Shown here: in pieces, positions 1 to 64,000 of the stretch
Layout: each line of letters begins with the position of its first letter
Position numbering within the stretch: the first letter of the stretch is position 1
Assembly (NCBI GenBank): GCA_965263455.1
Contig: CBDHHN010000001.1
Span: 355,492 to 419,491, forward strand
Length of the DNA: 64,000 bases
From: Acidimicrobiales bacterium
GTDB lineage: Bacteria > Actinomycetota > Acidimicrobiia > Acidimicrobiales > SZUA-35
Direction: 5' to 3'
The notes under the pieces: generated by a model
Seen by the model: only the letters and a program-made list of their open reading frames with translations
The model's database searches: none
What the model was told of the DNA's origin: nothing
Position numbers and translations under genes: made by a program

Positions 1-1400
1 ACGGTCGCCGGATCGAGTTGGGCGAGATCGAGGCGGCCCTGGCCCTTCAACCGGCCGTCGACGGTGCCGTTGTCGGCTTGGTCGACGGCGCCCTGGCAGC
101 CTGGATCACCACCGCCGAGCAGGCCCGACCGCTCGATCGGGAGGCCCTGCGGGCGGCCCTGGCCAACCGGTTGCCCGAGTTCCTGGTTCCCGGTCGGGTC
201 GTGGCCCTGGACCGGTTCCCCCTCAACCCCAACGGGAAGATCGACCGGTCCCGCCTCCCGGCCCCGACCGATGCCGATCTCCTCCGCCCCCGGACCGCCC
301 GGGAGGAGCCGGCGACCCCCACCGAGGTGGCGCTGGCCGCCATCTGGCGTGACGTCATCGGCGTCGACCCGGGCCGAGGCGACGACTTCTTCGACCACGG
401 AGGCTCCTCCCTGACAGCGGCCGTCGTCCTCTACGAGGTCAACCGGCGGCTCGGCGCCGACCTCCCCCTGGCCGCCCCCATCGACAACCCGACCCTGGCC
501 CAGCTGGCCGCCCTCATCGACCGCGCCCGAGCATCCGACCGCTCGACCGCGGCGCTGGTCGAGCTGCAGCCCCGGGGCGACCGGATCCCGTTGTTCCTGG
601 CTCCCGGCCAGGGGGGCAGCGTTCTCGGCTTCCTGCCCCTGAGCCGCATCATCGACAGCGACCAACCGGTGTTCGGCCTCGATCTCCAGCGCCGCCGCTC
701 CGAGCCCAGCCCCGACCAGAGCTTCGCCGGTCTCGTCGACCGGTACCACGGGGCCCTCAAGGAGCGGTTCCCGGACGGTCCCTACGTGCTCGGTGGGTTC
801 TGCATGGGCGGCGACGTGACCCTGGAGTTGGCCCGCCGGCTGCGTCGCGAGGGGGACGAGGTGCCGCTTGTGGTCATGCTGCAGAGCGAACATCCCGACT
901 ACCCCGTTCCCCGGCCCGGGATCGGCCGCCTGCGCCGTTTGCTGACCACGGTGGCCGACCGGGCCCGGTTCGAGGCGGCCACCACCCGGGCGCTGCCCCG
1001 CAACCAGCGGCTCCGGTACCTGACCGATGACCTGGGCGCCCGGTCGGTGGCCAAGGTCACGGTCCGGCTCGAGCGCCTGGGAGCCCGAGCCGGTCTGGTC
1101 GGGACCGGCCGGCGACCGGGCAGCGAGGCCTTCCAACGCGACCGTTGGTACCGGGCCGACGGCGCCGCCTACCGGCATCACCGGTTCGAGCCCTACGACG
1201 GCGACGTGCTGGTGGTCCGCGCCGCCCGCCAACCGGCCGGCATCGTCCCCAACCCCTCCCTGGGGTGGGACGCCGTCGTCCGGGGTCGGCTGGAGACGGC
1301 CGAGGTCCCCGGCTGGCACTGGAACTTCCTGCGCCGACCCCAGATCGACGGAGTGGCCCAGGCCCTGAGCCGGGCCCTGGACGAGGTGAACCGACGGTGA
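1..1400 (+). CDS. Nonribosomal peptide synthetase, C-terminal fragment (end of adenylation domain, PCP, thioesterase); 5' end outside window
   Basis: Frame 3 is open from the window edge. GRRIELGEIE (A8-like), NGKIDR (A10-like), PCP motif DDFFDHGGSS. Then an alpha/beta-hydrolase TE with elbow GGFCMGG (Cys codon 801-803) and PGWHW. Stop TGA 1398-1400. Confidence 0.85.
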   Translation, partial: GRRIELGEIEAALALQPAVDGAVVGLVDGALAAWITTAEQARPLDREALRAALANRLPEFLVPGRVVALDRFPLNPNGKIDRSRLPAPTDADLLRPRTAREEPATPTEVALAAIWRDVIGVDPGRGDDFFDHGGSSLTAAVVLYEVNRRLGADLPLAAPIDNPTLAQLAALIDRARASDRSTAALVELQPRGDRIPLFLAPGQGGSVLGFLPLSRIIDSDQPVFGLDLQRRRSEPSPDQSFAGLVDRYHGALKERFPDGPYVLGGFCMGGDVTLELARRLRREGDEVPLVVMLQSEHPDYPVPRPGIGRLRRLLTTVADRARFEAATTRALPRNQRLRYLTDDLGARSVAKVTVRLERLGARAGLVGTGRRPGSEAFQRDRWYRADGAAYRHHRFEPYDGDVLVVRAARQPAGIVPNPSLGWDAVVRGRLETAEVPGWHWNFLRRPQIDGVAQALSRALDEVNRR

Positions 1401-2704
1401 GTGCCAACACGATCGACGACGCGGGCTCCGGCCTGCACCCGACCACCGGGGCCGACACGGTGGAGCGGCTGGAGTCCGAGGTCCGCTCCTACTGTCGACA
1501 GTGGCCGGTAACCTTCGCCACCGCCTCGGGGGCGACCCTGGTCGACACCGAGGGCCGGACCTACCTCGACTTCTTCGCCGGGGCCGGTGCCCTCAACTAC
1601 GGCCACAACCACCCGGCCCTGCGCCGGGAACTCGTCGACTACCTGGCCGGCGACGGCATCCTCCACAGCCTCGACATGGCGACCGAGGCCAAGATCGGCT
1701 TCCTGGAAGCCCTGGACCGCCACGTGCTGGCCCCCCGAGGCCTCGACTACCGGGTGCAGTTCCCCGGCCCCACCGGGACCAACGCGATCGAGGCGGCCCT
1801 CAAGCTGGCCCGCAAGGTAACCGGGCGAACCCAGGTCGTGTGCTTCACCAACGCCTTCCACGGCATGTCGCTGGGGGCGCTGGCCACCACCGGTTCGGCG
1901 GCGGCCCGGGCCGGGGCCGGTATCGACCTGACGGGCACCGTCCGCCTGCCCTACCACGGCTACCTGGGCCATGACCACGCCGGCTTGGAGCTGCTGGAGC
2001 GGATGCTCGACGACCCGTCCAGCGGTCTCGATCTGCCGGCCGCCGTCGTGGTCGAGACCCTGCAGGCCGAGGGTGGGATCAACGTGGCGTCGGGGCCCTG
2101 GCTGCAGCAGCTGCAGCGGCTGTGCCGGGCCCACGACATGCTGCTCATCGTCGACGACATCCAGGTCGGCTGTGGCCGCACCGGCGCGTTCTTCTCGTTC
2201 GAGGAGGCGGGTCTGCGACCCGACCTGGTGTGTCTGTCGAAGTCGATCAGCGGGTTGGGTCTCCCGCTGTCCCTGGTGCTCATCGATCCCGACCTCGACC
2301 GTTGGGCACCGGGTGAACACAACGGGACCTTCCGCGGCAACAACGCCGCCTTCGTGACCGGCCGGGCCGCCCTGGAGCTGTTCTGGGCCGACGATTCCCT
2401 GACCCGTTCGGTGGAGACGTTGCACCGGCAGGCCATGGCCGGGCTCGACGACCTGGCCCGAGCCCACCCCGAGCATCTTCTGGCCCCCCGCGGTCGAGGT
2501 CTGATACTGGGCCTGGAGTGCCGCGACCCGGCTCTGGCGGCGACGGTGACGGCGGCCGCCTTCGAGCACGGCCTGGTCATGGAACGGGCGGGCGCCCGCG
2601 ACCAGGTGCTGAAGCTCCTCCCGCCCCTCACCATCAGCCCCGAGGAACTCGACCGAGGTCTGGGCCTGCTGGCCGCGGCCGTCGAGAACGGTCTGTCCCA
2701 CTGA
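1397..2704 (+). CDS. Diaminobutyrate--2-oxoglutarate transaminase-like class III PLP aminotransferase (EctB/PvdH/Dat family)
   Basis: GTG 1397 overlaps the NRPS stop (GTGA). About 435 aa. Motifs GAGALNYGHNHP, FHGMSLGALATTG, DDIQVGCGRTG, LSKSISGLGLP (PLP-Lys context). ORF-track start 1145 rejected: it overlaps the NRPS and is Arg/Pro-rich. Confidence 0.8.
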   Translation: MSANTIDDAGSGLHPTTGADTVERLESEVRSYCRQWPVTFATASGATLVDTEGRTYLDFFAGAGALNYGHNHPALRRELVDYLAGDGILHSLDMATEAKIGFLEALDRHVLAPRGLDYRVQFPGPTGTNAIEAALKLARKVTGRTQVVCFTNAFHGMSLGALATTGSAAARAGAGIDLTGTVRLPYHGYLGHDHAGLELLERMLDDPSSGLDLPAAVVVETLQAEGGINVASGPWLQQLQRLCRAHDMLLIVDDIQVGCGRTGAFFSFEEAGLRPDLVCLSKSISGLGLPLSLVLIDPDLDRWAPGEHNGTFRGNNAAFVTGRAALELFWADDSLTRSVETLHRQAMAGLDDLARAHPEHLLAPRGRGLILGLECRDPALAATVTAAAFEHGLVMERAGARDQVLKLLPPLTISPEELDRGLGLLAAAVENGLSH

Positions 2705-2794
2705 CCGGACCCGGTGGCGCAATCGGCGATCTCACCCGTCCGGGACCGGCCCCCGGGGGTCGGACCGCCCGGGGTCAGAATGGCGACATGAGCC

Positions 2795-2902
2795 ATCTTG
2801 CTTGTTTGAGCTTGCGGTCGAATGCCGGTCAGTAAGGTTTCGAACTGGAGGACCCCAGTGCGGCGGTGCGGGTCCGTGCGGGTGACGACAACGTCGGAGG
2901 CG
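2795..2902 (+). promoter_or_regulatory. Candidate promoter / 5' leader of the plus-strand glycan operon
   Basis: 198-nt gap with a locally AT-richer patch (cttgcttgtttgagcttgcggtcgaatgccggtcagtaaggtttcg) containing TTGnnn and TAAGGT hexamers. Three GTGCGG direct repeats (2858, 2866, 2876). GGAGG RBS at 2896-2900. No canonical -35/-10 spacing could be fixed. Confidence 0.25.
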
Positions 2903-3940
2903 ATGATGCGAGTAGCCGTGGTCGGAATCGGCTATTGGGGTTCGAAGCACGTGCGCGTGTTTCACAGTGTTGAGGAGGTCGGCCAGGTCATTGCCGTTGA
3001 CGGTGATGCCGGACGCCGGGCCGCCATCGAGGGGGCGTTCCCCCGGGTGAAGACGGCGGCCCGCTTGGAGGACGTGCTCCACGAGTGCGACGCCGTGGTT
3101 GTGGCCACCCCACCTACCAGCCATGTGGACCTGGCCCTGACCGCCATCGAGGCGGGCAAGCACGTGCTGGTCGAGAAGCCTCTGGCCACCAACTCGGCCG
3201 ACGCCCACCGGCTGGTCGTGGCGGCAGACCGCCGAGGCGTGAACCTCATGGTCGGTCACACCTTCGAGTACAACGCCGCCGTGGTCCATCTCCGCCAGGT
3301 CGTCCAGAACGGCGACCTCGGCGTGGTCCACTACATCGATTCGGCCCGGCTCAACCTGGGGCTGTACCAGCCGGACGTGAACGTCCTGTGGGACCTGGCC
3401 CCGCACGACATCTCGATCTGCAACTACGTCCTGGACGACACCCCGACCTCGGTCAGCGCCTGGGGCTCGGCCCACGCCAACGGCCGTTTCGAGGACGTGG
3501 CCGCCCTGCGGCTGCACTACGGGTCGAGCGGGGTCACGGCCAATATCCGGGTCAGCTGGCTCGATCCCAACAAGGTCCGGACCACGACCGTGGTCGGGAG
3601 CCGCCGGATGGCGGTCTACAACGACCTGAACGACAACGAGCGGATCAAGATCTACGACCGGGGCGTGGCCGTCGAGCAGACCGACGACCAGCACAACGTG
3701 CCCATGAGCTACCGCTACGGCGACATCGTGGCTCCCCATGTCGACTTCCCGGAGCCGCTCCTGGTCGAGGCCCGGGACTTCATCCAGAGCTCGATCGAGG
3801 GGCGCAAGCCCCGGGCCAGCGGTGAGAAGGGCTTGGCCGTGGTCGAGACCCTGGAGGCCGCCGACCTGGCCCTGACCGAGGTCAGCCAGGTCCCGGTCGG
3901 CCAGCCGCGGATGGCGGCGATCGCCGTCGCCGGCAACTGA
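2903..3940 (+). CDS. Gfo/Idh/MocA-family NAD-dependent sugar-nucleotide oxidoreductase (WbpB/WlbA/GnnA-like 3-dehydrogenase class)
   Basis: ATG 2903 preceded by GGAGG. Rossmann N-terminus MRVAVVGIGYWG, LVEKPLA motif, WDLAPHDISI. Sits in an operon with a DegT aminotransferase. ORF-track start 2822 considered less likely. Confidence 0.8.
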   Translation: MMRVAVVGIGYWGSKHVRVFHSVEEVGQVIAVDGDAGRRAAIEGAFPRVKTAARLEDVLHECDAVVVATPPTSHVDLALTAIEAGKHVLVEKPLATNSADAHRLVVAADRRGVNLMVGHTFEYNAAVVHLRQVVQNGDLGVVHYIDSARLNLGLYQPDVNVLWDLAPHDISICNYVLDDTPTSVSAWGSAHANGRFEDVAALRLHYGSSGVTANIRVSWLDPNKVRTTTVVGSRRMAVYNDLNDNERIKIYDRGVAVEQTDDQHNVPMSYRYGDIVAPHVDFPEPLLVEARDFIQSSIEGRKPRASGEKGLAVVETLEAADLALTEVSQVPVGQPRMAAIAVAGN

Positions 3941-3958
3941 TCACCGGACGGGCGACCG

Positions 3959-4591
3959 GTGTTGCGCATCCCGACCCTGCTGTTGAAGCGGGCCATGGAC
4001 ATCCTCCTGGCCCTGCTCCTCCTCCTGGCCTTGTCGCCCCTGCTGGCGGTCACGGCCCTGGCCGTCCGGCTCACGAGCCGGGGCCCCATCATCTTCCGTC
4101 AGACCCGGATCGGCCGGCACGGCGAGCCGTTCGAGCTGCTGAAGTTCCGCAGCATGGTGACCGGCAACTCCGACGCCGCCGTGCGCGAACTCAACACCCG
4201 TGAGCTGACCGGCGAGGACGTCAGCGCCCCCGACGGGGTCCACAAGCTGGCGGCCGATCCCCGGATCACGCCGGTCGGGGCCGTCATCCGGCGGTTCTCG
4301 ATCGACGAACTGCCCCAGCTGTGGAACGTGGTGCGGGGCGACATGTCGATCGTGGGTCCCCGGCCCTCGCTGGACTGGGAGGTGGCCCTGTTCGACCAGG
4401 CCCACCGGGTCCGCGAATCGGTTCGACCCGGGCTGACCGGGCTGTGGCAGGTCAGCGGACGCAACCGGCTCAGCATGCGTCAGATGCTCGACCTCGACGT
4501 CGAGTACGTGCAGTCGCTGTCGCTGGTGCGGGACCTTCGAATCCTGGCCCGGACTCCGGCGGCGGTGTTGTCGGGCGAGGGCGCACGGTGA
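3959..4591 (+). CDS. Small (PglC-type) phosphoglycosyl transferase, bacterial sugar transferase family (initiating enzyme on undecaprenyl phosphate)
   Basis: GTG 3959. One N-terminal hydrophobic helix (ILLALLLLLALSPLLAVTALAV). Then GPIIFRQTRIG, FELLKFRSM, DPRITPVG, IDELPQLWNVVRGDMSIVGPRP. Confidence 0.85.
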   Translation: MLRIPTLLLKRAMDILLALLLLLALSPLLAVTALAVRLTSRGPIIFRQTRIGRHGEPFELLKFRSMVTGNSDAAVRELNTRELTGEDVSAPDGVHKLAADPRITPVGAVIRRFSIDELPQLWNVVRGDMSIVGPRPSLDWEVALFDQAHRVRESVRPGLTGLWQVSGRNRLSMRQMLDLDVEYVQSLSLVRDLRILARTPAAVLSGEGAR

Positions 4592-5649
4592 CGGCGCCTG
4601 CCCCCACCGTGCCCGCCATCGTCGACCCGACCGGCCCCGGCCCGTGGGCCGACCTCGTCGACCGGGCCGGTGGCTCGCTGTTCACCTCCCCGCCCTGGCT
4701 GCGGGCCATCGCCACCACCTACCCCCATCTGCGGCTCCAGGCCCACGTCGTGAGCGACCCCTCGGGCCTACCGGAGGTGGGCGCGGTGTCCGGCGTCATC
4801 GACGACGTGCTCGGACCTCGACTGGTGAGCACCCCCTACTGCGACTTCTGCGATCCGGTGGCCGTGGACGGCGCCACCGAACTCGACCGGGTCGTCGATG
4901 CCCTGCTTGCCTTCGACGGTCCGGTCCGGCTCCGGGTGCTCGAACCGCCGCCCGGCCTCGACGATGGCCGCCTGACCGAGACCGGTCACGACTTCTGGCA
5001 CGGCGTGGGCCTCGATCGCGAGGTCGACGAGATGGAGCAGTCCCTGGGCTCGACCGCCCGCCGCAACGTGCGCAAGGCCCGCTCGGCCGGGGTGACGGTG
5101 CGCTTCGCCTCCGACCTGGCGGCCGTCGACACGTTCTTCGGGCTGCACCAACTGACCCGCCGGGCCAAGCACGGCATGCTGGCCCAGCCGCGACCCTTCT
5201 TCCACGCCATCCACGAGGAGTTCGGTCCCCACGACGGGGTCCACGTGGCCCTGGCCGAAGCCGAAGGGCGGGCCGTGGCCGGGATCTTCCTCCTGGAGTG
5301 GGGCGGACGGGCCTACTACAAGTTCAACGCCTCGGATCCGGCCGATCTGGCCCTCCGGCCCAACGATCTCCTGATGTGGGAGTCGATGCAGTGGGCTCAG
5401 AGCCGGGGCAACCAGCTGCTCGACCTCGGCCTGAGCGACGCCGACCAGCCCGGGCTCCTCCGCTACAAGCGCAAGTTCGCCACAGCCGAGGGCCGGGTCC
5501 GGACCTTGGTGGCCGGCCCGGGTCCAACGGCCGGCGCCCAGGAGTTGCGGCCGGTGTTGGGCCAGCTCACCGACCTGTTGTGTGACGAGCGGGTCCCGCT
5601 CGACGTGGCCGAGCGGGCCGGCAACCTGCTCTACCGATACTTCACCTGA
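4588..5649 (+). CDS. FemAB-like / CelD-BioF2-like GNAT acyltransferase (Acetyltransf_6-type)
   Basis: GTG 4588 overlaps the upstream stop (GTGA). 353 aa. C-terminal half RRNVRKARSAG...GIFLLEWGGRAYYKFNASD...LLRYKRKF resembles the FemAB-like GNAT family seen in exopolysaccharide loci. ORF-track start 4321 rejected (lies inside the PGT gene). Confidence 0.65.
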   Translation: MTAPAPTVPAIVDPTGPGPWADLVDRAGGSLFTSPPWLRAIATTYPHLRLQAHVVSDPSGLPEVGAVSGVIDDVLGPRLVSTPYCDFCDPVAVDGATELDRVVDALLAFDGPVRLRVLEPPPGLDDGRLTETGHDFWHGVGLDREVDEMEQSLGSTARRNVRKARSAGVTVRFASDLAAVDTFFGLHQLTRRAKHGMLAQPRPFFHAIHEEFGPHDGVHVALAEAEGRAVAGIFLLEWGGRAYYKFNASDPADLALRPNDLLMWESMQWAQSRGNQLLDLGLSDADQPGLLRYKRKFATAEGRVRTLVAGPGPTAGAQELRPVLGQLTDLLCDERVPLDVAERAGNLLYRYFT

Positions 5650-5725
5650 GACTTCGATCGACCCAGACCGTTCCCGCCGACGCCCTCCGCCGCCGGCGCC
5701 TCTTCCTCCCGGAGGTTTCTTCGAC

Positions 5726-6847
5726 ATGATCCCCGTTCCCTTCCTCGACCTGGGCGCGCTCCACCGCGACCTCGGTTCCGAGCTCGACGCCTGCTGGCGG
5801 GCCGCCGTCGACAACAACCGGTTCGTCGGCGGCCCCGACGTCGAATCGTTCGAGACGGCCTGGGCCGCCTACTGCGATCGCCGCTACGCCATCGGCACCG
5901 CCAACGGAACCGACGCCATCGAGCTGGTCCTGCGGGGCCTCGGGCTGGGGCCGGGCGACGAGGTCGTCGTGCCGACCAACACGTTCATCGCCACCTGTGA
6001 GGCGGTGACCGCCGTCGGGGCCAGCCCGGTCTTCGCCGACGTCGACGAAGCCACCCTGCTCATGACCCGGGACACGGTGGAGCCGGTCCTCACCGACGCC
6101 ACCGCCGCCATCATCGTCGTCCACCTGTTCGGCCACCCGGTCGACATGGATCAGATGACGGACCTGGCCTCGAGTCGGGGCCTGGCCCTGGTCGAGGACG
6201 CGGCGCAGGCCCACGGCGCCACCTGGCGTGGCCGCAAGATCGGTTCCTTCGGCGCCGCCTCGACCTTCAGCTTCTACCCGGGCAAGAACCTGGGCGCGCT
6301 CGGCGACGGCGGGGCCGTGGTCACCGACGACGCCGACCTGGCCGAACGGGTGCGGTGCCTGGCCAACCACGGCCGCTCCCCCCACTCCCACACCGAACAC
6401 ATGCTCGACGGCTGCAACAGCCGACTCGACGCCCTCCAGGCCGCCGTGCTCGAGGTCAAGCTCGGGGCGCTGGACGGCTGGAACGAGCGTCGCCGGGAGG
6501 CGGCCCGCCGCTACCGGGAACTGCTCGATCCGTCGCTGTGGCTGCTGCCGGTCCGCGATGGTGCGGTGGCCTCCCACCACCTGGAGATCACCCGGGTCCC
6601 CGACCGGGACCGGATCCGCAAGATCCTGGGCGAGGCCGGTATCGGCACCGGGGTCCACTACCCGGTCCCCTGCCACCGCCAGCCCCCGTTCGCCCCCTTC
6701 GCCCGTGGCCCCTTGCCGGTGGCCGAGACGGCGGCGTCCGAGATCCTGTCGCTTCCCATGTTCCCCCACATGACCGACGAGCACCTGCAGGCGGTGGCCG
6801 ACACCCTGCACGGCGCCCTCGACCTGGAGGTCGGCCCCCGCCCATGA
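5726..6847 (+). CDS. DegT/DnrJ/EryC1/StrS-family PLP-dependent sugar aminotransferase
   Basis: ATG 5726 preceded by GGAGG (5711-5715). Motifs GTANGTDAIELVL, EDAAQAHGA, SFYPGKNLGALGDGG (PLP-Lys), CNSRLDALQAAVL. Confidence 0.85.
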   Translation: MIPVPFLDLGALHRDLGSELDACWRAAVDNNRFVGGPDVESFETAWAAYCDRRYAIGTANGTDAIELVLRGLGLGPGDEVVVPTNTFIATCEAVTAVGASPVFADVDEATLLMTRDTVEPVLTDATAAIIVVHLFGHPVDMDQMTDLASSRGLALVEDAAQAHGATWRGRKIGSFGAASTFSFYPGKNLGALGDGGAVVTDDADLAERVRCLANHGRSPHSHTEHMLDGCNSRLDALQAAVLEVKLGALDGWNERRREAARRYRELLDPSLWLLPVRDGAVASHHLEITRVPDRDRIRKILGEAGIGTGVHYPVPCHRQPPFAPFARGPLPVAETAASEILSLPMFPHMTDEHLQAVADTLHGALDLEVGPRP

Positions 6848-8307
6848 TCCGGGTTCCCACCGGCCGGGATCCGGATCCGAGTCGAACCCGGTTCCCGGTG
6901 GCGGCCGCCGCCATGGCCCTGGGCCTGGCCGTGGCCGCCTGTGGCTCGGGTGACAGCGCCGCCGACGACGGGGCCGGGCCGACACCGGTCGCCGCCACCG
7001 TCACGGTTCCCGCCGTCGAGGTGCCGACCCTCATCATCGAGTCGACGGAGGTCGACCCCCGGACGCTGGTGGCCCCCGGCGTCGTCGTCGACGCACCGAC
7101 CGGCCCGTGTACGGCGACCGTGGCCGACGTCGACGACGTCGACCGCGTCCTGGTCGGGGCTCGGCCCGGCTCGGTGCTGTGCCTGGACGGCTCCCATCCG
7201 GGCAAGGTCCTGCGGATCGACCGCTCGGGCCGCCCGGGGGCACCCCTGGTGGTGGCCGGGCCCGGGGTCGAGGTCGGCGCCATCGAGATCGAGGCCGATC
7301 ACGTCACCGTGGTCGGCCTCGTCGTCACCGGCGCCGACGACGGGTCCCACCGTCCCGGCGTGCGGATCACGGGCCGCAACGTGGTGGTGGACGAACTGGC
7401 CGTGCTCGAACCCGGGGGCGACGGCATCGTGTGCGGCTCCAACGACGACGTCTGCGAGGAGGTCACCATCGCCGACAGCCTGATCTCGGGGGTCGACGGC
7501 ACCGGCGTGATGGTCTTCGGGTCCGAGGCGGTGGTGACCGGCAACGAGATCACGGGCTCCCGCCGGGTGGCGGCCAGTGACGCCGACGGCGTCCGGTTCT
7601 TCGGCTCCCGCCATCGGATCGTGGGCAACCTGATCCACACCATCCACGACCGGGGCTACCCCGGCGAGGGTCCCCACACCGACTGCTTCCAGACCTTCGA
7701 CAACTCGAAGCCGCCCACCGTCGACGTGATCATCGAGGGCAACGTGTGCGTCGACGTCGACCACCAATGCCTCATCGCCTCGGCCGAGGAGTCGGCCGGA
7801 GCAGGCGCCATCGGCCGCTCGGGTGGCCTGGTGTTCCGCAACAACGTGTGCGCCAGCAACGGCAGCCAGGCCGTGTTCCTCCGAGAGTTCCCCCGCAGCG
7901 TCATCGCCAACAACCTGTTCGTCGACACCAACGAGTTCCAGACGCTGGCCCTCGAGATGTTCTCGTCGGACCTGCGGGTGGTCAACAACATCTTCCTGGG
8001 CGACGTCGAGCCCTACCTGGTCGACGAGGGCTCGATCATCGGGACCGTCATCGACCACAACCTCCACCGGGTCGGTGGCTCGACCGTGATCGACGAACCC
8101 AACGCCATCACCGGCGTCGATCCCGGGTTCAGCTTCGGCTCGACCGTGCCCCTTCGCCCGGCGGCCGACTCCCCCCTCGTCGACGCCGGACTCGATCCCG
8201 GGGACGGAGCGCTGGGCCTCACCGACCTCGCCGGCCAGGCTCGATCGGTCGACGGTGACGGCGACGCCGGGCCCCGACCCGACATCGGCCCCGTCGAGCG
8301 CCCCTGA
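6844..8307 (+). CDS. Lipoprotein with right-handed parallel beta-helix domain (glycan-processing enzyme candidate: lyase/hydrolase/epimerase-like)
   Basis: ATG 6844 overlaps the upstream stop (ATGA). Lipobox LAVAAC followed by GSG. Periodic turns VTGNEITGS, IVGNLIH, IEGNVCV, FRNNVCA, IANNLFV, VVNNIFL. C-terminal DLAGQAR...DIGPVE. Paralog of 13928-16291. Confidence 0.7.
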   Translation: MIRVPTGRDPDPSRTRFPVAAAAMALGLAVAACGSGDSAADDGAGPTPVAATVTVPAVEVPTLIIESTEVDPRTLVAPGVVVDAPTGPCTATVADVDDVDRVLVGARPGSVLCLDGSHPGKVLRIDRSGRPGAPLVVAGPGVEVGAIEIEADHVTVVGLVVTGADDGSHRPGVRITGRNVVVDELAVLEPGGDGIVCGSNDDVCEEVTIADSLISGVDGTGVMVFGSEAVVTGNEITGSRRVAASDADGVRFFGSRHRIVGNLIHTIHDRGYPGEGPHTDCFQTFDNSKPPTVDVIIEGNVCVDVDHQCLIASAEESAGAGAIGRSGGLVFRNNVCASNGSQAVFLREFPRSVIANNLFVDTNEFQTLALEMFSSDLRVVNNIFLGDVEPYLVDEGSIIGTVIDHNLHRVGGSTVIDEPNAITGVDPGFSFGSTVPLRPAADSPLVDAGLDPGDGALGLTDLAGQARSVDGDGDAGPRPDIGPVERP

Positions 8308-8345
8308 CCGACGCCCCCAGGGTCGGGAGCGCCAGGGCGACCACG

Positions 8346-8369
8346 GAACCCGCCGGGCCGGTGGCGTTC
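8346..8369. terminator. Candidate hairpin between the convergent glycan operons
   Basis: gaacccgccgggccggtggcgttc can fold as GAAC/GTTC plus CCGCC/GGTGG with one bulge. It lies in the 72-nt gap between the stops at 8307 (+) and 8380 (-). No U-tract. Confidence 0.25.
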
Positions 8370-8379
8370 AGGCCCCGGC

Positions 8380-9339
8380 TCAGGCCTTGACCGAGACCTC
8401 GATGGCGGGTGGCGTGTCGGCCGTCCGGGCCGCCATGGTGGCCGCCGTCCGCACGTCGTCCCAGGTCAGGTCGTCCACGCCCCGGTGGAGGCCCAGGCCC
8501 CGGTCCTGGAGCAGGTCGGCCAGCTGGTCCTGGTGGTCGTCGCCGATCTCGCCCTCGGCCTCCCGTCGGGGCACCAGGATGGGGGCCCGCCCGGCATCGA
8601 GGGCGGCCAGGGCCGAGCCGCAACCGGCGTGGGCGACCACCACGTCGGCCTCGGCCTGGAGACGCCCCAGCTCGGCCGCCGGCATGAAGTCGTGGACCCG
8701 GCCCGGGAGGCCTTCGCCCCGGGAGGCCCCGATCTGCCACACGAAGTCGGTCTCCGGCGGGGCGATCTCGGCCAGACGGCGCAGCAATCGATCGAAGGGC
8801 CAGTCGGTCGAACCGACGGTCACCACCACCTTGAGCCCGGCGTCGACCGTCGACGACCGCGGTCGGATCGGGGCCGGCTCGTAGCCGTCGAACACCGACC
8901 CGGCGTAGCGCCAGGGTCCGCGGGCGTTGCCCGGATACTGGGTGAAGACCCGGACCCGGGGCCAGCGGGAGAGGATGTGTCCGGTGCGGGACGGGCCGCC
9001 GGAGCGGGCCGCGCTCTCCACGTAGTAGGCGGGCACGCCCCGGAGGGCGGCGTAGCCCAGGTACCCGACGGCGATGGCCGATCCGGTCGACACCAGGGCC
9101 GTCGGCTCGAACCGGCGCAGGAGATCGTTGGCGTGGCGCAGGCTCCGAGCCACGCCGACCACGTCGCGCTCCTCGATGTAGGGGACCCACTCCACCTGGC
9201 GCTCGGCCAGCAGTGACTCGGACTGGGGTGAGCGGTGGGTGACCCACACCTGGTCGTCGCCGACCACGTCGAGCCGCTGCGACAGGGCCACCAACTGGGT
9301 CAGGTGACCGCCGGTGGTGGCCACCAACACGGCCGTCAC
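8380..9339 (-). CDS. Glycosyltransferase, fused Alg14-like (N) and Alg13/GT28 C-terminal-like (C) domains
   Basis: GTG 9339 overlaps the stop of the upstream fusion gene (GTGA). 319 aa. N-half VLVATTGGHLTQL...STGSAIAVGY...YYVESAAR (Alg14-like). C-half VVVTVGST...FDRLL...VVAHAGCGSALAALDAGRAPILVPR (GT28_C/Alg13-like). The rest of the 1350-aa track ORF is out-of-frame shadow. Confidence 0.75.
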   Translation of the reverse strand: MTAVLVATTGGHLTQLVALSQRLDVVGDDQVWVTHRSPQSESLLAERQVEWVPYIEERDVVGVARSLRHANDLLRRFEPTALVSTGSAIAVGYLGYAALRGVPAYYVESAARSGGPSRTGHILSRWPRVRVFTQYPGNARGPWRYAGSVFDGYEPAPIRPRSSTVDAGLKVVVTVGSTDWPFDRLLRRLAEIAPPETDFVWQIGASRGEGLPGRVHDFMPAAELGRLQAEADVVVAHAGCGSALAALDAGRAPILVPRREAEGEIGDDHQDQLADLLQDRGLGLHRGVDDLTWDDVRTAATMAARTADTPPAIEVSVKA

Positions 9340-12300
9340 CCGCCGACCCCCACGGGTGTCCGGAGGGGTGCCGAGGGCTCGGACACCAGAGCGCCTGGCC
9401 GGGTCCTCGGGGACTCGGGTCGAGGCTCGACCTCGGGTTCGGGATCCGGGCCCGCCGGTCTCGACAGGCCGATCAGGGTGAGGGGAAGCAGGATCATGAA
9501 CAGGTCGCCGGCTCCGCGGAGCTGGATGTGCTTGTCCAGCAGGGTCATGGCCAGGAGGCAGGCCAGGGCGGCCACCGCCGTGGCCCCGGTGGTGGTGGCC
9601 ATCGGGTGCGGTCGGGTCCGGCGGGCCGACAGGGCCGAGCGGAAGGCCTCGACGACCAGCCACACGAAGGCGAGGAAGAAGGGGATGCCACCAACCCAGA
9701 ACAGCCAGAGGTAGCCGCTCTCGAGGAAGATCTCCTCCCGCCACTGCTCGGGTGCCTGCAGAACCGAGTTGGGTCGGACACCGAGGATCCACTGCTGCCC
9801 GTCGAGCAGTGGTGGCAGGTAGAACGTGGTCAGGTTGTCGATCCGGCCGATCCAACTCCGCGGCAGGCCGAAGGGTCCGGCGAACTCCGACAGGCGGCCG
9901 GCCAGGACGGGGAAGGCGGCCAGGACCACCACGGGGGTGACGGGAAGCGCCAGGCGCATGAGGGGCCACAGCCGTCCGACCTGCCAGGCCGCCACCGGGC
10001 CGGCGATGAGGACGGCCAACCAGCTGGAGAACTGGCCAGAGGCCATGGCGCCCAGGAACAGGAGCACGGCGAGGGGGCCCAGGTAGGCGGGGGCGGGCGG
10101 GAAGCGGGACGAGTCCCCGGTGCCGGCCGTCGACAGTTCCGGAGTCCGCGGTCGAGCCCCCCACCAGGCCACGGCCAGGGCCAGGCTGTAGGCCAGGTAC
10201 CCGCCGGTGGCCAGCGACGAGGCCAGGGTGGCCGAGGCCCGTCCGGTGTTGAGCACGTCGGCCGGGCCCCAGAAGGTCAACAGCAACGGCTCGCCGCCGA
10301 CCGCGGCCAGCAGGCCGGTCCCCTGGACCACGGCCACCACGGCCACCAGCCCGGCGGCCAGGAGGGAGATGGTGATGACCCGCTGGATCTGCTCGGCGGT
10401 GGTGATGGTGACCCGGACCATACCGTAGATCATCAACAGCCGGACCAGGACCACCGGTTCGAGCAGATCGCCCGACTCGGGGCTCATACCCCGGGCCAGC
10501 AGCCACAGGATCGGGTAGGCGGTGCCGAGACCGGTGAAGGTGATGAGGGCCAGGTCGAGCCGGTTGGGGCGGAAGGTGAGCGGCCGTCCCAGGAGTACCT
10601 CCCACATGCCCCGGGCCATCAGGATGCCGACCAGGCCGGCCAGGACGGCCTCGTTGGGCCGGGCCTGGGGCACGAGGGCCCCGCGCTCCATGCCCGCCAG
10701 GAAGGGGACGGAGGCCACGTAGAGGTAGGTGGCCAGGGCCGGGGTGCGCCACACCAGCACGAACACCACGAGGGCCACGATGCCCAACGGAACCAGCCAC
10801 CCGACCACGACGACCATGGCGTTGAGCACGACCAGCAGTCCCAGCCCGGCCACGACCATCGCGTCGTCGGGGGCCAAGCGGGGCCGCAGGGCCCGAGCCG
10901 GGCGGGCCACGGTCTCGATCACCCGGCGGAAGGCGGCCGAGTACCGGTACTGGAGGACGCCGTACAGGGCCAGGCCGGTCGAGCCGCCGACGGCCAGCAG
11001 GGGCAGGGCAGGGACGGAGATGGTGGCCTCGACCGCCCGGGTCCACAGCCCGGTCAGGCCGATGGCCACGACGGTGATGGCGGCCGTTCGGGCCGAGGTG
11101 GTGGCCAGCAGCCACCCGGATCGGATCGAGCGGAGGGCCCGACGCTGGATGATGACGCCGGCGACGAGGGTCCCGAGGGTGCTGGCCGAACCCAGGGCGG
11201 CCAGCATGGCGACCGGCTCGTCGATGGTGATGGCCAGGCCCGAACCGACCAGGACCACGCCGACCTGGATCCAGGAGGCCACGGCCGGGGTGGTGTAGTC
11301 GCCGTCGGCGAACAGCACGACGCGGCCGACCTCGGCCAAGGTGATGCCGAGCACCGACAGCGCCAGGGCCACCAGGCTGACCTCGACCAGGGCGACCGCC
11401 CCCTCGCTCGACATACGGCCGACGGAGATGACGGCGGCGATCGAGGGGGCCAGGGCCACCAGGCCGGCAGCGGCCGGCAGCGCCGTGAGCCCGACCAGCC
11501 ACACCCCCTCGCGGTAGGCGGTGAGGAATCCGAGATGATCGTTCATGGCCCGCCGAAGGCTGAGCCGGGGCAGCAGTGCGACCGTGACCGGGCGGGCCCC
11601 CAGCGCCACCGGCAACTGGGTCATCTGGGCCGCCAGCTGGACGGCGATGACGCCGCCGGGCACGAGGTTGGCGGCCAGGATGAGCACGAAGTAGGCCAGG
11701 GCCTGGGCCACGGCGTTGGCCACCGCCGGGCCGCTGCGACGGACGAGGGCCCGAAGTTCCGGGTGGTCCCACTGCATCTGGGGCCGCAGCACGACCCCGG
11801 CCCGGGCCGCTCCCCACCATTGGAGCACGGCATGGGTGACCACGGCGGCCGTGTTGCCCAGGCCGAGCAGCGTGAGCTGGGCCGTTGTGACGTTGTCGAT
11901 GTCGACCAGACCGCCTCCCATGGCGGCGAAGAGCACGACGGAGGCGATGGCGACCAGGTTCTCGACGGCCGGGGCGGCGGCGGCCAGGCCGAACCGCTGG
12001 CGGGCGTTCTGGACCGCCATACCCACGCTGGCCAGGCCGTAGCAGGCGATCTGGGGTACGACCAGGACCAGCAGGTAGGCGACGGCCCGCCTGGTCTCGG
12101 GTCCGACGTCGTCGCCGGCGCCGACGCTGAGGAGCCGGGCGATCAGCGGGGTGGCCAGCAACAGGACGAGGCCGACGGCGGCCGATACGGCCAGCATGAC
12201 CCCGAGGAACGAGTTGGCCAGCCGGGCCGCGCTGCGGGTGTCGCCCCGTTCCAGGTGACCGACGACGGCCGGCACCACCAGGGACACGATCAGGGACCCG

Positions 12301-12518
12301 GCGAGCAGGTTGTAGGCGATGTTGGGGAGGACCGTCGTCGATTGGTAGACGTTGGACAGGATCGTTGGGCCGAGCACGGCGCCGGCGGCGGCGATGCGGA
12401 CGAACCCGGTGATCCGGCTGACCAGGGTCCACAGCATGACGACCGAGGCGTCGCCGCTCAGTCGCCTGTCATCGTCGCTCGCCTGCTCGGCGGCCGGAGC
12501 CTCGGCGGCCTCCGTCAT
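9336..12518 (-). CDS. Fusion protein: MurJ/MviN-type (MOP superfamily) flippase domain (aa ~1-545) plus O-antigen polymerase/ligase-like (Wzy_C-type) polytopic membrane domain (aa ~560-1020)
   Basis: Single uninterrupted 1060-codon frame. ATG 12518 overlaps the upstream stop (ATGA). N-half SRITGFVRIAAAGAVLG, LPNIAYNLLAGSL and many TM segments typical of MurJ. C-half has about 10 more hydrophobic segments and NTGRASATLASSLATGGYLAYSL (nt ~10190-10250), resembling the Wzy_C Arg-containing loop motif. Confidence 0.75.
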   Translation of the reverse strand: MTEAAEAPAAEQASDDDRRLSGDASVVMLWTLVSRITGFVRIAAAGAVLGPTILSNVYQSTTVLPNIAYNLLAGSLIVSLVVPAVVGHLERGDTRSAARLANSFLGVMLAVSAAVGLVLLLATPLIARLLSVGAGDDVGPETRRAVAYLLVLVVPQIACYGLASVGMAVQNARQRFGLAAAAPAVENLVAIASVVLFAAMGGGLVDIDNVTTAQLTLLGLGNTAAVVTHAVLQWWGAARAGVVLRPQMQWDHPELRALVRRSGPAVANAVAQALAYFVLILAANLVPGGVIAVQLAAQMTQLPVALGARPVTVALLPRLSLRRAMNDHLGFLTAYREGVWLVGLTALPAAAGLVALAPSIAAVISVGRMSSEGAVALVEVSLVALALSVLGITLAEVGRVVLFADGDYTTPAVASWIQVGVVLVGSGLAITIDEPVAMLAALGSASTLGTLVAGVIIQRRALRSIRSGWLLATTSARTAAITVVAIGLTGLWTRAVEATISVPALPLLAVGGSTGLALYGVLQYRYSAAFRRVIETVARPARALRPRLAPDDAMVVAGLGLLVVLNAMVVVVGWLVPLGIVALVVFVLVWRTPALATYLYVASVPFLAGMERGALVPQARPNEAVLAGLVGILMARGMWEVLLGRPLTFRPNRLDLALITFTGLGTAYPILWLLARGMSPESGDLLEPVVLVRLLMIYGMVRVTITTAEQIQRVITISLLAAGLVAVVAVVQGTGLLAAVGGEPLLLTFWGPADVLNTGRASATLASSLATGGYLAYSLALAVAWWGARPRTPELSTAGTGDSSRFPPAPAYLGPLAVLLFLGAMASGQFSSWLAVLIAGPVAAWQVGRLWPLMRLALPVTPVVVLAAFPVLAGRLSEFAGPFGLPRSWIGRIDNLTTFYLPPLLDGQQWILGVRPNSVLQAPEQWREEIFLESGYLWLFWVGGIPFFLAFVWLVVEAFRSALSARRTRPHPMATTTGATAVAALACLLAMTLLDKHIQLRGAGDLFMILLPLTLIGLSRPAGPDPEPEVEPRPESPRTRPGALVSEPSAPLRTPVGVGG

Positions 12519-13768
12519 CGGAGTCGGGGGTTCCTCCGCTCCAGTCCGAAGACGACGCCGGCGCCGACCATCCCGCCCAGCAAGGCGCCGAGGGCGGCCA
12601 ACTGGAGCCGGTTCGGGGCGAGCAGGCCGTCGAGCACGAAGGCCGGCGTCAGCACCACGAACCGGGGCTTGATCAGGTCGTTGAGCTCCTGGTCGTCACG
12701 CCGCTGCTCCAGGTCGGCGATGCGGGACCGGACCGTCTGCAGATCCCCCAGCAGCACGGCCACCTCGGCGTCGCCGACGTCGAGCCGGGTCTGATCGCCG
12801 AGCACCGGGGCCTGCCCTCCGACCAGGTTGGCGATACGCGCCTCGAGGTCGGCCTCCTGCTGTTCCAGGTCGGTCAGCTCGTCGGCGATGAGGGCCAGGG
12901 CCTGGGCGCTCGAGTCGGCCTGCTCCAGTTGATCGAAGTAGACGCCGACGACGGCGTCGAGCCGATCCAGAGCCTCCTGACCGCTCGACCCCTCGGCCGT
13001 GATCTGGATGATCTCGCTTCCGTCGATGACGCTGGCGTCGATGGCGGCCGACAGGTCCTCGACGTCGATGCCGAGCTGGGCCGCGGCCGGGGTCAGCACG
13101 GCCCGACTCTCGATGGTGACGACCTGGGTCGTCAGCCGGCGGTCCTCGCGCAGGAACCCGGCCTGGAGGTTGGCGTCAAGCTCGAAGAGGATGTCGGTCC
13201 GGGCGCCGTAGACCGGGGGTTGCGTGAAGGAGAAGATGAGGGCCAGCAGGACCGAACCGGCGACGAGACCGGCCATGACCAGGCTGTAGAAGGCGAGGGC
13301 CTGGATCTTGAGGCCGGGCACCGCCTCGGTGAGCCGACCGAGCTCGCTCCGGGTCCGCTCGGCCGGGACCTTGATCGCCTCCATCCGCCCGGTGGGGTGG
13401 GCCTCGGTGGGCACCACGTCGTGCTCCCCCGACAACGGGGCCACGGTACGGGAGCGGGAACCGGGCTCGGGACCCGAACCGGTCCGGCCCCGAACCCACG
13501 ACTGGCTCGACCGCGAGCTCGCGGAGGCCGCGCCGGCCGAGGACGACGGTGTCGAGGTGGGGTTGGGCACCGGAGGGGCGGAACTCACCACCGGACCGGC
13601 CGACGTGGCGACGGTCGACGGCGAGGCCGCGCTCTGGTGGAGCCGGTTGGTGATCTCCTCGACGTCAGGTGCACCACCTGCGGTCTTGGCGGACGGGGTC
13701 GACCCAGAGCCGTCCCCGTCGGACGGAGAGGTCCCGTTGCTGTCGGTGTCCACGGCACCACTACGCAT
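12515..13768 (-). CDS. Wzz-like polysaccharide co-polymerase (chain-length determinant, PCP family), no kinase domain
   Basis: Two TM segments (ALAFYSLVMAGLVAGSVLLALIF near the N-terminus, LAALGALLGGMVGAGVVFGL at the C-terminus) flank a coiled-coil-rich region (LTDLEQQEADLEARIANL...). Ser/Pro/Thr-rich N-terminus. ATG 13768 preferred; an upstream TTG at 13819 is also possible. Confidence 0.7.
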   Translation of the reverse strand: MRSGAVDTDSNGTSPSDGDGSGSTPSAKTAGGAPDVEEITNRLHQSAASPSTVATSAGPVVSSAPPVPNPTSTPSSSAGAASASSRSSQSWVRGRTGSGPEPGSRSRTVAPLSGEHDVVPTEAHPTGRMEAIKVPAERTRSELGRLTEAVPGLKIQALAFYSLVMAGLVAGSVLLALIFSFTQPPVYGARTDILFELDANLQAGFLREDRRLTTQVVTIESRAVLTPAAAQLGIDVEDLSAAIDASVIDGSEIIQITAEGSSGQEALDRLDAVVGVYFDQLEQADSSAQALALIADELTDLEQQEADLEARIANLVGGQAPVLGDQTRLDVGDAEVAVLLGDLQTVRSRIADLEQRRDDQELNDLIKPRFVVLTPAFVLDGLLAPNRLQLAALGALLGGMVGAGVVFGLERRNPRLR

Positions 13769-13927
13769 TTCAACACCCACCCTGGTTGACCGGCCGCGCC
13801 TCGGTGCCGACCACCACAATCTTCGTCAACCATGGAGTGTAGGCCCCAGGCGATGAGGCCACCGAGCAAGCGTCCGGGGCGAATCGACTCACCGGCGGGA
13901 GGGTCCCACGAACCAGTGTCGGGGCCG

Positions 13928-16291
13928 TCACCCCAGCTCGTAGGGGCCGATGTCGATGCTGCCCTGGATCCTGGTTCGACCGGCGAGGTCCAGGCTGTGG
14001 GGTCGGGCCGCCGTGGTGCCCCGATCGACCACGTCGACCCGGTCGGCCTGCTGGGCGAACTGGGTGAAGTCGCTCTCGGTGATGGCCGGGAATGCTGCAC
14101 CCCGGCCACTGCCGGGGAAGTCGGCGGACCGGTTGATGCGACTGGGTCCGGTCAGCACGTGGTTGCCTTCGACGACGGTGCCGTCGCCGTTGCGTTCGCC
14201 GTAGAGGACGGCGACGTTGTCCCGCGCCCGTTGGATGATGTTGTTGCGGATGACGACCCCGGAGTTGCGCTTGGCCCCGTTGGCGCCGCTGAGCGAGAGG
14301 GCCAGCACCTGGTAGGTGGGATCGCCGCCCAGATAGTTGTTCTCGATGAACACGTCGACCACGCCCTGGAGGTTGACGACCTGGCTGTCGTAGGTCTCGC
14401 ACACGTTGTTGCGGAAGGTGATGTTGCGGACCAGCACCGCGTCGGTGTGGGCGTTGGACATGATCAGGCATTGGCGCCCGATGCGGACGCAGTAGTTGTT
14501 CTCGATGGTCACGTCGGCGGTGACGATGGGGTTCCGGTTGGGGTTGTACGACTCGAAGATGGTGTAGGTCTGCCAGCAGTCGACGTGGGGGGTGTCGCCT
14601 CCGCTGGTGACGCTGGCGAACTCGTCGATGTCGTGGAAGTAGTTCTCCCGGATGAGGTGGCCGCGCCCGAAGAAGCGCATGGCGTCCACGTCGTAGCCGC
14701 CGCTGGTGCGGGCCAGACCCCACACGTTGTTCCGCTCGACCCGATTGCCGGATCCGTAGATGATGATGCCGATGCTCTCGATGCCGGTCACCGAGTTGTG
14801 GCTGAAGACGGTGTCGGCGCAATCGGTGCGCGATCCGCACACGATCCCGTTGCGGGTGGGCGCGGCGTCGACGAGCACGTTGTGGACGACGTTGCCGGTG
14901 CCGGTGACCTCGACGGCGGCGCCCCGGCCGGACAGGTCCGACGCCCCCGTCACCCGGAGGCCGTCGATGGTGACCCGGTCGGCTTCGACGACGACGGCGC
15001 CGACCTCCACCCGTCCGGCGGCCTTCACGGTGCGGTCGGAGGACGTGACCTGCAACAGGTGGCCGCCGTGGTCGCCGGCCTGGAGGCAGACGACGGCACC
15101 GGCGGGGGCGGCGTCGATCTGGGCCGAGAGATCGCCGCCGGCCACAGTCACCGTGCAGTCGTCGAGCGAGGTGCTGCCCTCACCGCTGCTGCCGTAGCGG
15201 GGCAGTCCGGGGGCCGACCCCGAGGGCGGAGTCGACGGCGGTGCGGGCGGCGACGGAGCCGGATCGGGGGCGGTCGAGGTGGAAGGGGCCGTCGTCGGAG
15301 GAGGCGTCGTGGGGGCGGTGGGTTGGCCGGCGCCGCCGGGGACGACCGGGGTGGAGCCTCCGGTCGGGGCCGGGCTCGACGGGCTCGGAGTCGCGGTCGG
15401 CGTCGGGGTCGGCGCGGGAGTGGACGAAGGACTCGACGAAGGGCTCGAGGAAGGATTCGAGGAAGGGTTCGAGGTCGGCGGCGCTGCACGGCCGGCACCG
15501 TCGGGGGGCGAGCCCGCTGGTCCCGATGGAGCACCCGCCGTCGACTCCGGGGTCCCGACGGGATCGGGCGCCTCCGCCTGGTTCGCCGTCGCGTCGGCCG
15601 GGACCGAGACCGAGGAGCCGGTCGAGGATGTGGTGGAGGGGTCGAGTGGTGGGTCGGTTGACGATCCGTCCAACGTGGTGGTCGTGCCCGAGGCGGGGTC
15701 GCTCGACGCCGAGTCCTCGGGCCCCACGCTCTCGTCGACCAGGGCGCTCGGGTCGAAGCCGTCCGCCTCGGCGCCATCGGCCGCGGCCGACTCCGGCTCG
15801 GCCAGATCGGCGGGCGGGATCGGCGGGTCCAGGGCGGTCGTGGTCGAGGTCTGGTCCGCCACCAGGTCCACCTCACCCGATGACGGCGCGAGCACGGCTC
15901 CCAACAGGGAGACGGAGGCGGCGATGGCCACCCACAGCGCCACCGACCGGGTTCGCCGGGGGCCCAGGGTGGGCCCGGTCCGGCGGGCACCCCCGATCAC
16001 GGGTGCGGTCTCGGGCGAGGCCGGCCCCGACGACGGGTCCACGGCCGGTGCTGCGAGGGACGGCTCCGCCGGAGCCTCCGTTCCCGTGCCGGGATCGCCA
16101 TCGATCTCGCCACGCCGAGGGGACGGCGAGGCCGGGGTCGACGCCGAGGCCGAGGTCGGGGCAGGGGTCGAGGCCGGGTCGACCGAGCGTGACAGGCGGA
16201 GCCGGTCATCGTCGGGGGCCGTCAACGGAGCGGTAGGGCGCGGGGATTGGTTCGAAGCCATCATCACCTGAATTGCCCCGCCGGTGAGCAT
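13928..16291 (-). CDS. Membrane-anchored (type II) protein with long Ser/Thr/Pro/Asp-rich stalk and C-terminal right-handed beta-helix domain; paralog of 6844-8307
   Basis: ATG 16291 (alternative ATGs at 16264/16261). TM segment VALWVAIAASVSLLGAVLAP. About 260 aa of low complexity. Beta-helix turns (VERNNVW, IRENYFH, IENNYCV, FRNNVCE, IENNYLG, IRNNIIQ). Shared motifs with the paralog: HVDCWQT vs HTDCFQT, and C-terminal DLAGRTR...DIGPYE vs DLAGQAR...DIGPVE. Confidence 0.7.
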   Translation of the reverse strand: MLTGGAIQVMMASNQSPRPTAPLTAPDDDRLRLSRSVDPASTPAPTSASASTPASPSPRRGEIDGDPGTGTEAPAEPSLAAPAVDPSSGPASPETAPVIGGARRTGPTLGPRRTRSVALWVAIAASVSLLGAVLAPSSGEVDLVADQTSTTTALDPPIPPADLAEPESAAADGAEADGFDPSALVDESVGPEDSASSDPASGTTTTLDGSSTDPPLDPSTTSSTGSSVSVPADATANQAEAPDPVGTPESTAGAPSGPAGSPPDGAGRAAPPTSNPSSNPSSSPSSSPSSTPAPTPTPTATPSPSSPAPTGGSTPVVPGGAGQPTAPTTPPPTTAPSTSTAPDPAPSPPAPPSTPPSGSAPGLPRYGSSGEGSTSLDDCTVTVAGGDLSAQIDAAPAGAVVCLQAGDHGGHLLQVTSSDRTVKAAGRVEVGAVVVEADRVTIDGLRVTGASDLSGRGAAVEVTGTGNVVHNVLVDAAPTRNGIVCGSRTDCADTVFSHNSVTGIESIGIIIYGSGNRVERNNVWGLARTSGGYDVDAMRFFGRGHLIRENYFHDIDEFASVTSGGDTPHVDCWQTYTIFESYNPNRNPIVTADVTIENNYCVRIGRQCLIMSNAHTDAVLVRNITFRNNVCETYDSQVVNLQGVVDVFIENNYLGGDPTYQVLALSLSGANGAKRNSGVVIRNNIIQRARDNVAVLYGERNGDGTVVEGNHVLTGPSRINRSADFPGSGRGAAFPAITESDFTQFAQQADRVDVVDRGTTAARPHSLDLAGRTRIQGSIDIGPYELG
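15424..15471. repeat. Imperfect 12-nt tandem repeat x4 inside the stalk-coding region
   Basis: gacgaaggactc / gacgaagggctc / gaggaaggattc / gaggaagggttc. Encodes SNPS/SSPS units on the minus strand. Confidence 0.7.
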
Positions 16292-16417
16292 ATCAACCCA
16301 AGCCAGTGTTGAGGATTCATGCCGACGGAAACCGGTTCGTCACATTCGACCGCCTCGACCTGCCACCGCGTCCGGTGGCTAGCGGACCGAGGCCGTCGTC
16401 GGCCACCATGACAGGCC

Positions 16418-17116
16418 ATGACCGAGCCAGCCGCCTTTCGATGGGAGCCCCAGGGGGCGATCGTCACCATCACCTTCAATCGGCCGGAGAAGCGGAACGG
16501 CCTGGACACCAGGGTCATGCGGGAACTGGAGGAACTCGTCCACCGGGCCCGCGACGACGAGTCGATCAAGGTGGTGATCCTGACCGGGGCCGGGCCCGCC
16601 TTCTGCGCCGGGGCCGATCTGACCCTGACCCGTGACGCCACCACGGACGAGGAGCGGGCCCGGGCCCGGGCCGACCTCGACCGCGTGCCCCGCCTGATCG
16701 GACGGATCTTCGACACCCTGGTGCATGCCGAACTCATCACCATCGCCGCCGTCAACGGTCCGGCCGTCGGCGGCGGATGGTCGCTCATCGCCGGGTTCGA
16801 TCACATCGTGGCCGCCGAGGGGGCCGAGTTCTGGCTACCCGAGGTCGAGATCGGCATGCCGTTCCGGGGCCTGGCCAACATCGGGCTGACCCAACGCCTG
16901 GGTCCGGGCCTGGCCAAGGAGGCCATGCTGCTCGGACGCAGGTTCGGCGCCCGGGAACTGGCGACACTCCGAGCCGTCAACCAGGTGTGCGATCCCGAGG
17001 ACCTTGCGGCCGAGGCCCGGGCGGCGGCCGAACGCTACCTGGCCCTGCCCTGGCGGGCCGCCATGGCGACTCGCCGGGAGATCAACGGCACCGTCTACGG
17101 ACCCCAGTACTACTGA
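16418..17116 (+). CDS. Enoyl-CoA hydratase/isomerase (crotonase) family protein
   Basis: ATG 16418. ITFNRPEKRNGL, VVILTGAGPAFCAGADL, AAVNGPAVGGG. Confidence 0.85.
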   Translation: MTEPAAFRWEPQGAIVTITFNRPEKRNGLDTRVMRELEELVHRARDDESIKVVILTGAGPAFCAGADLTLTRDATTDEERARARADLDRVPRLIGRIFDTLVHAELITIAAVNGPAVGGGWSLIAGFDHIVAAEGAEFWLPEVEIGMPFRGLANIGLTQRLGPGLAKEAMLLGRRFGARELATLRAVNQVCDPEDLAAEARAAAERYLALPWRAAMATRREINGTVYGPQYY

Positions 17117-17147
17117 GCCCAGGACCGGGAGGCTCAGCGGCAGGCTC

Positions 17148-18482
17148 TCAGCGCACGGCGACGATGCGGTGGAGCCCACCGTCCCAATCGACGGCGTACA
17201 GCTCGCCGTCGTTGTCGGTGCCGAAGCTCGTGACCTGGCCCAGCCCGAAGTCGTCGGTCCATTCGAACTGGTCGAAGACCCGGTCGCCGTCGTAGCGCAG
17301 GCTCCGGACCCACCCCTTGCACCAATCGGCGTAGAAGTAGTGCCCGTCGAATTCGGGGATGGCCGCCCCCCGGTAGACGTGGCCACCCGTGATCGAGCAG
17401 CCCTCCTGGTGCGAGTACTGGAACACGGGATCGGTGAACCCCTCGTCGGTGCAGCCACCCCGGAAGCACTCGGTCCCCTCCTTCACGAACCAGCCGAAGT
17501 TGGCCCCGGCCTGGTCGAGGGGCACCACGTTCAGTTCCTCGACCGCCTCCTGGCCGACATCGCCGATGTAGACCAGGCCCGATGGGGCGTCGATGGAGAA
17601 CCGCCACGGATTGCGGAGGCCGAAGGCCCAGATCTCGTCCCCGAAGGGATTGTCGGCGGGCACGGCGTAGGGTTCGCCTCCGTCCACGTCGAGGCGGAGG
17701 ATGGCGCCGAGCAGGTTCGACGTGTCCTGGGCCGTCGCTCCCCCGCTGCCACCGTCGCCGACCGCGACGTACAGCAGTCCATCCGGTCCGAAGGCCAGCA
17801 TCCCGGCGTTGTGGCGCTCGGCCGGCTGGTCGATGGTCAGCAACGTGACCTGGCTCTCCCGGTCTACGGTCGGGGGCGTCGCCGCCGGGTCGTCCACCGT
17901 GAACCGGGCCAGCACGCTGTCGCCCTCGGGGTCGGTCCAGTAGGCATAGAACCACCCGTTGTCGACATGGTCGGGGTGGAAGGCGAGACCGAGCAGGCCC
18001 TGCTCGATGCTCGACGACAGCAACCGGTCGGTGAGGTCGAGGAAGGGTTCGGGATCGACCCCGGCGGGTCCGACGGTCCGGATCACGCCCTCGCGCTCGA
18101 CCACGAACAGCCGGTCCGACCCCGGGGCCGACGTGACCAGGATCGGCTGGTCGAACCCGTCGGCCACCGCCTCGACGGCCAGGCCCTGGAGAGGTTCGAG
18201 CGGTGCGGTCGTCGCCGTGGCCCGATCACCTGCGGGATCGTCGCCGCCCTCGGCCCCGCCGGATGGCGAGGCGTCGGCGTCGATGTCGGCGTCGATGTCC
18301 CCGTCGATGTCGCCGTCATCGGAGGGGGCCGTGGTCGTCGGCAGCGGCGGCTCGGTGGTGGAGCCCCGACCGAACGAGGCCGGCTCGACGTCGTCGGCCA
18401 CGCAGGCGGTGGCCAGCAGCGCGGTCAGGCCGAGGGCAGCCAGTCGCGCCGGTAGTTGCCCAAGAAGTTCCAGATGATCCAT
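17148..18482 (-). CDS. Lipoprotein, PQQ-dependent soluble sugar (glucose/sorbosone) dehydrogenase beta-propeller family
   Basis: ATG 18482. Lipobox LLATAC. GLLGLAFHPD, HNAGMLAFGPDGLLYVAVGDGG, RNPWRFSID, GDVGQ. Its start lies 58 nt inside the upstream gene. Confidence 0.8.
   Translation of the reverse strand: MDHLELLGQLPARLAALGLTALLATACVADDVEPASFGRGSTTEPPLPTTTAPSDDGDIDGDIDADIDADASPSGGAEGGDDPAGDRATATTAPLEPLQGLAVEAVADGFDQPILVTSAPGSDRLFVVEREGVIRTVGPAGVDPEPFLDLTDRLLSSSIEQGLLGLAFHPDHVDNGWFYAYWTDPEGDSVLARFTVDDPAATPPTVDRESQVTLLTIDQPAERHNAGMLAFGPDGLLYVAVGDGGSGGATAQDTSNLLGAILRLDVDGGEPYAVPADNPFGDEIWAFGLRNPWRFSIDAPSGLVYIGDVGQEAVEELNVVPLDQAGANFGWFVKEGTECFRGGCTDEGFTDPVFQYSHQEGCSITGGHVYRGAAIPEFDGHYFYADWCKGWVRSLRYDGDRVFDQFEWTDDFGLGQVTSFGTDNDGELYAVDWDGGLHRIVAVR
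18277..18312. repeat. 12-nt tandem repeat x3 in the acidic linker of the dehydrogenase lipoprotein
   Basis: gcgtcgatgtcg / gcgtcgatgtcc / ccgtcgatgtcg. Encodes GDIDGDIDADIDAD on the minus strand. Confidence 0.6.
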
Positions 18483-19807
18483 CCCGCTCCCCTGGCCTCG
18501 CTCTCGTCGATCTGGGCCCTGACCTGGGCCCCGTCGTAGTAGAAGCCCTGGATCCACGGCCGCATCAGGGCATGGGGTGCCATCCGAGGGCCGCCGGTGT
18601 CCAGGGCGTGGGCGATCACCGGTCCGGGGTGGTCGTTGGGGTCGTCGAACCCGAGCCAGCCGGGGCCGTAGTGGCTCGGGTAGAGCATGGGGCTGACAGC
18701 GTCGACCACGCCGGACACGGTCTCTGGGGTCTGGCCGATCCCCTCGTCGGTCTCACTCGACATGACGATGCCGAAGATGGCGGCCGACACCCCGCAGCCG
18801 CGGGGATGGAGGAGATCCCGGGCCCGACCCAGGAAGGTCTCGATCACGGCCGCCCGTTCGGCGCTGGTGGCCGGGATCTGTGACGCCGCTGCTTCGGCCG
18901 TGCGTCCGGCCGGGAAGCGGACGTAGTCGAACTGGATCTCGTCGAAGCCGAGGGAGCAGGCCTCCTCGGCCAGCGCCAGGGGATAGGCCCAGTTGGCCTC
19001 GTCGGCGGCGTCGACCCAGGAGCCGGCCAGCTTCGCCTCGGAGTCGCCGCCGGCCCAGGTGCCGTCCTCGAACGTCACGATCCGGGTCACGGCGTACAGA
19101 TCCCGCTCCCGGGCCAGGGCCAGCAGCTCGACCGGATCGTAGACGGCGTCGACGGCTCCGATGCGGTGGGCGTACTCCACCTCGGTGGCATACAGGACCT
19201 TGGTCGACTCGTCCTTGGTGTCGAAGACGAGCGTGTTGACCGTGGTCTCCTCGGCCAGGGCCAGGAGCTCGGCGAACCGGTCGGCGTCGGCGGCCACGTC
19301 GCGTGCCACCCGCAACCCTCGGACGACCACCGGTTCGAGTTCGATGGCGACCTCGGGCCCGCCGGCCCCGTCCGTCTCCGCCCCGAGATCGACCGTGGTC
19401 GATCGCCAGACCGGCCGCTCCACCGTCAGGCGACCGCTGTGGACGGGCAGCGTGAACCGACCGTCGGGGCCGGTGACCATGACCGCATCCTCGGTCGAGA
19501 CGGTGGCCCCACCCAGCGGGGCACCGTCGACGGCCGAACGCACCACCCCGGCGACGGTCACCGGCTCGGGATCGGGCTCGGGATCGGTCGTCACCTCCGG
19601 ACCGGCGTCCTCCTCGGTCCTCGGCCCCACCGGCCCTCCACCGTCGGACGTGCCCTCGCCGCCGTGGCCGTCATCGGCGGTGGCGACGGCCTCGTCCGCC
19701 CGGTCTTCGTCGGCCGCCACGGACTCGGCCGACGGGTCGGAGCAGGCGGCACCCACGACGACGAGGATCGTCGTCGCCACCGCGACCAGACGCCGGAACT
19801 CGAGCAC
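18425..19807 (-). CDS. Lipoprotein with putative TIM-barrel glycoside-hydrolase-like domain (DUF4015/GHL-type) preceded by an Ig/CarboxypepD_reg-like module
   Basis: GTG 19807. Lipobox VVGAAC. GVVRSAVDGAPLGGATV...GRFTL module. Then NTLVFDTKDE, FDEIQFDYVRFP, SPMLYPSHY, GWIIWNFLGNY. Confidence 0.65.
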   Translation of the reverse strand: MLEFRRLVAVATTILVVVGAACSDPSAESVAADEDRADEAVATADDGHGGEGTSDGGGPVGPRTEEDAGPEVTTDPEPDPEPVTVAGVVRSAVDGAPLGGATVSTEDAVMVTGPDGRFTLPVHSGRLTVERPVWRSTTVDLGAETDGAGGPEVAIELEPVVVRGLRVARDVAADADRFAELLALAEETTVNTLVFDTKDESTKVLYATEVEYAHRIGAVDAVYDPVELLALARERDLYAVTRIVTFEDGTWAGGDSEAKLAGSWVDAADEANWAYPLALAEEACSLGFDEIQFDYVRFPAGRTAEAAASQIPATSAERAAVIETFLGRARDLLHPRGCGVSAAIFGIVMSSETDEGIGQTPETVSGVVDAVSPMLYPSHYGPGWLGFDDPNDHPGPVIAHALDTGGPRMAPHALMRPWIQGFYYDGAQVRAQIDESEARGAGWIIWNFLGNYRRDWLPSA

Positions 19808-19882
19808 CTCCCGAGCATAGGGACGGCCGCGGGGACCCGGACCGCACCCCCAGGCCCGACCCGGGCCCGGGGGTGGACCGGA

Positions 19883-20938
19883 TCAGGCCTCCTCGACCAA
19901 CTCCCGGAGCTTGCCCAGCGTGGCCACCTGGTCCTCCGACGGGGGTACGTTGACGTTGAGCACCGTGACCCCCGCCTCCTTCCAGGCCCCCAGACGCTCC
20001 TTCACGTACGACTCCGGGCCGACCAGGCTGGAGCGCTCCAGGAAGTCCCGGGGCACGGCGGCGGCGGCTTCGGCCTTCTTGCCGTCCAGGTAGAGGTCCT
20101 GGATCTCGACGGCCTCGGCCTCATAGCCGTACTTCTTGGCGATGGTGTTGTAGAAGTTCTTGTCCCGGGCCCCCATCCCGCCCCAGTACAGGGCGGTGTT
20201 GGGCCGTCCCAGATCGAGGATCGGATCGGCGCCCTCGCCCGCGAACTGGTCGCCGATGGCCACGGTCGACCCGGCCCCGATCTCCAGGCGCCCCAGTTCG
20301 GGGTCGCGCTGAGCCTGCCCGGCCTTCAGGTCGTCGCCCCACACCCGCTGGAACTCGTCGGGCACGAAGAACACGGGCAGCCAGCCATCGGCCGAGCGGG
20401 CCGTGGCCTTCACCGACAGAGGCATGAGCGAGGCCCACCAGATGGGGATCTCGCTCCGGACCGGGTGGTTGATCAGCTTGAGCGGCTTGCCCAGGCCGGT
20501 GCCCCGGCCCTCGGGCAGGGGCACGGTCACGGCCTTCCCGTCGTAGACCACCTTCTCGCGCCGCAGCGTCATGCGCACGATGTCGATGTACTCCTGGATC
20601 CGGGCCATCGGCTTCTCGTAGGGCACGCCGTGGAAGCCCTCGATGACCTGAGGTCCGCTGGCCCCGAGGCCGAGGATGAAGCGCCCGTTGGACACCATGT
20701 CGAGCCCGGCGGCGGTCTGGGCCATGGCCGAGGCCGTTCGGGAGTAGACGTTCAGGATTCCCGAGCCCAGCTCGATCCGGCTGGTACGGGCGGCCAGGTA
20801 CCCCAGCTGGCTGACGGCGTCGACGCTGTAGGCCTCGGCCACCCAGGCCACGTCGAGACCGGCGGCCTCCAGCTCGACCACCCGGTCCACGGCCTTGGCG
20901 AAATCACCGGCGTAGTTGATGCTCATCCCCAGTTTCAT
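19883..20938 (-). CDS. LLM-class (luciferase-like) F420-dependent oxidoreductase
   Basis: ATG 20938 (MKLGMSINY). AWVAEAYSVDA, RFILGLGASGPQVIEGFHG, TIM-barrel LLM pattern. The upstream 17 codons of the track ORF are not needed. Confidence 0.85.
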   Translation of the reverse strand: MKLGMSINYAGDFAKAVDRVVELEAAGLDVAWVAEAYSVDAVSQLGYLAARTSRIELGSGILNVYSRTASAMAQTAAGLDMVSNGRFILGLGASGPQVIEGFHGVPYEKPMARIQEYIDIVRMTLRREKVVYDGKAVTVPLPEGRGTGLGKPLKLINHPVRSEIPIWWASLMPLSVKATARSADGWLPVFFVPDEFQRVWGDDLKAGQAQRDPELGRLEIGAGSTVAIGDQFAGEGADPILDLGRPNTALYWGGMGARDKNFYNTIAKKYGYEAEAVEIQDLYLDGKKAEAAAAVPRDFLERSSLVGPESYVKERLGAWKEAGVTVLNVNVPPSEDQVATLGKLRELVEEA

Positions 20939-21081
20939 GGTCGGCGATCCTAGTGGCGCGGCCGGCCCTGCACGGAATCTCCGCCCCACCGGCCCACCTG
21001 TCCAGATCGGCGCGCTCCGGACGTCGACGGGGCAACCGGCCCGCGACCACGGCGAGGGCCAGCATCGAGAAGGAGACGGCC

Positions 21082-21771
21082 ATGGCCGCCAGCACCACCC
21101 CCAACGAGTTCAGCGGCTTCTCGCCGGAGGCGATCGACCTGCTGCGCCGCATGGGCACGGCCGACAAGGCCTGGTTCGACGCCAACCGCGCCGCCTACGA
21201 CGAGCTGGTGGTGGCCCCGACCAGAGCGTTCGTCACCGCGCTCGGCGACGTCCTCGCCTCGACCTTCGCCCCCGCCGTGGCCGCCGTCCCCAAGGCGAAC
21301 GGCTCCATCGCCCCGATCAACAACGACCGTCGATTCGCCCCCGACAAGAGCCCCTACAAGGACCACCTGCTGCTGCGGTTCTGGGAGGGCCCGGACAAGA
21401 AGACGGCCCCCACCCTGTTCGTGCGCCTGGCCCCGGACGGTGTCGGGTTTGCAACCGGCGCCGCGCTGGGTGATCTGGACCGCTGGCGGCGCCTCATCGA
21501 CGACGACACGACCGGGCGGGCGCTGGCCGATGCGCTGGCCGACCTGGCGCCCGACCGTGACCTCGACGTCGACGGCCAGGGCTACAAGCGGGTGCCGTCG
21601 CCCTACCCCGCCGACCACCCCCGGGCCGACCTCCTCCGCCACAAGAGCCTTCAGGCCCGCTGGATCCGACCGCTCCCCGCCTCGTTGCATTCGGCCGACT
21701 TCGTGCCGTACTGCGGTGACGAGCTGGCGGCCGCGGCCGACGTCCACCGGTGGCTCGTCGCCAACCTGTGA
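21082..21771 (+). CDS. DUF2461 (TIGR02453-like) family protein
   Basis: ATG 21082 preceded by AGGAG. FSGFSPEAIDLLRRM...NRAAYDELV...PINNDRRFAPDKSPYKDHL, characteristic of this conserved hypothetical family. Confidence 0.65.
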   Translation: MAASTTPNEFSGFSPEAIDLLRRMGTADKAWFDANRAAYDELVVAPTRAFVTALGDVLASTFAPAVAAVPKANGSIAPINNDRRFAPDKSPYKDHLLLRFWEGPDKKTAPTLFVRLAPDGVGFATGAALGDLDRWRRLIDDDTTGRALADALADLAPDRDLDVDGQGYKRVPSPYPADHPRADLLRHKSLQARWIRPLPASLHSADFVPYCGDELAAAADVHRWLVANL

Positions 21772-21901
21772 TCGACCGCACCACCGACGGCACACGGCCC
21801 CACGGCCTCGCCCGGCGTGGCCTGGGCCGGGTCCCGCCGGGCGGTTGGCGACGCCGGGCTAGCCTTGCCAACGACGACGGTCGAGCCCCGGGGGACGGAC
21901 G

Positions 21902-22756
21902 ATGGATGCACTGGTGTCGAGCGAGTGGCTGGCGGGCGAACTGGGGGCGCCGGATCTGAGGATCCTGGAGTGCACGGTCGACCTCAAGCCCGGGGGGCCC
22001 GGCGGGTTCACCGCGGTGCCCATGACCGACCGGTGGGCCGAGGGCCACATCCCCGGCTCCGGCTACGCCGACCTGGCCGACGCCCTCAGCGACCCCGACA
22101 GCGACCTGCGCTTCATGGTCCCGGCGGCCGAACGTTTCGCCGCCGCCATGGAGGCCCTCGGAGTCGGCGACGGGACCCGCGTCGTGCTCTACGACCGGCG
22201 CTTCACCATGTGGGCCACCCGCGTGTTCTGGATGCTGCGGGCCTTCGGCTTCGACGAGTGCGCCGTACTCGACGGCGGATGGCGAACCTGGACGGCCGAG
22301 GATCGGCCGGTGTCGACCGAGCCCGCGCCCACCCATCCTCCGGTCACCTTCACCCCTCGACCACGACCCGAGCTGTTCGCCGACCTGGCCCGCATGGAGG
22401 CAGTCGTGGGCGACGACCGGACCTGCATCGTCAACGCGCTGTCGCCTGAGAACCACTCGGGCGAGGACGACAGCTACGGCCGCCCCGGACATCTGCCGGG
22501 CGCCAGCAACGTGTTCGCCGTGTCCCTGGTCGACGCCGACAACCACCGTTTCCTCCCCGTGGACGAGCTGCGGACCCGCTTCGACCACCTCCCGGCCGAC
22601 GGCCCGGTCGTGACCTACTGCGGAGGCGGGATCGCCGCCACCGCCAACGCCTTCGTCCTCCGCCACCTCCTGGGCCGGGACGACGTCGCCGTGTACGACG
22701 GCTCGCTCAGCGAGTGGGTGCGCGACCCGGCCCGGCCGCTCGAAACCGGCGCGTGA
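21902..22756 (+). CDS. Tandem-rhodanese sulfurtransferase (thiosulfate/3-mercaptopyruvate sulfurtransferase, SseA-like)
   Basis: LVSSEWL, EGHIPGS, two rhodanese halves, active-site loop YCGGGIAAT. Confidence 0.85.
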   Translation: MDALVSSEWLAGELGAPDLRILECTVDLKPGGPGGFTAVPMTDRWAEGHIPGSGYADLADALSDPDSDLRFMVPAAERFAAAMEALGVGDGTRVVLYDRRFTMWATRVFWMLRAFGFDECAVLDGGWRTWTAEDRPVSTEPAPTHPPVTFTPRPRPELFADLARMEAVVGDDRTCIVNALSPENHSGEDDSYGRPGHLPGASNVFAVSLVDADNHRFLPVDELRTRFDHLPADGPVVTYCGGGIAATANAFVLRHLLGRDDVAVYDGSLSEWVRDPARPLETGA

Positions 22757-24792
22757 TCGTCAAGGGATCGTGTCACCACGACTGCCCCGACACCTGCCAA
22801 TGGGAGGTCACGGTCACCGACGGTCGGGCGGTGAAGCTGCGGGGGGCCGCTGACCACCCGACCACGGCGGGCCAACTGTGCCCGAAGGTCAACAAGTTCC
22901 TCGACCGGGTCCATCATCGCGACCGGATCCTGGAGCCCCAACGCCGGATGGGGCCCAAGGGCTCGGGTCGTTTCGAACCCGTGTCCTGGGACGAGGCCGT
23001 GGCCGAGATCGCCGACCGATGGTCGACCGTCATCGACCGCCACGGCCCGGCCGCCATCCTCCCCTTCTCCTTCGACGGCACCCAGGGCGTCATCCAGAAG
23101 GGCATCCTGGCCCAGCGCTTCTTCGCCGCCCTCGGCACCAGCGACATCGACCGTCACCTGTGCGGGGTCACGGCCTGGCTGGGCGCGGCCGACGTCACCG
23201 GGCTGCCCCTCGGCATCGACCCGGAGGATCTGCGCCACAGCCGGACCATCGTGCTGTGGGGCACCGACACCTACCTGACCAACCGCCATCTGTGGCCCAC
23301 CATCGAGGCGGCCCGGGCCGCAGGGGCCACGGTGTGGGTCGTCGACCCGGTCCGCAGCGCAACCGCGGCCCGGGCCGACGTGCACCTGGCCCCCCGACCC
23401 GGGACCGACGTGGCCCTGGTGCTGGGCCTGCTCCACGTCCTGGAGGCCGAGGGCCGCCTCGACCAGGGATGGCTCGACGGTCACACCAGCGGCTGGCCCG
23501 AGCTGCGGGAGTCGATCCGGCCCTGGACCCCGGACGCCGCGGCCGCAACAACCGGCGTGGCGGCGGACGACATCCGCCGTCTGGCCCGGGCCTGGGTCGA
23601 CGATCAACCGTCGGCCGTGCGGTCCCTGGTCGGCCCCGAACACCGCCAGCGGGGGCGCGACATCATGCGAGCCCTGGCCCTGCTACCGGCCGCCACCGGG
23701 GCCTGGCGTCGGCGGGGCGGAGGGCTGGCCCGGTCGACCCAGGTGTACTTCGAGCAGGCCCTGGCCTACCCCGAGCCGCCCGACCCGGCCACCGACGGCC
23801 GCCGCCGGTTCAACATGGCCGAGCTGGGCCGCGTCCTCACCGACCCCGCACTCGACCCGCCGATCGAGGCCCTGATCGTCCACAACTCCAACCCGGCCGT
23901 GATCTGCCCCGACCAGGAACGGGTGTTGGCCGGGCTGGCCCGTCCCGACCTGTTCACCGTGGTCGTCGAGCAGTTCCCGACCGATACCGCCCGCCACGCC
24001 GACCTCGTCCTCCCGGCCACCACCCAGATCGAGCACCTCGACCTCGGCATCGCCTGGGGTCACCTCTACCTGTCGCTCAACCAACCCGCCATCGCCCCGC
24101 TCGGATCGGCCCGCTCCAACACCGAGATCTTCCGCCACCTGGCCCGGGCCCTCGACCTCGACCGGGACCACCCCGACCTGGTCGACGACGACGAGACCCT
24201 GATCCGGGATCTGCTCGACAGCCACCACCCGTGGCTCGACGGGATCAGCTACGAACGACTGGCCGCCGAAGGCTGGGCCCGCCTCGCCGTGCCCGACGGT
24301 TACCGACCCGGCGTCGACCAGACCCCGGCCACCGACGACGGCCGGTTCCGGCTCGGCACCCTCGTCCACGAATCGGCGGCCGAGGCCCCGGGTGGCACCG
24401 ACGACGACGGTCGCCACCCGTTGATCCTCCTCAGCCGCAAGCGGCACCTCCGATTTCTCAACGCCAACTACGGCGGCTTCGCCGATCACCTGCCCGGCGA
24501 CGGTCGGCCCACGGTCCAGCTCCACCCGATCGATGCCGAGGCCCGAGGCATCGCCGCCGGCGATCGGGTCGTGGTCCACAACGACCGGGGCCGACTGACG
24601 CTCGGGGCCGAGCTCAGCACCGACACCGCACCGGGGGTGGTGGTGATCGGGTTCGGCTGGTGGACGGACCACACGCCCGAGGGTCGAAGCGTCAACGTCC
24701 TGACCAACCCGGCCCTCCCGGCCGACGGCCAGGGATCGGCCGCCTTCCACGACACCCTCGTCCAGGTGTCGCCCGTCCCGCCCGCCAACTAG
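22753..24792 (+). CDS. Cytoplasmic molybdopterin (bis-MGD) oxidoreductase family protein with N-terminal 4Fe-4S motif
   Basis: GTG 22753 overlaps the rhodanese stop (GTGA). CHHDCPDTC...C cluster motif at the extreme N-terminus, with no Tat signal. About 679 aa with a C-terminal molybdopterin dinucleotide-binding-like region (VVVHNDRGRL). Confidence 0.8.
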   Translation: MIVKGSCHHDCPDTCQWEVTVTDGRAVKLRGAADHPTTAGQLCPKVNKFLDRVHHRDRILEPQRRMGPKGSGRFEPVSWDEAVAEIADRWSTVIDRHGPAAILPFSFDGTQGVIQKGILAQRFFAALGTSDIDRHLCGVTAWLGAADVTGLPLGIDPEDLRHSRTIVLWGTDTYLTNRHLWPTIEAARAAGATVWVVDPVRSATAARADVHLAPRPGTDVALVLGLLHVLEAEGRLDQGWLDGHTSGWPELRESIRPWTPDAAAATTGVAADDIRRLARAWVDDQPSAVRSLVGPEHRQRGRDIMRALALLPAATGAWRRRGGGLARSTQVYFEQALAYPEPPDPATDGRRRFNMAELGRVLTDPALDPPIEALIVHNSNPAVICPDQERVLAGLARPDLFTVVVEQFPTDTARHADLVLPATTQIEHLDLGIAWGHLYLSLNQPAIAPLGSARSNTEIFRHLARALDLDRDHPDLVDDDETLIRDLLDSHHPWLDGISYERLAAEGWARLAVPDGYRPGVDQTPATDDGRFRLGTLVHESAAEAPGGTDDDGRHPLILLSRKRHLRFLNANYGGFADHLPGDGRPTVQLHPIDAEARGIAAGDRVVVHNDRGRLTLGAELSTDTAPGVVVIGFGWWTDHTPEGRSVNVLTNPALPADGQGSAAFHDTLVQVSPVPPAN

Positions 24793-24803
24793 CGTCGGGG
24801 CCC

Positions 24804-25565
24804 ATGAGCGAACCGGCCGTGACCACCACCGTCGGCGACGACCACGTCGCCACCATCGAGTTGTGTCGGCCACCCAACAACTTCTTCTCCATCGAGCTCA
24901 TCGAGGGCGTGGCTGAGGCGCTGGAGACCCTGGACGAGGACCCCCGCTGCCGGGCGGCCGTGCTGTGCGCCGAGGGCAAGCACTTCTCGGCCGGGGCCGA
25001 CCACTCGTCCGGGGGGCGCAACTACACCACCCAGGAGCTGTACGGCGCCGCCGTCCGCATCTTCCGAACCCAGACCCCGGTGGTGGCCGCCGTGCAGGGG
25101 GCTGCGGTCGGTGGCGGCATGGGCCTGGCGCTGTCGGCCGACTTCCGCTTCGCGGCCCCGGAGGCCCGCTTCAGCGCCAACTTCGCCCGCCTCGGGTTCC
25201 ACCAGGGCTTCGGTCTGAGCGTGACCCTCCCCCGCCTCGCCGGGGTGCAGACCGCGGCCGAACTGCTCTACACCGGGCGCCGGGTCAAGGGGGAGGAGGC
25301 CGTGGCCCTGGGCCTGGCCGACCATCTCGCCCCCCTCGACGAACTGCGGGACCGGGCCCATGAGCTGGCGGTGGAGATCGCCACGTCGGCGCCTCTGGCC
25401 GTGCGCTCCATCCGGGCCACCCTGCGGGGCGACCTGGCCGATCAGGTGGAGGCGGCCACCGCCCACGAGGGGGCCGAACAGGCCCGACTGGGCCAGACCG
25501 AGGACCACGCCGAGGGGCGGGCGGCCATGGCCGAACGGCGGACTCCGGTGTTCAAGGGCCGCTGA
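24804..25565 (+). CDS. Enoyl-CoA hydratase/isomerase family protein
   Basis: ATG 24804. IELCRPPNNFF, LCAEGKHFSAGAD, AAVQGAAVGGG. Confidence 0.85.
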   Translation: MSEPAVTTTVGDDHVATIELCRPPNNFFSIELIEGVAEALETLDEDPRCRAAVLCAEGKHFSAGADHSSGGRNYTTQELYGAAVRIFRTQTPVVAAVQGAAVGGGMGLALSADFRFAAPEARFSANFARLGFHQGFGLSVTLPRLAGVQTAAELLYTGRRVKGEEAVALGLADHLAPLDELRDRAHELAVEIATSAPLAVRSIRATLRGDLADQVEAATAHEGAEQARLGQTEDHAEGRAAMAERRTPVFKGR

Positions 25566-25622
25566 GCCCCGCACCGGGGGCGGCCTGAGGGGGGCGGCCC
25601 GGCGCCACCCCCCCCCGAGGGC

Positions 25623-28205
25623 TCAGCCGATGTCGAGGAACTTGCGCAGGGCGGTCGCCATCTCCTCGCGGACCGGGATGGGCGAGATCAGGATGTCGAC
25701 CGCGCCGGGCGAGGTGTGGGTCTGACCCCGGGCGTCGTGGTGGTTGACCTCCACTCCGGCCTCGGCCATGGCCCGGGCGTAGGCCGCCCCTTCGTCCCGC
25801 AGCGGGTCGAACTCGGCCGTCACCACGAGGGCCGGCGGGAGCCCGGCCAGCGACTGGGCCTGCAGGGGCGAGATCCGGGGATCGGCCCGATCGGCCGGGT
25901 CCGGAACGTAGTGGTCCCAGAACCAGTCCATGAGGCCCTCGGTCAGGATGTAGCCCTCGGCGTTGTCGCTCATCGACGGGTGACGACGGGCTCCGTCGGT
26001 GACCGGTGTCAACAGGACCTGGCCGGCGATCTCGGGGCCGCCGTGGTCCCGGATCTCCTGGCAGACCACGGCGGCGAGGTTGCCGCCGGCGCTCCAGCCG
26101 GCGACCGCCAACCGCCCCGGTACACCGCCCAGTCCCTCTGCGCTGTCGCCCAACCACCGGACGGCGGCCACGGCGTCGTCGACAGCGGCCGGGAAGCGGT
26201 CCTCGGGGGCGTGGCGGTAGTCGAACGAGACGATGACGGCACCGGTCCGGTCGCACAGATCTCGGCACAGCGGGTCGTCGGACACGGCGTCACCCAGCAC
26301 CCAGCCGCCACCGTGGAAGTAGGCGACAACCGGGTGGGGGCCGGGGGTGGAGGGCCGGTACAGGCGGTAGGCGAGGTCGCCCCCGGGCCCGGGGAAGGTC
26401 CCGTCGACGATCTCCCCCACCTCGGGGCCCGGCGGACGCTGCTCGGCCGACTGGGCCATGAAGGCCCGGGCCTCGTCGGGGCTGAGGCTCTCGATCGGCG
26501 GCAGGCCCATGGCCGCCATGGCCTCCAGCAGGAGGTTGACGTCGGGCTGGACCCGCCGGATCACGCCGTCGTTGCACTGCTCGCCGTCGCCCCCCGACAG
26601 CCGGAATCCGAGGTAGCCCTGTTCGACGACCTCGTTGCAGACCTGGCGATAGGTGTCGACCCCACCGACGTAGGGCAGGAAGACCCGAGGCTTGCCCGGA
26701 ACGTTGGCCCCCATGTACCAGGAGTTGGCCTGGGGATAGAGCGTGATGTTGCCGAAGTCGTTGACGTGTTGGACCCAGCCGGCCTGGGCCGTCTCGGTCG
26801 GCTCGATCACCGAGTGGCCGTTCGTCTGCAGGTGGTCGAGGGTGTCGCAGATCCAGTCGACGTGCTGCTCGATGGAGACGGCCATGTTGGACAGCACCGA
26901 CGGGCTCCCGGGACCGGTGATGGCGAAGAAGTTGGGGAATCCGACCGTGGTCAGACCGAGGTAGGTCTGGGGACCGTCGGCCCAGGCCTCGGCCAGCGAA
27001 GCCCCGTCCCGGCCGGTGATGTCGACGGCCACGATGGCTCCGGTCATCGCGTCGAACCCGGTGGCGAAGACGAGGGCGTCGAACTCGTGGGATCCCGCGG
27101 CGGTGTCGATCCCGGTCTCGGTGATGGTCGAGATCGGATCCTTCAGGAGGTCGACCAGGGACACGTGGGGCAGGTTGTAGGTGGCGTAGTAGTCATCGTC
27201 GAGGCAGGGCCGCTTGGTCCCGAACGGGTGGTTGGTCGGACACAGGGCCTCGGCCGTCTCCGGGTCGTCGACGATGCCCCGGATCTTGTCGCGGATGAAG
27301 TCGGCGATGGTCTCGTTGGCCGCCGGGTTGACGGCCAGATCGGCGTAGAGACCGAGGGTGGCGAACAGGCCTCCCTTGGCCCACGCCCCTTCGTAGGCGG
27401 CGGAGCGCTCGTCGGCCGAGACGGCCAGGGCCGGTACCTCACTCGGCTCGGCCGGCACCCCGCCCCGGGACCAGCGGGCCGCCTCCCGGTAGGCGTCGCG
27501 GTCCTGGGCCAGGGCCGACACCTTCTCCTGGTCGTGGGGACCGTTGTGAGCCGGGAGGGAGAAGTTGGGCGTGCGCTGGAAGACGGTCAGTTCGGCCGCC
27601 TCCCGGGCGATGAGGGGGATGGACTGGATGGCCGAGGAACCGGTCCCGATCAGTCCCACCCGCTTGCCGGTGAAGTCGACGCCGTCGTGGGGCCAGCGGC
27701 TCGTGAAATACACCTCGCCGCCGAACCGGTCCGCCCCCTCGATGTCGAGTTCCTTGGGCATCGACAGACAGCCGGTGGCCATGACGTAGTGACGGGCCGT
27801 GACCTCGTCCCCGCCGTCGGTCCGGATACGCCAGCACGAGGCGCCCTCGTCCCACGCCGCCTGATCGACCCGGGTCTCGAACCGGATGTCGCGGCGGAGG
27901 TCGTAGCGGTCGGCCACGAACTCCAGGTAGCGCAGGATCTCGGGCTGGGTGGCGTACCGTTCGCTCCAGGTCCACTCCTTCTCCAGCTCCGGATCGAAGC
28001 TGTAGGAGTAGTCCAGGCTCTCGACGTCGCACCGGGCGCCCGGGTAGCGATTCCAGTACCAGGTCCCGCCGACGCCGGCCGCCGTCTCGAAGCAGACGGC
28101 CGAGCGGCCCATGCCCCGGAGCTTGTGCAGCAGGTAGAGGCCGGCCATGCCGGCACCCACCACGGCGACGTCGACGTCGGGTCCCGAACCGTTGTTGTCG
28201 GTCAT
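25623..28205 (-). CDS. Fusion protein: type I Baeyer-Villiger (flavin/NADPH) monooxygenase (aa ~1-545) plus HSL-family alpha/beta-hydrolase esterase (aa ~560-860)
   Basis: N-half: [46 protein letters not shown]-half: oxyanion FHGGGW, elbow GWSAGG, DPLRDEG. One continuous 860-codon frame. Confidence 0.85.
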
Positions 28206-28316
28206 CTCGTCGTTCCCCCTGTGCGAGCGCCCCCGGGCCCTCCGGAGGCTCTCCTGTAAGCAGTGTCACACATGGGATCGGGTCGGGGCCAACGACCTCC
28301 GGGTCTCCCGGTTCGC

Positions 28317-29111
28317 CTAGTGACCCTCGAACTCGGCCGGGCGTTTCTCGACGAAGCTGGCCAGGCCCTCGCGGAAGTCCTTGGTCCCGAACAGCGGGAG
28401 CAGCGCCAGGTACTGGCGCTGGACATGGTCCTCCAGCCCCTCGGTCATGGCGTGGCGCATCAGGCGTTTGGCCGCCCGGACCGCCAGCGGGGCGTTGGCC
28501 GCCACCTCGGCCGCCAGCACTCGGGTGGCCGCCGTCAGCTCGTCGTCGGCCACCACCTGCGACACCAGGCCCAACTCGAGGGCGTCGTCAGCGGTCAGGG
28601 TCCGGGCCGTGAACAGCAGCTCGGCCGCCCGCGACCACCCGATGATGCGGGGCAGGAGCCAGGTGCCACCGCTCTCGGGCACGAGACCGCGGGCCGTGTA
28701 GGCGGCCGACAGCTTGGCCCCGGCGGCGGCGATGCGCAGATCGCAACCGAGCGCCAGGTCCATGCCGTACCCGGCGGCCCCGCCGTTGAGGGCGGCGATG
28801 GTGGGGGTGTCGATCTTGTGGAGCACGACCGGCGGGGCGTCCCGCAGGGGGAACTCACCGGTGGCCGCCCGCGACGACTCGCCACCGATGCCGGTTCCGG
28901 CCGAGGCCGCCATCACGTCGAGGCCGGCACACCAGGCCCGGCCCGTGCCGGTGATGACGATGACGCGGACCTCCGGGTCGGCGTCGGCCTCGAGGAGTCG
29001 CTCCGACAGGGCGTTCAGCATGTCCCGGGTGATGGTGTTCATCCGCTCGGGCCGGTTGAAGGTGATGGTGGCCACCCGGTCGGCGGTGGCATACAGGAGC
29101 TCGTCGGTCAT
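28317..29111 (-). CDS. Enoyl-CoA hydratase/isomerase family protein
   Basis: ITFNRPERMN, VIVITGTGRAWCAGLD, AALNGGAAGYG. Confidence 0.85.
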   Translation of the reverse strand: MTDELLYATADRVATITFNRPERMNTITRDMLNALSERLLEADADPEVRVIVITGTGRAWCAGLDVMAASAGTGIGGESSRAATGEFPLRDAPPVVLHKIDTPTIAALNGGAAGYGMDLALGCDLRIAAAGAKLSAAYTARGLVPESGGTWLLPRIIGWSRAAELLFTARTLTADDALELGLVSQVVADDELTAATRVLAAEVAANAPLAVRAAKRLMRHAMTEGLEDHVQRQYLALLPLFGTKDFREGLASFVEKRPAEFEGH

Positions 29112-29187
29112 GGCCCGACCCTAGACCCGGACCTGGAACCGATGCCCCTTTGGGTCCCGCTCCGGGGCGCCTTCTAGGCTCGGCTCC

Positions 29188-30108
29188 TTGACCTCCACCG
29201 CCTCCACCGCTGCTCCCGCCGAGCACGATCCCCGCGGCCTCCCGGCCGCCCTCCTGGCCATGGTCGGCTGGGCCGCCTCAGGCGTCATCGCCAAGGGGCT
29301 GGACGAACTCGGCCCGCTGGCCGTGGTGTTCTGGCGGATGTGGCTCTACACCGCCCTGGTCGTGGTGTACCTCCGGCTCCGGGGCACGCCGCTGCGGCTG
29401 TCGTCGATCCGAGCCTCGGCCGCCGGCGGGCTGTCGTTGGGGGTCGACATCATGCTGTTCTTCGTCGCCCTTCGCCTGACCACCGTGGCCAACGCCACCG
29501 TGATCGGCTCCTGCCAGCCCCTCATCATGTTGTTGATCGCCGGCCGCCTGTTCGGCGAGCAACCCCGACGCCAACACTGGGCTCTGGCCCTGGTCGCCCT
29601 GGCCGGTGTTGCCGTGGTCCTGTTCGGCTCCAGCGGACTCCCCGCCTGGAGTCCGGTGGGCGACCTGGTGTCAGTGGCGACCGTGATCGCCTGGACCCTC
29701 TACTTCGTCTTCTCCAAGCTGAGTCGGGGCCGAATCGATGCCGCCCAGTACACCGGAGGGAGCGCGTTGGTGGCGGCGCTCATCTCCACCCCGTTCGCCA
29801 TCGGCTCGGGTCAGGTCTTCGAGCTGCCGTCGGCCAACGCCTGGCTGTGGCTGATCATCCTCTCCATCGGGCCGGGTTTCACCTCGCACATGCTCATGAA
29901 CTGGGCCCTGCGGGAGATCCCGGCCTGGCTCGGCTCGACCCTGACCTTGGCCATCCCCGTGACCTCGACCCTGCTGGCCTGGGCCTTCCTGGGCGAGGAG
30001 GTGGTGCCACTCCAGTTCCTGGGCATGGGCCTGGTGCTCGGGGCGCTCGGGGCCCTCGTGGTCGACCAGAACCGTCGACCCGCCGCGCCCGCCCCGGCAC
30101 CGTCCTGA
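29188..30108 (+). CDS. DMT-superfamily (EamA-like) transporter
   Basis: Ten hydrophobic segments in two EamA-like halves. TTG 29188 is the only in-frame start upstream of the first TM (LLAMVGWAASGVIAKG), so the start is uncertain. Confidence 0.75.
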   Translation: MTSTASTAAPAEHDPRGLPAALLAMVGWAASGVIAKGLDELGPLAVVFWRMWLYTALVVVYLRLRGTPLRLSSIRASAAGGLSLGVDIMLFFVALRLTTVANATVIGSCQPLIMLLIAGRLFGEQPRRQHWALALVALAGVAVVLFGSSGLPAWSPVGDLVSVATVIAWTLYFVFSKLSRGRIDAAQYTGGSALVAALISTPFAIGSGQVFELPSANAWLWLIILSIGPGFTSHMLMNWALREIPAWLGSTLTLAIPVTSTLLAWAFLGEEVVPLQFLGMGLVLGALGALVVDQNRRPAAPAPAPS

Positions 30109-30181
30109 ACCCTGCCGACCCGGGGTCCCCGGCCGATGGGCCGACGGGCCCCGGGCACGGAGCACCAGGTCCGGGGTCTGG

Positions 30182-31150
30182 TCAGGGAGCGAGGACGATC
30201 GGGGTCCAGACCAGGATGTCGTCGCCGACGGCACCGTCGGTATCGACGGCGGCGGCACGGATCTCGAACCGCAGGAGGCGGCCCCGGTCCAGGGCCAGCT
30301 CCTCGACCAGGCGGTGGCGGAACTCGAGCAGGTCGCCCTCGAAGGCGGGTCCGACATGGTCGCAACCGTCCCAGGCCACGACGGTGGCGATCCCGGGCAG
30401 GACACGGCTCAGGGAGGCCTGGGCCAAACCCTGGACGTGACCGCCGTAGACCAATCGCCTGCCGTAGACGCTGGTGGTGGCGTCGCGGTGGACGAAGGCC
30501 TGATTGAAGGTCATCCGGGCCAGCGAGGGAGCCAGGTCGACGTGATCCCGCATGGCGTCGGTGATCTCGTCACCCACCGTCCATTCGGTCGTCGGCAGCG
30601 ACGACAGGTCCCAGTCGGGGGCCAGATCGGCCACCTCGACCAGGGGCACGGGATCCGACGGGCCCGGGATCTCGTCGCCGTGGCCGGGCGACGAGGCCCC
30701 CCGGGCCGCCACCAGCGCACAGCGCTCGTAGCGGACGACGGGACCGTCATCGCCCACCGTCTCGATCCCGAGCCACACCTTGCCCCGGTGCAGATCGCCC
30801 TTGGGGCGGGAGTCGGCCAGGCCCAGCACGGTGGTGGTGGTGCGAAGCGTCTCACCGACCCGGACCGGCCGCAGGAGACGGACCGAACGGTAGTAGAGGT
30901 TGGCGATGGCCCGCCGGGTTGCGGTCGTGGTCTGACCGATCGAGTACTGCATGGCCAGCGACGGGTAGACCATGGCCCCATCCCGACCGCTGACCGCGGC
31001 GTACCGGGCCCGGTCGGCCGACGGGAGGTGCTGGTCGCCCGTGATCATCCGGTAGGCCACGTTGTCGGCCTCGGTCACGGTCACCGGGGGCAGCGGCGGG
31101 ATCGTCATCCCCTGGGCGAAGTCGTCGTAGTAGGGGCCGTCGTTGTCCAT
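30182..31150 (-). CDS. MaoC-like acyl dehydratase (double hot-dog fold, enoyl-CoA/itaconyl-CoA hydratase-like)
   Basis: 322 aa with two hot-dog-like halves (…GDQHLPS… and …FNQAFVHRD…). Family call comes from overall pattern only. Confidence 0.6.
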   Translation of the reverse strand: MDNDGPYYDDFAQGMTIPPLPPVTVTEADNVAYRMITGDQHLPSADRARYAAVSGRDGAMVYPSLAMQYSIGQTTTATRRAIANLYYRSVRLLRPVRVGETLRTTTTVLGLADSRPKGDLHRGKVWLGIETVGDDGPVVRYERCALVAARGASSPGHGDEIPGPSDPVPLVEVADLAPDWDLSSLPTTEWTVGDEITDAMRDHVDLAPSLARMTFNQAFVHRDATTSVYGRRLVYGGHVQGLAQASLSRVLPGIATVVAWDGCDHVGPAFEGDLLEFRHRLVEELALDRGRLLRFEIRAAAVDTDGAVGDDILVWTPIVLAP

Positions 31151-31220
31151 CCGGCGCAGGATAGAAGGACCCCTGGGCCCCCACCGAACTCATCGGCGCC
31201 CGATCGGCACGTCGGCGGGC

Positions 31221-32237
31221 TCAGGCCACGCGACCGGCCAGGTCGAACAGCGGACCCCAGGCCTCGGGCCCGGCCGGTTCGTCCGGCTGGGCCACCCGGA
31301 AGGCGATGATCTCGTCGGCCAGACCCTCGTACTCGGCCAGGCGGCGGGCACAGCCGTCGGGGGTGCCGGTGATGGTCATGGTGTCGATCACCTCGTCCGG
31401 GACCAGATCCATGGCGGCCCGGGTCTCCCCCGCCGGCATCAGCTCGGCCGCCCGGTCGGCGAAGTGGCCGAAACCCAGCTGACGCAGCTGTGAGTCGTAG
31501 TAGGGGTGGGGCACGGGATGGAACAACCCGCACACGGCGGCCCGGGTCGCCTCCCGGGCCCGCTCCTCGTCGTCGTTGACGCTGACCAGGGCCCCGGTCG
31601 GGAAGGCCAGGGCGTCGGGGTCGCGACCGGCGGCGACGGCCCCGTCGCGGGCGCGGGGCCGGACCATCTCGTCCAGGAACCGGGGCGAGGCCATGATCCC
31701 CACCCCCACGCCGTCCGACACCTCTCCCGCCAGACGCACCAGGTTGGGGCCGGAGGCGGCGAGATACACGGGCACGCCGGACGGACGGGCCGGATCCCAC
31801 GAGGCCCGCCACCGGATGCCGTGGATCTCGCCCCGATGGCGGACGGGCTCGCCGGCCCGGCCCGCCGTCACGGCCCGGACGATGGTGAGGTAGTCCCGCA
31901 GTTTGGCCACCGGGCGCTCCGTGCCTGAGCCGAGGTACCACTGGTTGAAGTGCCGGTTGCCGGTCCCGACGCCGAGCACGAAACGGCCCCCGCTCAACTC
32001 GTCCAGGTCCCGGGCCACGAGCCCCGCCAACCACGGATCGCGGGCGTAGGCGTTGACCACGTAGGTGCCGACCGTGACCGTCGACGTGGCCTGGACGACG
32101 GCCGCCGCCGGCACCACGGCGCTGCGGCCCGCCTCCACCGTGTAGAGCGACGCCAGTCCCGCCTCCTCCCCCAGGCGAGCCAGCGTGGTGACGGTGGCGA
32201 TCGAGTCCTCGAAGCCCAGCAACAGTCCCAGACGCAT
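31221..32237 (-). CDS. LLM-class F420-dependent oxidoreductase
   Basis: ATG 32237 (MRLGLLLGF). SLYTVEAGRSA, RFVLGVGTGN. The upstream 60 codons of the track ORF were rejected. Confidence 0.85.
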   Translation of the reverse strand: MRLGLLLGFEDSIATVTTLARLGEEAGLASLYTVEAGRSAVVPAAAVVQATSTVTVGTYVVNAYARDPWLAGLVARDLDELSGGRFVLGVGTGNRHFNQWYLGSGTERPVAKLRDYLTIVRAVTAGRAGEPVRHRGEIHGIRWRASWDPARPSGVPVYLAASGPNLVRLAGEVSDGVGVGIMASPRFLDEMVRPRARDGAVAAGRDPDALAFPTGALVSVNDDEERAREATRAAVCGLFHPVPHPYYDSQLRQLGFGHFADRAAELMPAGETRAAMDLVPDEVIDTMTITGTPDGCARRLAEYEGLADEIIAFRVAQPDEPAGPEAWGPLFDLAGRVA

Positions 32238-32388
32238 GGATCGCACGCTAGGAGCCCCCTGCCGCCCGGTCGAACCGGGCGAATCCACCGATCGATGGAT
32301 GGGCTGACGGGGCGGGCCGTCGTACGGTTCGGCCAGCCGAGGCGATCCGCCACCGACGGGCGCCAACCACCGAGGAGAGGACGACGCC

Positions 32389-32697
32389 ATGGGCCAGTTG
32401 GCCATGATCATCACCACCCGGGCCCAGCCGGGACGGCGGGACGACCTGTTCGACCGCTACCAGGAACACCTGGCCCCCCGGGCCGCCGACAACGATGCCC
32501 AGGAGGTCGTCGTCTGGTGCGCCGACCAGCAGGATCCCGACGTGTTCCATCTGTTCGAGATCTACCGAGATACGGCCGCCCTCGAAGCCAACGCCCAAGC
32601 CTCGTGGTTCGCCGCCTACCTGGCCGAGGTCGGGCCGCTCCTGGCGGGCGAGCCGCAGGTGACGATGGCCGAGCCGCGCTGGAGCAAGGGCGTCTGA
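32389..32697 (+). CDS. Antibiotic-biosynthesis-monooxygenase (ABM, ferredoxin-like) domain protein
   Basis: 102 aa. FHLFEIYRDTAALEAN pattern typical of ABM/quinol monooxygenase-like proteins. GAGGAGAGG RBS upstream. Confidence 0.7.
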   Translation: MGQLAMIITTRAQPGRRDDLFDRYQEHLAPRAADNDAQEVVVWCADQQDPDVFHLFEIYRDTAALEANAQASWFAAYLAEVGPLLAGEPQVTMAEPRWSKGV

Positions 32698-32719
32698 GCC
32701 GGCGACCGCCGGGGTCCGC

Positions 32720-33106
32720 TCAGGACGTTTCCGGCCCCAGGGCGGCGTCGTGCCAGGCTGCGGCCACGGCGGCCCGTGTCGGGCAGCCGGTCCTGGTCAA
32801 CACCGCATGCACGTGGTCCTTGACCGTGGCCACCGAGATGTGGAGGCGCGCCGCGATCTCGCGGTTGCCCAGTCCGGTCGCCAAGAGCCCGGCCACCTCC
32901 CGCTCCCGCCTCGACAGTCGGTCGAAACAGGCGTGGGGGCGGGGCGTGACGAACACGACCGTGGCGTCGCCGGTCCGATCGATCTCGACGGTGTAGGGAC
33001 TGGCGGTCAGGGCCACGATCTCGGCCAGCGGGAGGTGTCCGGGGCGCTCCGCCACCGCCTGCAACAGCTCGCTGACCCCGACCCGGACGGCGACGTCGAT
33101 CCCCAT
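32720..33106 (-). CDS. LuxR/FixJ-type helix-turn-helix transcriptional regulator (small, no receiver domain)
   Basis: C-terminal LSRREREVAGLLATGLGNREIAARLHISVATVKDHVHAVL. ATG 33106 preferred over the track start 33253. Confidence 0.7.
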   Translation of the reverse strand: MGIDVAVRVGVSELLQAVAERPGHLPLAEIVALTASPYTVEIDRTGDATVVFVTPRPHACFDRLSRREREVAGLLATGLGNREIAARLHISVATVKDHVHAVLTRTGCPTRAAVAAAWHDAALGPETS

Positions 33107-33166
33107 GGTCCAGACTCTAGACCGGGGCCGTGAGGGGACGGAGCGGACCCGACGGAAGGAACGGCA

Positions 33167-33592
33167 ATGAACGGCGATCGCACCGTCGACCACTACTACC
33201 GGGCGATGCGTCGTGGCGAGGCGGCGGCCGAGGAGCTCTTCGCCCTGTTCCACCCGGAAGCGGTCTACCTCGAGCCCTTCACCGGCCTGCCCCCGGCCCG
33301 AGGGCTGCCCGCCATCCGGCGCCGCTTCGCCACCATGTGGGCCGAGCCGCTCCCCGATGTCGAACTGGACCTGCTCACGGTCCGGATCGACGGTCCGAGG
33401 GCGGAAACGACGTGGGAGTGCCGATCCCCGGGTCTACCGGGCCCGGTCCGAGGTCGCGATCGGTACGAGCTCGACGACGGTCTGATCGTGCGCCTGGAGG
33501 TGACGATCGTCAGGACTGAATCCCCTGGTCAGCCCCGACGGCCCAGAGCTCACGAAGGCCCGCGCGGCGCCGATCACGAGAAAGAAACGTGA
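33167..33592 (+). CDS. NTF2-like/SnoaL-like domain protein
   Basis: About 120-aa core with an alpha+beta cone pattern (HYYRAMRRGE..., FHPEAVYLEPF..., RDRYELDDGLIVRLE). Weak family call. Confidence 0.5.
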   Translation: MNGDRTVDHYYRAMRRGEAAAEELFALFHPEAVYLEPFTGLPPARGLPAIRRRFATMWAEPLPDVELDLLTVRIDGPRAETTWECRSPGLPGPVRGRDRYELDDGLIVRLEVTIVRTESPGQPRRPRAHEGPRGADHEKET

Positions 33593-33728
33593 CAGCAACC
33601 CGCGACACGAGATCGCACAAAAGAGACGGTCCAGAAACGCGCAAGGGCTGCCGAAGCGTCAGGCTGGTGCTACAAATAACCTGCTGGTAACCATTCGATC
33701 GGCTGCCGGCGATGGGAGAGAACAGGGA

Positions 33729-34727
33729 ATGACTGCGGTCGAGCCGGTGCTCGCGGTGTCGAACCTCACGACGCACTTCAACACCCAGGACGGCGTCGTG
33801 CACGCCGTGAACGGCGTCAGCTTCGAGCTGCGTCCCGGTGAGCTGCTGGGCGTCGTGGGCGAGAGCGGCTCGGGCAAGAGCGTCACCATGATGTCCCTGC
33901 TCCGGCTGATCCCCATGCCTCCCGGCGAGATCGTCGAGGGTTCGGCCACCTTCGAAGACGTCGACCTCATCGAACTCGAGGACGACGAACTCCGGGAGAT
34001 CCGGGGCGGCAAGATCGGGTTCATCTTCCAGGACCCGATGACGTCGCTCAACCCGGTGCTGACCGTGGGCCGCCAGATCGGCGAGTCCCTCGTCCGCCAC
34101 ACCGGGATCAGCAAGCGGGCGGCCCGGGAACCGGCGGCCAAGCTGCTGGAGATGGTGGGCATCCCCGACCCTGAGCAACGGCTCAAGTCGTACCCCCACG
34201 AGCTGTCGGGCGGTATGCGCCAGCGGGTCATGATCGCCATGGCCCTGGCCTGTTCGCCCAAGGTCATCATCGCCGACGAGCCGACCACGGCCCTCGACGT
34301 GACGATCCAGGCCCAGATCATCGAGGAGGTCAAGAACCTCCGCCAGGAACTCGGCACGGCCGTGGTGTGGATCACCCACGATCTCGCCGTCGTCGCCGGT
34401 CTGGCCGACCGGGTCATGGTGATGTACGGGGGCAAGGTGGTCGAGGAGGCCAAGGTCCACGACCTCTACGCCGACCCCCGGCATCCCTACACCCAGGGTC
34501 TGTTGGCCTCGCTCCCCCGCCTCGATCAGAAGGGCCAGGAGCTGATCAGCATCAAGGGTCAGCCCCCGAACCTGCTGTCGGAGCCGACCGGCTGCTCCTT
34601 CGCCCCGCGCTGCGACCACGCCTTCGAGCGGTGCCGGGAGGAGGTCCCGGTCCTGCGGGTCACGGGCGACGAGCACCGAGTGGCCTGCCACTGGGACGCC
34701 ACGACCGGCCAGGAGGCCACCTCGTGA
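33729..34727 (+). CDS. ABC transporter ATP-binding protein, oligopeptide/dipeptide type (OppD/DppD-like)
   Basis: Walker A GESGSGKS, signature LSGGMRQR, Walker [13 protein letters not shown]-terminal oligopeptide ABC extension ([15 protein letters not shown]). Confidence 0.9.
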
Positions 34728-35818
34728 CCGACACCATGCCCGACACTCCCGATGCGGACGCCGCCTCCGACACCGTCTCGGACACCGTCTCGGACAAGGC
34801 CGCCGTCGCCGGGTCCGGTGACGCCGGCGCCGAGCGGCCGATGCAGGAGACCCTGGTCGAGGTGACCGGGCTCAAGCGCCACTTCCCGATCATGAAGGGC
34901 GTCTTCCGCCGTCAGGTCGGGGCGGTCCAGGCCGTCGACGACGTGAGCTTCAACGTCTACCGGGGCGAGACCCTGGGCCTGGTGGGCGAGAGCGGTTCGG
35001 GCAAGACGACCACCGGCCGAGTGGTCCTCCAGCTCGACAAGGCCACCGGCGGCTCCATCCGGTTCGACGGCACCGAGCTCACGACGCTCGGTGGTGAGCG
35101 GCTCCGCAGCCTGCGGCCCCGGATGCAGACGATCTTCCAGGACCCCCACGCCTCGCTCAACCCCCGGATGACGGTGGCCTCCATCATCGGCGAGCCCCTG
35201 GTCGAGCACCGGGTCGTCCCCAAGGGCGAGATCCACGACCGCATCGCCGACCTGCTGACCGTGGTCGGCCTCCATCCGTCCCACGCCAACCGGTACCCCC
35301 ACGAGTTCTCCGGCGGCCAGCGCCAGCGCATCGGGGTGGCCCGAGCCGTGGCCCTCAACCCCGAGTTCGTGGTGTGCGACGAACCCATCGCCGCCCTCGA
35401 CGTGTCGATCCAGGCCCAGGTGGTGAACCTGCTGGAGCAGCTCCAGGAGGAACGGGGCCTCACCTACCTGTTCATCAGCCACGACCTGTCCATGGTCCGT
35501 CACATCGCCGATCGGGTGGCCGTGATGTACCTGGGACGAATCATCGAGTTGGCCCCGGTCGACGACCTGTACGACAGCCCGATGCACCCCTACACCCAGG
35601 CCCTGCACTCGGCCGTGCCGGTGCCCGATCCCGTGATCGAGGCTCGTCGGGAGCGGGTGATTCTCGCAGGAGACGTCCCCAGCCCGGCCAATCCGCCCAG
35701 TGGCTGCCGGTTCCGAACCCGTTGCCCCCGGGCCGAGGCCCGCTGTGCCGAGGAGGAGCCCGAATGGCGGGAGATCCAGCCCGAACACTGGGTCGCCTGC
35801 CATTTCGCCGATACCTGA
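34724..35818 (+). CDS. ABC transporter ATP-binding protein, oligopeptide/dipeptide type (OppF/DppF-like)
   Basis: GTG 34724 overlaps the upstream stop (GTGA), with AGGAGG 8 nt upstream. Walker [35 protein letters not shown]. Confidence 0.9.
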
Positions 35819-35903
35819 TCCAGGTTACAGATCAAAGAAGCAACAGGAACGACGAGACCAACAGGTCGCTGTGGCCTAGTTTTCTACAACCGGGTGGAAC
35901 TAT

Positions 35904-35922
35904 CGGAAACGGTCCGTTTTCG
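35904..35922 (+). other. Small stem-loop in the 140-nt AT-richer gap between the ATPase genes and the binding-protein gene
   Basis: cggaaacg-gtc-cgttttcg: 8 bp including one G-U, 3-nt loop. Function unknown (internal attenuator or processing site?). Confidence 0.3.
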
Positions 35923-35958
35923 GTGTTCGCCCGACCGACCAACACCAGTGGAGAGATT

Positions 35959-37796
35959 ATGAACAAGAGACTTCTGATCGCACTGCTGGCGGCGTTCGCC
36001 TTGGTGGCCGCCGCCTGTGGTGGGAGCGACGACGAAGACGCCGACGGCGTCGGGGAGTCGGCTGCCGAGGAGACGGCTGAGGAGTCCGGCTCCGACGACG
36101 CGACGCCGACGCCGACGCCGACGCCGACGACGACACCGCGGCGGGTGGCGAGGCCGGTTCCGGCGGCGAGCTGCTGCTCCTGCAGTGGCAGGCCCCGTCC
36201 CAGGCCAACCCGATGCTGTCCTCGGGCACCAAGGACCTCCTGGCCGGTTCGCTCGTGGTCGAGCCCCTGGCCAAGTTCGATCCGGCCGGTAACCTCGTGC
36301 CCGCTCTGGCGGCCGAGATCCCGACGCTGGAGAACGGCGGCGTGGCCGAGGACTTCAGCTCGATCACCTGGACCCTGCAAGAGGGTGTCGTGTGGTCCGA
36401 CGGTACGCCCTTCACCGCCGACGACGTGCTCTTCACCTTCGAGTACTGCTCGGACGAGCTGACCGGCTGCACCGCCGACCTGACCACCGTCTCGTCGGTC
36501 GAGGTGGTTGACGACCTCACGGTCACCGTGAACTTCAACGACCCCCTCCCCTATCCCTACCTGGACTTCGTCGGCTACACCGAGCCGATCATCCAGCGGG
36601 CCCAGTTCGGCGACTGCGTCGGCGAGGGCGCCAGCGCCTGCACCGACGAGAACTTCGCTCCGGTCGGGACCGGTCCCTTCATGGTCACCGAGCTGAAGCC
36701 CGAGGACACCGTCACCTACGAGTGGAACCCGAACTACCGCGGCGTGAGCGAGGGCAAGCCCTTCTTCGGCACCGTGACCATCAAGGGTGGCGGCGACGCC
36801 GAGTCGGCCGCTCGTTCGGTCCTGGAGATCGGTGAGGCCGACTACGCCTGGAACCTCCAGGTTGCGCCCGAGATCCTGGCCCCGATGGAGGCCGCCGGCA
36901 ACGGTCAGGTCGTCACCTCCTTCACCGCCAACGTCGAGCACATCAACCTGAACCAGACGGACAACCGGGCCGATCCGCCTTCGGAGTACGTCGAGGACGG
37001 CTCGGGCAACAACCCGTTCTTCTTCAACAACTTCGACTTCGCTCAGGCGCTGTCGCTGGCCATCGACCGGGAGTCGCTGGTGGCCGTGGGTTACGGCCCG
37101 ACCGGTACCCCGACCTGCACCATGTGGCCGGTGGGCGACCAGCGGTCGACCAACCAGGACTGGTGCCTCACCCGTGACGTCGACCAGGCCAACCAGATCC
37201 TGGACGACCTGGGCTACCTCGACTCCGATGGCGATGGTGTGCGTGAGTTCACCGACGGCACCCCGCTCGAGTTCGACTACGTGACCTCGACCAACGCCGT
37301 GCGCCAGTCGAACCAGGAGATCATCAAGGCCAACTGGGAGGAGATCGGCGTCGTCGCCAACATGGCGAACGAGGACGCCTCGCTCTTCTTCGACGGCACC
37401 AGCGCCTCCGACGTGTCGATCTGGAAGTTCTTCACCGACATCCAGATGTTCACCAACGGTTCGTCGGCTCCCGACCCCGTCGGCTACTTCGTCAGCTGGA
37501 CCACCGAGGAGATCCCCACCGCCGCCCTCGGGTGGCCGGCCTCGGGCAACATCCCCCGGATGCAGTCGCCCGAGTTCGACGAGGTGTGGACCGAGGCCTC
37601 GCAGACCTCGCCCAGCGATCCCGCCTACCTCGACCTGGTCAAGCAGCTGCAGGACCTGCAGGTCGAGTCCGGCGCCATCATCCCGCTGATCCACCGTGGC
37701 AACGTCTCCGGTATCTCCAACGAGATCCAGGGCTACGGCGACCCCAACGGTTGGGACTCCGAGTACTGGAACATCCAGGACTGGTCCCGGGGCTGA
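35959..37796 (+). pseudogene. ABC family-5 (peptide/nickel/opine) substrate-binding lipoprotein; reading frame interrupted between signal peptide and mature domain
   Basis: ATG 35959 gives MNKRLLIALLAAFALVAAAC (lipobox) in frame 1. The mature SBP body (…GGELLLLQWQAPSQANPMLSSGTKD… to stop 37794-37796) is in frame 0. Frame 0 is closed upstream by TGA 36078-36080 and has no start before ATG 36213. The shift localises to ~36094-36102. Confidence 0.7.
36102..36125. repeat. Hexanucleotide repeat (GACGCC)x4 followed by GACGACGAC in the SBP linker
   Basis: Read directly. Encodes DADADADA in the downstream frame or TPTPTPTP in the upstream frame. Confidence 0.85.
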
Positions 37797-37814
37797 TAGC
37801 CCTCTGACCTGAAC

Positions 37815-37846
37815 GTGTGGGGGCGGCCCTCGGGTCGCCCCCACAC
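37815..37846 (+). terminator. Strong GC-rich stem-loop just after the binding-protein gene (attenuating terminator / mRNA-stabilising hairpin)
   Basis: gtgtgggggcg-gccctcgggt-cgcccccacac: 11-bp perfect stem, 18 nt after the stop. No clear U-tract. Permease genes follow. Confidence 0.55.
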
Positions 37847-37895
37847 CTCGGGTCTCACCAAACCTCGGTAGCGGGAAGGTTCACGCCACAAGATC

Positions 37896-38915
37896 ATGGT
37901 TCGATTCGTCATCCGCCGGGTGTTGTTCGCCCTGCCAACACTGGTCCTGATCAGTCTGATCCTGTTCACGATCCTGGATCGGGCTCCCGGGGACCCCACC
38001 TCGCAGCTACCGCTCACGCTGCCCGCCGAGTTGCGGGAGCAGATCCGAGACTCGCTCGGTGTCAACGACCCCTTCTTCCTGCGCTGGTTGAACTGGGTCC
38101 GGCTCATGTTCATCAACGAGCCGCTTCACGCCTTCGAGCAGGTCACCGGTACCTGCATCGGCGACTGCGAGGGCCGGAACCGGATCATCTCCTGGTCCTC
38201 CCGAGCCCCCGCCCTCGACGTGATCTACCAGCGCCTCCCCCAGACCCTGTGGGTCATGGGCCTCTCGCTCATCTTCGGCATCCTGATCGCCGTCCCCATC
38301 GGCGTCGTGTCCGCCTACCGCCAGTACTCGACCTTCGACAACGTGGGCACGTTCGTCACCATGGTCGGGTTCTCGATGCCGGTCTACTTCTTCGGCCTCA
38401 TCCTGATCTTCCTGTTCAGCGTCACCTTCAAGTGGCTGCCGTCGTTCTACGACACAACCCACGAGGTGAGCCTGACCAGCTGGTCGAGCATCTGGTTCCA
38501 GATCCGCCAGCTCCTGATGCCGGTGGCGGTGCTCACGCTGTTCAACACCGCGTCGTTCGCCCGCTTCACCCGGGCCGCCGTACTCGACAACCTGACCCAG
38601 GACTACGTCCGCACCGCCCGGTCCAAGGGACTCAGCGAGTGGCTGGTGGTCAACCGCCACGTCCTGCGCAACTCGTTGATCCCGGTCGTGACGCTGGCCG
38701 CCCTGTCGATCCCCGGGATCTTCTCCGGTGCGATCATCACCGAGACCGTCTTCCGGATCAACGGGCTTGGTCAGCTACTGTTCCTGTCCATCGGTCAGGG
38801 CGACCTACCGATGGTCCAGACGCTGACCTTCATCTTCGCCTTCCTGACCGTCATGTTCAATCTGGTAGCCGACGTCGTCTACGGACTCCTGGATCCGAGG
38901 ATTCGCTATGACTGA
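37896..38915 (+). CDS. ABC transporter permease (OppB/DppB-like)
   Basis: N-terminus FVIRRVLFALPTLVLISLILF, six hydrophobic segments, conserved loop TARSKGLSEWLVVNRHVLRN. Confidence 0.9.
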   Translation: MVRFVIRRVLFALPTLVLISLILFTILDRAPGDPTSQLPLTLPAELREQIRDSLGVNDPFFLRWLNWVRLMFINEPLHAFEQVTGTCIGDCEGRNRIISWSSRAPALDVIYQRLPQTLWVMGLSLIFGILIAVPIGVVSAYRQYSTFDNVGTFVTMVGFSMPVYFFGLILIFLFSVTFKWLPSFYDTTHEVSLTSWSSIWFQIRQLLMPVAVLTLFNTASFARFTRAAVLDNLTQDYVRTARSKGLSEWLVVNRHVLRNSLIPVVTLAALSIPGIFSGAIITETVFRINGLGQLLFLSIGQGDLPMVQTLTFIFAFLTVMFNLVADVVYGLLDPRIRYD

Positions 38916-39894
38916 TACCGTCCGCGACGAGGCCTCCGACGAGGCCGCCGACCTCAGCCCGGCGACCGCGTCGGCCATGGCCGACGGCATCGACGAGCTG
39001 GACGACCTGGGCGAGTATCGCTCGCTCCGGTCCGATGTGTGGCAGCAGTTCCGTCGCCACAAGGGCGCCATCTTCGGCCTCATCGTGCTCACCATCATCA
39101 CGCTGGGGGCGCTCGTCGGGCCCGAGATCTACCCCCATGACCCGCTCGAACTCGATATCCCCAACGCCAACCAGGGGCCATCGGCCACCCATCCCTTCGG
39201 AACCGACAACCTGGGCCGCGACGTCCTGTCCCGGTCGCTCATCGGGGGCCGGATCTCCCTCGCTGTCGGCTTCGCCGCCATGTTGTTCAGCCTCGTCCTC
39301 GGGGTCCTGGTCGGGATCATGGCCGGGTTCTTCCGGTGGCTCGACTGGCCCCTGATGGCGCTGACCGATCTCTTCATCTCCCTCCCCCAGCTGCCCCTGC
39401 TGCTGGTGACCATCGTGCTGTTCCGCGACACCCTCAAGGACGCGCTGGGCCCCAGCCTCGGGATCTTCTTCCTCGTGGTGTCGATCATCGGGCTGACCAG
39501 CTGGATGCAGACGGCCCGGATCGTGCGGGGCGAGGTGCTGGCACTGCGGGAACAGGACTTCGTCCTCGCCGCCCGCAGCATCGGGACCCGCCAGCGGCGG
39601 ATCCTGAGCCGCCACATCCTGGCCAACGTGCTGAGCCCGGTGACGGTGTCGGCCTCACTCGGTATCGCCGTGGCCATCATCACCGAGTCGGCCCTGTCCT
39701 TCCTGGGCCTGGGCTTCCCCGCCGACTTCCCCACCTGGGGTCGCCTGCTGTCCGACGCCCAGCACTACATGCAGATCAACATCTGGCGGATCCTGCTGCC
39801 GGGCCTGTTCATCTCGCTCACCGTGATCAGCATCAACTTCATCGGTGACGGGCTGCGCGACGCCCTCGACCCTCGGCTGCGTTCCAAGTCGTGA
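38908..39894 (+). CDS. ABC transporter permease (OppC/DppC-like)
   Basis: Start overlaps the upstream gene by 8 nt. HPFGTDNLGRDVLSR motif, AARSIGTRQRRILSRHILAN loop. Confidence 0.9.
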   Translation: MTDTVRDEASDEAADLSPATASAMADGIDELDDLGEYRSLRSDVWQQFRRHKGAIFGLIVLTIITLGALVGPEIYPHDPLELDIPNANQGPSATHPFGTDNLGRDVLSRSLIGGRISLAVGFAAMLFSLVLGVLVGIMAGFFRWLDWPLMALTDLFISLPQLPLLLVTIVLFRDTLKDALGPSLGIFFLVVSIIGLTSWMQTARIVRGEVLALREQDFVLAARSIGTRQRRILSRHILANVLSPVTVSASLGIAVAIITESALSFLGLGFPADFPTWGRLLSDAQHYMQINIWRILLPGLFISLTVISINFIGDGLRDALDPRLRSKS

Positions 39895-39926
39895 CCCGCG
39901 TTGCGGGTCCACGCCTCCCTTAGGCC

Positions 39927-41042
39927 ATGGTCGACATCGAGCGTCGGTTCGTCGGCCTCGATTCGCCCGTGGTGGGCCGGGCCGGCGCCGGCGGCCATCC
40001 GTGCCAGGGGATCTATCACACCCCGGCCGGCTCCTGGCCCACGGTGGCCGCTATCGCCACCCACTACAACGTCGACTTCTCCGAGCACTACCTCGCTCGC
40101 TACCTGGCCGAGCGAGGCATCGGGTTCCTGGGGTGGAACACCCGGTTCCGGGGCAACGAGCAGCTGTTCCTGCTCGATCATGCCCTGGCCGAGATCGGGG
40201 TCGGGGTCCGCTGGCTCCGGGAGGAGGCGGCGGTCGAGACCGTGATCCTGCTCGGCAACTCCGGGGGCGGCTCGCTCATGGCCGCCTACCAGTCCCAGGC
40301 CGTCGAACCCCACCTGGAGCCCGCCCCCGGCGTCCGGCCGCTGGCTGCGGTCCAGGGGCTCCCGCCCGGCGACCTGTTCGTGTTCCTGGCCGCCCATCCG
40401 GGTCGACCCGAGATCTACACCAACTGGCTCGACCCGTCCGTCACCGACGAGAGCGACCCGACGGCGACCGATCCCGCCCTCGACCTGTACCGGAGCGATC
40501 GGGCGGTGCCCCTGGACCCCGAGTTCGTGGCCCGCTACCGGGAGGCTCAGGTGGCCCGGAACCACCGGATCACATCGTGGGCCCTGGAGGAGCTGGAGCG
40601 CTGCGGGGCGGCCGGCGTCCGGGACCGGCTGTTCGTGGTGGCCCGAACCTGGGCCGACCCCCGCTTCGTCGACCCGTCGATCGACGCCAACCGGCGTCGA
40701 CCCAACAGCTGCTACCTGGGCGATCCGGCGAAGGCCAACCGGGCCATCTACGGGGTGGGACTGGTCAACTCGCTCCGGACCTGGCTGTCCATGCTCAGCC
40801 TGGAGCACTCGGCCTGCCGGGCCGGTCCGCACCTGGCCCGCCTCCGGATCCCGACCCTCCTGGTCGAGGCCGATGCCGACAGCGGGGTCTTCCCATCCGA
40901 CGGCGACGCCATCCTGGCCGGCCTGGCGGCGGACGACGTCACCCGGCTCACGCTCCCCGGCGACCACTACTTCCTCGAACCGGTCGGGGGCCGGGATCGC
41001 CTGGCTGACGAGGTGACGGCCTGGCTCCGGGCCCGCACCTGA
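39927..41042 (+). CDS. Alpha/beta-hydrolase fold protein
   Basis: Nucleophile elbow LLGNSGGGS. Late acidic/His region (ADADSGVFP...PGDHYF). Confidence 0.7.
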   Translation: MVDIERRFVGLDSPVVGRAGAGGHPCQGIYHTPAGSWPTVAAIATHYNVDFSEHYLARYLAERGIGFLGWNTRFRGNEQLFLLDHALAEIGVGVRWLREEAAVETVILLGNSGGGSLMAAYQSQAVEPHLEPAPGVRPLAAVQGLPPGDLFVFLAAHPGRPEIYTNWLDPSVTDESDPTATDPALDLYRSDRAVPLDPEFVARYREAQVARNHRITSWALEELERCGAAGVRDRLFVVARTWADPRFVDPSIDANRRRPNSCYLGDPAKANRAIYGVGLVNSLRTWLSMLSLEHSACRAGPHLARLRIPTLLVEADADSGVFPSDGDAILAGLAADDVTRLTLPGDHYFLEPVGGRDRLADEVTAWLRART

Positions 41043-41129
41043 TCCGGTACCGGCGTCGGCCACGGCGCTTGGGACCGCAGCGGCCGGGCCCACTAGCGTG
41101 GAGGGCACCGACGATCGAGGGAGGGCTCG

Positions 41130-41705
41130 ATGGCCACCAACGACGAGTTCGAGTTCCGGGGCGTCAACCACATCGCCCTCGTGAGCAGCGACATGGCCCG
41201 CACCGTGGAGTTCTACTCCGGTGTGCTGGGCATGCCCCTCATCAAGACCCTGGAGATCCCGGGCGGTGGCCAGCACTTCTTCTTCGATTGCGGCAACGGC
41301 GACTCCCTGGCCTTCTTCTGGTTTCCCGGCGCCCCGTCGGCGGCGCCCGGCATCGCGGCCGCCGGCGCCATGCCGGGCCAGGGCGATCTGGCCTCGGCCC
41401 ATGGCTCCATGAACCACCTGGCCCTCGACGTGCCGGCCGACAAGTTCGACCACTACGTCGAGAAGCTGCAGGCCAAGGGTGTCGAGGTCTCGATGGTCCT
41501 CAATCACGACGACAGCGAGACCACGGTGGCCCGTGACCTGCACGACGGGGTGTTCGTCCGCTCGGTCTACTTCCGGGATCCCGATGGCGTGCTGTTGGAG
41601 TTCGCCTGCTGGACCAGGACCTTCGGGCCCGAGGACGCCCTGCATCCCCCGGCCAACGCCGAGGGCGAGCGGGTGACGGTCGAGCCCGCCCCCGTGGCCG
41701 ACTGA
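41130..41705 (+). CDS. VOC-family (glyoxalase/bleomycin resistance/extradiol dioxygenase-like) protein
   Basis: GVNHIALVSSDMARTVEFYSGVLGMP and second half MNHLALDV...YFRDPDGVLLEF. Confidence 0.8.
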   Translation: MATNDEFEFRGVNHIALVSSDMARTVEFYSGVLGMPLIKTLEIPGGGQHFFFDCGNGDSLAFFWFPGAPSAAPGIAAAGAMPGQGDLASAHGSMNHLALDVPADKFDHYVEKLQAKGVEVSMVLNHDDSETTVARDLHDGVFVRSVYFRDPDGVLLEFACWTRTFGPEDALHPPANAEGERVTVEPAPVAD

Positions 41706-41721
41706 TCCCGGGCGACGCCGC

Positions 41722-42102
41722 ATGCGCATCACCCGCATCTACAGCGGCGATGACGGCCGTAGCCACTTCGAGGACCTCGACCTTCCCCTCACCATCTCGG
41801 CCGTGGGGGCGATGTCATCCCCGATTCCCATCAGGTCGATCTTCGTCCGCGACACCTCCGAGGCCGGACCCGAGGTGTGGGACTATCACACCGCCCCCCG
41901 ACGCCAGTTCGCCATCCATCTGGTGGGGCGGACCGAGATCGAGGTCGGCGACGGAACCCGCCGGACGTTCGGACCGGGCGACCTTCTGCTGGCCGACGAC
42001 CTGACCGGTCAGGGCCACATCAGCCGGGAGATCGAGGGGCCCCGTCTGCAGGTGTTCGCCATCGTCGACGACGACGTGGACCTCGACCGCTGGCGAACCT
42101 GA
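41722..42102 (+). CDS. Cupin-domain protein
   Basis: 126 aa. Beta-barrel pattern …YHTAPRRQFAIHLVGRTEIEVGDG…GDLLLADD…GHIS. Confidence 0.55.
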   Translation: MRITRIYSGDDGRSHFEDLDLPLTISAVGAMSSPIPIRSIFVRDTSEAGPEVWDYHTAPRRQFAIHLVGRTEIEVGDGTRRTFGPGDLLLADDLTGQGHISREIEGPRLQVFAIVDDDVDLDRWRT

Positions 42103-42134
42103 GACCGGCCGGCCCGCTCCGGCCCCGGCGCCGC

Positions 42135-44492
42135 TCAGTCGTGGAGGGGGGCCTCGCTGATGGCGATGAGGGCGGCGTTCACGATGCTGTCGGTCGAGAT
42201 GCCGGTCAGCTCGTGAAGGTCGGCCACCGTGCCCGACTCACCGAACCGGTCGACGCCCAGGGTGTACTGGGCCGTGCCCAGGGCGGAGCCCAACCAGGCC
42301 AGGCTGTGGCTGGCGGCGTCGTGGACGCTGACGACCGGTCGGCGCCGCTCGTCCCGGGGGACCAGACGATGCAGCTGGCTGGGGGCCCGTACGATGGCCC
42401 CGGACCGGGTCGATGCGGCGTACCCGGCCCGCCAGCTGCGGTAGACCCGGTCGGGACTGGTGAGGTGGACCACGGTGACCTGGACACCCTCGTGGTCCAG
42501 CTCGGCCGCCGCCGACAGCGCCTCGGGTGCCAGCACCCCGGTGGTGACCACGGTGACCCCCGGTCGCCCGTCGGGGGGTCCGTCCCGCAGCCGGTAGCCA
42601 CCGGCCAGTACGTGTCGTCGGAGCACGTCCTCGCCGTGGCGCTGGAGTGCCTCGGCGAAGGGGGCCTGATCGACGGGCCGGGTCGACAGCCGGAGGTAGG
42701 TGCTGAGCCCGCCCTCGCGACCCAGATCGTGGAGGGCGTCGCACAGGAGCCAGTCGACCTCGGTGGCATAGGCCGGCTCGGCGTAGTGCAGGCCCGGCAG
42801 CTCGGCCCCCACCGACGGGGTGATGGTCGACTGATGGGCTCCTCCCTCGGGAGCCAGGGTGACCCCCGACGGGGTCCCGGCAACGACGAACCGGGCCCCG
42901 TTGTAGAGCCCGTAGACGAAGGCGTCGAGGCCTCGGAGCACGAAGGGGTCGTACACGGTGCCGACCGGCAGTAGCTGCTCGCCGTGGTGCTCGTGGGCCA
43001 GGCCGAGCTGACCCAGCAACATGAACAGGTTCATCTCGCTGATTCCCAGCTCGATGTGTCGACCGCGGGGCGAGGGAGCCCACCGCAGCAGGCGATCGGC
43101 GCCGCCGTGATCGTCCCGCTCCTCGTGGGAGTAGACCCCGGCCTTGTTGATCCAGCCGCCGAGGTTGGTCGAGATCGAGACGTCGGGGGAGGTGGTCACG
43201 ATCCGCTCCCCCACCCCGTCGACGTCGGCCAGTGAGGCCAGGACGCGGCCGAACGCCTCCTGGCTCGAGGTCGCACCGGCCAGGACCGGCGGACGGGCCC
43301 GATCGGGGACCGGGGCCTCGGGCCGGGGCACGGGGCGGGGGTTGTTGATGGCCCCGCCCACGGCGGCACACAACCGCCCCTCGGGCGAGTCGGGGTCGAA
43401 CCGGTCCCATTCCCCCTCCTCGGTGAGTCCCAGGGTGTCCCGGACCTCGTCGAGCTGCGCCGGGCTGAGGAGGGCGGCGTGGTTGAGGGGATCACCGGCG
43501 ATCGGCAGGCCCCAGCCCTTGACGGTGTAGGCGAAGACCACCGAGGGGCGTTCGAGCTCGGCGTCGCAGCGGGCGAAGGTGTCGAGCAGCACGCTCAGGT
43601 CGTGGCCGCCGAGGTCGGTCACCAGCGGCTTGAGGGCCGCATCGTCGTAGCCGTCGACCAGGCGCACCAGGTCCGGGTCGGCACCGGCGCAGAACTTGGC
43701 CCGCAGCTCGGGACCGTCGAGGGCGAACAGCGACTGGTATGCCTCGTTGCTCATCTCGTCGATCCGCCGCCGGAGGACCTCGCCCCCGGGTCGGGCGAAG
43801 GCGGCCGACAGCGCCGAGCCGTACTTGGCTTCGGCCACGTGCCAGCCGGCGTCGGCGAAGAAGCGCTTGAGGCGCTCGGCCGCGATGTCGGGGATGACCC
43901 GGTCGAGGCTCTGGCGATTGAGGTCGACGACCATGGTGAACGACCCCAGTCCCTGGGTCACGGGTTCGGCGATGGCCTCCCACACGTTGCCCTCGTCGAG
44001 TTCGGCGTCGCCGACCAGGGCGATGAAGCGGGCCGGGCGCCGCGTCCCGCGGTGATCGTCCAGGAACCGTCGGGTCAGGGCCGAGAAGAGCGGGGCCACC
44101 GCCCCCAGGCCGACCGAGCCGGTCGAGAAGTCGGCCACGTCGGGGTCCTTGGTCCGCGACGGGTAGGCCTGGAGCCCACCCCGCTGCCGAAGGGTGGTGA
44201 GGTAGGAGCGATCGAGCTCGCCGGTCAGGTACTTGATGGCGTGGTAGACGGGCGAGGCGTGGGGTTTGACCGCCACCTTGTCGGCGCCCCCGATGTGGCC
44301 GAACCACAGGGCGGTCATGATCGACACCATGCTGGCGCACGAGGCCTGGTGACCCCCGACCTTGACCTCGGTGTCGTGGCGCCGGTTGGCGGCGTCGATC
44401 ATCCGGGTCGCCAGCCACAGCACCCGCCGCTCGATGGCCCGAAGGGCGTCGAGGTCCACGTTCTGCTCCGGTTCCCGGTCCGCGTCTGCCAC
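42135..44492 (-). CDS. Thiamine-diphosphate-dependent 2-oxoacid dehydrogenase E1 component, homodimeric AceE-like but short (785 aa)
   Basis: GGHQASCASMVSIMTALWF, GLQAYPS, STGSVGLGAVAPLF, LVGDAELDEGNVWEA, VVDLNRQSLDRVIP and a C-terminal transketolase-like half. No E2/E3 genes adjacent. Confidence 0.8.
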   Translation of the reverse strand: MADADREPEQNVDLDALRAIERRVLWLATRMIDAANRRHDTEVKVGGHQASCASMVSIMTALWFGHIGGADKVAVKPHASPVYHAIKYLTGELDRSYLTTLRQRGGLQAYPSRTKDPDVADFSTGSVGLGAVAPLFSALTRRFLDDHRGTRRPARFIALVGDAELDEGNVWEAIAEPVTQGLGSFTMVVDLNRQSLDRVIPDIAAERLKRFFADAGWHVAEAKYGSALSAAFARPGGEVLRRRIDEMSNEAYQSLFALDGPELRAKFCAGADPDLVRLVDGYDDAALKPLVTDLGGHDLSVLLDTFARCDAELERPSVVFAYTVKGWGLPIAGDPLNHAALLSPAQLDEVRDTLGLTEEGEWDRFDPDSPEGRLCAAVGGAINNPRPVPRPEAPVPDRARPPVLAGATSSQEAFGRVLASLADVDGVGERIVTTSPDVSISTNLGGWINKAGVYSHEERDDHGGADRLLRWAPSPRGRHIELGISEMNLFMLLGQLGLAHEHHGEQLLPVGTVYDPFVLRGLDAFVYGLYNGARFVVAGTPSGVTLAPEGGAHQSTITPSVGAELPGLHYAEPAYATEVDWLLCDALHDLGREGGLSTYLRLSTRPVDQAPFAEALQRHGEDVLRRHVLAGGYRLRDGPPDGRPGVTVVTTGVLAPEALSAAAELDHEGVQVTVVHLTSPDRVYRSWRAGYAASTRSGAIVRAPSQLHRLVPRDERRRPVVSVHDAASHSLAWLGSALGTAQYTLGVDRFGESGTVADLHELTGISTDSIVNAALIAISEAPLHD

Positions 44493-44555
44493 CGCGCCGT
44501 TCTACCACGGGTTCCCACCCCGCCTCGGACCACTGCCCGTTAAGCAGACCTAATA

Positions 44556-44571
44556 AGCGGGATTTCCCGCT
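44556..44571. promoter_or_regulatory. Perfect 16-bp palindrome AGCGGGA-TT-TCCCGCT in the divergent promoter region, 11 nt upstream of the DtxR-family gene start
   Basis: Read directly. Embedded in the only AT-rich patch of the 90-nt intergenic region (ttaagcagacctaataagcgggatttcccgctatgc). Confidence 0.35.
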
Positions 44572-44582
44572 ATGCTTCGTTC

Positions 44583-45257
44583 ATGCCGTACGAGCCGACC
44601 GAGCACCATCCGGCCTTCGAGGAGTACACGGAGACCATCTTCGAACTGGAAGAGGACGGCATCGACGTCATCCAGGCCCGCATCGCCGAACGGCTCGAGG
44701 TGTCGCGGCCGGCGGTGTCGGAGATGATCAAGCGGATGGTCTCCGAAGGCCTGGTGAAGGTCGATGACGCCTCCCGGATCGCTCTCACCGGCGACGGCCG
44801 TTCGCTGGCCACCACCATCGTGCGCCGGCACCGCCTGGCCGAGAGGTTCCTGACCGACGTGCTCCAACTGGGGTGGGCCGACGCCCACCAGGAGGCCGGC
44901 CGCTGGGAGCACGTCATCTCGCCCACCGTCGAGGCGGCCATGATCCGCCTGCTCGACGATCCAACCACCTGCCCCCACGGGAACCCCATCCCGGGTAGCG
45001 GGTACACCCGGCCGGAGTCGGCCCGACCCTTGAGCGAACTCTCGGTCGACGAGGAGTTCACCATCGAGCGCATCCCCGAGGAGCTGGAGTTCCAGGCCGG
45101 CCAACTGGCCTACCTGGAAGGCGCCGGCCTGCTCCCCGGCCGGCTGGCCCGAGTGGTGGCCATGGCCCCCGACGGCACGGCCACGGTCTCGGTCGACGGC
45201 GCGCCCGTCGGCATCAGCGGCTTCGCCGCCGACCGCATCATCGTCAGCAGCCCCTGA
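44583..45257 (+). CDS. DtxR/IdeR/MntR-family metal-dependent transcriptional regulator with C-terminal FeoA/SH3-like domain
   Basis: wHTH RIAERLEVSRPAVSEMIKRMVSEGLV, RRHRLAERFLTDVL helix, CPHGNPIP, C-terminal FeoA-like LLPGRLARVV. Confidence 0.85.
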   Translation: MPYEPTEHHPAFEEYTETIFELEEDGIDVIQARIAERLEVSRPAVSEMIKRMVSEGLVKVDDASRIALTGDGRSLATTIVRRHRLAERFLTDVLQLGWADAHQEAGRWEHVISPTVEAAMIRLLDDPTTCPHGNPIPGSGYTRPESARPLSELSVDEEFTIERIPEELEFQAGQLAYLEGAGLLPGRLARVVAMAPDGTATVSVDGAPVGISGFAADRIIVSSP

Positions 45258-45436
45258 CCCGGGGCCGGCCATCCCTTCTGGCCGCGGCGACCTCGCCTAG
45301 GGCCGCCGGGGGCGGCTGACACCGCGTTTCGGTCGCTTCGACGCGCCCGATCTCAGGAACCTAGTCTGTGTTCGGTTACGGTCGGATCGACAACGGCCGC
45401 ACCGGCCGAGGACGAACACGGACGAGGGAGTGCCAC

Positions 45437-46675
45437 ATGGTCACCGAGCAGGAACTGGTCGACGAGGTCCGCGCCTGGTTCGACGAGAACTGGGATCCCG
45501 ACCTCTCGCTGGTCTCGTGGCGGGAGCGCCTGGTCGATGCCGGCTGGGCCGTTCCCTCCTGGTCCACCGACTGGTACGGGAAGGATCTGCCGGCCTGGGC
45601 CGACGGGGTGGTCCACCGCACCATCCGGGAAGCGGGCGGGGTCACCACCCCGCTGGGCGGCGGGATGGGCCTCGCCGCCCCGACCATGTACGACCACGCC
45701 TCGGACGAGTTGAAGGCCAAGTACCTGCGACCGACGCTCACCGGGGCCATCTCCTGGTGTCAGCTCTTCAGCGAGCCGGTGGCCGGATCCGACCTGGCCG
45801 GGCTCAAGACCACGGCCGTCCGCGACGGCGACGACTGGATCATCAACGGCCAGAAGGTGTGGAACACCAGCGCCCACCACGCCGACATGGGAATCCTGGT
45901 GGCCCGCCACGACTGGGATGCGGTCAAGCACGCCGGCCTCACCTACTTCGTGATCGACATGCACCAGGACGAGATCGAGGTGCGGCCGATCGAGCAGATG
46001 AACTACTACGACTCCTTCAACGAGGTCTTCCTGACCGACGCCCGCGTCCCCCATCAGAACGTGGTGGGCAACGTCGGCGACGGGTGGAAGGTGGCCCGAG
46101 GCACCCTGGCCCACGAACGCCGGTTCAACAGCCGCCGCGGCCGCCCCTACGAGTCCACGGCCAGCGGCCGGGTCGTCGAGGAGGCCAAGGAGGAGGTCGC
46201 CGAGTGGGAGAAGACCTACGTCTGGTACCCCCAGCGCCAGGGTCGGGTCGACCTGCTGACCTCGCAGGCCCAGGCCCGGGGCGCCGCCGCCGATCCCGTG
46301 ATCCGCCAGGAGATCATGAAGGCCCACAGCATGCACCAGGCGGCCGCCATCACCGCCGACCGGGCCCGGGTGGCCCGGGAGTTGGGACGCCCTCCGGGCT
46401 CCGAGGGCTCCATCGGCAAGCTCTCGCTGTCGGAGATCGCCCGCCAGTGCAATCACACCCACACCGCCATCGCCGGAGCCCAGGGCATGCTCCGCAACGG
46501 CGATGAGGAGGTCGACGCCACGGTGGCCGAGGTCCTCGTGTCCACCCCGGCCCAGTCCATCGCCGGCGGGACCGACGAGATCCAGCACAACATCCTGGGC
46601 GAGAACATCCTGGGCCTCCCCAAGGAACCGGCCGTGGACCGGGGCGTCCCGTTCCGCGACGTCGGCCGCGGCTGA
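45437..46675 (+). CDS. Acyl-CoA dehydrogenase family protein
   Basis: ATG 45437 preceded by [49 protein letters not shown]. Confidence 0.85.
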
Positions 46676-46688
46676 GTCGGAGTTCACC

Positions 46689-47825
46689 GTGACCACCGGG
46701 CCACTGGCCGGACGCACCGTCATCGAACTGGCCGGCCTCGGCCCGGCCCCGTTCTGCGGGATGCTGCTGGCCGACATGGGGGCTCGCGTCATTCGGGTCG
46801 ACCGGCCGGGGGCCGAAGCGCGGCCCGACGTGGCCGGGCGGGGCAAGACCTCGATCGCCGTCAACCTGAAGCACCCTGACGGGGTGGCCACCGTGCTCGA
46901 TCTCTGCGCCAAGGCCGACGCCCTCATCGAGGGCTTCCGGCCCGGCGTGACCGAGCGGCTGGGCATCGGCCCCGAGCCATGCCGGGCGGCCAACCCCAAG
47001 TTGGTCTACGGCCGGATGACGGGGTGGGGCCAGGACGGCCCTCTGGCCCAGGCCGCCGGCCACGACATCAACTACATCGCCCTGACCGGGGCCCTGCACG
47101 CCATTGGGCCCACCGGGGGCAAGCCGGTCCCGCCCATCAACCTCATCGGTGACTTCGGCGGCGGGGGCATGCTGTTGGCCTTCGGGGTGCTGTGCGCCCT
47201 GCTCGAGGCCGAGGCCTCGGGCCAGGGCCAGGTGGTCGACGCCGCCATGGTCGACGGCACCAACGCCCTGCTGGCCATGTGCTTCACCCAGCAGGCCCAG
47301 GGTCGGTTCAACGAGGACCCGGGCGCCGGACCGCTGAGCGGGGCCGCCCACTACTACGACACCTACGAGACCAGCGACGGCCGGTGGGTGGCGCTCGGCT
47401 CCATCGAGCCCCAGTTCTACGCCGCCCTGCTCGACGCCCTGGACCTGGCCGATGACCCCGACTTCGCCCACCAACGGGATCCGGAGCGGTGGCCGGAGTT
47501 GACCGAGCGGCTGGCCGCCGTGTTCCGGACGCGGACCCGGGACGAGTGGTGCGAGCGCATGGAGGGAACCGACATCTGCTTCGCCCCCGTCCTCAGCCTC
47601 AGCGAGGCTCCCGACCACCCCCACAACGTGGCCCGGTCGGCCCACCTGACCCGTGACGGCATGGTCCAGCCCGCACCGGCCCCCCGCTTCGACCGGACCC
47701 CGGGGGCCGTGGACGGTCCAGCTCCCGCTCCGGGGGCCGACACCACGGCCGTGCTGGCCGGGATCGGCTACGACCAGGCCCGCATCGACCGACTCGTGGC
47801 CGACGGCGCCGTCCACCAGGCCTGA
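46689..47825 (+). CDS. CoA-transferase family III protein (alpha-methylacyl-CoA racemase/CaiB-BaiF type)
   Basis: GTG 46689. [53 protein letters not shown]. Confidence 0.85.
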
Positions 47826-47904
47826 TCACGCCGAGCCCGTCGGGCCGTCACCTGCCGCGGGCGGCGCCGGGGGCGACCGGCGTCGATCAGCCGTCCGCCG
47901 CCGG

Positions 47905-48753
47905 TCAGAGGATGTAGCGGTCGCCTGTGGCCCGGACCGTGATGTCGCCGATCGACACGCCCCACGGTTGGTCCATGGCGTACAGCACCTGCTCGACCAG
48001 GTCCTCGGGAGCGAGCCGGGCGTTGCCCGGCGACGCCGGGTCCAGGTCGACCCCGTCGCCGCCCTCGGCCAGGGCGGCCATGACACCGAAGTACTCGGCC
48101 GCGTTCTGGCCCAGGATGCCGACCACGGCCTCGCGGTTGATGACGCCCGACCCCAGCCCGGTGCCCGGCACCCCGGTGGGGCGGACCGTGGTCACCTTGA
48201 CCCGGCCCTGGGTCTCGACCCGGAACGATTCCGACAGCACGTTCACCGCGGCCTTGGTGGCGCCGTACACGGCGGCGCCGACCACCGGGAAATTGCCGTA
48301 GATCGACGAGAGGTTGACGACGTGACCCCGCCCCTGGCCGACCATGACGTCGTGGGCCGCGATCATGCCGTTGAGCACACCCTTGATGTTGACGTCGATG
48401 CAGCGGGACCAGGCCTCGGCGGCCGCCTCGTGGTCGGCGAAGAAGGCCAGCGGCATCACGCCGGCGTTGTTGACCACGATGTCGAGGGCCCCGAAGCCGT
48501 CGACGGCTTGGCCCACCACGGCCTTCATGGCGGCCAGGTCGGTCACGTCGACCGCGGCGGCCGACGCCCGTCCGCCGGCGCCCTCGATCTCGGCCACGGT
48601 CGAGGCCGCGGCGTCGCCGTCCAGGTCCGTGGCGACCACGGCGGCCCCCCGGGCGGCGGCACCGAGCGAGATGAGGCGACCGAATCCACCACCGGCGCCG
48701 GTGACCAGAACCACGCGGTCCTGGAGGTGGGAGTGGGCTGGTTGGTCGGTCAT
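47905..48753 (-). CDS. Short-chain dehydrogenase/reductase (SDR)
   Basis: VTGAGGGFG, NNAG, S...YGATKAA catalytic pattern. Confidence 0.85.
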   Translation of the reverse strand: MTDQPAHSHLQDRVVLVTGAGGGFGRLISLGAAARGAAVVATDLDGDAAASTVAEIEGAGGRASAAAVDVTDLAAMKAVVGQAVDGFGALDIVVNNAGVMPLAFFADHEAAAEAWSRCIDVNIKGVLNGMIAAHDVMVGQGRGHVVNLSSIYGNFPVVGAAVYGATKAAVNVLSESFRVETQGRVKVTTVRPTGVPGTGLGSGVINREAVVGILGQNAAEYFGVMAALAEGGDGVDLDPASPGNARLAPEDLVEQVLYAMDQPWGVSIGDITVRATGDRYIL

Positions 48754-48756
48754 GGC

Positions 48757-49254
48757 TCAGTCCTCGAACAGTTCGGGAGGGAAGCCGCCCTTGCTGAGCG
48801 GGCTCCAGCGGGTGGGCCGGATCAGGATCATGCACTTACCCTGGTCGGCCATGGCCTGACGGTACTCGTCCCAGTCCGGATGCTCGCCGCTGATGCAGCG
48901 GTAGTACTCGACGAAGGCGTCGGCCGCCTCGGGCATGTCGAGCACCTCGGCCTCGCCGTCGATCTGGACCCAGGCGGCGTTGAACCTGTCGCCCATGACG
49001 GCCACCGACACCTGCGGGTTGCGGCGGGCGTTGCGGGCCTTGACCCGCATGGGGTAGGTCGACACCGCCAGCAGGCCGTCGGCCGTCATGCCGCCGGTGA
49101 CCAGGCTCATCTGGGGGCGGCCGTCGGCCCGGGTGGTGGCCAGGACCCACTGGTGGCGGCCGGCCAGGTGCTCGGCCAGGGCCTGGGCGTCGAGATTCAC
49201 GTCGGCCGCCTTGTGGGCCGCTCGGGGATCGTCCTTGGACAGCTTCTTGACCAC
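48757..49254 (-). CDS. PPOX-class (pyridoxamine 5'-phosphate oxidase-like) probable F420-dependent enzyme
   Basis: LATTRADGRPQMSLV, RNARRNPQVSV, EHPDWDEYRQAM. Resembles mycobacterial F420-binding PPOX proteins. Confidence 0.75.
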   Translation of the reverse strand: MVKKLSKDDPRAAHKAADVNLDAQALAEHLAGRHQWVLATTRADGRPQMSLVTGGMTADGLLAVSTYPMRVKARNARRNPQVSVAVMGDRFNAAWVQIDGEAEVLDMPEAADAFVEYYRCISGEHPDWDEYRQAMADQGKCMILIRPTRWSPLSKGGFPPELFED

Positions 49255-49352
49255 GGTGGAGACTCCGTTCAGCGGGGGGGGACGGCGGCCATTGTAAACA
49301 GAACAGCGGTTCGACTTCCTCCCTGATCGGGGCCGACGACTACGGTTCGGTC

Positions 49353-50603
49353 ATGAGCGTCGAGCAACGGTTCCAGGACGTCGACCGGGGCGAGCGGGAC
49401 CCCGATCGCTACCGGTTCGATCCATCGACCATCGTCCACCGGACACCCGGCCACCCGATCCGCGAGGGCCTGGAGGTCATGAGCCTGGCCTTCAACGCCG
49501 ATCCCGACGAGCACTACCGGTGGCTCCACGCCAACGCCCCCGTCTACTGGGACGACATCACCGGGCTCTGGGCCGTGGCCGGTCATGCCGAGGTGAGCAG
49601 GGTCGAGGTCGACTGGGAGACCTTCTGCTCCGCCCTCGGCTCCCGGCCCGAGAGTTCCGTGCCGTCGATGATCAACGCCGACCCGCCCGACCACACCCGG
49701 CGCCGACGCATCGTCAGCTCGGGCTTCACCCCCCGCCGGGTCCAGGCCCACGAGACCTTCCTCCGGTCCACCGTCACCGAACTCATCGACGCCGTCGTCG
49801 ACGAAGGCTCGTGTGACTTCGTGACCGACATCGCCAAGCCCATCCCCCTCCGCATGATCGCCGCTCTGATGGGGCTCCCGGCGGCCGATGAGGACAAGCT
49901 CCTGCACTGGTCGGACCTGTTCGCCACCGGCGGGGCCGACATCAGGGCCCAGGTCGAGCAGGCCGTGATCGAGTGGGCCGAGTACATCGTCGGCCATCTC
50001 AAGACCCGGACCGACCCCGAGGCCGAGGACCTGCTGAGCCTGCTGGTCCACACCGAGGGCGATCCGCTGTCAATCGAGGACCTCATCTACGAGACCATGC
50101 TCATCCTGGTCGGTGGCGACGAGACCACCCGCCACGTGATGGCCGGAGGGCTCGAAGCCCTCCTCCACCACCCCGAGCAGTGGGCCCGACTTCAAGCGGA
50201 TCGGACGCTGCTGCCCGGAGCCATCGACGAGATGCTGCGGTGGGTGTCCCCGGTCCGAAACATGAACCGCACGGCCACGGTCGACACCGAACTGGGCGGC
50301 CAACCGATCCTGGCCGGAGACCGGGTCCTGCTGCTCTATCAGGCCGCCAACCGCGACCCCCGGGTCTTCGACGATCCGTACCGGTTCGACATCACCCGCG
50401 ACGCCGCCCGCCACGTGGCCTTCGGGGCCAATGGGCGCCACTACTGCCTGGGGGCCCAGCTGGCCAAGCTCGAACTCCGCATCCTGTTCGAGGAGGTGCT
50501 CGATCGCCTGCCCACCCTGGCGCTGGCCGAGCCCGACCTCTGGCAGCCGGAGCGGGCCGGGAACTTCGTGCTCGGCATCGACCACCTGCCCGTCGTCTGG
50601 TGA
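49353..50603 (+). CDS. Cytochrome P450
   Basis: ExxR (DEMLRW), heme loop FGANGRHYCLGAQLA, I-helix LILVGGDETT. Confidence 0.9.
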   Translation: MSVEQRFQDVDRGERDPDRYRFDPSTIVHRTPGHPIREGLEVMSLAFNADPDEHYRWLHANAPVYWDDITGLWAVAGHAEVSRVEVDWETFCSALGSRPESSVPSMINADPPDHTRRRRIVSSGFTPRRVQAHETFLRSTVTELIDAVVDEGSCDFVTDIAKPIPLRMIAALMGLPAADEDKLLHWSDLFATGGADIRAQVEQAVIEWAEYIVGHLKTRTDPEAEDLLSLLVHTEGDPLSIEDLIYETMLILVGGDETTRHVMAGGLEALLHHPEQWARLQADRTLLPGAIDEMLRWVSPVRNMNRTATVDTELGGQPILAGDRVLLLYQAANRDPRVFDDPYRFDITRDAARHVAFGANGRHYCLGAQLAKLELRILFEEVLDRLPTLALAEPDLWQPERAGNFVLGIDHLPVVW

Positions 50604-50680
50604 AGCGACGCTGAGTCCGGCCCGGACCCGATCCGGGGCGCGCAGGCGCGACGCCGGTCCGGCCCGCTAGCTTTGCCGAC

Positions 50681-51451
50681 GTGGACTGGTTGAATGACCC
50701 CGCGGCCTGGAGTGCCCTGGCCGCCCTGCTGACCCTCGAGATCGTGCTCGGCGTGGACAACGTCGTGTTCATCTCCATCCTGGCCTCGAAGCTGCCCGAG
50801 GAGCAGCAGGACAAGGCACGCCAGACCGGCCTCATCGCCGCCGGCGCCATGCGCATCGTCCTGCTGTCGCTCATCGGCTTCATCGTGACGCTCCAGGACG
50901 ACCTGTTCGAGATCGCCGGGCGAGGCTTCAGCGGCAAGGAGCTCATCCTGTTGGCCGGTGGCGTCTTCCTCATCTACAAGGCGACCAAGGAGATCCACGA
51001 CAAGCTGGAGGGCGAGGAGGGTCACGCCGAGGCCAAGGTCGCCCCCACCTTCGGCGCCGTGATCGCCCAGGTCATGATCCTGGACCTGGTGTTCTCGGTC
51101 GATTCGGTGATCACGGCGGTCGGCATGACCGACATCTTCGCCGTGATGGTCATCGCCATCGTGCTCGCCGTCGTGATCATGCTGTTGGCGTCGCGGGCCA
51201 TCTACCAGTTCGTGAATCAGCACCCCTCGGTCAAGATGCTGGCCTTGGCCTTCCTCCTGCTGATCGGTGTGACCCTGATCGCCGAGGGCATGGGCGAGAA
51301 GATCCCCAAGGGCTACATCTACTCGGCGATGGCCTTCTCGGTCTTCGTCGAGGCGCTGAACATCCGCTCCCGCTCGGTTACGCCGGAGAAGCGGGTCCAC
51401 CTGCATCAGCCCTACACGGTCGACGACCCGGCCGACGTCGGCGTTCGCTGA
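50681..51451 (+). CDS. TerC-family integral membrane protein
   Basis: GTG 50681. LEIVLGVDNVVFIS and second repeat DLVFSVDSVITAVG. Confidence 0.85.
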   Translation: MDWLNDPAAWSALAALLTLEIVLGVDNVVFISILASKLPEEQQDKARQTGLIAAGAMRIVLLSLIGFIVTLQDDLFEIAGRGFSGKELILLAGGVFLIYKATKEIHDKLEGEEGHAEAKVAPTFGAVIAQVMILDLVFSVDSVITAVGMTDIFAVMVIAIVLAVVIMLLASRAIYQFVNQHPSVKMLALAFLLLIGVTLIAEGMGEKIPKGYIYSAMAFSVFVEALNIRSRSVTPEKRVHLHQPYTVDDPADVGVR

Positions 51452-51546
51452 CGACGTCGGCCGCCTGCGGCCCCGACCGGATTGACGGCGGGACGGTGGC
51501 GGACGGAGAATCGCAGGCGCCAGCCAGCCACCGGGGGAAGAGCGCC

Positions 51547-52800
51547 ATGGATCCGACGTACTCCGACGAAGCGGAACGGTACCGGGACGAGATCCGGTCC
51601 TTCCTCGACGAGCACCTGCCCCCGGGTTGGTCCGGGCTACGCGGCCTCGAACCCGGGGCCCGTGACGGCTTCGTTGCCGAGTGGCGTGAGCTGCTGGCCG
51701 AGCACCGCCTGATCGCACCGGCCTGGCCCGCCGAGTACGGCGGTGGTGGCCTGTCGGCCATCGAGCGGGTCGTACTGCACGAGGAGTTCGCCCGGGCCGG
51801 TGCACCCACGGGTGGAGCCAACGACGGCTTCGGCATCGGCATGATCGGGCCCACCCTGATGGTGCTGGGGACCGAGGAGCAGAAGAAGACGTTCCTGCCC
51901 CGCATCCTGTCGGGCGAGGACCGGTGGTGCCAGGGCTACTCCGAACCCAACTCCGGCTCCGACCTGGCCTCGCTGGGCACCCGGGCCGTGCGCGACGGCG
52001 ACGAGTGGATCATCAACGGCCAGAAGATCTGGACCTCGGAAGGCCACAGCGCCAACTGGATCTTCGTGCTGTGCCGGACCGAGCCCGAGGCGCCCAAGCA
52101 CCGCGGCATCTCGTTCCTGCTCTGCCCCATGGACCAACCGGGCATCGAGGTCCGCCCCATCATCAACATCGTGGGGAGCCACGACTTCAACGAGGTCTAC
52201 TTCACCGACGCCCGAACCTCGGTCGACAACGTGGTCGGCGGGGTCCACGAGGGCTGGCGGGTGGCCAACCAACTCCTGGCCTACGAACGAGGCGACGATG
52301 CCACCACCGTCTCGCTCCGGATGCAGGGCGTCCTCGACCGCCTGGTCGACGTGGCCCGAACCTCGGGCAAGATCGAGGACCCGGTCGTGCGCCAGCGCCT
52401 GGCCTGGTGCGCCTCCAAGGTCGAGGTCCTCCGCTTCCTGGGGCTGCGGTCGCTGACCAGCGTCCTGGCCGACGATGTGCTGGGGCCCGAGAGTTCGATC
52501 AACAAACTGCTGTGGAGCGAGCTGTTCCAGGCCATGACCGAACTCGGCACCCTCCTCTACGGGGCCGATGCCATGGCCCCGTCGGGCGACGCCCCGCTGT
52601 CGCCGGTGTTCACCGAGACCAAGGGCGACCCGCGGTCGTCGCGGGCCATGGTCGACCACTTCCTGGGGGCCCGCCCGGCCTCCATCTACTCGGGGTCGAA
52701 CGAGATCCAACGCAACATCGTCGGCGAGCGGGTGCTGGGCCTGCCCAAGGAGCCCCGGGCCGACGAGGGACCCTGGAACGAGACCCGACGGGCGGGCTGA
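51547..52800 (+). CDS. Acyl-CoA dehydrogenase family protein
   Basis: ATG 51547. CQGYSEPNSGSDLASLGTRA, INGQKIWTS, SGSNEIQRNIVGE. Paralogous to 45437-46675. Confidence 0.85.
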   Translation: MDPTYSDEAERYRDEIRSFLDEHLPPGWSGLRGLEPGARDGFVAEWRELLAEHRLIAPAWPAEYGGGGLSAIERVVLHEEFARAGAPTGGANDGFGIGMIGPTLMVLGTEEQKKTFLPRILSGEDRWCQGYSEPNSGSDLASLGTRAVRDGDEWIINGQKIWTSEGHSANWIFVLCRTEPEAPKHRGISFLLCPMDQPGIEVRPIINIVGSHDFNEVYFTDARTSVDNVVGGVHEGWRVANQLLAYERGDDATTVSLRMQGVLDRLVDVARTSGKIEDPVVRQRLAWCASKVEVLRFLGLRSLTSVLADDVLGPESSINKLLWSELFQAMTELGTLLYGADAMAPSGDAPLSPVFTETKGDPRSSRAMVDHFLGARPASIYSGSNEIQRNIVGERVLGLPKEPRADEGPWNETRRAG

Positions 52801-52857
52801 GCACCCGGCGCCGCCGACCGGCGGGCCCCTCCCGCCGTCCCGCCCAGCGCCGGCGGC

Positions 52858-53769
52858 TCAGGATCGGGCGGCCCGACGGGCCGCGATCTCCGCCAACTCG
52901 TCCGGCGTGAGTTCGCCTCTGAACATGGCCAGAAGCGCCCGGCCCAGTGGACGGCGGGGCCAGCGCTCGTCATCCACCAGGTGGACGTCGCTGGTCACGA
53001 TGCCGTCGGGGTCGAACCGGTAGCTCCGGTAGCCGGGAGGCAGCCAGGTCTCGTCGGTCAGCGAGAAGTTGTTCTTGAGCGACGGGGCCACGTGGACGGG
53101 GCGGCCGGCCAACTCGTAGCTGTCGGGGACGTGGGTGTGTCCGGCCCCCATGCCCCGGACCCGACTGAGTGCCGGGGTGGCCAGCAGCCGTCGCCACTCC
53201 TCGCCGTAGGCGGCATCGTGGCTCAGGGGTATCGGCGCCTCGGGCGGGTGGTGGAGCCAGATGAACTGGTGCTCGCTCTCGGCCGCGGCGCACGCCCGCT
53301 CGACCCAGGCCGCCTCACGGGCGCCCAAGGCGCCGTTGCAGTGGAGCCGGGTGTCTCCGGGGGGATCGTGAGCCAGGCCGTGGCCGTCGAAGGTCTGGAG
53401 CCCGGCCGAGGTGTCGGGGAGTACGAAACTCCACGGGCCGGCCTCCATCACCCGCGAGGTGGCGATGCCGGGCCGGGCCATCCCGGCCTCGAACGCCACC
53501 GTGGCGTCGTGGTTCCCGGGGCAGGCCACGACCGGGACATCGAGCCGGGCCAGGGACTCGGCCGCCACCCGGTACTGCTCGGGGCGTCCGTGGTCGGTCA
53601 CGTCACCGGTCACGACAACCAGATCGATGGCGGTGTGGTTGGCCAGGATGTGCTCCAGAACGGCGGCGAAGGCGGCCGCCGTGTCGTAGGCACCCTGGCC
53701 CTCTGGCCGGGCCCCCGACTCGAGGAAGTGGGTGTCGGACAACTGGATGACGTGCACCGGCTCGGCCAT
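52858..53769 (-). CDS. Metallophosphoesterase (calcineurin-like, CpdA-type)
   Basis: QLSDTHF, VTGDVTDHG, CPGNHD, GHTH motifs. Confidence 0.8.
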   Translation of the reverse strand: MAEPVHVIQLSDTHFLESGARPEGQGAYDTAAAFAAVLEHILANHTAIDLVVVTGDVTDHGRPEQYRVAAESLARLDVPVVACPGNHDATVAFEAGMARPGIATSRVMEAGPWSFVLPDTSAGLQTFDGHGLAHDPPGDTRLHCNGALGAREAAWVERACAAAESEHQFIWLHHPPEAPIPLSHDAAYGEEWRRLLATPALSRVRGMGAGHTHVPDSYELAGRPVHVAPSLKNNFSLTDETWLPPGYRSYRFDPDGIVTSDVHLVDDERWPRRPLGRALLAMFRGELTPDELAEIAARRAARS

Positions 53770-53945
53770 GGCGCCCAGTCTGACAGCCCGGGCCCGCCAT
53801 CGATCGGCACCGGGGCGAACCCGAGGCGAACCGGAAGCGAACGCCGATCGACCGATGACTAGTGGCGCACGTCACTTTTGTGGGACACTCGCAGCCCCCA
53901 CGATCATCACCCGCCGAGAGGCAGCCAACAGGAGGAACTGACCCG

Positions 53946-55046
53946 ATGAGCTCTGTTGCCGGACCCGAAGTCGGTCGTCCCACGTCGATCGACGAGGTGA
54001 CACCCGAGTGGTTGACCACCGTCTTGAGGACCAGCGGCGCCATCGACGCCGGGACCACCGTCATCTCGTCCCCGGCCAAGCCCTTCGCCGAGGGTCTCGG
54101 CTTCCTCAGCGATCTGTTCCGGGCCGAGCTGGCCTACGACGGGGGCGAAGGACCAGCCTCGGTCATCGTCAAGTTCCCGACCGCCATGCCCACCCAGCGG
54201 GCCATCGCCGACGGCCTGCAGTTCTACCAGCGGGAACTGCGCTTCTACCGGGAGCTCGCCCCCACCGCCCCGTTCCGCGTGCCTCAGGCCCACGCCGCGG
54301 CCATGGCCGAGGACAGCTCGGACTTCGTCCTGGTCATGGACGAGCTGGCCGGTCTCCGCGGCTTCGACCAGATCGCCGGGGCCACCGGGGCCGACGCCGT
54401 GGTGGCGGCCAGGAGCCTCGCCGCCTTCCACGCCCGCTTCTGGGGCCAGGACCTCTCGGACCTGGAGACCACGTTCTTCCCCCTCGACAACCCGGTGCAC
54501 CAGGTCGTGTTGCCGCAGATCTTCGCCGCAGGCTGGGAGCGCTGCAAGGCCGAGGGCACCGAGATCCTCACCCCGGAGGTCACGGCCTACGGCGACCGCT
54601 ATGTCGAGCTGCTGCCCTGGGCCCTCAACGAGCTGTCGACGGGGGCCACCCTGGTCCACGGCGACTGGCGGGCCGACAACCTGTTCCTGGACGATGACGG
54701 CAACCTCGCCGTCATCGACTTCCAGATCACGGGCACCGGGGCCGGGATCTACGACCTCGGCTACTTCCTCAGCCAGTCGATGGAGCCCGAGGACCGGGTG
54801 GCGGCCGAACCCGAGGTGCTGTCCGCCTACTTCGGCGGGCTGGACGACGCCGGCGTCGACTACGACCGGGAGGCGGAGCTGCGATCGCTCCGACTGACCA
54901 TGGCCTTCTGCCTCATCTACCCGGTGTCGATCTTCGGCGGCTGGGACGACGTCCCGGCCAACGGGCAAGCCCTGATGCTGGCCGGGCTGCGCCGGTCGGT
55001 CGAGGCCATCGTCGACCACGACGCCCTCTCGCTGCTGCCGAACTGA
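53946..55046 (+). CDS. Phosphotransferase-family protein (APH/ecdysteroid-kinase-like small-molecule kinase fold)
   Basis: ATG 53946 preceded by AGGAGG. Catalytic loop LVHGDWRADNLF and VIDFQ motif. Confidence 0.7.
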   Translation: MSSVAGPEVGRPTSIDEVTPEWLTTVLRTSGAIDAGTTVISSPAKPFAEGLGFLSDLFRAELAYDGGEGPASVIVKFPTAMPTQRAIADGLQFYQRELRFYRELAPTAPFRVPQAHAAAMAEDSSDFVLVMDELAGLRGFDQIAGATGADAVVAARSLAAFHARFWGQDLSDLETTFFPLDNPVHQVVLPQIFAAGWERCKAEGTEILTPEVTAYGDRYVELLPWALNELSTGATLVHGDWRADNLFLDDDGNLAVIDFQITGTGAGIYDLGYFLSQSMEPEDRVAAEPEVLSAYFGGLDDAGVDYDREAELRSLRLTMAFCLIYPVSIFGGWDDVPANGQALMLAGLRRSVEAIVDHDALSLLPN

Positions 55047-55091
55047 GCCGGTAGGTGGGTCGGGCCTCCGGGGCCCGGCCCCCTCAGCGGC

Positions 55092-55769
55092 TCACTCGTC
55101 GAAACCGACGTAGGTGACGACCTCGCGGGCCGGGCGACGCTCGGACTCGACGTCGTTGGCGGCGAAGTCGTCGGCCGGGTAGCCCATGGCGACCGTGATC
55201 ACGATCAGCTGGTCGTCCGGGATGTTGGCGTGGGCCCGGACCACCGACGACTGGCTGATGCCCTGACCGTTGATGACGGTGCCCAGCCCGCGCTCCCACG
55301 CCGCCAGCACCATGCCGTACACGGCCTGGCCGAGATCGAAGTAGGCCACGGTGGAGTGGGCCAGATCACGGTCGATGCAGCCCACGACCGAGACCGGCGC
55401 ATCGAACTGACGGAAGCCTCGCATGGCCCAGTCCCGGCGACGCTCCTTGTCGTCCCAGGCGATACCCATCGACTCGAAGAGTTGGGCCGCCACCCGCTTC
55501 TGGCGCTCCCGATGCAGACCCTGATACCCGCCGTGGGTCTGGATCTCCCGGTCCGGGGCGGCCCCCGCCATCATCCGTTCGGTGTTGCCCTCCCGGATCA
55601 GTTCAAGCGGCTCTCCGGCCACGACGTGGAAGTGCCAGGGCTGGGAGTTCATCGACGACGGGCACTGGACCGCCACCTCGACGATCTCGTCGATCACGGC
55701 CCGGGGCACCGGGTCGGGCCGGTAGCCGCGGACGCTGCGACGCTCATAGGCCAACTTCTCGAAGTCCAC
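55092..55769 (-). CDS. Nitroreductase-family (FMN) protein
   Basis: GTG 55769 preceded by GAGGGAG. RRSVRGYRPDPV, PSSMNSQPWHF. Confidence 0.85.
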   Translation of the reverse strand: MDFEKLAYERRSVRGYRPDPVPRAVIDEIVEVAVQCPSSMNSQPWHFHVVAGEPLELIREGNTERMMAGAAPDREIQTHGGYQGLHRERQKRVAAQLFESMGIAWDDKERRRDWAMRGFRQFDAPVSVVGCIDRDLAHSTVAYFDLGQAVYGMVLAAWERGLGTVINGQGISQSSVVRAHANIPDDQLIVITVAMGYPADDFAANDVESERRPAREVVTYVGFDE

Positions 55770-56027
55770 GCTGGATGCTCCCTCGGGTCGTGGTCAGTTC
55801 GGGGCCGGGGGCAGGTCACGACCCCCGGGAACGGCCGGTACTCGGTCACCGCCATCGGCTGACGGACGACGGGTCCGACCGTGGCCCTGCGCCCCGGTCG
55901 GAGGCGACGGCGCGGCGAGCGCCCGATCGGCCGACGACGTGGTCAAGGACATGGGGGCCATTGTCCCCGGGGCCGATGGTGGGCCTCAAGTCACCGTGCG
56001 GGGCGACGGCCCACCGGGCCCTGGCGG

Positions 56028-56648
56028 TCAGGCCGACCAGGCCTCGATCTGGAGTCGCAGCCCGTCGGCCATGCTCTCCAGCTCCTCGGGGGCGGCACCG
56101 CTGCGGGCGGCGATGCACAGGCCCATGGCCGAGGCCAGGACCAGGTCGGCCCGGGCCCGGGCCCTACCGGGATCGACGCGGGCGAGCACGTCGGTGAACA
56201 CGGTCCGCAGCCGCTGCCGGTAGGCCTCGGCCCGCGCCACCATCCCGGCGTCGCCGCCGGTATCGGCGGCGGCGGCGTTGAGCAGAAGGCACCCCCGTCC
56301 CCCGTCGGCGGCCGCCCAGCGAACCAGGCCGTCGACGAAGCCGCGGAGCGGTTCCAGTTCTCGGCCCGTGTCGCCGTCGGCCGTTCCGCCCGGAGCGGTT
56401 CCGTCCATCGGGGCCACCAACGCCTCGTCGATCTGCTCCAGGTACCGGTCGAGGGCGGCCGAGAGGAGCTTCGCCTTGGAACCGAAGGCGTTGTACAGAC
56501 TCGACTGGGTCAGGCCCAGTTCCGACTCCAGGAGACGCATGGTCGTTCCGGCCGGCCCGGACCGCCACAGGATCTCGACCGTCCGGTCGATGACGTCGTT
56601 CTCGTCGAAGGTTCGCGGGCGACCGACCTGCGCCGCCGATTCGGCCAT
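56028..56648 (-). CDS. TetR/AcrR-family transcriptional regulator
   Basis: N-terminal HTH TTMRLLESELGLTQSSLYNAFGSK. Confidence 0.85.
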   Translation of the reverse strand: MAESAAQVGRPRTFDENDVIDRTVEILWRSGPAGTTMRLLESELGLTQSSLYNAFGSKAKLLSAALDRYLEQIDEALVAPMDGTAPGGTADGDTGRELEPLRGFVDGLVRWAAADGGRGCLLLNAAAADTGGDAGMVARAEAYRQRLRTVFTDVLARVDPGRARARADLVLASAMGLCIAARSGAAPEELESMADGLRLQIEAWSA

Positions 56649-56709
56649 CCGGCCACGGTAGCGCGACCGGTGGTGTCCGAGCGGGCCGCGGCGCGATAGC
56701 GATGCGGGA

Positions 56710-57564
56710 TCAGGCCCGGGATCCGGTGGCGGCGCCGGCGCTCGGGTCCAGTTCGTAGCTGGCCACGGTGCAGCTCACGGCGAAGATGGGAATGGGCTGG
56801 CAGAAGGCGACGGTGCCGGTCGCTCCTCCGGCGGCGGCGCTGACGGTGAGGAAGGTCCGGATCTCGAACCCGCCCTGACCGGCGTCGGCGTAGACCGTGA
56901 GGTCGTCGTAGTCGAGGAGGGCGTCACGGTCGTTGCGACACCAGCGATCGAGGAAGTCCCGGTCCCAGGCCTCGTTGATCTTCCCCGAATCGGGGGTGGC
57001 GGGCCAGTGGGAGATGCCACCGGTGCCGACCAGGGCGATCCGCTCCGGGGCGGCGTCGGCCGCCCGGCGCAGGGCCTCGCCCAGGGCCCAGGCCCGGTGC
57101 AGCGGCACCAGCGGCGGCCCCTGGCAGTTGATGTTGACCGGGATGATCGGCAGGTCGAAGCGAGGGGTGAGGAAGTGCAGGGGCACGGCGATCCCATGGT
57201 CACAGCGCCACTCCTCGGCGTAGGCGACGTCGACGGTCTGCATCACCTCGGAGATGAGACGCCGGGACAGGTCCTTGTGACCCGGAGCCCGAAACCGGTC
57301 GATCCCGAGCCAGGCCGGATCCTCTATCGGGCCGTCGTAGTGGTCGGCCATGCCGATGGCGAAGCTCGGCATGTTGTCCATGAAGAAGTTGGCGAAGTGC
57401 TCGGCCGCCACCACGATGAGCGCCTCCGCCCCGGACTCCTCGATGTCGACTCGCATGTCGTCGAAGGCCCGGTAGAAGGCGTCGCGGACCTCCGGGTCGG
57501 CCTGGTCGGCCCGGCCGGTGATGCCGGGGGCGTGGCTGCAGACGCCGGCGTAGACGAGGCTCAT
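56710..57564 (-). CDS. Class III extradiol ring-cleavage dioxygenase, catalytic (LigB/CarBb-type) subunit
   Basis: ATG 57564 overlaps the small-subunit stop (ATGA). 284 aa. VCSHAPGI, AAEHFANFF, DHGIAVPL, GGISHWP. The upstream 557 codons of the track ORF are shadow. Confidence 0.85.
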   Translation of the reverse strand: MSLVYAGVCSHAPGITGRADQADPEVRDAFYRAFDDMRVDIEESGAEALIVVAAEHFANFFMDNMPSFAIGMADHYDGPIEDPAWLGIDRFRAPGHKDLSRRLISEVMQTVDVAYAEEWRCDHGIAVPLHFLTPRFDLPIIPVNINCQGPPLVPLHRAWALGEALRRAADAAPERIALVGTGGISHWPATPDSGKINEAWDRDFLDRWCRNDRDALLDYDDLTVYADAGQGGFEIRTFLTVSAAAGGATGTVAFCQPIPIFAVSCTVASYELDPSAGAATGSRA

Positions 57565-58010
57565 GAGGTGGCTCCCGTGGTCGAGGGGTCGGTTCGGTCG
57601 GGCGTCGCGGCCCGGCCCTGGGGGTCGGTCGAGGGCGAGCCCTGGTTGCCGCCTGCTTGGGCGGCAAGGGATTCCTGACCCAACTGGGCGGCGTGGGCGT
57701 CGACGCCCTCGTAGCCGGTCATGGCGTAGACGCCCTCCCGCACCGGTCCGTGTTCCTCGATGCCGTCCCGCATGAGCTGGAGATAGTCGGCCCAGGCGAT
57801 GCCATGGTGGGCGGCGAAGTGCATCAGGATCTGGCCGTTGACCCCGAGGTGGAACAACAGGCCGATGTCGGGCCCGAGGAGGGCATCGATCTCGGTCCCC
57901 GTCAGCTCGTAGCCGTCGAGGGCGCCCTGCGGGTCCCGGGCGTAGTGGGCCTGGACGGCCGGATCCCGATTGAGCTGATAGAGGAACTTCTGGACGTAGT
58001 ACAGGCTCAT
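57561..58010 (-). CDS. Extradiol dioxygenase small (LigA/CarBa-type) subunit with low-complexity C-terminal tail
   Basis: YYVQKFLYQLNRDPAVQAHYARDP...YELTGTEIDALL fits the LigA-like small subunit. GGGAGTGGAG RBS upstream. Confidence 0.75.
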   Translation of the reverse strand: MSLYYVQKFLYQLNRDPAVQAHYARDPQGALDGYELTGTEIDALLGPDIGLLFHLGVNGQILMHFAAHHGIAWADYLQLMRDGIEEHGPVREGVYAMTGYEGVDAHAAQLGQESLAAQAGGNQGSPSTDPQGRAATPDRTDPSTTGATS

Positions 58011-58022
58011 GGCTCCACTCCC

Positions 58023-59450
58023 CTACCAGTCTGCGGCGATGTACTGGGTCTCGCAGAATTCGTAGATCCCCTCGCTCGCCCCTTCCCGCCCGAGGCCCGA
58101 CTGCTTCATCCCCCCGAAGGGGGCGGCCGGATCCGACACCGCGCCCCGATTGACGCCCACCATGCCCGACTCCAACCGCTCCGCCGTGCGCAGGCCCTTG
58201 GCCAGGTCGGCGGTGTAGACGTAGGCGGCCAGACCCATCTCGGTGTCGTTGGCGTGGGCCAGCATGGCGTCGTGGTCGGTGAAGGGGATGACGGGGGCCA
58301 CCGGACCGAAGATCTCCTCCCGGGTGATGGCCGCCGTGGGCTCGACCCGGCCCAGCACGGTCGGCTGGTAGAAGAACCCGGGTCCCTCGACCGCCGAGCC
58401 GCCGGTGGCGACCGTGGCTCCGGCGCCGACCGCGGCACCGACCAGCCCCTCGATCGACTGGATCGCGGCGGGATTGATCATGGGTCCACAGGTCACGCCA
58501 TCGTCGAGGCCGTTGCCGACGATGACGTCGGCCATCGCCTCGGCCAGAGCCTCGGTGAAGTCGGGTGCGATCCCGGCCTCGGCGAAGAACCGGTTGGCGG
58601 CGGTGCAGGTCTCGGCCGAATGCCGCATCTTTGCCACCATTGCGCCCTCGACCGCCGCCTCGAGATCGGCGTCGTCGTAGACGATGAAGGGGGCGTTGCC
58701 CCCGAGTTCCATGGCCACCTTGAGGACCCGGTCGGCGCAGCGTCGCAACAGGATCCGGCCCACCTCGGTCGAGCCGGTGAACGACACCATCCGGGTGGCC
58801 CGATGGTCGACGGCGGCGTCGAACCACGCCCCTGCGGACGAGGTCGGCACCACGTTGACCACCCCGGGAGGTACCCCGGCCTCCTGGAGGAGGTCGGCCA
58901 CCCGGAGCGCGGTCAGCGGCGTCTCGGTCGGGGGCTTGATGACGACGGCGTTGCCGGCGCCGAGGGCCGGCGCAACCTTCCGGGTGATCATGGCGGCCGG
59001 GAAGTTCCAGGGTGTGACCATCACCACCACCCCGACCGGCGGATGGCGGACGATGATGCGGTTGGTCCCGGCGGGAGCGGTCCCGAGCGAACCGTGGATG
59101 CGGACCGCCTCCTCGCTGTTCCAGCGGAAGAACTCGGCGGCGTAGGCCACCTCCCCGCGGGCGTCGACCAGTGGCTTGCCGTGCTCCCGGGTGATCAGCT
59201 CGGCCAGTTCGTCGCCGTGGGCCACCAGGGTGGACCAACAGGCCCGGAGGACCTCGGCCCGCTCCCGGGGCGGCGTGGCCGCCCAGCCGGGCTGAGCGGC
59301 GGCCGCGGCGTCGACGGCGGCGGTGGCGTCGGCGGGGGTCCCGGCCGCCACCGTGGTCAGCTCGGCGCCGGTGGCGGGATCGATCACGGGGATGCGATCG
59401 CCGTCGGCGCCGTCGCGCCAGGCTCCGCCGATCAGGATCTGGTCTGGCAC
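58023..59450 (-). CDS. NAD(P)-dependent aldehyde dehydrogenase (GabD/semialdehyde dehydrogenase-like)
   Basis: GTG 59450 is the only plausible in-frame start (475 aa). VTPWNFP, FTGSTEVG, ELGGNAP, ETCTAANR (Cys), EEIFGPV. Confidence 0.85.
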   Translation of the reverse strand: MPDQILIGGAWRDGADGDRIPVIDPATGAELTTVAAGTPADATAAVDAAAAAQPGWAATPPRERAEVLRACWSTLVAHGDELAELITREHGKPLVDARGEVAYAAEFFRWNSEEAVRIHGSLGTAPAGTNRIIVRHPPVGVVVMVTPWNFPAAMITRKVAPALGAGNAVVIKPPTETPLTALRVADLLQEAGVPPGVVNVVPTSSAGAWFDAAVDHRATRMVSFTGSTEVGRILLRRCADRVLKVAMELGGNAPFIVYDDADLEAAVEGAMVAKMRHSAETCTAANRFFAEAGIAPDFTEALAEAMADVIVGNGLDDGVTCGPMINPAAIQSIEGLVGAAVGAGATVATGGSAVEGPGFFYQPTVLGRVEPTAAITREEIFGPVAPVIPFTDHDAMLAHANDTEMGLAAYVYTADLAKGLRTAERLESGMVGVNRGAVSDPAAPFGGMKQSGLGREGASEGIYEFCETQYIAADW

Positions 59451-59467
59451 GTCATGCTCCGGGGTCG

Positions 59468-59497
59468 GCTCGGGGGTCGAGATCGGATCCCCCGAGC
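59468..59497. promoter_or_regulatory. Inverted repeat, 9-bp perfect arms (GCTCGGGGG-N12-CCCCCGAGC), in the divergent promoter region of the meta-cleavage cluster
   Basis: Read directly. 18 nt upstream of the aldehyde dehydrogenase start and ~70 nt upstream of the hydratase start. Confidence 0.4.
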
Positions 59498-59569
59498 ATG
59501 GACCACGACGGGCGCCGGGGCCAGCGCTGGCGGCCACGGCCCCGGACTGGGTAGACAGGGGAGGTGACC

Positions 59570-60373
59570 ATGCTGAGCGAGGACCAGGTTCGGGCCGAGG
59601 CCGAGCTGCTGGACCAGGCCGAGACGACGGCGACCCAGATCCGCCAGACCACGGCCGTCCATCCCGAGGCCACCATCGACGACGCCTACCGGATCCAGGC
59701 CGCATGGCTCGAACGCAAGCTGGCCCGGGGTCAGACGCTGGTCGGGCACAAGATCGGACTCACGTCCCGGGCCATGCAGGCGGCGATGAACATCGACACC
59801 CCCGATTCGGGCTTCCTGACCGGGGACATGGTCTTCGAGCCCGGGGCCACCCTGTCGGCGGGCCGGTTCTGCGACCCCAAGGTGGAGATCGAACTGGCCT
59901 TCGTCCTGGCCACCGACCTGGCCGGGGCCGACCTGTCGGTCGACGACGTCCTCGACGCCACCGACCACGTCGTGCCCGCCGTCGAACTGATCGCCGCCCG
60001 GTCCCATCGCCGCGATCCCCGAACCGGCCGGACCCGCACCGTGGTCGACACCATCGCCGACAACGCGGCCGATGCCGGGATCGTGTGCGGGGGGCGGGCT
60101 GTCGGGCCGCGCCAGGTCGACCTCCGTTGGATCGGGGCCCTGGGGTGGCGCAACGGCGTCGTCGAGGAGACGGGTCTGGCCGCCGGGGTGCTGGGCCACC
60201 CGGCCCGGGGCATCGTGTGGCTGGCCCGTCGCTACGCCGAGCAGGGCCTGACCCTGGCCGCGGGCCAGACCATCCTGGCCGGCTCCTTCACCCGCCCCAT
60301 CGACGTCGGCCCGGGCGACGAGTTCCGGTTCGACTACGGCGAGCTCGGGTCGTTCGAGCTGGCGTTCGACTGA
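59570..60373 (+). CDS. 2-keto-4-pentenoate (2-oxopent-4-enoate) hydratase family protein (MhpD/XylJ/HpcG-like)
   Basis: ATG 59570 six nt after AGGGGAGG (GTG 59564 possible). AYRIQAAW, GHKIGLTS, VEIELAFVL, ILAGSFT. Confidence 0.85.
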   Translation: MLSEDQVRAEAELLDQAETTATQIRQTTAVHPEATIDDAYRIQAAWLERKLARGQTLVGHKIGLTSRAMQAAMNIDTPDSGFLTGDMVFEPGATLSAGRFCDPKVEIELAFVLATDLAGADLSVDDVLDATDHVVPAVELIAARSHRRDPRTGRTRTVVDTIADNAADAGIVCGGRAVGPRQVDLRWIGALGWRNGVVEETGLAAGVLGHPARGIVWLARRYAEQGLTLAAGQTILAGSFTRPIDVGPGDEFRFDYGELGSFELAFD

Positions 60374-60407
60374 GCACGACACGGCGCGAGGCAGGAGGCT
60401 GGGAACC

Positions 60408-61700
60408 ATGACCGAGACCGAACGCAGTTATCACCAGGAGCGGGAGGCGGCGCCCCCGCCGCCGGCGGGTTGCCCGGTGCACCAGAGCTGGAGTCCGCTC
60501 GACGACGAGTACCTGGCCGACCCCTACGCCATCGCCGCTGCTCTCCGCGACGAGCACGGCATCTTCTACGCCCAGTCGCTCGGGTACCTGGTGGTGACCG
60601 GGATGGAGGAGATGGAGGCCATCTTCACCGACCACGAGACCTTCGCCTCCGTCAACGTCCAGGACCCGGTCTTCCCGCTGGCCCCCGAGGCCCAGGCCGT
60701 GCTGTCGGCCGAGGACTTCGACCCGGTGGCGGTGATGTCCAACCGGCCCGAACCCGACCACGGGCGCATCCGGGTCCACACCAGGGCCGGGTTCTCCAAC
60801 CGCCGCATCAAGACCCTGGAGCCCTACATCCGCCGCCGCAGTCGGGAGCTGATCGAGGCGATGCTGGCGGCGGGCCCTCCGGCCGAGTTCGTCGACGCCC
60901 TCGCCTTCCCCCTCCCAGGCGAGACCGTGTTCCGGTTCATCGGGTTCCCCGAGGGCGACGACGAGTTGCTCAAGGGCTGGTGCGGTGACCGCAAGGCCTT
61001 CTCCTGGGGCCGTCCAACGGCGGACCAACAGGCCGAGATCGCCGAGCAGATGCTGGCCTACTGGCGGTACTGCCGGGACTTCACCGCCTCCAAGCGGGAA
61101 CGACGGGGCGACGACCTGGCCTCGGAGCTCATCACGGCCCAGGAAGACCACCCGGACGATCTGACCTACCGGGAGGTCGAGTCCATCGTCTACGGCCTGT
61201 CGTTCGCCGGCCACGAGGCGGTGACGGCCCTGATCTGCAACACCCTCCAGTGTCTGTTGCCGAGGCGGGAGGTGTGGGCCGAGGTCTGCGCCGACCCTTT
61301 GCTGATCCCCAATGCGGTCGAGGAGGTGCTGCGGTTCAACTCCAGCCAGATCTCGTGGCGGCGGGTGACCACGGTCGACACCACCGTCGGGCCCTACGAG
61401 GTCCCGGCGGGGACCTCCATCTTCCTGAACTTCGCCTCGGCCAACCGCCAACCCGACCTGTTCGACCGACCGGACGAGTTCGATATCCACCGGCCCAACG
61501 CCAACCGGCACATCTCGTTCGGCAAGGGCGTCCACTACTGCCTGGGGGCCAAGTTCGCCAAGGTCGAGACCCAGCTGGTGATCGAGGCCTTGGCCGAGCG
61601 GGTGCCGTCGTTGCGCCTGGTCCCCGATCAGGACGTCACCTACTTCCCCAACATCACCTTCCGGGGGCCGACCGAACTCCGGGTGACCTGGGACCACTGA
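60408..61700 (+). CDS. Cytochrome P450
   Basis: ExxR (EEVLRF), heme loop FGKGVHYCLGAKFA, I-helix GLSFAGHEAVT. Confidence 0.9.
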   Translation: MTETERSYHQEREAAPPPPAGCPVHQSWSPLDDEYLADPYAIAAALRDEHGIFYAQSLGYLVVTGMEEMEAIFTDHETFASVNVQDPVFPLAPEAQAVLSAEDFDPVAVMSNRPEPDHGRIRVHTRAGFSNRRIKTLEPYIRRRSRELIEAMLAAGPPAEFVDALAFPLPGETVFRFIGFPEGDDELLKGWCGDRKAFSWGRPTADQQAEIAEQMLAYWRYCRDFTASKRERRGDDLASELITAQEDHPDDLTYREVESIVYGLSFAGHEAVTALICNTLQCLLPRREVWAEVCADPLLIPNAVEEVLRFNSSQISWRRVTTVDTTVGPYEVPAGTSIFLNFASANRQPDLFDRPDEFDIHRPNANRHISFGKGVHYCLGAKFAKVETQLVIEALAERVPSLRLVPDQDVTYFPNITFRGPTELRVTWDH

Positions 61701-61736
61701 CCATCGAAGGTGGCCAAGGCCGCCGGTGACCGGGGT

Positions 61737-63713
61737 TCAGCCGCCGTGCTCGGCGGCCCAGGAGACGTACGGGTCGAGGGCGGCCGGGTCGACCAGGGCG
61801 CCGGCCGAGGCCGCCCGCTCCACGGCCGCGCCCCGCAGGATGCGCTTGATCGGGACCTCCAGCTTCTTGCCCGACAGGGTCCGGGGCACCGCCGGCATCG
61901 TGACGATCTCGTCGGGACCGTGGCGGGGTGACAGCTGATGGCGGAGCGACGCCACCAGCCGGGCCCGTACCTCGTCGTCGACGATGTGGCCGTCGGCCGC
62001 CACCACGAACAGGATGAGGCGGCCCAGCCCGCCGTCGTCGTCCTCGAGATGGACGACGACGGAGTCGGCGATCGCCGGGTCGTCCTCGACCACGGTGTAG
62101 AAGTCGGCCGTGCCCAGACGGACCCCACCCCGGTTGAGGGTTGCATCGGAGCGGCCGCTGATGACGCACGATCCGTCCTCGTCGATGGTCACCCAGTCGC
62201 CGTGGCGCCACACCCCCGGGTAGCTGTCGAAGTAGGTGTCCCGGTAGCGGGACCCATCCTCGTCGCCCCACAGCCCGACCGGCATCGAGGGCAGGGGCAG
62301 CGTCAACACCAACTCCCCCTCCTGGCCGATGACGGGTCTGCCGTCGGGGCCGAAGGCCTCGACCCTGCACCCCAGCAGCCGGCAGGGGATCACCCCGGCC
62401 CGCACCGGGACCACGGGGGCGCCCCCCACGAAGGCGGTGCACACGTCGGTCCCACCCGAGATGCTGGCCACCGGCACGTCGCCCACGGCCTCGGCCACCC
62501 ACCGGAATCCGGCCGCCGGCAACGGCGCCCCCGTCGAGCCGACACCGCGCAGGCGGGAGAGGTCGTGCTCGGCGCCGGGGCGGAGGCCGGCGTCCCGGCA
62601 GGCCACCAGGAAGGGGGCCGACATCCCGGCCCACGTGGTGTCGGTGCGGGCCACCAACGACCACAGGGTGTCGAGGTCGGGGTGGCCGGGATTGCCGTCG
62701 AACAGCACGATCGAGGAGCCGACCAGCAGGCCCGAGATCACGAAGTTCCACATCATCCAGCCCGTGGTCGAGAACCAGAAGAACCGGTCGCCCGGACCCA
62801 GGTCGAAGTGGAGGGCCAGGGCCTTGCCGTGCTCCAGCAACACCCCGCCGTGACCGTGGACGATCGGCTTGGGCAGCCCGGTGGTCCCCGACGAGTAGAG
62901 CACGTAGAGCGGATGATCGAAGGGCACGGCCTCGAACGTCAGCGGTTCGTCGGTGGGGGCCGCCACCTCGGTCCACGGCACGGCCCCGGAGACTGCGGCC
63001 ACCAGGCCGGGCCCGCCGCCCCGGTGATCGAGCACCACGGTGTGGTTCACCGAGGGGAGGCTGTCGACAATGGCCATCACCTCCCCTCGCCGGGCGATCT
63101 CCTTGTCGCCGAAGCGGTAGCCGTCGACCACCAGCAGGACCGTGGGCTCGATCTGGGAGAAGCGGTCGATGACCGATCGGGTCCCGAACTCGGGGGCGCA
63201 CGAGGACCACACCGCCCCGAGGGCGGCGGTGGCCAGGAAGGCGGCCAGGGTCTCGTTGCTGTTGGGGAGATAGGCGGCCACCCGGTCGCCTCGGCCCACG
63301 CCCAGGCGCCGCAGCCCGACGGCCAGGCGGCGGACTTCGTCCCGGAGGTCGGCCAGGGTCCACACCAGGGGGTCACGGCCCTGGGACTCGCCGATCACGG
63401 CCACCTCGTCGTCGGCCAGGCCGTTGCCCCGCAGCATGTGGTGGGCGTAGTTCAGGGTGGCTCCCTCGAACCATCGGGTGCCCGGCATCGATCGGTCGGC
63501 CAGCACCGAGGTCGGCGGGCTCGCGGCCTCGACCCGCAGCTCGTCCCACACCGCCTGCCAGAAGGCGGCCGGTTCGTCCACCGACCATTGCCACAGCGCC
63601 TGGTAGTCGCCCACCGCCTCCGGCCGGGCCCGCCGGGCGAAGGCACCGAGGCGGCTCCGGTCCCAGGCGTCGTCGTCGGGCCGCCAGATGATCTCCGCAT
63701 CGAGGTTGGTCAC
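61737..63713 (-). CDS. Acetoacetate--CoA ligase (acetoacetyl-CoA synthetase) family AMP-forming enzyme
   Basis: GTG 63713 (658 aa). N-terminal IIWRPDDDAW...FWQAVWDEL, YSSGTTGLPKPIVHGHGG, typical acetoacetyl-CoA synthetase length and pattern. Confidence 0.85.
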   Translation of the reverse strand: MTNLDAEIIWRPDDDAWDRSRLGAFARRARPEAVGDYQALWQWSVDEPAAFWQAVWDELRVEAASPPTSVLADRSMPGTRWFEGATLNYAHHMLRGNGLADDEVAVIGESQGRDPLVWTLADLRDEVRRLAVGLRRLGVGRGDRVAAYLPNSNETLAAFLATAALGAVWSSCAPEFGTRSVIDRFSQIEPTVLLVVDGYRFGDKEIARRGEVMAIVDSLPSVNHTVVLDHRGGGPGLVAAVSGAVPWTEVAAPTDEPLTFEAVPFDHPLYVLYSSGTTGLPKPIVHGHGGVLLEHGKALALHFDLGPGDRFFWFSTTGWMMWNFVISGLLVGSSIVLFDGNPGHPDLDTLWSLVARTDTTWAGMSAPFLVACRDAGLRPGAEHDLSRLRGVGSTGAPLPAAGFRWVAEAVGDVPVASISGGTDVCTAFVGGAPVVPVRAGVIPCRLLGCRVEAFGPDGRPVIGQEGELVLTLPLPSMPVGLWGDEDGSRYRDTYFDSYPGVWRHGDWVTIDEDGSCVISGRSDATLNRGGVRLGTADFYTVVEDDPAIADSVVVHLEDDDGGLGRLILFVVAADGHIVDDEVRARLVASLRHQLSPRHGPDEIVTMPAVPRTLSGKKLEVPIKRILRGAAVERAASAGALVDPAALDPYVSWAAEHGG

Positions 63714-63834
63714 GGCCCCCTTGCTAGCAGGACGGACCGCCGGCGGCACCCTGGGGCCGGCGCGGTCGCACCCCGGCCACGGGCGAGCAGGCCCGGCTAG
63801 CATCGAACCCGTCAACCACCATGAGGGGACCCCG

Positions 63835-64000
63835 ATGCCCGACCTCGACACCGTCCGCACCTTCCTGGCCTCCGAGACCGGCCTGGCCACGGTCAGTACG
63901 GCCCAGGCCGACGGTCGGGTGCTGTCCAGCGTGGTCAACTGCGGGATCGTCGACCATCCGGTGACCGGCGAACCCCGGGTCGGCCTGGTGTCGATGGGGC
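63835..64000 (+). CDS. PPOX-class probable F420-dependent enzyme, N-terminal fragment (continues past window)
   Basis: ATG 63835 preceded by GAGGGGA. MPDLDTVRTFLASETGLATVSTAQADGRVLSSVVNCGIVDHPVTGEP... resembles the N-termini of F420-type PPOX proteins. Only 55 codons are visible. Confidence 0.5.
   Translation, partial: MPDLDTVRTFLASETGLATVSTAQADGRVLSSVVNCGIVDHPVTGEPRVGLVSMG

Follow-up and report, generated by a model that had tools for sequence, protein, structure and literature searches.

The window analyzed here, a 64,000-nucleotide stretch of a contig assigned to the Acidimicrobiales, encodes on the minus strand a protein of 1060 residues (9336..12518, ATG start, from the ORF list) in which a MurJ-type flippase domain is followed by a second polytopic domain, referred to as X. 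In public annotation this protein is named "MurJ" only. The gene lies between two others on the same strand, and the overlaps that join it to them, ATGA with the upstream gene (12515-12518) and GTGA with the downstream gene (9336-9339), were confirmed by direct reading; both neighbors count as translationally coupled to it.

The upstream gene (12515..13819, minus strand) encodes a Wzz-like polysaccharide co-polymerase (PCP) with two TM helices around a coiled-coil domain and, ahead of TM2, a Pro-rich motif; its N-terminal ~150 residues are of low complexity and its start codon is uncertain. The Pfam Wzz model matched this protein below threshold (E 0.0079) and also recognized 14 of 17 of its orthologs (best 2e-5), and the family profile matched Wzc structures with an E-value of 1.8e-4. 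The position of this gene directly upstream of MurJ is conserved in ~60 loci. Directly downstream of the fusion, a GT28_C / PssD+PssE / WelK-like glycosyltransferase (GT; 8380..9339, minus strand) was recognized by PF04101 (E 2.5e-5) and by the NCBIfam models WelK (7.7e-26), PssE (2.2e-19) and PssD (7e-12), and is syntenic in the locus of the closest relative (L001).

On the plus strand, a GFO/IDH/MocA oxidoreductase (2822..3940; PF01408 1.3e-25), nearest to UDP-GlcNAc 3-dehydrogenase (NF040723 1.8e-49, under the cut-off), is followed by a small phosphoglycosyl transferase (PGT, Bac_transf), the initiating enzyme (3959..4591; PF02397 1.5e-62, TIGR03025 3.7e-81), a FemAB-like / Acetyltransf_6 acyl- or aminoacyl-transferase (4600..5649, approximate start; PF13480 4e-23, PF02388 1.6e-10) with weak matches to the NCBIfam models pepcterm_femAB and FemX, and a DegT/DnrJ/EryC1 sugar aminotransferase that belongs to the conserved cassette described below (5582..6847; PF01041 4.8e-109). 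A convergent gene for a beta-helix protein (6862..8307, plus strand, approximate start; PF13229 2.9e-10) has an ortholog that adjoins the fusion in L001 and a paralog in the window (phmmer 1e-38), at 13928..16291 (minus strand). According to its translation, the latter is membrane-anchored or secreted and combines a Pro/Ser/Thr-rich linker with a right-handed beta-helix domain; it has a weak NosD-family match and is a candidate glycan-processing enzyme. In agreement with the initial annotation, the fusion sits in a Wzx/Wzy-type polysaccharide locus, in which X is the sole polymerase candidate.

Integrity and spread of the fusion

The 1060-aa ORF is a genuine single actinobacterial membrane protein. 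The GC contents of its three codon positions are 0.73, 0.51 and 0.93, and every 100-codon window has a GC3 of 0.89-0.97, those over the MurJ/X junction (aa 500-600) included, with 0.95-0.96 at the junction itself. The two other long ORFs on the same DNA (8380..12432, minus strand; 9528..12794, plus strand) are without this signature across the region which, together with the steady GC3 of the fusion ORF, rules out a hidden frame change. Thus, the single unbroken frame read at first, 9336-12518, holds from end to end. The same in-frame fusion occurs in two relatives with 52-57% identity (P0026 and P0027) and in more distant ones with 31-38% identity, evidencing that the fused architecture is not a one-off error. 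A full-length AF2 model of the fusion reached a pLDDT of 81.8 and a pTM of 0.72.

The two domains are connected by an Arg-rich cytoplasmic linker helix (10872..10940, minus strand; aa 527-549) with 6 K/R in 22 residues, which holds an in-frame GTG plus a TGA in the +1 frame ('GGTGA'); across fused homologs the linker measures 20 to 100 aa. In the predicted topology TM14 of MurJ ends in the cytoplasm (C-terminus in), where TM1 of X starts (N-terminus in), making both topologies compatible.

MurJ and X are fused in ~25 of the 126 full-length representative clusters (~20%). Fused and unfused forms intermingle on a rough NJ tree, so that some of the metagenomic "fusions" could be frameshift artefacts; the clade of the window is uniformly fused. 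It could be argued that the fusion itself is artefactual, or accidental and without function, a frameshift error or a recent mutation having merged overlapping genes. In favor of this, MurJ and X are in most species two genes that overlap in different frames, and hence one indel would fuse them, the GGTGA motif resembles a relic, and the fused forms are scattered on the tree. This explanation is considered very improbable in view of the GC3 over the junction, the number of fused clusters, the fit between both cytoplasmic termini and the short in-frame linker common to three independent sequences at 52-57% identity, with ~15 distant ones also fused.

Among representatives, the fusion partners of X were MurJ (29), the initiating PGT (11) and Wzz plus AAA_31, a kinase-like ATPase (2), a set that points to one shared pathway. 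The initial regard of the fusion as an uncharacterized novelty holds in part: neither a characterized flippase::polymerase fusion of this kind nor a natural Wzx-Wzy fusion was found in the literature, but the architecture is a recurrent one.

The MurJ-type half and the X domain

The N-terminal domain (10941..12449, minus strand; aa ~24-526) is, by Pfam and Foldseek, a 14-TM MurJ/MviN flippase, in agreement with what had been read from the first half of the protein. PF03023 matched aa 48-494 with an E-value of 2.5e-44 and 152 bits against a cut-off of 27.4; the TIGR01695 score (161 bits) lies under the equivalog cut-off of 235, so that this half is a paralog and not the housekeeping MurJ. Foldseek TM-scores were 0.82-0.87 to the MurJ structures 7waw, 7wax and 6nc6 (E ~1e-11) and poorer, 0.75, to WzxE, and R35 and R41 of the fusion are the conserved equivalents of R18 and R24 of Escherichia coli MurJ. 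Both sequence and modeled fold thus place this half in the MurJ family. Its next-best sequence matches are the mycobacterial MviN/MurJ proteins (~1200 aa; ~31% identity, E ~1e-20), likewise actinobacterial and extended at the C-terminus. In these proteins the extension is a soluble pseudokinase-type region, whereas in the fusion it is a predicted 14-TM GT-C_B-like domain that gave no match to kinase models in the Pfam search.

The X domain (9480..10871, minus strand; aa 550-1013), a putative repeat-unit polymerase with ~14 TM helices and a predicted WaaL/SEDS (GT-C_B) fold, represents an unannotated family of 1098 representative clusters at 50% identity. Searches of X against Pfam and NCBIfam produced zero matches, and the PF04932 (Wzy_C) search that had been proposed for the C-terminal half returned nothing even at E<=10. 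Comparison of the X profile with a WaaL alignment was insignificant (hhalign Prob 0.8%), and a WaaL HMM run over 171 X-family members gave E 0.24 at best; sequence comparison therefore does not place X in Wzy_C, nor did it connect X significantly to any characterized Wzy, WaaL or SEDS family. Wzy_C was the sole recurrent weak Pfam match within the family (seen in 2 of 25 members and in 3 of 70, at best 3e-4). Consequently, of the initial description of this half, its polytopic nature stood, whereas its Wzy_C membership was not borne out by sequence. The Arg motif noted at first, NTGRASATLASSLATGGYLAYSL (10182..10250, minus strand; aa 757-779), does contain a near-invariant residue of the family, R760, on the outer loop predicted to follow TM7 of X, but the equivalence of this 'NTGRAS' Arg to that of Wzy_C is unproven.

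The AF2 model of X (pLDDT 79.5, pTM 0.80) retrieved WaaL first (7tpg), then RodA (8tj3 and 6pl6) and FtsW (8p1u) with probabilities of 0.99-1.0, at modest TM-scores (0.43-0.55), E-values of only 1e-3 and 14-16% identity; all other matches remained below 0.45 and no Wzy structures were among them. These best and only confident matches, WaaL (CAZy GT121; PDB 7TPG) and SEDS RodA/FtsW (GT119), belong to the GT-C_B class, or clan GT-C1 (PMC10920833). The residues invariant in the X family, R620, E623, R875, W889, R892, E933, D995, H997, and R1001, map to predicted outer loops, the charged ones all included, and a long outer loop is found toward the C-terminus, an arrangement also reported for GT-C polymerases and ligases of the sugar-diphospholipid type (PMC10920833). 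Conserved outer-face residues and the long late loop are common to X, WaaL and SEDS proteins, whereas X has ~14 helices compared to 12 in WaaL and 10 in SEDS, and no residue-level equivalence of the catalytic Arg, His or Asp is established. At the level of the fold, the model and the Foldseek search support the early assignment of X to the structural superfamily of O-antigen ligase and Wzy/SEDS polymerases. The Pro/Glu-rich C-terminal tail (9339..9479, minus strand; aa 1014-1060) is predicted to be disordered (pLDDT <50) and is unconserved among homologs.

As WaaL, the best structural match, is a ligase, a role of X as a WaaL/PglL-like ligase or oligosaccharyltransferase, passing the flipped glycan directly to a lipid, protein or cell wall acceptor, is an unlikely alternative reading. 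The invariant H997 and the outer-loop Arg residues recall the Arg/Arg/His set of WaaL, and the cassette has one GT plus the PGT only, suggesting a short repeat unit. However, SEDS polymerases match X nearly as well as WaaL, the cassette has no second polymerase candidate, the conserved gene directly upstream encodes a Wzz-like co-polymerase and X is sometimes itself fused to Wzz+AAA_31; Wzz and AAA_31-type proteins are partners of polymerases.

Conserved cassette and proposed pathway

The cassette GFO>DegT>PCP>MurJ>X>PGT>FemAB-like>GT28 recurs in ~50 actinobacterial species genomes, and MurJ lies immediately upstream of X, as a separate adjacent gene, in ~65 of 72 assessable loci (species genomes). 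One cultured carrier is Saccharopolyspora spinosa (locus L021). In a second cassette type the MurJ::X fusion is located between a PGT and an AAA_31 PCP-like gene. We propose, with a probability of around 60%, that the product of this gene is a hard-wired flippase::polymerase serving a Wzx/Wzy-type route to a surface polysaccharide. The dehydrogenase and the aminotransferase would produce an amino sugar that the small PGT puts onto undecaprenyl phosphate, a second sugar would be added by the GT28-like enzyme, and the FemAB-like enzyme may perform an N-acylation. The Und-PP-linked unit would then be flipped by the MurJ-type domain and possibly handed over directly to the X domain, a presumed divergent representative of the WaaL/SEDS/Wzy (GT-C_B) fold class, which would act as a polymerase rather than a ligase, joining units at the outer face by means of its invariant Arg and acid/His residues, with chain length set by the upstream Wzz-like co-polymerase.

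Several of these components also recall a parallel 'lipid II-like' route in which the cassette makes a peptidoglycan-like aminoacylated strand and X is a SEDS-type strand polymerase: the flippase is of MurJ and not of Wzx type, GT28_C (MurG-like) and FemAB-like enzymes are present, X matches RodA and FtsW with probabilities of 0.99-1.0, and the GFO and DegT enzymes could yield a 3-amino sugar with a possible N-linked acyl or aminoacyl group. Nevertheless, this route appears distinctly improbable, as initiation relies on a Bac_transf PGT instead of MraY, the GT is nearest to the EPS enzymes PssD/PssE/WelK, the FemAB-like matches are weak and equally fit PEP-CTERM EPS systems, and the annotated part of the window (~1-28 kb), like the listed genes of the related loci examined, contains neither Mur ligases nor a class B PBP. 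In addition, a Wzz-like PCP, present here, is not a feature of peptidoglycan synthesis.

A MurJ/MviN flippase acting in a Wzx/Wzy-like glycopolymer pathway, instead of or besides lipid II, has a parallel in the Firmicute Clostridioides difficile, whose PSII cell-wall glycopolymer locus encodes the MviN flippase CD2781 and, unlike the fusion, a separate polymerase, CD2777 (PMC5065235); that locus also has LCP ligases, none of which was seen in the cassette. With the Wzx/Wzy pathways of O-antigen, ECA (WzxE/WzyE/WzzE) and pneumococcal capsule the cassette shares its parts list, namely a PGT for initiation, one or more cytoplasmic GTs, a flippase of the MOP superfamily, a polytopic enzyme of the outer face in which Arg and acidic residues are conserved, and a coiled-coil PCP that has two TM helices. 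It differs from them in that the flippase is a 14-TM MurJ-family protein compared to the 12 TM of Wzx, the polymerase candidate is without detectable Wzy_C or other Pfam membership, and both are one polypeptide. A complex between WzyE and WzzE has been documented (PMC10030265). As most relatives encode MurJ and X in two neighboring genes, the natural fusion would constitute evidence for the physical coupling of flipping and polymerization in surface polysaccharide synthesis.

Coding frame and flippase half of the fusion protein

The G+C content of the window is about 71%, and long spurious ORFs are therefore abundant; between 8.4 and 12.8 kb the ORF listing holds three mutually overlapping frames, each of more than 1000 aa. 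The minus-strand frame 9336-12518, encoding a 1060-aa protein with a MurJ-type N-terminal half and a polytopic C-terminal domain here called X (aa 550-1013), was singled out among these by its codon-position composition (GC1/2/3 = 0.73/0.51/0.93), the two competing long ORFs having a third-position GC of only 0.61 and 0.75. GC3 is 0.89-0.97 in each 100-codon window, the putative junction included (0.96 at aa 500-600), and the 1060-aa frame is therefore coding over its full length. The single uninterrupted frame claimed in the initial annotation is thus borne out, and the two operon overlaps that it described were read directly in the sequence: the upstream stop overlaps the ATG of the fusion (cgATGAcg, 12515-12518) and the stop of the fusion overlaps the downstream GTG (gGTGAcg, 9336-9339). 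With a coding signal that runs across the junction, and a fused architecture conserved in homologues at 52-57% and at 31-38% identity, it is highly improbable that the fusion is artefactual or accidental.

The assignment of the first half to the 14-TM MurJ/MviN flippases was supported by both profile and fold. PF03023 (MurJ) is the single Pfam match of the protein (aa 48-494, E 2.5e-44, 152 bits vs a cut-off of 27.4), covering model positions 4-438 of 451. In Foldseek searches with an AlphaFold2 model of the full-length protein built on 20 fused homologues (pLDDT 81.8, pTM 0.72), the MurJ structures 7waw, 7wax and 6nc6 were matched with TM(target) 0.82-0.87 over ~515 columns (E ~1e-11); since these scores are clearly above those of WzxE (TM 0.75, E 4e-5) and of MATE transporters (0.7), the modelled N-terminal half is of the 14-helix MurJ type (12 MOP helices plus TM13-14). 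The cavity arginines R18 and R24 of Escherichia coli MurJ are conserved and correspond in the alignment to R35 and R41 of the fusion; in the MurJ alignment S17-R18 and G21 are invariant and R24 nearly so, and the equivalents of R52 and R270 are missing in the fusion as well as in mycobacterial MurJ. The match to NCBIfam TIGR01695 (aa 24-522) reaches 161.5 bits, below the equivalog cut-off of 235.55, so that judged by sequence this half is a MurJ-family paralogue and not demonstrably the housekeeping lipid II flippase; its gene lies in a polysaccharide cassette rather than at a cell-wall locus.

With a pTM of 0.72 over 1060 residues, the two domains seem to be arranged in a defined way relative to each other. 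As the Arg-rich linker (6 K/R in 22 residues) would lie in the cytoplasm, where both MurJ TM14 ends and X begins, the fusion appears topologically sound in the model. At 10917-10921 of the minus strand (aa R531-I534) the linker contains GGTGA, in which an in-frame GTG and a TGA of the +1 frame repeat the stop/start overlap seen at the 3' end of the gene. The motif may have survived from an ancestral overlap of a MurJ stop with an X start, may serve as an internal start from which X is made separately, or may be there by chance; it is not kept in P0026 or P0027, two fused relatives at 52-57% identity.

Sequence searches and predicted fold of domain X

The C-terminal half had been read initially as a Wzy/O-antigen-ligase-like domain, and its presence as a demonstrable Wzy_C domain was not confirmed: PF04932 had no match in the full protein (E<=1) or in aa 538-1060 (E<=10), and neither scan returned a Pfam or NCBIfam match of any kind for this half. 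A profile of X and 24 homologues gave 0 matches against PDB sequences, the hhalign comparison of a 70-sequence X alignment with a 20-sequence enterobacterial WaaL alignment was insignificant (Prob 0.8%), and a WaaL HMM run against 171 X-family sequences produced only noise, with nothing better than E 0.24. On the last two results, both the membership of X in Wzy_C by sequence and the equivalence of its R760 to the WaaL Arg were dropped. A weak hint comes from Wzy_C being the only Pfam family matched recurrently by X relatives, namely by 5 of the 95 scanned (2/25, best 3.1e-4; 3/70, best 1.6e-3).

What holds of the earlier description is a second polytopic domain, which has ~14 TM helices in the AF2 model. 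Mycobacterial MviN, by comparison, carries a C-terminal kinase-like soluble domain, whereas this half is polytopic and without a kinase-family match in the Pfam scans, and a pseudokinase-type MviN extension was rejected.

The AF2 model of X (pLDDT 79.5, pTM 0.80) has the O-antigen ligase WaaL (7tpg_B) as its best Foldseek match in the PDB (E 1e-3, prob 1.00, TM 0.55), followed by the SEDS peptidoglycan polymerases RodA (8tj3_B, 6pl6_A) and FtsW (8p1u_A) with prob 0.99-1.00 and TM 0.43-0.47; all remaining matches have prob <0.45. On this model, and with modest scores, X has the GT-C_B fold class (SEDS/WaaL/Wzy; CAZy clan GT-C1). [quoted passage not shown]

A topology in which the AF2 helices were oriented by the positive-inside rule predicts about 14 TM helices, N-in and C-in, with 18 K/R in 115 inner loop residues vs 10 in 126 outer ones; in it, the outer loop that joins TM11 to TM12 has 58 residues. 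The residues R620/E623, R676, R760, R875, W889/R892/N895, E933 and D995/H997/R1001 are invariant or near-invariant in the X family, and all of these charged positions lie in predicted outer loops or where the bordering helices end on the outer side. Regarding the Arg-containing motif first quoted as a Wzy_C signature (aa 757-779; nt 10182-10250, minus strand of the fusion ORF), R760 is indeed nearly invariant and falls in a predicted outer loop, but is at most a putative counterpart of the Wzy_C Arg.

Among viral predicted structures, Foldseek returned one uncharacterised protein as the sole one resembling X, BFVD A0A3G2KG04 of Arthrobacter phage Faja (434 aa; prob 1.0, TM 0.42), suggesting from the models that this actinophage may carry a gene for a membrane protein of the polymerase/ligase fold.

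The X family, its fusions and the conserved cassette

An exhaustive profile search placed 1098 representative clusters (50% identity) in the X family at E<=1e-3 and 307 at E<=1e-30; the stand-alone members have about 450-520 aa and none is annotated. This search thus uncovered about 1,100 representative clusters of a family with a predicted polymerase/ligase fold for which neither Pfam nor NCBIfam has a model. A full X domain is present in 126 of the best 150 representatives, 81 of them stand-alone, 25 with at least 450 residues N-terminal to X, 9 with shorter N-terminal extensions and 11 with at least 180 residues C-terminal to it. The fusion is therefore not unique, and the first reading stands in that no characterised example was found in the open-access literature. 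In a Pfam scan of 53 multi-domain members, MurJ was found in 29, Bac_transf in 11, Polysacc_synt_3 in 3 and Wzz + AAA_31 in 2.

A word-indexed search with the full protein identified about 18 clear full-length fused homologues (31-57% identity) in Acidimicrobiales, Pseudonocardiales and 'Mycobacterium sp.' MAGs, with in-frame linkers of 20 to 100 aa. When named at all, these are just MurJ or 'putative lipid II flippase', and the public label 'lipid II flippase MurJ' misstates their likely role. In other lineages X is fused at its C-terminus to a Bac_transf phosphoglycosyl transferase (PGT), as in the related loci L003/L052 (10001-12109) and L078 (6075-9992) and in 11 family representatives, and in two representatives it is fused to Wzz + AAA_31; judging from sequence, these are alternative 'Rosetta-stone' fusions within one pathway. 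A rough NJ/Fitch analysis of fusion origins gave 21 changes and was abandoned as a means of telling recurrent fusion from tree error, being too noisy for sequences at 30-40% identity.

At the window locus, the fusion gene is preceded directly by a Wzz-like gene (12515-13819, minus strand; PCP) and followed directly by a GT28_C/PssDE/WelK-like glycosyltransferase gene (8380-9339, minus strand), the first gene of this minus-strand operon encoding a beta-helix protein (13928-16291). The adjacent plus-strand genes encode a GFO/IDH/MocA oxidoreductase, a small PGT (3959-4591), a FemAB/Acetyltransf_6 protein, a DegT aminotransferase and a second beta-helix protein. The oxidoreductase is nearest to UDP-GlcNAc 3-dehydrogenase, which at the sequence level suggests a 3-amino sugar, N-acylated or aminoacylated. 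Directly upstream of these sugar-modification genes lie the 3' end of an NRPS-like gene (18-1400, plus strand; AMP-binding_C, PP-binding, thioesterase) and an ORF (~1400-2704, plus strand) whose translation reads like a class-III aminotransferase, as judged by reading and not by a family-library scan. The beta-helix proteins flanking the operon (13928-16291, minus strand; 6862-8307, plus strand) are right-handed and paralogous, one of them having an N-terminal membrane anchor followed by a ~250-aa Pro/Ser/Thr-rich linker, and probably process the glycan product as hydrolases, lyases or epimerases.

The window Wzz-like protein matches PF02706 below threshold (E 0.0079, 16.9 bits vs a cut-off of 25.5); Pfam Wzz is matched by 14 of 17 orthologues (best 2e-5), and the family profile matches Wzc structures (E 1.8e-4). 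The architecture is that of two TM helices around a coiled coil, with a Pro-rich motif before TM2 that is P-x2-P-x4-(S/F)P(K/Q)P-like in the alignment. From the annotated TTG start, the N-terminal ~150 aa are of low complexity, Ser/Pro/Gly-rich and lacking in most orthologues, and by this comparison the true start may be further downstream.

When one genome was scanned for each GTDB species, 80 loci were obtained, mostly from Pseudonocardiaceae or Pseudonocardiales, the others from Saccharopolyspora (S. spinosa NRRL 18395 included), Actinomycetospora, two Streptomyces, a Mycolicibacterium and Acidimicrobiia, with a few from non-actinobacterial MAGs. The loci were compared by searching their six-frame ORFs with the window's proteins, which revealed the order GFO>DegT>PCP>MurJ>X>PGT>FemAB-like>GT28 in about 50 of them and defined a conserved, uncharacterised actinobacterial glycan cassette that is found in cultured strains such as S. 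spinosa. Immediately upstream of X, about 65 of the 72 assessable loci have a separate MurJ ORF that overlaps it in another frame; MurJ and X are fused in one assessable locus, and X and PGT in two. The scan did not recover the window's own organism, and as its degenerate patterns also missed the 'WIESGYTWLLWGGG' fused subfamily, it gives no fusion frequency, which was taken from the representative search. An identical PCP / fusion / GT28 / beta-helix arrangement is found in the closest relative, on the 6.3-Mb chromosome of an Acidimicrobiales MAG. A second, more distant fused subfamily lies in a different cassette, with GFO, DegT, (Hexapep), PGT, MurJ::X and an AAA_31 PCP-like gene, then GT4s.

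Proposed function and relation to known systems

A PGT, a GT28-like enzyme, a MOP flippase, a polytopic putative polymerase and a Wzz-like protein are all encoded at the window locus, and the same Wzx/Wzy-type gene set is syntenic in about 50 genomes. Within the stretch annotated around the locus (about 1-28 kb of the window), no other polytopic polymerase candidate was found; the ORF at 1400-2704, checked as such, reads as an aminotransferase instead. Since the cassette otherwise holds every part of a Wzx/Wzy-type pathway and X, its only polytopic outer-face candidate, has a predicted ligase/polymerase fold, adjoins the flippase and the PCP and is fused, depending on the lineage, to a flippase, an initiating transferase or a co-polymerase, the most economical reading (probability about 0.6) is that X is the repeat-unit polymerase and the window gene a flippase::polymerase fusion. 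The earlier interpretation was right in kind as to the ligase/polymerase fold and the Wzx/Wzy-type locus, but not as to a demonstrable Wzy_C domain. That X acts instead as a WaaL/PglL-like ligase agrees with WaaL being the top structural match and with a short repeat unit, but the PCP conserved in the cassette makes this unlikely.

The cassette (window 2822-9339; loci L007-L085) parallels lipid II synthesis, with the PGT where MraY stands, a GT28/MurG-like glycosyltransferase, a FemAB/FemX-like transferase, a MurJ-like flippase and a SEDS/WaaL-fold enzyme. The MurJ, GT28 and FemAB parallels would fit X as the SEDS analogue of a peptidoglycan-like pathway; however, the initiating enzyme is a Bac_transf PGT, the glycosyltransferase is of EPS type, a PCP is present and Mur ligases and PBPs are absent among the annotated genes, so that this pathway is quite improbable. 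In a more far-reaching reading, the lateral gate of MurJ would hand Und-PP-linked units directly to the active site of X, in a functional single-chain 'flip-and-polymerise' machine. This proposal, that such a machine, a previously unrecognised GT-C_B polymerase family and a peptidoglycan-pathway-like cassette together make an N-acyl-/aminoacyl-amino-sugar polymer in Actinomycetota, is tentative and rather doubtful as a whole.

Physical coupling of Wzx-type flippases and Wzy polymerases has long been proposed on mostly genetic evidence, and work on Wzy enzymes is notoriously difficult. WzyE and WzzE have been shown to form a complex (PMC10030265), Wzy, WaaL and SEDS are recognised as one structural superfamily in which more polymerase families are expected (PMC12004945; PMC10920833), and MurJ/MviN-family flippases are known to serve non-peptidoglycan glycopolymer loci, one example being Clostridioides difficile PSII, where, unlike in MurJ::X, the predicted polymerase is separate (PMC5065235). 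Searches of open-access full texts found neither a natural flippase-polymerase fusion nor this cassette described. MurJ::X is a natural, recurrent and putative single-chain flippase::polymerase; the occurrence of the same two genes as separate ORFs in close relatives, and of X fused elsewhere to PGT or PCP, provides 'Rosetta-stone' evidence for a complex. For cryo-EM and for assays in vitro the fusion offers a stable construct with the two parts at 1:1 and, if the flip-and-polymerise reading is true, the first natural one for the structural study of flippase-polymerase coupling.

Another fused gene was observed at 25623-28205 (minus strand), where an 860-aa product joins an N-terminal flavin (Baeyer-Villiger-type) monooxygenase domain (aa 12-216) to a C-terminal Abhydrolase_3 esterase domain (aa 628-831), a possible oxidise-then-hydrolyse fusion.
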